Origin: a virus
Taxonomy: Duplodnaviria > Caudoviricetes
IMG/VR virus record: IMGVR_UViG_3300048576_000478
Location: 1-24,924 of that record
Length of the DNA: 24,924 nt
Strand: one strand, 5' to 3'
Shown piece by piece: positions 1-24,924 of the stretch; positions within the stretch are counted from its first letter, which is position 1, and the number at the start of each line of letters is the position of its first letter. The notes under the pieces were generated by a model, which saw only the letters and a program-made list of their open reading frames with translations, had not been told where the DNA came from and did not search any database. The position numbers and the translations under genes were made by a program.

Positions 1-624
1 ATGACCAAAGAAATTGTTGTTCATCTAGTCACGGAAAATCCCAATATACTATTCCAGATATTTGCTTACTCTATAGGTCCAATATCAGCACTACTTGCAT
101 CACTGCTTACGTTTCGCTTTGGAAAAAGTCAAACTGATAAAGAACACATACGTCAAATAACAAAAGAAAACTGTGATCTAAATAGACAACGCTTAGAAAG
201 CATGCATATATCAATGCAACAATTTATTCTATCTTTTGAACATTATCACAGTTTGTATAGCAAGTATATACTAAATAAGCCAATTGATTACGAAAAAGCT
301 GCTATTTATAAGAATGAATATGAACGAGAGATGATACGTTTTAATATGTACTATAGCTTATATTTCCATGAAGACTTGTCGGTAATTGTAGGAGAATATC
401 TAAAATCAATTTCTGATATGGAATTTACCACTAACAAATTGCAAGATGAAGCATTTCCTGTATCTGGTGATCTATATTCCATTTATTACGAATGCTATAG
501 TACTATTCAACTTAAAGCGAGTAAAGTTATTTCAGCTATTAGTTCAATATTCCCTACTCTTAATATTTCTGATAAAGACATAGAAAAGAAGAGATTATGG
601 CATAAGAAAGCAAAGAACAATTGA
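1..624 (+). CDS. Hypothetical protein with N-terminal membrane anchor (accessory/moron-like)
   Basis: 207-aa ORF; hydrophobic stretch ILFQIFAYSIGPISALLASLLTF followed by a helical Tyr-rich domain; no recognisable family. Confidence 0.7.
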   Translation: MTKEIVVHLVTENPNILFQIFAYSIGPISALLASLLTFRFGKSQTDKEHIRQITKENCDLNRQRLESMHISMQQFILSFEHYHSLYSKYILNKPIDYEKAAIYKNEYEREMIRFNMYYSLYFHEDLSVIVGEYLKSISDMEFTTNKLQDEAFPVSGDLYSIYYECYSTIQLKASKVISAISSIFPTLNISDKDIEKKRLWHKKAKNN

Positions 625-654
625 AGGCCAAAGTTTAGCTGTATGTATACTTCA

Positions 655-1437
655 TTAACTGATATTCCCAAGGTTAAGTAGTTCACCCATTTCCTTTGCG
701 TTTTGAACTGCGTTTCCTTTCGCGTGGTTGTTGAAATATACCCTCACCATTTTCGTTTTTATCCCAGTTTCATGAAGCTGATTAGCTACTTCAGCTAATT
801 CATCATGCGAGTATAGATAGTCATAGCGCGAAACGTTATCGCCATTCCACCAATTTGTATCATTTCTTCCATGTAAACGCCAATAAACAATTTCCTGATT
901 AACAGGCATTTTAATTTCCTGTTTCAATGCACTTGATGGTAAATCCATATAACAAAGGCTTACATTTCGCTTTGCAAGACCTTCATAAACCCTTTCTGTA
1001 AACCAGTCCTTGTTTCTGAATTCAACAACAACCGGCAGACTTTTAAACTCATCAAGCAAATTAGCTAAGTAGATTCTATTATCGGGGACATAATGAAACG
1101 ATGAAGGAAACTCAAAAAGGATAGTTGCTAACCTATGAAAATTGATTAGTGGTTCAATTCCCGCTAGATACTTTTTTGTATCAGCTTTCCAATCTTTGAC
1201 TTCATGGGTTAATGCTTTATTTGCCTTTATAGAAAAATCCATTGATCTATTTGCTCGAAATATCATGGTCTCTAGATTATGTGCTGAAGGCATTCGATAA
1301 TAGGAAAAGTTAAGCTCTAGAGTACTAAAGGCTTGCCCATAAACTTTAATGTATTCGTCACGGGGAAGATCATTAGGGTATAGGATTCCAGCCCAATCGG
1401 GGTAATCGTAGCCACTTGTGCCAACGCGAATATCCAT
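655..1437 (-). CDS. DUF72 (YecE-like) TIM-barrel protein
   Basis: Family motifs IRVGTSGYDYPDW, LELNFSYYRMP, FSIKA, EFP.SF, VEFRNKDW, YWRLHGRN, YDYLYS.DEL, VYFNNHAKGNAVQNA. Confidence 0.92.
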   Translation of the reverse strand: MDIRVGTSGYDYPDWAGILYPNDLPRDEYIKVYGQAFSTLELNFSYYRMPSAHNLETMIFRANRSMDFSIKANKALTHEVKDWKADTKKYLAGIEPLINFHRLATILFEFPSSFHYVPDNRIYLANLLDEFKSLPVVVEFRNKDWFTERVYEGLAKRNVSLCYMDLPSSALKQEIKMPVNQEIVYWRLHGRNDTNWWNGDNVSRYDYLYSHDELAEVANQLHETGIKTKMVRVYFNNHAKGNAVQNAKEMGELLNLGNIS

Positions 1438-1496
1438 TTCCTTAACTTATATGGGATTATAAAAGAAAGCTAGTGATTTTTATGAAAAAATAGGAG

Positions 1497-1524
1497 TTTA
1501 CAAAATAGATAATGGGAGTATCAT
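1497..1524 (+). promoter_or_regulatory. Possible sigma70-type promoter
   Basis: TTTACA-N16-TATCAT upstream of RBS AAAGGAG and ATG at 1554; weak evidence in AT-rich DNA. Confidence 0.3.
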
Positions 1525-1553
1525 TCTTAAGAAAATTATACAAAGGAGTCCAA

Positions 1554-2024
1554 ATGCTTACTCCATGGAACATTAGGTTTGGGAAAATTGCTGAACTTGC
1601 CACACAGTACAAAGTAATGATGGAGCAAGTGTTAAGGTATAAAGATGAGGTTTACAAGAATCTCTCAAGAGCTATTCCAGAGTCAAAGTATATAGATGGC
1701 AATGATAGAATAGATTTTGATTACTTACATAATAGCTATACAATTCAGCTTGATCTTAAAAAAGAAGAGAGTGCTGATTGCAAGAGTAGTAATTTCCATA
1801 TTGAAGCTAAGCTGTATAGCAAAATAACAACTTTCTTGCCTGATAATAGCGAAGTATATTCAATCAAAGATAATTGCTATTCATATTCAGGCGTAATATT
1901 TGAAATTGATGCAAAAGGAAATACCTACATCACAGGAGAACCAAACGCTACTGTTATCCCTATTTATCAAGACAGGGAATTAATCATTAACTTAATAACA
2001 ATGCATTTGGTGATGAAAAAATAG
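1554..2024 (+). CDS. Hypothetical protein (accessory)
   Basis: ORF 1512..2024; more likely start MLTPW at 1554 behind AAAGGAG. Confidence 0.7.
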   Translation: MLTPWNIRFGKIAELATQYKVMMEQVLRYKDEVYKNLSRAIPESKYIDGNDRIDFDYLHNSYTIQLDLKKEESADCKSSNFHIEAKLYSKITTFLPDNSEVYSIKDNCYSYSGVIFEIDAKGNTYITGEPNATVIPIYQDRELIINLITMHLVMKK

Positions 2025-2066
2025 CAGGCCTTACTATTTAAACCATAAAGACACATTGGAGTAATC

Positions 2067-2771
2067 ATGCCAGAGCCAAATACTATATATGTTAGTTCGA
2101 ATGGCTTTAATTGGAGTAGTTTCATTGGAGCTATAGTTGGTGTTATTGGTTCGCTAATTGTATTTAAGCTTAATGATAGACAAAATAGGAAACGTGATAA
2201 AATCTCTCAATTACGCGATTTAAAAATGCTAATTAATGATGCAATATGCATTAATTACTCCTTTAGTGATTATATATTTTCACTACTCAAACAAAACAGT
2301 GTTGGCATTTTACATAGCTATGATTCAGATTCAAGCAACATTAACGAATACGGATACAAACTTGTTAAAATAATAAACACTCTAAAGTATAGTTATTACG
2401 AAGTTTCTTCGAAAATGAATAAAGCACTTGAAGGAGGAATTGATAAATGTGAAAAGGCATATGATACTTATATTAATTGTCTATGTTATAACAGAAGTGC
2501 ATTTTCACAAATCCAATACAGCAAATTATTGGAAAAGAAACGAATTGAATTACTAAAGGCAAAAATCGAACTTGACGAAACACTTAATTATGTTCTTTTA
2601 GTACTTAATCAAGAAGAATACATGGTAAAATATCCAATTAAATACCGAATAACCAGGATAAAGCATTTTAATGAAAATGATAATAATGAAAAGCCAACAG
2701 AGATAAATGTTGACACAAATAAGAAGCTCAAAAGTAATACTCATAGACCTCCCTATTGTGATTGCGAGTAG
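2067..2771 (+). CDS. Hypothetical protein with N-terminal membrane anchor (accessory/moron-like)
   Basis: 234 aa; TM segment WSSFIGAIVGVIGSLIVF then basic patch and helical domain; RBS GGAG. Confidence 0.7.
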   Translation: MPEPNTIYVSSNGFNWSSFIGAIVGVIGSLIVFKLNDRQNRKRDKISQLRDLKMLINDAICINYSFSDYIFSLLKQNSVGILHSYDSDSSNINEYGYKLVKIINTLKYSYYEVSSKMNKALEGGIDKCEKAYDTYINCLCYNRSAFSQIQYSKLLEKKRIELLKAKIELDETLNYVLLVLNQEEYMVKYPIKYRITRIKHFNENDNNEKPTEINVDTNKKLKSNTHRPPYCDCE

Positions 2772-2789
2772 AGTTCCAAAGGAGAAATT

Positions 2790-3053
2790 ATGGCAAGGAA
2801 AAGTCTTGAACAGCTAAAGGCTGAAGTTGCGCTTTATGATTTTGTTATCAAAGGCTTCATTGTCCAGCGTGATAAGAACAAGGAAAAAATTGCAAAGCTA
2901 GAAGCAAAGAAAAAACCTACCGCAAAGCTCATCAATCGTAAGCCCAAGGCCAAAGTTACAGAACCTGCAAAGGCTTCCCCTAAGTCTCGTGCAAAAGCTG
3001 TTGAACCCCCAAAAGCATCCCCCAAACCAAGAAAGGCTAAACAGGAAAAATAA
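2790..3053 (+). CDS. Small basic protein with Lys/Ala/Pro-rich histone H1-like tail
   Basis: 87 aa; strong RBS AAAGGAGA; N-terminal amphipathic helix; repeats EPAKASPKSR / EPPKASPKPR. Confidence 0.7.
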   Translation: MARKSLEQLKAEVALYDFVIKGFIVQRDKNKEKIAKLEAKKKPTAKLINRKPKAKVTEPAKASPKSRAKAVEPPKASPKPRKAKQEK

Positions 3054-3102
3054 AAAAAGGCCCCTAATCGTGGTAAGGAGGTAGAATCCACGAAAAGAGG
3101 CC
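3052..3102 (-). terminator. Intrinsic terminator ending the late/lysis operon; loop carries an anti-SD sequence
   Basis: Minus strand GGCCTCT-TT-TCGTGG [ATTCTACCTCCTTA] CCACGA-TT-AGGGGCC followed by T7; between convergent genes. Confidence 0.75.
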
Positions 3103-3113
3103 AGAGTTAATTT

Positions 3114-3431
3114 TTAGTTCTTAACGAGTAATACAATGCCCTCGCCTATCGCTATCACACTTACTACCCAAATTGTTACCTCCCCCAAGGATGGCGAGGG
3201 CTTCTTTACTTGCAGCTCTGATAGTTGAGTTTCTTGCTTCAAGTCTTGCAACAAGCTGTTCAGATTCAGTAAGTCTTGTTCTGACAACTCTGAGCTGTTG
3301 CTGATAGTCATTAACAGATTGGTTAAGCTCTGCATTTGTTCTACATTCAAGTATAGCCCATGCGGTTGATCCTGTGAATAACAGAACGAGAACGATGCAA
3401 GAAATAAAAAGATAGCTACAAACTTTTTCAT
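3114..3431 (-). CDS. Signal peptide + coiled coil + C-terminal TM protein (spanin-like candidate)
   Basis: MKKFVAIFLFLASFSFCYS signal, Leu/Gln heptads, C-terminal TIWVVSVIAIGEGIVLLV; ATGA overlap with the holin-like gene's stop. Confidence 0.6.
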   Translation of the reverse strand: MKKFVAIFLFLASFSFCYSQDQPHGLYLNVEQMQSLTNLLMTISNSSELSEQDLLNLNSLLQDLKQETQLSELQVKKPSPSLGEVTIWVVSVIAIGEGIVLLVKN

Positions 3432-3435
3432 TCAT
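3121..3435 (-). CDS. N-terminal TM + coiled-coil protein (i-spanin/Rz-like candidate), overlapping the previous ORF
   Basis: Likely start MNEK at 3435 behind GCAGGA; TM YLFISCIVLVLLFTGSTAWAIL then coiled coil ELNQSVNDYQQQLRVVRTRLTESEQLVARLEARN. Confidence 0.55.
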   Translation of the reverse strand: MNEKVCSYLFISCIVLVLLFTGSTAWAILECRTNAELNQSVNDYQQQLRVVRTRLTESEQLVARLEARNSTIRAASKEALAILGGGNNLGSKCDSDRRGHCITR

Positions 3436-3631
3436 TACGTTCCTGCTTTGATTGATACGCCTTACAACCCATAACAGCAATAATCACACCCGATACTGGA
3501 ACTAAGGGTGCATCATTCTTTGCTATTGTGGCCCAGGTTAAAATTATACAAGAGGTTAAGATAATCAATCCACCAAACACTCTGAGCCAACTTGTTTGCT
3601 TTCCATCAGAGAATAGCTCTTTGAGATTCAC
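3428..3631 (-). CDS. Putative two-TM holin
   Basis: 67 aa, two hydrophobic segments, charged C-terminus, position after tail genes. Confidence 0.6.
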   Translation of the reverse strand: MNLKELFSDGKQTSWLRVFGGLIILTSCIILTWATIAKNDAPLVPVSGVIIAVMGCKAYQSKQERNE

Positions 3632-3894
3632 AATCGTAATATGCCTATGACTACCGCTGCGATAATTGCTAGGATGGATAGGACAGTACTTATCCAGAAC
3701 TTTTTGTTATCGGTTCCTTCGTCAATATGCTTATCAAGAGCTCTTTTAACTTCACAATCCGAGCAGCTTGGTTTATTGTCTTTTAGCTCTTTCATGTCTT
3801 TTTTCAATTCTTCAATTGCGGATTGTATGTACTTCATGCTAGTGTTCAACTCCGCTATATTTTTAACTAAATCGATAAGATCAATCTCTTCCAT
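3628..3894 (-). CDS. Coiled coil + C-terminal TM protein (XhlA-like lysis accessory candidate)
   Basis: Heptad N-terminus, CxxC, C-terminal FWISTVLSILAIIAAVVIGIL; ATGA-coupled to the next gene. Confidence 0.6.
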   Translation of the reverse strand: MEEIDLIDLVKNIAELNTSMKYIQSAIEELKKDMKELKDNKPSCSDCEVKRALDKHIDEGTDNKKFWISTVLSILAIIAAVVIGILRL

Positions 3895-3927
3895 TTTGTA
3901 CCTTTACTTTTTTAAATAATCGAATTC

Positions 3928-4074
3928 CTACTTTATCTTTTTTTCCCCATCCTCTTCCGCTATTAGCTGGTCAATAACCATAATAGCCCCTGATACGGCA
4001 TTTAGATTGGCCCTTAGTTCATCGGATTGTTTTGTAAGCTCATTCTTTTTTTCAATCATCTTTTCTTTTGTCAT
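3928..4074 (-). CDS. 48-aa coiled-coil phage protein (not in ORF track)
   Basis: Translated by hand: MTKEKMIEKKNELTKQSDELRANLNAVSGAIMVIDQLIAEEDGEKKIK; RBS AAGGAGG; preceded by the late motif. Confidence 0.7.
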   Translation of the reverse strand: MTKEKMIEKKNELTKQSDELRANLNAVSGAIMVIDQLIAEEDGEKKIK

Positions 4075-4090
4075 TCATTCCTCCTTTTCA

Positions 4091-4357
4091 TTATATAGAC
4101 GTATTTGGCCATACAACATTAGTAGGGAATCCGCTTTGTGAAGTAATATCCCTTAAATCTTGAATGTATTGTAAAACTTCTAGATATGTTTCCCTTGTAT
4201 CATTTGGTAGTATTCCAAGGGCTACTTGTCTTTCATACCTTTCTGCTCGCCATACTATTTCTTCAATTCTCTTATCGCGTTCATTCCTAGTAATATTTTC
4301 AAGTTTTGCTTTGTTTTCTAAATCAACTTCACTTTGCGTTTTTCCTTTAATAATCAT
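4091..4357 (-). CDS. Tail fibre assembly chaperone (Tfa-like)
   Basis: R.ERDKRI...W...Y.Q.LRDIT.Q.GFP..V.WP signature; start MIIKGK at 4357 behind GGAG. Confidence 0.8.
   Translation of the reverse strand: MIIKGKTQSEVDLENKAKLENITRNERDKRIEEIVWRAERYERQVALGILPNDTRETYLEVLQYIQDLRDITSQSGFPTNVVWPNTSI
4092..4102 (-). promoter_or_regulatory. Late-promoter-like motif, near copy (ACGTCTATATA)
   Basis: Shares the core CGTCTATATA with the other copies; 17 nt before ATG 4074 at the head of the lysis cassette. Confidence 0.55.
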
Positions 4358-4625
4358 TATATTCTCCAGTGTCCCATTCAACGCAACTTTCAGTATAGAA
4401 ACGCCGAATAGTCAAATACAGTTCTCCATCTTTACGATATGCGTCCAGTATTCTTTCATTTGTGTTATCAGCAATATCAGAAAATTGAACACTATCTATA
4501 TCAAAGGAGAATTCTTCACCATCAATTAGTATAGTGTTCTCATCCTTTTTAAATATTTCTGTGTTTTCCTTTGCCCTTATTTGGGAATGCTCATTCCATC
4601 TTACAGGGCTATATTTTATTTTCAT
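4347..4625 (-). CDS. Tail fibre-associated protein/chaperone
   Basis: MKIKYSPVR...ILIDGEEFSF pattern typical of genes following gp53-like fibre tips; ATGA overlap with the fibre stop. Confidence 0.65.
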   Translation of the reverse strand: MKIKYSPVRWNEHSQIRAKENTEIFKKDENTILIDGEEFSFDIDSVQFSDIADNTNERILDAYRKDGELYLTIRRFYTESCVEWDTGEYNDY

Positions 4626-7600
4626 GCTTTCCACCTTCCAATAGCATACCAAGTCATATCATTTACCATAGCGGCAGTTAATGAATATGTGTAGCAATCA
4701 ACTTCAACATTAAACCCAGTTGTTGTAATTCCCCATATATGGGAGGCCTCCAAGAAAAATCCTTGGTTGTGGTCATAATTTGCTGAAACTGCGGGAATAG
4801 AATAAAAGGCGCATGGGAAAGTGCCTGTTAATGAGCCGTAGTAATTAGCATCGCGTTGGCCGATTACGTTTAAGCTGGCCGGAGTGCCGATATACCGATA
4901 GCAAATCAATGTGCCATCGTTATACTTTACATAATAACCATTACTATTTGAACCGCTCTCCACTATTCCTTGACCGATTGTCGTTTTTGAATTAACCGTT
5001 AATCCAGCAAATGTAGGGGAAGCAGTAGTAAGCAAGCTTTGGTTTAAATAACTTCCTAATGTTGATACATCATAGCCATCTACTGTTCCTGTTATGGCCA
5101 AATTGCCATTGATATTTACATTTCCATTGCTTGCTATAATCATTGCTGGATTTTTTATCCAATGTGAGGCCGCTTCTGGTGTTCCTATAATTAGCTGATT
5201 TGAGCTATTCATTCCAAGAGCCATAACACCACTTCCAGCCCTTGTAAGCGAAATATATGATAGAGGGTTTGAACTCGCGGCCCGAGTAGCACCCATAATT
5301 CCATATCCTACTGTATCAGGTGAAGCACCATCACCAGTTGCTGAGATATATGTTGATACAATTCCATTTGAGGTTGTGATGTTTAATCCCTCAAAGAAGG
5401 GGTATGAAGTTGTGGATAGGTTTTGGTTAAAATTGTATGTCCATACTCCTGATTGAATAGTTCTTTCCCTAAGTTTTCCATTACTGTCTTTACAATATAC
5501 AGTATTGGAATAATCTCCATCTCCGTTTCGTGGGCTTATCATACCAGTATCTGCGATTACATTTGTTATTGAATAATCATTATTAAAAACTGATAATCCA
5601 CCATAAATGAGTGTTGGGGCATCAAGGTGTATCCCGCCTTGGGAAGTGCTTAATGAAACATAATTTGACATTATATTGAAGTCAAACCATCCTGTGCCAC
5701 TTAAAACTTCTAAGCTTCCAAGGGAATTTGTAAAAAGTGATATGTTTCCATTGCCGTTAGTTAGGTGTAATCCGACTACGCCATTTTTGGTTCCAAGACG
5801 GATTATCTCTTTATTAACTTCAAAAATACAAAGGGAGCTATCCTTAGCAACCATATCGCCATTTTTAACTGAAAAGCTTCCATCAACTACAATTCTATTA
5901 CTTGGTTTTGCCCAAAAACCATATGCCGAACCATCCCAAACATCATTGCTTACAGCCCAATAAGTTGTGTTAGGCGGTTGATGGTTTATATTGCCATCAG
6001 CCAAGCTTTTATATATTACACCATTATAGTTAGCATATTCATTAATAGAATACTTCCTACCAGCATCCCAAGTAGGTCCATTTTTTAGAAGGCCGCTTAA
6101 ATATCCCTGTGCGGTTTGTGTTATTCCTGAACTATCCTGAACAGAAATTCGTCCATATGATTGGTCAAGAACAATACGAGCCCCTGAAGCATTGCTTGAT
6201 ATACTATTGGCTCCAATTGTCCATCCTCCAATTAATCCTGAAGCAGAAGTAATAGAACCAGAAAAAGAACCAGAAGTAGCATTTATTGAACCAGTAATGG
6301 AAACATTTGTTGCGGTTAAGTTTCCTGTAGAACTTAAAGAAAAGTTTCCAATAGAAATACTTCCCTTTGTCAAAGCCAATCCAGAAGAATTTAAACTATA
6401 CCCTGTTCCTGAAATACCAGAAGAGTTTAATACAACATCACCGGCAGTTAATGAACCAGAAGAGCCGATTAGTACAGCACCAGTAAATGAACCAGAAGTG
6501 GCCGTTATTGAACCTGAGAATGTTCCTGTGGCTGCAGATAGTGAACCAGAAAATGTTCCTGTTGCTCCTGAAAGTGCTCCAGAAAATGTTCCCGTGGCAG
6601 CGGATAAAGAACCAGCGAATGTTCCAGTTGCCGCCGACAATGAACCAGAAAACACTCCTCCACCATTTACAGTTAATGTAGTGCCATCAAATGTAAGCTT
6701 ATCCTTTAAAGAAAACTGGCCTTGCGTATTTACTAAAAATGGCGTATCAGCGTTTCCATAATTACCATTTCCTACATAGAGCTTATTACCACTAGCCAAT
6801 AAACCGCCTACACTTCCAGTCAATGCAGGAGTATTGATTGGCAAATTACCACCACTTAGAGCTGTTGCTATATCATTATTTGGTAGTGTAGTTCCATTAA
6901 CTGTTGCTGTTGATATATCAAAATTGCCCGTTCCTATAACACTATACTCATAGTATGCAAAACGTATTCCATCACTAGTAGGATTGTACCGATATTTACT
7001 TCCAATAACACAAACAGGGGTTGTTCTACCTTTACCGTCATTGAGGTTTACGACTGTTCCCAGGCTAATAAACTGATTGCTTTTGACAGTAGCGGTATAG
7101 GAAGCATATTTATAGTATTGCTGGAGTAAATTAGCTAAATACTTTGCATCAGTTTGTGAATGAATATATTCAGAAGTATATTTTAGTTGTGGTGTCCCTC
7201 CTTTGTTAGAAGTTTCAATTGTTGTTCCTGCATCCTCTTGCATAGAATCAGCAATTATTTTTAAACGATAGATATACTTTGTAATACTATTGGGGTTATA
7301 TATCCTAAGCTTGCCTTGAGATCCAGTATTTTCATATTCAACAGTCAATCCGCTATCCGATGCAATATCAAGATGAGCCGAATTCACATTCACTATTGAA
7401 TAGCCATCAGCGCTTGAATAGCTTGTCAACTGATAGGTTGAAGCATTACTTCCTGTGGGGTAATAGCTTCCAGCCGCGATTGGAATTAAACAATCATAAG
7501 TAGTTGTCTGACCTGTTGTATCATGAAAAATAACTATGTTTGAAACAGTTTTTATCTGGTTCCAGGTTATATCAGTTTCACGATATTGAACAATACTTCT

Positions 7601-8293
7601 TTTGCTGCTTATTCCTGTTCCACCTCCTTCACAAACAACATTGGTGCTTGGAGCAAGTGTAATGGTAGGGTTTATATTTGTTTGAGGAATAGTATAGATA
7701 TTTAGCTTACCTGACGAATCAAAATAGAAGACATATCCAAACTCATAAAGAACTTTATCTAGCAAATCCCAATAGGTCTTTCCATCAGAGTCCGTAACCT
7801 TAAATGCAATAGTCTGGGCTATGCTTGGAAGTGAAGATGCTAGTGTGACTCCTGCTTTTGAAGCTAGTTTATGAATAAAGCTATTTGAAGTGCTTGAAGA
7901 ATCACATACTTTTATTCCATTCAAATATGTAAAAAGACTGTTATCAGACACCCAAGCTTTCTTTAAGAGTTTTATTCCTGGGTCTTCCGCATGAAGAGTA
8001 AAATCATCCTGCCCTCTTCCACCTATTTCCCAGCTAAAATCGTCTGTTAAGTAGCCTGTAAAAAAAGATGATGCATCGGTGTTGGTAATGTTTACTAGAA
8101 CATTGGTACTTCCTGCGTTAGCAATCAATGGTGAAAGACAAGATGATTTTCTATTAACCCGAAATGCAATTTTGTTTGTATTTGCATGTAGCGAAGTATG
8201 CAAAGAAAAATCAGGCTCTATACTGTTTGATAAAACATCATTTGAGATATCGTAGCTTATTCCATTTATAGATAGCTGAAAGATCAATTTCAT
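4622..8293 (-). CDS. Large tail-tip protein: baseplate-hub-like N-terminus, Gly/Ser/Thr fibre repeats, CBM5/12-like module, gp53-like C-terminal domain
   Basis: TYWDLLDKVLYEFGYVFYFDSSGKL (hub-like); GSLSAATGTFS repeats; WDAGRKYSINEYANYNGVIYKS...PP...YW; SGSNSNGYYVKYNDGTLICY...FPCAF...WYAIGRWK. Confidence 0.85.
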   Translation of the reverse strand: MKLIFQLSINGISYDISNDVLSNSIEPDFSLHTSLHANTNKIAFRVNRKSSCLSPLIANAGSTNVLVNITNTDASSFFTGYLTDDFSWEIGGRGQDDFTLHAEDPGIKLLKKAWVSDNSLFTYLNGIKVCDSSSTSNSFIHKLASKAGVTLASSLPSIAQTIAFKVTDSDGKTYWDLLDKVLYEFGYVFYFDSSGKLNIYTIPQTNINPTITLAPSTNVVCEGGGTGISSKRSIVQYRETDITWNQIKTVSNIVIFHDTTGQTTTYDCLIPIAAGSYYPTGSNASTYQLTSYSSADGYSIVNVNSAHLDIASDSGLTVEYENTGSQGKLRIYNPNSITKYIYRLKIIADSMQEDAGTTIETSNKGGTPQLKYTSEYIHSQTDAKYLANLLQQYYKYASYTATVKSNQFISLGTVVNLNDGKGRTTPVCVIGSKYRYNPTSDGIRFAYYEYSVIGTGNFDISTATVNGTTLPNNDIATALSGGNLPINTPALTGSVGGLLASGNKLYVGNGNYGNADTPFLVNTQGQFSLKDKLTFDGTTLTVNGGGVFSGSLSAATGTFAGSLSAATGTFSGALSGATGTFSGSLSAATGTFSGSITATSGSFTGAVLIGSSGSLTAGDVVLNSSGISGTGYSLNSSGLALTKGSISIGNFSLSSTGNLTATNVSITGSINATSGSFSGSITSASGLIGGWTIGANSISSNASGARIVLDQSYGRISVQDSSGITQTAQGYLSGLLKNGPTWDAGRKYSINEYANYNGVIYKSLADGNINHQPPNTTYWAVSNDVWDGSAYGFWAKPSNRIVVDGSFSVKNGDMVAKDSSLCIFEVNKEIIRLGTKNGVVGLHLTNGNGNISLFTNSLGSLEVLSGTGWFDFNIMSNYVSLSTSQGGIHLDAPTLIYGGLSVFNNDYSITNVIADTGMISPRNGDGDYSNTVYCKDSNGKLRERTIQSGVWTYNFNQNLSTTSYPFFEGLNITTSNGIVSTYISATGDGASPDTVGYGIMGATRAASSNPLSYISLTRAGSGVMALGMNSSNQLIIGTPEAASHWIKNPAMIIASNGNVNINGNLAITGTVDGYDVSTLGSYLNQSLLTTASPTFAGLTVNSKTTIGQGIVESGSNSNGYYVKYNDGTLICYRYIGTPASLNVIGQRDANYYGSLTGTFPCAFYSIPAVSANYDHNQGFFLEASHIWGITTTGFNVEVDCYTYSLTAAMVNDMTWYAIGRWKA
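6483..6656 (-). repeat. 33-bp (11-aa) coding tandem repeat, about 5 units (GSLSAATGTFS-like)
   Basis: Recurring gaaccagaaaatgttcc-like units at 33-nt period with synonymous divergence. Confidence 0.85.
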
Positions 8294-8296
8294 TGC

Positions 8297-8437
8297 CTAG
8301 GCCTTCGCATAATAATCATGCGTCTTTATAAAAGTAGCAAAATCAGAGAATAATTCCTTTTCTGCATTATCCAAATGATCACTTTTTTTAATTACTATAG
8401 ATATTTGATTATCAGAATGTTTAATTTCGATCACCAT
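8297..8437 (-). CDS. 46-aa mini-protein paralogous to the tape-measure C-terminus (not in ORF track)
   Basis: MVIEIKHSDNQISIVIKKSDHLDNAEKELFSDFATFIKTHDYYAKA; RBS GAGGAG 7 nt upstream; fills the TMP-to-fibre gap. Confidence 0.7.
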   Translation of the reverse strand: MVIEIKHSDNQISIVIKKSDHLDNAEKELFSDFATFIKTHDYYAKA

Positions 8438-8439
8438 AC

Positions 8440-10638
8440 TTAACTCCTCGCATAATAGCCTTGCGTTTTTATATAAGACGTAAAATCAGCGAATAGCTGT
8501 TGCTCTCCACCATTGCCATAAACGGGAGCGTTGATATTCAATATGTAGGTATTGTTTCCGCCCGTATAACTTGCTGTTCCACTAGAGGAAATGCTTGATG
8601 TGCCACTTATTCCAGTCGTAACTGTTCCACCATAGGTGTTCGTTGAATAGTTGGTTTCCCATATCTTCTTGACTCTATCAGCTAACCCAGTAAATGCATC
8701 CGAGCTAAATGCGCCTGCACTTTCATTGTGTTTAAAATCCAAATTCATCCATTTTTGAACATTTCTTCCAAACACTTCAATAACACTTCCAACCCATTTG
8801 AATAAGTCCGAGATATACTTAACTGGCGACATGAGTACTTCAAATGCTACAGCCACAGACTTTAGTATTGGATTCAAAACCGTGCTTAGGATAACTGCTA
8901 TTACTTGAATGAATGGCGAAAGGATATTTAAGACTGGAATAAGGTTGTTAGTGATTATCTGGCCGATAATCGAAAACACAGGGGATAGAGCATCAAGGAT
9001 AGGAAGGAGTTGCTTCCCCAATTCAGCACCTAATTGCTTAATGGAACTGAAGAATGGAGAGATAATTTGATTTATTGCAGGAGCTAATACCTGGGCAGTC
9101 CCTTGTAGAGCAAGCATAATAATCTGTAAAACAGGGTCTGCACTTGTCAGGAGTGAAATAACGGGGCTTAATGCTGAAGTGACGGGAGCGAATACATCGG
9201 ATAGCTGTGAAAACAAACTTCCAAAACTATTCCCTAGCCCTCCAAAATTATCATGGACCGATGAGCTTCCTGAACTATCCCCACCTGAAAAGCTCTGGAG
9301 TAGGTTGGATGTTGTAACAGAGTATCCTGATTGGTTTGTAGGTGTATGGGCTTCCTTGAGGGAGTCCATAAGCATGGTCTCTATTTTGCTTTTTAGTTCT
9401 TTACCCTGTGGGCCTAGATCGATGTTTGAAATGATAGCAGTAAACTTAACATACTCTTCGTCAACTCTTTTTACCCGCTCATCCCCCGCTTCTTTTCCGA
9501 GAGCATTTGCTTTTGTAAGTGTTTCGTTATAGTTTGCTAAGAACTCTTCAAGCTTTTTGTAGTTTGATTTGACTAGCTTCTCATACTCTGGATTGCTCTT
9601 ATCTACATTTGAATTTGAAGGCTTAAAAGAAGCATTAAAAGCAGAGCCTTGCCCTAAGTATGGCATTACTTTTTCAAGCTTTTCCATCTCATCTGTAAGC
9701 TTGACAAAACTAGGACTTACAAGCTTAAGGGCATCAGCAGTATTTTCATTCGGGTTTCCAAATGAAAACATTTTCAACATGGCAGATTTTTGATCATTCA
9801 AATTGTCATACAGTGATTTTGCATCTTCATAGTTGCTTGGTAGCGCACCTGTTCGCTCATATGCATTTTGATTCGCTGTATTTGTTGCTGCTTTTGAGAA
9901 TGCTTCGGATATCTTCTTTGCTGCTTCTCCAGCTGATTTTATAAGAGGCTCAAAACTCATTGCGAGTAATGAACCCATACTTTCTTTTACATCATCAAAG
10001 CTAAGCTTGATATTGTTTAGTTCTTGAGCCAGGCCACCCGCCATCGCATCGCTTGTTTTTCCATACTTTTCAATAATGAGGTCAACTGCTTTTCCTGACT
10101 CTAATTCTGTTTTTGTGAGACTGGCAAAAGAGCTATCTAATTTTTCTAGCTTGCCCGCAGTTCCTGAATATGTTGAGTTAATTAGCTGAAAAGAAGAATT
10201 AAGGTCTTTACCTGTAACATTAGAATAAGCGATTGTTGCTTGTGTAACACGTTCAATTTTGGCTGTCTGATCTGGCCCATACAGATTAGCCATTTCAGCA
10301 ACTAGTTTTTCTACAGCATCTTTGCTCTCTAATGTCTTTTCTGCACTCTCATCTATTAGGCTAGTCATTTGCCTAAATCCAACTTCATTGCCGCCCAATG
10401 CGGTCTTAAGCTGGATCATTGTCCGTTCAACGCCAGCAAAATCTTCCATGCAGCTAAAGGCGGCTTCACCTAATTTCTTTACGCCTTCAATGATTGCTGT
10501 TACTGCAAAAGCCTTTGTTAATGTTTCCCCAAGCTTTGAAGTTGAAGATGAGAAAGAGTCTACATTTGATTTTGCTGATGAAATGCCTTTGGATGTTTGA
10601 TCCTCGGCACTGATTATTACTTTCGCCGTAGTAGCCAT
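8440..10638 (-). CDS. Tail tape measure protein
   Basis: 732 aa; N-terminal VIISAEDQTSKG, amphipathic helical repeats (L.P...) in the C-terminal half; follows tail chaperones. Confidence 0.9.
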   Translation of the reverse strand: MATTAKVIISAEDQTSKGISSAKSNVDSFSSSTSKLGETLTKAFAVTAIIEGVKKLGEAAFSCMEDFAGVERTMIQLKTALGGNEVGFRQMTSLIDESAEKTLESKDAVEKLVAEMANLYGPDQTAKIERVTQATIAYSNVTGKDLNSSFQLINSTYSGTAGKLEKLDSSFASLTKTELESGKAVDLIIEKYGKTSDAMAGGLAQELNNIKLSFDDVKESMGSLLAMSFEPLIKSAGEAAKKISEAFSKAATNTANQNAYERTGALPSNYEDAKSLYDNLNDQKSAMLKMFSFGNPNENTADALKLVSPSFVKLTDEMEKLEKVMPYLGQGSAFNASFKPSNSNVDKSNPEYEKLVKSNYKKLEEFLANYNETLTKANALGKEAGDERVKRVDEEYVKFTAIISNIDLGPQGKELKSKIETMLMDSLKEAHTPTNQSGYSVTTSNLLQSFSGGDSSGSSSVHDNFGGLGNSFGSLFSQLSDVFAPVTSALSPVISLLTSADPVLQIIMLALQGTAQVLAPAINQIISPFFSSIKQLGAELGKQLLPILDALSPVFSIIGQIITNNLIPVLNILSPFIQVIAVILSTVLNPILKSVAVAFEVLMSPVKYISDLFKWVGSVIEVFGRNVQKWMNLDFKHNESAGAFSSDAFTGLADRVKKIWETNYSTNTYGGTVTTGISGTSSISSSGTASYTGGNNTYILNINAPVYGNGGEQQLFADFTSYIKTQGYYARS

Positions 10639-10639
10639 T

Positions 10640-10873
10640 TCATATTCCTATTTTTTTATTTAATTCAATTATGTAAGCTTTGTAGACTTGTTGTATTTGA
10701 AGAAGAATTATCATGGTGATGTAGTCCTCATTAAGAAGCGAATCACCATGTGGGAAGTGTCGAAAGTCGCCGTTGTCTGAATCAATTAGTGGGAGGAATA
10801 AGCTAGTTATATATGGCAACCAGTGGCCGTATTCCTCCCATATTTCGTTATGATACTGGCCCTTTAGGACCAT
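10640..10873 (-). CDS. Tail assembly chaperone, T segment (expressed as a frameshifted G-T fusion)
   Basis: In the -1 frame relative to the upstream chaperone and open back to the T8 slippery site. Confidence 0.75.
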   Translation of the reverse strand: MVLKGQYHNEIWEEYGHWLPYITSLFLPLIDSDNGDFRHFPHGDSLLNEDYITMIILLQIQQVYKAYIIELNKKIGI

Positions 10874-10887
10874 CCCCGTTATTTGTC

Positions 10888-11253
10888 TTAAGCCTTGTGC
10901 TTCCCGTTTGTCGTAAAAAAAACCTTGTCTAGGTAGGCTTCAGTGATCTTTAGAAATGCAGGTGTATTTGAATATAAGTACTGGATAACAGCATCATTAG
11001 TCATAAGCTCTTTTTCTGTTTCATAGAAATTGTGGCTCTTAACATAGGCAGGAAGCTTTAGTCTCATATACTCTGCTACCTCAGAGCTTCCATGTTCAAA
11101 TGCATCGCGTATTCCCATAGCATCCCCATAATTGAGAAGCCCTAGGATAATAAATGCATCTTCATCTTTTTCAAGCCCAACAAGGGTTCCTAACTGTATT
11201 TCAACATTTCTAGGTATTTTTTCTTCATCTTTTGTTCTAACAAACATTTTCAA
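10888..11253 (-). CDS. Tail assembly chaperone (gpG-like)
   Basis: 121 aa between tail tube and TMP, with a slippery site near its 3' end. Confidence 0.75.
   Translation of the reverse strand: MKMFVRTKDEEKIPRNVEIQLGTLVGLEKDEDAFIILGLLNYGDAMGIRDAFEHGSSEVAEYMRLKLPAYVKSHNFYETEKELMTNDAVIQYLYSNTPAFLKITEAYLDKVFFTTNGKHKA
10915..10922 (-). other. Programmed -1 ribosomal frameshift site (T TTT TTT)
   Basis: GTT TTT TTT ACG; the -1 frame reads TAC GAC AAA CGG ... GGG ATG GTC CTA without a stop into ORF 10873. Confidence 0.8.
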
Positions 11254-11264
11254 TTCCTTTTACA

Positions 11265-12236
11265 TTAATAAGCAGTAGCTTGATTATCGATTACCTGGAC
11301 TGTAAGTGGCTCTGTAGAACCTACAGCTGTTGCACAGCCTGTAATGGTTGCCATAATAGGACCAGAACCAGAAACATTAGCTTTGTGCTCTGTAATTGCA
11401 ACATTGTTTAGTGTGATTACCACTTTATATTGTGTTGTTCCAGTAATAATGGATGGACTAAGAAGTGTAAAAACAACAGATGAAGCTACGGAGTCGGTGT
11501 AGTAGTAATTTGTTTTTAGTGTATCCGTTGTTGCATCAGCAGGAAGCTCTAGGGTAATGGTAGGCTGTCGAACACCATTGATAGGCTCATTCATGTATAA
11601 TCCAGAACTAAATGTCTGTGGGACATCTTGTGTTTGATTATTGAGATTAAATGAAACCTTGGAACAGTCGTAAGTTGTTCCAGCTATGGTAATGCTTCCA
11701 CCAATACACTTGTAAGCTTTAAGTGATGGGATAGTAAGGCTTTGTAATGCTCCTGTACTTTCATCTTTATACTTTACATTTAAAGTTCCAGTAACAAACT
11801 CTCCAACTTTTGCTTCAATCGAAAGCGAATCGACTTTTACACCAGAATGCTTCTTAACACCAAATCCTCTATCCATTATCACTGTATATGATGGGTTAAG
11901 CGTATTGGCATCGGTAAGAACGATGCTATGTGTATTTGCACCAGTCACAGGAGTTCCAGTTGTTACTGTATCCGTACCACCAAGTGCCATTTTGAATAGG
12001 TATCCTGCGCTTTCAGGTGTCAAAACAAAAGGAAATGATCCAGAACCCTTAATGGACATTGGGTCTTTTGCTTTTGGAGCTTTTGCAACAAGTAACGATG
12101 GCTCTTCTTTTCTATCAACAGAAGTAACAAGCGATTCACCACCAGATACGCTAACCACAATAGTTGGAGTCGCAGCTGTTCCATATGCTGTTTCTTTTCC
12201 AATTTGGAGTTGTCTTCCACTACCAAAATACGTCAT
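11265..12236 (-). CDS. Major tail tube protein
   Basis: QIGKETAYGTA N-terminal motif, PSYTV..DRG, G.KVDSLSI; beta-rich; synteny; RBS GAGGAG. Confidence 0.85.
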   Translation of the reverse strand: MTYFGSGRQLQIGKETAYGTAATPTIVVSVSGGESLVTSVDRKEEPSLLVAKAPKAKDPMSIKGSGSFPFVLTPESAGYLFKMALGGTDTVTTGTPVTGANTHSIVLTDANTLNPSYTVIMDRGFGVKKHSGVKVDSLSIEAKVGEFVTGTLNVKYKDESTGALQSLTIPSLKAYKCIGGSITIAGTTYDCSKVSFNLNNQTQDVPQTFSSGLYMNEPINGVRQPTITLELPADATTDTLKTNYYYTDSVASSVVFTLLSPSIITGTTQYKVVITLNNVAITEHKANVSGSGPIMATITGCATAVGSTEPLTVQVIDNQATAY

Positions 12237-12238
12237 TT

Positions 12239-12382
12239 TTAAATCTCCTCTTTAACGGCAATGCCAATTGTTAAATACTTAAAGGCTTCATTTTCGGAAA
12301 GCTCATAAACCTTATTCGCCTCATACTTATCATGGTTTCCTAAAAACTTAATTTTTATGTTTTTTACATCATCGTTTTTCAT
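12239..12382 (-). CDS. 47-aa phage protein (not in ORF track)
   Basis: MKNDDVKNIKIKFLGNHDKYEANKVYELSENEAFKYLTIGIAVKEEI; RBS GAGGA; directly after a late motif. Confidence 0.7.
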   Translation of the reverse strand: MKNDDVKNIKIKFLGNHDKYEANKVYELSENEAFKYLTIGIAVKEEI

Positions 12383-12394
12383 ATATTCCTCACA

Positions 12395-12406
12395 TATATA
12401 GACGCT
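12395..12406 (-). promoter_or_regulatory. Late-promoter-like motif AGCGTCTATATA
   Basis: Exact copy, 12 nt before ATG 12382, upstream of the tail tube gene. Confidence 0.7.
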
Positions 12407-12859
12407 TTATGCTTGATACTTAATCTCCAGAGTTATTTCAAATCCTTTTATTGTGGGAAGAGCTTCAATTCCATCGAAAAAATGGCATGAAGTAATTGAA
12501 GATGAAAGAATGGTATTTCCTATTGATCTATCTGCTTTAATAAGATCATCAAGACAATCTGTATAGCGATTTGCTTTTTCTGTTAGGTTATCAGGAGAAT
12601 CATCACGAACCACTATATATATTTTCACATCATTAGTAGCTAGATCATATGATACAAAACTTTCTCTTGTTTCATTTTGACCTAAGATATAAATCATTGT
12701 TTTGTATTTGTACTTGTCTGGATCAGGATAGCACATAACAACTTGGCTTGCTGATATATGATCTAAAACCAATGATGTGTTTATTAAATTATTCTTATCT
12801 ATATATGTATTCAGATTATTGATTATGAAGCTTTTCAATCCAGTGACTTCGTTATACAT
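12407..12859 (-). CDS. Putative tail terminator/completion protein
   Basis: 150 aa; synteny before tail tube; ...LIKADRSIG pattern. Confidence 0.6.
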   Translation of the reverse strand: MYNEVTGLKSFIINNLNTYIDKNNLINTSLVLDHISASQVVMCYPDPDKYKYKTMIYILGQNETRESFVSYDLATNDVKIYIVVRDDSPDNLTEKANRYTDCLDDLIKADRSIGNTILSSSITSCHFFDGIEALPTIKGFEITLEIKYQA

Positions 12860-13331
12860 TCTTTTTTTCTGCCTTCTTTACTTCTTTTTCAATGATTGTT
12901 TGAATGGTCTTATCATATTCTAGGCTTCCAATGAAATTATCTGCTGGCTCAGCTATAAAGTTCTTAGGTTGAATAACAACGCCTTTAGAGCGTATCCAGT
13001 TTCCGTTTATTTTGAATGTGAGATATTCATCATGTTTGGGTAGTATATTTGCACCAGCAGCCAGGACAAAGCCATATCGAACATTGTTTTTATTATTTGC
13101 TTGCGTTGGATAAATGTAAGCTATTGCTTTCCCTTTTTTCATTATTCGTGAAATTGATTTATAGAGTAATCCAGTCTGCTTATGCAAATAGCCTGAGTAT
13201 GCTTTTTTTGTTACACTCTTTATTTTACTGGATATAGCAGCAACAACTTTCCTTGGTACATTTTTTGTATTAACCTGTAGCTCTTCAAGTGAGTTTTTTA
13301 CATCGTCAGCATCAACCTTAACATTGATCAT
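12852..13331 (-). CDS. HK97 gp10-like tail completion protein
   Basis: Basic 159 aa; QTG.L.KSI and PKNFI.PA motifs; synteny. Confidence 0.65.
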   Translation of the reverse strand: MINVKVDADDVKNSLEELQVNTKNVPRKVVAAISSKIKSVTKKAYSGYLHKQTGLLYKSISRIMKKGKAIAYIYPTQANNKNNVRYGFVLAAGANILPKHDEYLTFKINGNWIRSKGVVIQPKNFIAEPADNFIGSLEYDKTIQTIIEKEVKKAEKKNV

Positions 13332-13855
13332 AAGATTGATAGCCTGTATTTATTCAGCGATTTCAAATACTTAGAAAAGTTTGTCGTGTTTTGAAATGTT
13401 CTCGAACCACCATCAAGTCCTACACTATATGTTGTTACACTTATATGCTCTCCAGCCTCAGAAGCCTTCAATGATGCAATTTCCAAGATGCAATTCTTAA
13501 TCAATGCTGGAGCATTAATACTCGTCCACCCTCCTTGATAAGTTGCACTGATTGTACTGTTCTTTGTAAACACTCCTGATTTGATTATTGCAAAGCACCC
13601 ATCTACTCTATATATACTTGAATCGATTATTTTGCTATCTACAGCAAGTACTAAATTTGAAACATTAAAAGAGCTGAGCTTAATATATGGAAGGCCATTT
13701 CCTATTAGTTTATCATCATATGCTGACTCAGAAATACTGTATCCTAAATACTGTGAAACTATTTCCTCTGCACATTCTATATAGTTAGTCTCTAGTACAG
13801 GATCACTCCCTTTTATTTCTGCAAAACTCTCCAATAGTTCAGTACTTATTAACAT
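13328..13855 (-). CDS. Head-tail connector (gp6/phiE125 gp8-like)
   Basis: I..AE..V..YLG, TYQGGW...P..IK..ILE, L.KYR; directly after capsid. Confidence 0.8.
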   Translation of the reverse strand: MLISTELLESFAEIKGSDPVLETNYIECAEEIVSQYLGYSISESAYDDKLIGNGLPYIKLSSFNVSNLVLAVDSKIIDSSIYRVDGCFAIIKSGVFTKNSTISATYQGGWTSINAPALIKNCILEIASLKASEAGEHISVTTYSVGLDGGSRTFQNTTNFSKYLKSLNKYRLSIL

Positions 13856-13867
13856 ATAAATCCTTTT

Positions 13868-13897
13868 AAAAATAGGATAGCTGATATTTCGCTATCC
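13868..13897 (-). terminator. Intrinsic terminator after the major capsid gene
   Basis: Minus strand GGATAGC-GAAATATCA-GCTATCC followed by TATTTTT. Confidence 0.6.
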
Positions 13898-13920
13898 CAT
13901 ATCTTTTTTAAATTGCTATA

Positions 13921-14976
13921 TTACGCAAGCTTTAGGTAGAAGAAAGCGGACTTCGAAAGAGGAGCACCATTCGCGTAAACGGAAGCCTGCTCATATACAT
14001 AAGCCGATCCCTTGACCTTAATAGGATCAACAATAATGTCACGAACAAAAGCAGCAGCGTACTTGGAAAGGTCACAAGCAACAGCAACATACTTTCCAGT
14101 AGTCATCGTGTTAGGAGCCCAATTGCTGAGAATAACAGGAACACCAGCGATCGTACCCTTGCCAAGATATTCAATCTCAGCAGCGGGAGAAGCACCAGTA
14201 GCAGTAATGACGGAGTTAATAACATCGGGATGCATAATCATGGCCATGTTACCAGAGGGGCCAACAGCCGAAGCGGTGCGAGCAAGTGACTGAAGCTCTT
14301 TCCAAGTTACCGCAGTTGCAGAAGCTGCCGTCTTCACATTACCAGAATAAGCTGTTGAAACAGAAGTGATCCAAGTACTATTGTAGATACCAGTAAACTG
14401 ATATGAACCAGTACCATTTAGAATCTGATTATCCCAAGACTGACCGAAAGCATCACCGAAAATATCAACAAGGGAACTTTCAATACTCGTGGTATATAGG
14501 GCAAGCCTATCAACAGGAAGTAAAGAGATGAAGGGGTAAGGAGTCAACGTAACTGGATTAAGAGCGGCAGTTGAAGCCGTAGTAGACTCATCACCATAGT
14601 TGACGCCAGATGGCATAGCAAGGCCAGGATCGAAAACAGGAATATTTGTTCTTGCATTATCTCCATAAAATATTCTAACCTTGGGAGCAATAAGCCCCTT
14701 CGAGGTCAAACCACGAACAATCTCACTTACAACCTCAACATTTCCAGCACCGTTTTCAGTAAGGTTCGAAATCGACTTGTTTGACTTTAAATCCTCTACA
14801 ATCTTCTTCACAGCACTATCTTTAGGATTAGTCTGAGGAATAGTCATTGAAGAAAACTTTTGTTCTAAGTCCTGAATCCTTGAATCAAAATAATCCTTAT
14901 CAACCTTACCAGCAGCTACACTTTGAAAAGAATCAATCTTCTCCTTAATGTCATTTACAATTTCTTTGTTTTCCAT
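13921..14976 (-). CDS. Major capsid protein, HK97 fold
   Basis: 351 aa; D.QILNGTG...F.GI, MHP, GTIAGVPVILS, AFF.LK; short helical N-terminal leader. Confidence 0.9.
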   Translation of the reverse strand: MENKEIVNDIKEKIDSFQSVAAGKVDKDYFDSRIQDLEQKFSSMTIPQTNPKDSAVKKIVEDLKSNKSISNLTENGAGNVEVVSEIVRGLTSKGLIAPKVRIFYGDNARTNIPVFDPGLAMPSGVNYGDESTTASTAALNPVTLTPYPFISLLPVDRLALYTTSIESSLVDIFGDAFGQSWDNQILNGTGSYQFTGIYNSTWITSVSTAYSGNVKTAASATAVTWKELQSLARTASAVGPSGNMAMIMHPDVINSVITATGASPAAEIEYLGKGTIAGVPVILSNWAPNTMTTGKYVAVACDLSKYAAAFVRDIIVDPIKVKGSAYVYEQASVYANGAPLSKSAFFYLKLA

Positions 14977-14985
14977 AGTTTTTCC

Positions 14986-15771
14986 TTATTTAAATGCACA
15001 CAAAATACTTCCTAACAGATCATCATCTTCTACTTCCTTTACCTCATCCCGAGGTTTTGGTTCATCGAAGTACAATGAAGCGATTTTTTTTGCTTCATTA
15101 TTGGATAGCCCTACATCCCGTAGAGTTTTCTCAAGATCCCTGATAGTCATATTCTCATTTTCTAATTTCTTGTTTTTTAGACTCTTAGGAGCCTTTTTAT
15201 ATGCCGATAGGTCAAATGCATCAAAAGCACTGTTTGTTATACATTTAGCTTTATTAATTGAATCAATAAATCCATATTGCAATGCTTCATCAGCAGTCAT
15301 CCATGTTTCTGCATTCATCATTTCTGAAAGTTTATTAATATCTAGCTTTGTTTTAGTCTGATATATTGATATTATTTGATTCTTTACTTTATCAAGCAAA
15401 TCTGCATCTTTTCTTAAATCATTTGCATTACCCAGGCTGATCATACTTGGATTGTGAATCATATAGTATGATCCCTCATCCATAATTGTTTCATGACCTG
15501 CCAATGCAATAATCGAAGCAATCGAACCTGCAAGCCCTATTACTTCAACAGTGAGCTTATCTTTTACGGTAGATAGAACGTTATATATTGCAGTTCCATC
15601 AATAACATCACCACCCGGAGAATTTAGTAATAGCCTTATATTGCTTGAGTCTTTTATATCATTGAATTCAACAGAGAAATCAGATATCGAAACGCCCATT
15701 CCGCCTATTTCGTCGTAAATTGTTATCTGAGTTTCTTCACTATCTTTAGCAATATCATACCATTTTTTCAT
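14986..15771 (-). CDS. Prohead maturation protease, ClpP-like
   Basis: IYDEIG, LNSPGGDV.DG.AIYN, GLAGSIASIIALAG, MIHNP, ETWMTADEA..YGFID. Confidence 0.95.
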   Translation of the reverse strand: MKKWYDIAKDSEETQITIYDEIGGMGVSISDFSVEFNDIKDSSNIRLLLNSPGGDVIDGTAIYNVLSTVKDKLTVEVIGLAGSIASIIALAGHETIMDEGSYYMIHNPSMISLGNANDLRKDADLLDKVKNQIISIYQTKTKLDINKLSEMMNAETWMTADEALQYGFIDSINKAKCITNSAFDAFDLSAYKKAPKSLKNKKLENENMTIRDLEKTLRDVGLSNNEAKKIASLYFDEPKPRDEVKEVEDDDLLGSILCAFK

Positions 15772-15785
15772 AGAGTCCTCTTTTA

Positions 15786-15797
15786 TATATAGACGCT
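15786..15797 (-). promoter_or_regulatory. Late-promoter-like motif AGCGTCTATATA
   Basis: Exact copy, 14 nt before the protease ATG; overlaps the portal stop. Confidence 0.7.
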
Positions 15798-16959
15798 AAA
15801 CTTCTGTATCTGCTTTTTCTATGCTTGTTAGTTGAGTTATTACTTGTAATCTGTCAGCAGCATCATCATTGTATCTATCATATCCAAGCATTTTTCTTGC
15901 TTCATTTGGTGTGATTAGCGAACCTCTTACATCTTCCCTAATTATTTTATGTAATGCATTCTCATCAGCTAACAGAAGATTTGAATAGCCAAATTTGAAT
16001 TTCATATAAACAGCATCATTAGGTAAAAGCAGTGTATTTAATGCTTCTGTAAATACTTCTGTTATAGGTAGAATTGTGGCTTGGTAGTAGTATGTATTTT
16101 GATTCTGCAAGTTGTTTCCATAATCGCCCGATATTCTTGCATATGGGAAATTGAACAACTTACATATTTCTCTTTCTGTTCTTTCTTTCAGTGATTTTAG
16201 ATCAGATTCAGCATTTGTAGTTTGATCAATCTCATGTACTTTACTATTTGCTGGAAGTGTAAATGCTTTTCCACTATTCGTTGTTAAGTCGTTTAGCCAC
16301 AGATTGAACTTTCTTTTTTCATTCTCATCACATAGTCCATCTTCAAAATTCGGTGGTAGCTCAATACCAATCCTCTTACCTAGAGAATTTGAAAAATAAA
16401 CCTCTATGTAACTCAGTATTTCAGAGTCAAGATCAACAATATCCTTGCATCTCTCAATTGCTCCATGACTTTTATAGTTATCGTATGAATTTGGATCGAA
16501 TATATGAAGGACTTGCTTATCAGTATATATCTCACCCGAATAGCTATATACTTTACAAAATGGTGCATTGGGAGTCCTTGTAACCACTACCCTATTCGAA
16601 TCTAGTATGGTCAGAGAATTTATGTTTTTATCTACACCGTATGTTTTGAACAAAAACACATTTCCTGTTTCTAGATATGATCTTGCGATCCGTGCAAGAA
16701 ACACGGATATTGTCTCCTCAATGTTTGGCCTTTCCAAAATCTTACATAATGGATGACTATATGTCCTATAGGTGCCTTCAGCATTTCTTTGATAAAGCCC
16801 AATGTCTAGTGACGCAATAGTATTTGAAATGGCATTTATCACATTCAAATAAGTTGGATTACTAGATGCGGGGAACACCCTAGGTAAAGTTGCATTTATA
16901 GGCACAGAGTAGGCACTAATTTTATTCCTTGGCTTAAATATCGAATCTATTATTCCCAT
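15796..16959 (-). CDS. Portal protein, HK97 family
   Basis: ISNTIASL, HPL..IL.RPN, GN.F, VLHI, IC..FN.P, TILP, TPNEARK.LG. Confidence 0.93.
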   Translation of the reverse strand: MGIIDSIFKPRNKISAYSVPINATLPRVFPASSNPTYLNVINAISNTIASLDIGLYQRNAEGTYRTYSHPLCKILERPNIEETISVFLARIARSYLETGNVFLFKTYGVDKNINSLTILDSNRVVVTRTPNAPFCKVYSYSGEIYTDKQVLHIFDPNSYDNYKSHGAIERCKDIVDLDSEILSYIEVYFSNSLGKRIGIELPPNFEDGLCDENEKRKFNLWLNDLTTNSGKAFTLPANSKVHEIDQTTNAESDLKSLKERTEREICKLFNFPYARISGDYGNNLQNQNTYYYQATILPITEVFTEALNTLLLPNDAVYMKFKFGYSNLLLADENALHKIIREDVRGSLITPNEARKMLGYDRYNDDAADRLQVITQLTSIEKADTEV

Positions 16960-16973
16960 TTTTTGCTCTCATA

Positions 16974-16985
16974 TATATAGACGCT
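16974..16985 (-). promoter_or_regulatory. Late-promoter-like motif AGCGTCTATATA
   Basis: Exact copy, 14 nt before the portal ATG; overlaps the terL stop. Confidence 0.7.
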
Positions 16986-18772
16986 TAAAAGTAGATATTG
17001 TAGTTGTACATTGGCTTTTTTATTGTTAGCTGTTCCTTCAAGAGTGCATGACTCATTATTGAAGTAATAACGCCATCGATTCTCTTAGATGATTGGAAGT
17101 AGTCTATTTTTTTGAAATGGATATTCTTATTTTGATCTAATTCGTAGTCTGCATTTGAAACCATCCAAGCCATTACTGGATTGCTGTCAATGATCTGTTT
17201 ATTTAATACAGCACTTAACCAATCTGAGCTTGCAAGACCCATCTTTTTCCAATCTTGACCGAAGCATAATATGTTTAAATTATTCTTCTTCAAATACCCT
17301 GGCTCAAACTCTGTCATTACTCTATTTAAGTAGACTGGGTCGGCTCCAATCAAAGATAATCTAGGATACTTTAATTTGTCCTCCATTATGTGCTTGACTA
17401 TATATCCATAGTTTATTGTTTTACCTCCATCCGGCCCTGTAGTTGGGATAATAAAACCTTCGTCTATCCATTTCCTGATATACTTAGAATCGCTCTTCAT
17501 TTTTCTTTCTATCTGTTCTTCTGGAATATAGAACCTATGTTTACAGTAATACTTCCCAATCTCTGGTATATAGAAATAAAGTGTATAAGCAGTAAAATCA
17601 TCGACTAGAGATAAATCGAGTCCTCCACAACATGGATAATCCTCAAGATGCTCTATGTATTTAGTAATGTCTTTATCATTATCAATAATGCATTGCCAAT
17701 CTTCGTCCCTGATTCCTTGTTTATTGTAACTGTTACTCCATATGTTTAAGCAATAAGCTTTAAAGCTAGCTTCACCCTCACTATTCTGCTTTGCTTCATT
17801 CAAGTCATTCTTTAGTACGTCAATGCTCCTTACTTTTCCTAGTGATGGATTTGCTTTAATCCAGTACTCTTCGTTCTCCCAATGAAACAAATCCTCTTCA
17901 TCCAACTCAAATATCATTGGCAGATAATTGGACACTGGAAACTTACCTGAGAGTATCTTTGATGATCTTTCATATTCAGCATATGCTGCATTACATTTGT
18001 TTGTATCAGCAGTAGTGATAATGACTGAAAGGTCATCGTTGGAGTTCTTTCCTGATTCAAGCTGCCTAATGATTTCATTGCTCTTATATAATGCAGCCTC
18101 ATCAAAAATAATAAATGACGGCTTTAATCCTTGTGGTTTTGTTCTTTGAGTAAATGTATAAACTTTTGATGAAGTAGGGAAATATGACATCTCATTTCGC
18201 CCATCGGTTAATTTCAAGTGTCCATTCTTGACTTCATCCCCTAGTAGTTCATTCTGATAAACAAATCCTTTTATTGTCTCAAATGTTTTCTGTGCTAGTT
18301 TGTATGTTGAATTAACGATGATTACTTCTGCTCCCTTTTGAGTAATCAGATTTAATAAGCATAAAGCTGAGATTAGCGTGGTCTTTCCATTCTTCTTTCC
18401 AACCTGGACATATGCTTTTGTAAACACTGGTGATTTATTACTCTTATACTTTATGCCATACAAACATCCCACCAGAAACAATTGCCAATCGAGCAGCTTC
18501 ATATTGTCGCCTGCTTTTGTGCTTGCAGAATTCTGGTAGGTACTTAATGCCTCAATAAGATTTACAGTCCTGTCTACTGCTTCGTAATCATAAAAAACAT
18601 CATCATACTGAAGTCGCTTTTCTATGAGCGAAACTAGCTGTTTAATCTTTTTACAATGGTTTTTAGGATTGTTCTTTACATCATTTACAAAACTATCAAT
18701 ATGCTTTTTACTTTCTTTCATTAATAATCTTATCTGCGAGTGACTCTCTACTCGTGCTCCTTTTAAGTTCAC
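16985..18772 (-). CDS. terL: Terminase large subunit
   Basis: L.DWQ, Walker A VGKKNGKTT, Walker B FIIFDEA, ITTA, W.KANPSLG, GGLDLS...DFTA, KRIDG; the true start may be MKESKK at 18721. Confidence 0.95.
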   Translation of the reverse strand: MNLKGARVESHSQIRLLMKESKKHIDSFVNDVKNNPKNHCKKIKQLVSLIEKRLQYDDVFYDYEAVDRTVNLIEALSTYQNSASTKAGDNMKLLDWQLFLVGCLYGIKYKSNKSPVFTKAYVQVGKKNGKTTLISALCLLNLITQKGAEVIIVNSTYKLAQKTFETIKGFVYQNELLGDEVKNGHLKLTDGRNEMSYFPTSSKVYTFTQRTKPQGLKPSFIIFDEAALYKSNEIIRQLESGKNSNDDLSVIITTADTNKCNAAYAEYERSSKILSGKFPVSNYLPMIFELDEEDLFHWENEEYWIKANPSLGKVRSIDVLKNDLNEAKQNSEGEASFKAYCLNIWSNSYNKQGIRDEDWQCIIDNDKDITKYIEHLEDYPCCGGLDLSLVDDFTAYTLYFYIPEIGKYYCKHRFYIPEEQIERKMKSDSKYIRKWIDEGFIIPTTGPDGGKTINYGYIVKHIMEDKLKYPRLSLIGADPVYLNRVMTEFEPGYLKKNNLNILCFGQDWKKMGLASSDWLSAVLNKQIIDSNPVMAWMVSNADYELDQNKNIHFKKIDYFQSSKRIDGVITSIMSHALLKEQLTIKKPMYNYNIYF

Positions 18773-19181
18773 AAACTAAATTGGCTCTTTCTACTGGAGA
18801 AACATAGAACCTAAACATGATTTGGCTATAGGATTGAATTGTCTTATTGAGCAGGCTTATGTAGTTCATTATTTGTTTATCATCAGTACTCGATTTTATC
18901 TGCTCTCTTAAATAGATAATGTTCTGAATTAATGGTGCGATAGTAAGCTGAATAAATGGCTTATCCTGTTCAGCAATTAAGCCTCTCAACAGAAGCGGTT
19001 CCATCTGCTTATTGAAAACATCCTTGGCACTTTCACATAGATCACTTGGAGCTTCAATCTCAGTAGCTTTGATTATGTCCTTGCTTGCTTCTTTTCTATC
19101 ACCATGTCGATCTTCTCTATATGTTCCTTCGAATTTTAATTCTTCTACTGGCTTCTTCTTTCTTCCTCTCTGCATCAACAT
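18708..19181 (-). CDS. terS: Terminase small subunit (P27-like)
   Basis: RGRKKKP.E....EGTYREDRH, AP..L...AK, SP.ERA; upstream of terL. Confidence 0.85.
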   Translation of the reverse strand: MLMQRGRKKKPVEELKFEGTYREDRHGDRKEASKDIIKATEIEAPSDLCESAKDVFNKQMEPLLLRGLIAEQDKPFIQLTIAPLIQNIIYLREQIKSSTDDKQIMNYISLLNKTIQSYSQIMFRFYVSPVERANLVCELKRSTSRESLADKIINERK

Positions 19182-19274
19182 CCTCTATTCAGCAGTTCTG
19201 ACATACAAAAAGTTTGAGACCTAGAGATGTGCAACATGCTTTTTTCACCCATTTTTTTGGCGACCCCCTTTTCC
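19182..19274. other. Candidate cos/packaging region
   Basis: Only sizeable non-coding gap between HNH and terS, with a G-run (AGGGGGTCGCC on minus); positional inference from HK97-type cos phages. Confidence 0.4.
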
Positions 19275-19649
19275 TCAATGCCCTTTCTTTCTGTTTTGTA
19301 TTTCATATGCTGTCTTTATCCTGTGACATTCAACACATAATGTTTGTAAATTATTCTCATCAAAGAACATCTCTTCATTTCCTCTTGGATCAATTATATG
19401 GTCGACAGACAAATGTTCATGGCTACCACATCTCCTGCAATAATCATTCTCCTCCAAATGTTTCGCTCTAAGCTTTCTCCACCTTGAAGTGTTGTATAGC
19501 TTATCGTTGCTCCTATTTGCATTAGTAAATGGCTTTACTTGTGCTTCTCTAATTCTGGCTTGCCTTACAGCTTCAGGGAAATGCAAATCACAATATGATC
19601 CGTTTGTAGCTATCTTAAAACATCCAGCCACTTTACATAACTTCATCAT
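19275..19649 (-). CDS. Packaging-associated HNH endonuclease (HK97 gp74-like)
   Basis: C...GC......YC..H, Y.TSRWRKLR, C..CG...VDHI......NLQTLC.ECH..KT. Confidence 0.92.
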   Translation of the reverse strand: MMKLCKVAGCFKIATNGSYCDLHFPEAVRQARIREAQVKPFTNANRSNDKLYNTSRWRKLRAKHLEENDYCRRCGSHEHLSVDHIIDPRGNEEMFFDENNLQTLCVECHRIKTAYEIQNRKKGH

Positions 19650-20001
19650 CTTCTCTCGTATATATAGACGCTATATTTTCATAGCTAGTCATTCCATCAT
19701 TAAACATATCCTTCTTAGTCCTTGAATATAAAAACTTCTTTGCTGCTAAATAGGAATATGCTATAGGATTAGTTACCACTTCGCCTTTACACATTTTCAT
19801 TAGTACATATCCAGCTGTCTCACATGCTTTGTTATCAATCTCATATGTTGATAAATGCGTCTTTGCTTTTTTTAGTATTACTTTTATTTGTTTGATTGCG
19901 ATAATCTTAAGTTCGCTATACAAAGCTGATTCAAGACGTTTTCGTTGTGTTCCATTTTCCGTTTTTAAATACTCTTTTTGTAATTCATCTATACTATTCA
20001 T
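19633..20001 (-). CDS. Putative late transcription factor resembling an isolated sigma70 region 2
   Basis: LY..L..IA...I.......EIDNKACET...V..K......NPIAY.Y.AAK.FL parallels the ECF region-2 helix pattern; last gene before the late module. Confidence 0.45.
   Translation of the reverse strand: MNSIDELQKEYLKTENGTQRKRLESALYSELKIIAIKQIKVILKKAKTHLSTYEIDNKACETAGYVLMKMCKGEVVTNPIAYSYLAAKKFLYSRTKKDMFNDGMTSYENIASIYTREDDEVM
19661..19672 (-). promoter_or_regulatory. Late-promoter-like motif AGCGTCTATATA
   Basis: Exact copy, 11-14 nt before the HNH ATG(s); lies inside the 3' end of the 122-aa ORF. Confidence 0.7.
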
Positions 20002-20264
20002 ACATCGGTAACACTCTTTTGAGCATCATATTTTGCTATCACAATATCTAGTATGCTTAAGAATGATTCTTGATTCATTTCATTGATTAGGTACTTTGCA
20101 ATCTTTAATAAATACTCTTGCCGTTTCCATTCAACAATACACAGGTTATCATTATTCAATTCGCTATTTTCTATTACTCGATCATTGCGCAACTCTATAC
20201 GAAAATGTAATGGTCGATCAAATTCATTCTCTCTTCTCTTTAATAATGTTACTCTTTCTTGCAT
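19998..20264 (-). CDS. Hypothetical protein
   Basis: 88-aa ORF, ATGA-coupled to the next gene. Confidence 0.6.
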   Translation of the reverse strand: MQERVTLLKRRENEFDRPLHFRIELRNDRVIENSELNNDNLCIVEWKRQEYLLKIAKYLINEMNQESFLSILDIVIAKYDAQKSVTDV

Positions 20265-20428
20265 GAAAAGGCCTTTGCTACATCTTCCTTAAGCTTTACT
20301 TTTTGTTCACTACTCATCTCATTCATATAGTTTATAGAGATTAAGTCATTTTCAATGTTTATCTTTACCGACCTTCTGTTAATGCTCAATGGTTCATTCG
20401 TAATCTGGATGATCTCATTCTCAATCAT
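20249..20428 (-). CDS. Hypothetical protein (59 aa)
   Basis: Start MIENE at 20428 behind AGGAGG, within track ORF 20249..20458. Confidence 0.6.
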   Translation of the reverse strand: MIENEIIQITNEPLSINRRSVKINIENDLISINYMNEMSSEQKVKLKEDVAKAFSCKKE

Positions 20429-20465
20429 TGTTATCCTCCTATGCATTTTCGTTCCCATTATTCAT

Positions 20466-20594
20466 TTACATTTTGCTTGCTATGTATTTTGTAATTGTCT
20501 GTAACATATTTGATAGGGCAATCATGTTTGATAAAAGCAAAAGGGCAAATACTGCGCTTAGAAGACCTAGAGGAATTGATAGCCAAGGGCTCAT
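20466..20594 (-). CDS. 42-aa single-TM peptide (not in ORF track)
   Basis: MSPWLSIPLGLLSAVFALLLLSNMIALSNMLQTITKYIASKM; RBS AGGAGG; ATGA overlap with the upstream stop. Confidence 0.55.
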   Translation of the reverse strand: MSPWLSIPLGLLSAVFALLLLSNMIALSNMLQTITKYIASKM

Positions 20595-20824
20595 ACATCC
20601 CCTCCTAACTCCCTAATTCGTGAACATATTTTGTCTTCTCTGTTATCTAGCTGAATATCAAAATCTCCATCAGCTTCTGTTAGGTAATAGTTCATTAGCT
20701 CATCAATATCATCTTGAATGCTAAATATGTTTCCTACATTATAATTAGTAGTCTTTTTTAGATTATCAAAGAGCAATGTCTTTAATTCTTCATGCATACA
20801 ATTACAAAACTGAATAGGCGCCAT
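20591..20824 (-). CDS. Hypothetical acidic protein
   Basis: 77 aa; RBS AAGGAG. Confidence 0.65.
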   Translation of the reverse strand: MAPIQFCNCMHEELKTLLFDNLKKTTNYNVGNIFSIQDDIDELMNYYLTEADGDFDIQLDNREDKICSRIRELGGDV

Positions 20825-20868
20825 TATTTCTCCTTATATCATTAGTAGCGAATTTAAATTATTCACTT

Positions 20869-21936
20869 TTACATTACTTCTTTGAGCTTCACACTTACAC
20901 CATGATTCTTTATGTTTTCAACAAAGCCAAACTCATTAATATAGCCAGATTGACCCAATGAGTGATCATAAGCATATCCATTATCCCATACATATACTTT
21001 GTAGGTTTTATGGACTCTTTTATCAAATGATACTTTTGACTTCCATCTATACTCTGATGAATTTGAGGATTTTGCTTTTAGGTCATATCTACTCATTCTG
21101 CTCTGTAGCTCAATATCACTGAGTGCCCTCCCCTCCTTTTTCATTATTTTGGGGAATTTTTCATAGTCTCCATGGGCAACAATAATGAGGTCATCTTTAT
21201 CAGGAATGCTTGTAAGTTTTTCTTTATGAAAAAATCTTTTGCATAGCTTAGGAAACCTATTCAATCCCTTTATCATTTTTTCTTCATCAAATACTTTACA
21301 TAGTGCATACTGGCAACAAAGCCTAAATTCAAGCACATTTCTCAACCTACTTAAGGTCATTTTGTCAGCTTCTTTTCCATTTTGAAATTTGCCAATTACT
21401 TTTGATAACTCCTCATAGCTCATGTCCCCAAGCATTACAGCCCTAAACACCTGAGCTTCAACGCTATTTAGGTACTTAAAGAAATCATTGTTAGCATTCT
21501 GAAGTTGCACTAGCAGATAAGCCTTTTCTATTTTTTCTTCCATTCCTTGCCCCTCTACATATTGACGATATGATACTTTTCCTAATTCAGTGTCATCTTC
21601 AATGAAAATCTCATTTACTCTTTCCTTACACTTATATGTTTTGAGATTCCTAAATGCTTCCCTTTTTGCATTCATGTAAGGTTCCCTACCTATGAAACAC
21701 TTATAGGTGAAGCACTTAACGATATCGAACTTATCATCATATTCAGTGGGGATTTGAAATGTAGGGATCATCTTTTTAACTATGCGTCTTGCGATTCTTT
21801 CAAATTCTATCTCTAGATATACTTGAAGGTTCTCAGGTTCGCATAAAAATGCATTGGATTTCATAAAGTACGAAAGAATGTCACTGGTGATTTTTCCGAT
21901 GTTCTTGTTTAGTATTGCTGGTGCAGAATCATTCAT
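20869..21936 (-). CDS. Sigma-factor-like protein with region 4 HTH and C-terminal extension
   Basis: LNSVEAQVFRAVMLGDMSYEELSKVIG...KMTLSRLRNVLE matches the sigma region-4 pattern; weakly region-2-like N-terminal half. Confidence 0.55.
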   Translation of the reverse strand: MNDSAPAILNKNIGKITSDILSYFMKSNAFLCEPENLQVYLEIEFERIARRIVKKMIPTFQIPTEYDDKFDIVKCFTYKCFIGREPYMNAKREAFRNLKTYKCKERVNEIFIEDDTELGKVSYRQYVEGQGMEEKIEKAYLLVQLQNANNDFFKYLNSVEAQVFRAVMLGDMSYEELSKVIGKFQNGKEADKMTLSRLRNVLEFRLCCQYALCKVFDEEKMIKGLNRFPKLCKRFFHKEKLTSIPDKDDLIIVAHGDYEKFPKIMKKEGRALSDIELQSRMSRYDLKAKSSNSSEYRWKSKVSFDKRVHKTYKVYVWDNGYAYDHSLGQSGYINEFGFVENIKNHGVSVKLKEVM

Positions 21937-21999
21937 AAATACCCCTATTGACTACTCAAGCATTGCTTTTTCGTCTACAATGAATAATAAAGGTTTTTT

Positions 22000-22235
22000 C
22001 CTCTATTATCATTTATATATGTTTTAGTAGGGGTTTTTAGAAAAACTAACAATATAATACTATTATATCTTATACTATTGATTACTTATCATATTTACTA
22101 TTCTTTGTTACTTGTTTATCATTTTTGATGGATACATAACATATTTACTCATTCATACTATTTATTTATCATATCTATTATATATTAAGGATTAATCAAC
22201 TCATACAATATATAATATGCACTCAGCCACTCAGC
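22000..22235. other. AT-rich non-coding region with phased short repeats (candidate origin or control region)
   Basis: TTATCAT at 22006, 22086, 22116, 22166; CATATTTACT at 22090 and 22140; tandem CACTCAGC at 22220-22235. Confidence 0.45.
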
Positions 22236-22291
22236 GTAACAAAATCTCCCCTAGGACAACCACTTTCCATGGAGTATAGGGTTCAATTTGC

Positions 22292-22324
22292 AAAAATAAA
22301 AAGCCACCCATCGACGGGTGGCTT
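22292..22324 (-). terminator. Intrinsic terminator
   Basis: Perfect 9-bp stem AAGCCACCC/GGGTGGCTT, 6-nt loop, followed on minus by TTTATTTTT; just after ORF 22336..22578. Confidence 0.85.
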
Positions 22325-22335
22325 CAACTACCTAG

Positions 22336-22578
22336 CTATCCATGAACTACGATCAACCCTTCCGACCAATAAAGGAAAGTTTGAAATTCCGTCGAAGGAA
22401 ATTTGTCACGCCACTTCTCCCATGGGCTTGATGAATGATGCTGATAGTACAAGTCAAAAATAATGTCATCATTGATCGGGTACCTTACCTCATTAATAAC
22501 CACTGATGGTCCATGATCAATCTCAATCTTGTCGAACTGCTGCTTCTTCAATGCTGACAAAAACTCTTTCTCTGTCAT
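22336..22578 (-). CDS. Hypothetical protein, apparently monocistronic
   Basis: 80 aa; RBS AAGGAG; own promoter candidate and terminator. Confidence 0.7.
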   Translation of the reverse strand: MTEKEFLSALKKQQFDKIEIDHGPSVVINEVRYPINDDIIFDLYYQHHSSSPWEKWRDKFPSTEFQTFLYWSEGLIVVHG

Positions 22579-22661
22579 TGATTTTCTCCTTCTCTACTCA
22601 TGTCACAGAACAAGTGCAACGCACTTTTTAACCCACAGGAATGATATGTAGATGGGGCAGA

Positions 22662-22691
22662 ATTATCAAAAAAATGTTCATCCGCCGTCAA
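22662..22691 (-). promoter_or_regulatory. Possible sigma70-type promoter
   Basis: TTGACG-N18-GATAAT upstream of ORF 22578. Confidence 0.4.
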
Positions 22692-22739
22692 TTTTTCTGA
22701 AACTCATTACTAAAACAATATGAAAAAGGAGAAAGGATT

Positions 22740-23162
22740 ATGGCAAAGAAATTGATAGGTGGATCGAAGTGGAAAAACAACCTGGGCACAAGGGCTTATA
22801 CAATCCAGCAGACTAGGGCAGAGCTGAATAGGATAGTGAAGAAAGTCATTGTGAAGAGGATTTACCAATCAAAGTATGAAGGGCTGCTAGGCTACACAAT
22901 GCAAGAGCTTCGAGAACATTTGAAGTCAACATTGCCCGAGGGGTATACATGGGAAGACTACTGCAAAGTGGGGACCGATCTCGACATTGATCATATTGTG
23001 CCCATTTCTGCATTTGATTTTGTGTACACTACTGATCCAGGATTCAAGGCTGCATGGGCTTTGAGCAATTTGAGAATAATCCCCCGAGAAGAAAACAGAG
23101 AAAAAAACTACACTTCAGATAGTATATATAAAAACAATCACAAGAGAGTGAAGGTGGCTTAA
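22740..23162 (+). CDS. HNH-type (endonuclease VII-like) protein
   Basis: LGYT..ELREHL....EG.TWE.Y.....DIDHI.P.S.FD.......A..LSNL......EN..K; RBS AAGGA. Confidence 0.8.
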   Translation: MAKKLIGGSKWKNNLGTRAYTIQQTRAELNRIVKKVIVKRIYQSKYEGLLGYTMQELREHLKSTLPEGYTWEDYCKVGTDLDIDHIVPISAFDFVYTTDPGFKAAWALSNLRIIPREENREKNYTSDSIYKNNHKRVKVA

Positions 23163-23187
23163 CTAAAATCAGGAAGTAGCGAACATG

Positions 23188-24924
23188 CTACTCCACAATA
23201 GCTTTTTCACCCCAAGGAATATCCACCCGACCAATTTTCGCATTCTTGAGACACCAAGCAAAATTTCTTTTTACCCAGTTTTCGCTTCTATCTTCATCAA
23301 ATACCAGCTTGAATTTTCTCCCTTCATATTCAAGGGTAGTAACTTGCTCTTTCCTATAGGCTTTGGGGCTTGGAATTTCTTCCTTATTTTCTTTATCAAT
23401 TTCAACTTTATTGCCATTTTGATCCACTAATGAATTAAGTACTGCTCGCTGCATCCTTACAGTTGTGCGATAATCCTTAAGCTCATCTTTGTAGTCATAT
23501 ACAAACTCCTGACCATCTATGAGCTTGATTCTTATGACTCCTCTGATAATCGTAAACTCATCAATAATGCGGGATAACAATTCACGTCTTGTCTTATTAT
23601 CTGTCCATGCATAATAGAAATAATTCTCAATACCGAACTCTTTTGCTATTCTAGTTATTCGCTTAGCTGAATTTATTAATCTCTGTTCTTGATCATGCTT
23701 CTTTGCCTTTAGGGTTTTGATTTCATCTGAGTATTCTTTGATTTTATTTATTGCCCTCTCTTGATCTAGCCCATTTTCTATTGCTTTCATTAAGTTTGCT
23801 ATCTTCTTCTCTTTATCCTTAATCATTGTTTCATATCGTTCGATTATAGGTTTTACATCACCTTGCTCCGCTTCGATATCTTTTTCCAACTTTTTGTAAA
23901 TCGATTGTGGCGTTTCATGCATTACTCCAACATACATGTCAAAGAGTATATTGTTAATGACATGATAGTGAAGCGCCTTGTTTTGATCAGGCTCACATTT
24001 TTTACAGTTATGGTGAACATAAGAATCATAATTCTCTGTTGTATGATAAAAGTAGCCAACACCACAAATACCACACTTCAATAATCCTGAGGCTGGATGC
24101 TCAGGAGGTCTTCTCATTTTCCAGCTGTTATCAGTAACCTTTTCTTTATATACACTTTCTACATACTTATAGTCATCAATACTTACAATTGCTGGATATA
24201 CCTTTGACTTTATCAATTCGCCATTTTTATTGTATGTATAACCAGCAGATTCAGGATGAGTCAGGATGCTTTTCATCTGCAACTGAGTGAAATACTTCCC
24301 AGTTTTTGACCTATGGCCTTCTTCATTGAGTTTCCGAGCAATTTTGTAGGTAGGAGTATGCTTATTGATAAACTCGTCATATACAATCTTTATTACTTCT
24401 GCTTCCTCAGGTACTATTCTCCATTTTCTAATAGGTCGATTATTATTTCCTACACCAACTACATCAAAATCATAACCGTAGAACGCTCGAAACGTCTTTC
24501 GCCCGTCATTAATTGCTTCCCTCTTTGCTGACCTTGTACGCTCCCTAATTTTCCTCCGTTCCTCCTCGGCTAGAACAGACTGAATTTTCGCTAGCAGATG
24601 CTCCTTATGCTCATTCCCATCAACGAAAAGACGAACCTCAAAACGTTCCAGGAGCTTGAAGAAAGCACCGCTTTGCTCCATATCACGGCCTAGGCGGTCT
24701 ACGGCTTTTACCCAAACTATATCTACAACCCCATTACAGATATCATCTTTCAACCTAGCGAACTCAACTCTGGACTCACATGCCCCGGATTCATGATCCT
24801 CATAAAGCAGGACCTTCACCCCAAGCCTTGAGCCAAATTCCTCTGCACTTCTTCGCTGGTCAGGTAATGAATCACCATTCCCTTGCATTTGCTCTGAGCT
24901 AACCCTGATATATGCGCCTATCAT
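23188..24924 (-). CDS. Large serine recombinase (phage integrase)
   Basis: YIRVSS catalytic Ser, D..SG....R, DRLGR, E.ER.KI.ER, YGY, recombinase domain, zinc ribbon LLKCGICG...C, coiled coil. Confidence 0.95.
   Translation of the reverse strand: MIGAYIRVSSEQMQGNGDSLPDQRRSAEEFGSRLGVKVLLYEDHESGACESRVEFARLKDDICNGVVDIVWVKAVDRLGRDMEQSGAFFKLLERFEVRLFVDGNEHKEHLLAKIQSVLAEEERRKIRERTRSAKREAINDGRKTFRAFYGYDFDVVGVGNNNRPIRKWRIVPEEAEVIKIVYDEFINKHTPTYKIARKLNEEGHRSKTGKYFTQLQMKSILTHPESAGYTYNKNGELIKSKVYPAIVSIDDYKYVESVYKEKVTDNSWKMRRPPEHPASGLLKCGICGVGYFYHTTENYDSYVHHNCKKCEPDQNKALHYHVINNILFDMYVGVMHETPQSIYKKLEKDIEAEQGDVKPIIERYETMIKDKEKKIANLMKAIENGLDQERAINKIKEYSDEIKTLKAKKHDQEQRLINSAKRITRIAKEFGIENYFYYAWTDNKTRRELLSRIIDEFTIIRGVIRIKLIDGQEFVYDYKDELKDYRTTVRMQRAVLNSLVDQNGNKVEIDKENKEEIPSPKAYRKEQVTTLEYEGRKFKLVFDEDRSENWVKRNFAWCLKNAKIGRVDIPWGEKAIVE

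Follow-up and report, generated by a model that had tools for sequence, protein, structure and literature searches.

What drives the late genes of a prophage in which one short motif recurs at late-gene junctions? We addressed this question for the window, i.e. the whole stretch of 24,924 nt analysed here. A preliminary description, made by eye from the sequence, had proposed a 122-aa protein resembling a stand-alone sigma domain 2 (sigma2) as the reader of the motif.

Prophage context of the 122-aa gene

The window is a siphophage-type prophage that reads on the minus strand, with a large serine recombinase at 24924-23188. From the recombinase onwards, a few small ORFs are followed by a 355-aa ORF, by ORFs of 77, 69 and 88 aa, and then by the 122-aa ORF (20001->19633), where the plus-strand frame is closed. 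This ORF overlaps both of its neighbours, the 88-aa ORF upstream and an HNH gene (19649->19275) downstream. It is located directly ahead of HNH, terS, terL, portal, Clp protease and capsid, which is indeed the slot of a late activator, as had been noticed before. Connector genes, tail tube, tape measure, tail and small membrane genes come after the capsid. The genes and blocks of interest are:

19633..20001, minus strand: sigma2-like protein of 122 aa, likely a late promoter-specificity factor (ORF, predicted fold, family, profile alignment, docking)
19275..19649, minus strand: HNH endonuclease of the packaging module, first gene after motif copy 1 (domain matches)
3114..19181, minus strand: late block with virion and likely lysis genes, which the five motif sites would drive (ORF list, gene matches)
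20869..21936, minus strand: 355-aa ORF that weakly resembles the sigma70 family and is not conserved together with the motif; a rival or partner of the 122-aa protein that may serve early/middle genes (profile, atlas features)

Proteins of the window are on record on a 527-kb contig, which fits integration as a prophage. Named relatives of its TerL come from Treponema (30-35% identity), and among ten clusters of the 122-aa protein family that were looked up, one carries the name of a Spirochaetia bin and another that of a Ruminiclostridium bin. From the Treponema relatives and the cluster names we infer that the host is probably a spirochaete. A comparison of 2701-4100 with 22501-24924 revealed no att repeat. 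Neither a repressor nor a replication gene was recognised within the window; hence, part of the phage may be missing from the record, or the prophage may be defective.

Several other features were observed. A strong intrinsic terminator after an 80-aa ORF (22300-22325, minus strand) parts the recombinase end from the 355-aa operon. On the opposite strand, a second HNH-like gene lies behind the recombinase (22740-23162, plus strand), and three ORFs of unknown function lie between lysis-like genes and a DUF72 gene (1512-3053, plus strand). The 1223-aa tail protein (4622-8293, minus strand) has 11-residue repeats of the GSLSAATGTFS type, visible in its gene as a 33-nt period at 6477-6659, and a C-terminal tail-fibre match. 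Between the tape measure and this tail gene is a 46-aa ORF (8297-8437, minus strand) whose last 18 residues copy the tape measure C-terminus; the underlying 48-nt repeat has 81% identity and looks like a partial duplication.

A family of sigma2-like proteins near terL

A homologue search with the single sequence of the 122-aa protein returned only the protein itself, with nothing in IMG/VR or GenBank phages, and one relative used as query also returned nothing in GenBank phages. Loci fetched by terL alignment held homologues at E 7e-4 and 4e-3. Iteration yielded two mutually homologous groups (E 1e-8). Group A proteins are 127-216 aa long and their genes lie upstream of terL; those of group B, with 111-144 aa, are encoded immediately behind terL. 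Searched against 1.84 billion representatives, the group A profile found 765 clusters at E<=1e-3, of which 359 reach E<=1e-10. A 149-member profile without the 122-aa protein recovers it at 2e-13, although those 149 members had themselves been found with a profile that included it.

The 150 family members have a median length of 168 aa and a median tail of 28 aa after helix 2.4; this tail reaches at least 70 residues in 16 members. The family alignments held no stretch conserved enough for contig scans. Group B homologues lie between terL and portal in L030 (11747-12085), L031 (2262-2603), L106, L109, L111, L114, L117 and L118, with two of them in tandem in L114; the two long loci among these showed no repeated motif.

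Predicted fold and similarity to sigma domain 2

The predicted structure of the 122-aa protein has helices at residues 4-13, 17-46, 52-71 and 79-96, which form the four-helix fold of sigma2. Its best structural matches are ECF sigma factors, e.g. Streptomyces ShbA and E. coli RpoE, so that the proposed resemblance to a stand-alone sigma domain 2 extends to the predicted fold. A Foldseek search against BFVD gave nothing at E<=0.001.

Sequence profiles gave weaker signals. Sigma70_r2 and ECF profiles did not match the 122-aa protein at cut-off, and the family profiles found no sigma among PDB sequences. The best sigma2/ECF profile matches of family members are below cut-off (E 0.004-0.03); two of the 150 members touch Sigma70_ECF and five touch NCBIfam sigma models. 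HHalign of the family against 20 ECF domains aligned 65 columns at E 0.027, slightly better than 30 shuffles and than five control families from phages, with the same helix register in regions 2.1-2.4. This weakly scoring alignment pairs EIDNKACE with DAEDIAQE and NPIAYSY with SFSTWLY, exactly the register drawn by eye in the preliminary description. Position 57, which faces a conserved ECF aspartate, is acidic in 133 of the 150 members; the 122-aa protein has N at this position, with D56 adjoining. Helix 2.3/2.4 is conserved across the family at F79, L83, G86, V87 and H89.

In the 122-aa protein, 27 residues follow residue 95, too few for the region 4 that the earlier reading had also found no room for. 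No sigma4 was present among the first 25 of the 81 Pfam families listed for the 150 members, and the family aligned to a sigma4 profile at E 0.19. Hence, the 122-aa protein does not have the sigma4 within 50 residues of sigma2 that marks an ECF sigma.

Predicted docking on RNA polymerase

Complexes were modelled with residues 215-330 of T. denticola beta' as a stand-in for the host beta'. The model with the 122-aa protein scored 0.76, compared with 0.01 for the best control; the runs shared at least 88% of contacts and the partner pLDDT was at least 80. Of 157 solved pairs, 116 attained this mark, compared with 2 of 215 mismatched pairs; with the alignment used here, these counts are approximate. 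The predicted contacts involve residues 21-28 and 49-71, in regions 2.1 and 2.2, and on the beta' side residues 274-294 and 301-310, which we take to be the clamp coiled coil and the segment after it. The 122-aa protein is thereby predicted to dock on the beta' clamp helices through region 2.1/2.2. The complex with the clamp that had been suggested as a check thus forms in the model, with a stand-in beta'; since sigma2-clamp complexes have already been solved, the result shows likeness rather than binding.

The docking prediction would suit an inhibitor as well as a sigma. The 122-aa protein could be a sigma mimic that displaces the host sigma as a decoy, while a host sigma, e.g. an ECF, reads the motif; DNA binding by the 122-aa protein is itself presumed. 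Such a role is improbable in our view, and the conservation of helix 2.3/2.4, which docking does not need, argues against it.

A repeated motif at late-gene junctions

Exact copies of the motif AGCGTCTATATATA are found at 19672-19659, 16985-16972 and 15797-15784; a further copy, at 12406-12393, has one mismatch. At two or fewer mismatches there are four matches versus 0.23 expected, and none of 100 shuffles reached four. Together with a more divergent fifth copy, the motif scan gave the following sites:

19659..19672, minus strand: motif copy 1, within the sigma2-like gene at its 3' end and ahead of HNH-terS-terL; predicted +1 at 19657
16972..16985, minus strand: motif copy 2, at the stop codon of terL and ahead of portal; predicted +1 at 16970
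15784..15797, minus strand: motif copy 3, at the stop codon of portal and ahead of the genes for Clp protease, capsid and connectors; predicted +1 at 15782
12393..12406, minus strand: motif copy 4, one mismatch, ahead of a 47-aa ORF (12382-12239) and of the tail tube, chaperone and tape measure genes; predicted +1 at 12391
4090..4103, minus strand: motif copy 5, TACGTCTATATAAT, three mismatches, in the 3' end of a 96-aa ORF; predicted +1 at 4088

Copy 1 occupies codons I110-T115 of the sigma2-like gene, in agreement with the earlier observation that this gene encodes the first copy in its own 3' end. Copy 5 leads a 48-aa ORF (4074-3928) with small membrane genes after it. All five copies are at gene junctions and in coding-strand orientation, each shortly before a ribosome-binding site; three of them overlap or abut the upstream stop codon. 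At all five sites the predicted +1 is a purine and the first base of a Shine-Dalgarno (SD)-like stretch, in a register that puts the element at -12 to -5. The five sites share no -35, and a sigma70 consensus scan found 54 sites versus 74 in shuffles, none of them at the motif.

Motif-like words also occur at 8479 and 8322, but we do not regard them as promoters, as they are within the duplicated sequence that encodes the tape-measure C-terminus. When viral contigs were scanned for the exact 14-mer plus ATG, five loci came up, with one copy each and no homology to window proteins; these were treated as chance.

Motif variants and geometry in related prophages

Before counting, 256 loci were reduced to 223 with a usable terL and then to 143 representatives, 55 of which fall in one clade with the window in the terL tree (support 0.999). 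Scans with single TerL proteins had yielded only distant phages, mostly of Pasteurellaceae, without the motif. Related prophages carry the variants GACTATA, GACTATT, GACTTT, GACTGT, CACTAATT, AACTAA and AGCTATAT before the same genes, i.e. portal, protease, connector, tube and tape measure. A de novo search found such a word before at least three genes in 18 of 36 clade loci, versus at most three weak look-alikes in 63 outside loci.

In 16 of 852 clade matches, from 12 loci, an in-frame ATG follows the core G at a distance of exactly 12 nt, compared with 0 of 681 outside the clade, 0 of 242 in AT-rich outside loci and 0-2 for four control patterns; the pattern was drawn from these same loci, and the spacing was first spotted by eye. 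The peak is less distinct with a looser pattern (33 at 12 nt and 25 at 11 nt, for 1,483 ATGs). Among SD-like words in the clade, 19 of 35 begin at +1 to +3, and 23 further sites have no SD-like word. Leaderless mRNA is the simplest reading of the 12-nt spacing and would place the element at -12 to -5. Information at -45 to -21 is at most 0.13 bits across 74 sites. Hence, the bipartite -35/-10 promoter of ECF sigmas is not found here, and by their sequence geometry the sites would be -10-only late promoters.

The motif might instead be an RNA-level signal, such as a translation enhancer, a translational coupling signal or a processing site, with the helical protein unrelated to it. This would account for its strand specificity and for the stop-start junctions at all five window copies, three of them at the stop itself. 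We nevertheless regard it as very unlikely: a fixed 12 nt to the ATG or to the first SD base, in two distance classes, is the pattern of a transcription start, and the clade-wide link with the sigma2-like gene would be left unexplained.

Between phages, the motif varies at -12/-11 and -8 (GTCT, GACT, AGCT, AACT, CACT). GTCT and GACT presumably resemble ECF -10 cores, which we counted in favour of a host ECF sigma as reader, with the 122-aa protein as decoy. However, variation from phage to phage suits a phage-encoded reader better than a fixed host one, and a sigma70 TATAAT register would probably put +1 inside the ATG at leaderless sites. Moreover, host ECFs need a -35 element according to PMC7826278, and this element is absent here. 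A residue-to-base code sought in 19 protein-motif pairs was inseparable from descent.

Two further loci are of note. In L069, the phage's own motif (8570-8590) is 11 nt before the ATG of its sigma2-like gene, which suggests positive autoregulation there. L099 (G032), a phage that is not in the clade, has a repeated junction motif of its own, (A)GTATTTATA, before eight genes (P 8e-12), e.g. at 3165, 8244 and 11467; this is possibly another -10-only late system with a different reader. The family gene was not detected in L099; a weak match was dropped as a head-tail joining-type ORF among connector genes.

Candidate readers of the motif

The family gene is present in 15 of 31 close-relative records, in 9 of 10 at >=79% completeness and 5 of 6 at 90%, versus 0 of 19 outgroup records, six of which are >=90% complete. 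In the missing case, G019, the record stops inside the gene that, in its relative G023, lies ahead of the sigma2 gene. The link between motif and family gene is clade-wide and not independent of descent. The expected co-occurrence holds at the level of the clade but not for the group B phages L030 and L110, which have homologues without a repeated motif. In six partial records with an ACTAATT variant no family gene was seen, and one of these (L043) has a homologue of the 355-aa ORF.

The preliminary description had missed this 355-aa ORF, located 0.9 kb upstream of the 122-aa ORF in the same operon direction. It could be the reader, either as a full-length sigma alone or as a sigma4-bearing half together with the 122-aa protein, as in the split sigma SigO-RsoA of B. 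subtilis. The protein matches TIGR02937 sigma70-ECF weakly (E 0.015; 0.007 for the first 212 aa alone), its atlas features at 0.92 include sigma70-family and Sigma70_r4_2 clusters, and residues 143-186 align weakly with sigma4 (E 0.16). Its N-terminal two thirds are weakly sigma70-like and its C-terminal part is beta-rich; the AF2 model (pLDDT 34) was unusable. The homologue (L043:3177-4058, minus strand; E 5e-14, 30% identity) is in the divergent early operon of a related prophage, and this 73% complete record has the motif and no detected sigma2 gene, as the 355-aa reader would have it. In contrast, just 1 of the 31 relative records has the homologue, and 0 of the 6 that are near-complete, whereas motif and sigma2 gene are widespread. 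Sigma4 exceeded the Pfam cut-off in 0 of the 31 records (with eight sub-cut-off HTH matches), and a sigma4 partner should leave a -35 signal, which is not seen. It is thus unlikely that the 355-aa protein reads the motif; it may be a second, early/middle phage sigma.

From co-occurrence and geometry we infer that the 122-aa protein reads the AGCGTCTATATATA-type motif. Predicted fold and docking agree with this earlier proposal, as do the lack of sigma4 hits in the family, the -10-only geometry and the clade-level co-occurrence.

Sliding-clamp peptides in the family

Clamp motifs were defined as Qxx[LM]F or Qxx[LM]xF outside the domain. They are present in 72 of the 150 family members, compared with a shuffle mean of 6 and maximum of 14; the 122-aa protein has none. 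A tighter pattern, tuned on the sequences, matched 10 of 33 locus members versus 6 of 412 other phage proteins. The bacterial clamp consensus is QL[SD]LF, and Mu C uses QHDLF/QPDLF in late transcription (PMC12867686).

Proposed mechanism and comparison with known systems

We think it likely that the 122-aa protein is a stand-alone sigma2 that replaces the host sigma on core and opens five -10-only late promoters via GTCTATAT. Presumably made from the upstream early/middle operon, it would bind host core RNA polymerase at the beta' clamp helices and open the promoters at five late-gene junctions by reading this single -10 element, which would span -12 to -5. Transcripts would start at the Shine-Dalgarno in the window phage, or leaderless at the ATG itself in many relatives. 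The internal promoters would be fired by the 122-aa protein, the first from within its gene's last codons. In about half of the family, a QxxLF-type peptide would likely bind the host beta sliding clamp, replacing sigma4 anchoring; as the window member has no such peptide, it would act at a basal level or with some further co-activator.

T4 late transcription uses gp55 with gp33 and the gp45 clamp (PMC7892883, PMC2988020). Like gp55, the 122-aa protein is a phage-encoded sigma2-like protein, predicted on the beta' clamp helices, for which we propose -10-only late promoters without -35 conservation and basal activity without a co-activator; a clamp-binding peptide on the sigma is shared by about half of the family, the window member excepted. 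Unlike gp55 homologues, the 150-member profile aligns to gp55 at E 0.33 by HHalign and has no PHROG match. Among 24 window proteins no PHROG match to a gp33 co-activator or phage clamp was found; small unknown ORFs lie upstream, and the record is possibly incomplete. The ECF sigmas ShbA and RpoE share the fold and the region 2.1-2.4 register, and have a six-base -10 element at -12 to -7 (PMC12019637). Unlike them, the family has neither a sigma4 nor a -35 element, whereas the ECF classification demands both sigma2 and sigma4; the ECF census also states that phage sigmas escape current models (PMC7826278). The family likely works like T4 gp55 but qualifies as a member of neither gp55 nor the ECF sigmas.

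As in SigO-RsoA, sigma2 function would reside on a small separate polypeptide (PMC7826278), but no conserved sigma4 partner was found in the 31 records, and the motif sites give no -35 signal; in the window phage alone, the 355-aa protein may be such a partner. Phage Mu C/Mor are late activators of a temperate phage with terminal QxDLF-type host beta-clamp motifs, comparable to those of the 72 family members; unlike the family, predicted to replace sigma, Mu C is a DNA-binding activator working with sigma70 (PMC12867686), and the window member has no clamp motif. Bacillus phage protein Gp01 has a sigma2 domain only (PMC7826278), so that sigma2-only phage proteins outside T4 have already been noted. 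The late system had been put forward as undescribed: no account of the family was found in the main text of open-licence PMC and bioRxiv papers, although supplements could hold lists of phage sigma-like proteins, and the principle has its precedent in T4 gp55.

A broader reading seems to us evenly balanced. According to it, this family of at least 765 clusters at 50% identity would consist of 110-200-aa sigma2-only factors that run late transcription from -10-only, often leaderless promoters in temperate spirochaete phages, with an ECF-like origin independent of gp55. About half would tether to the host beta clamp, and members like the 122-aa protein would be the smallest self-sufficient sigmas, without sigma4, clamp peptide or co-activator.

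So far, sigma2-only transcription has been characterised for T4-like lytic phages. If the proposal is true, there is a second, apparently independent family in temperate phages, and a domain of 105 residues can be a working sigma. Late control in spirochaete prophages would then have an explanation, and the T4-style and Mu-style modes of clamp coupling would be connected. The family would also offer small orthogonal sigma/promoter pairs, and the variation of the motif would provide natural protein-promoter pairs for the -10 recognition code.
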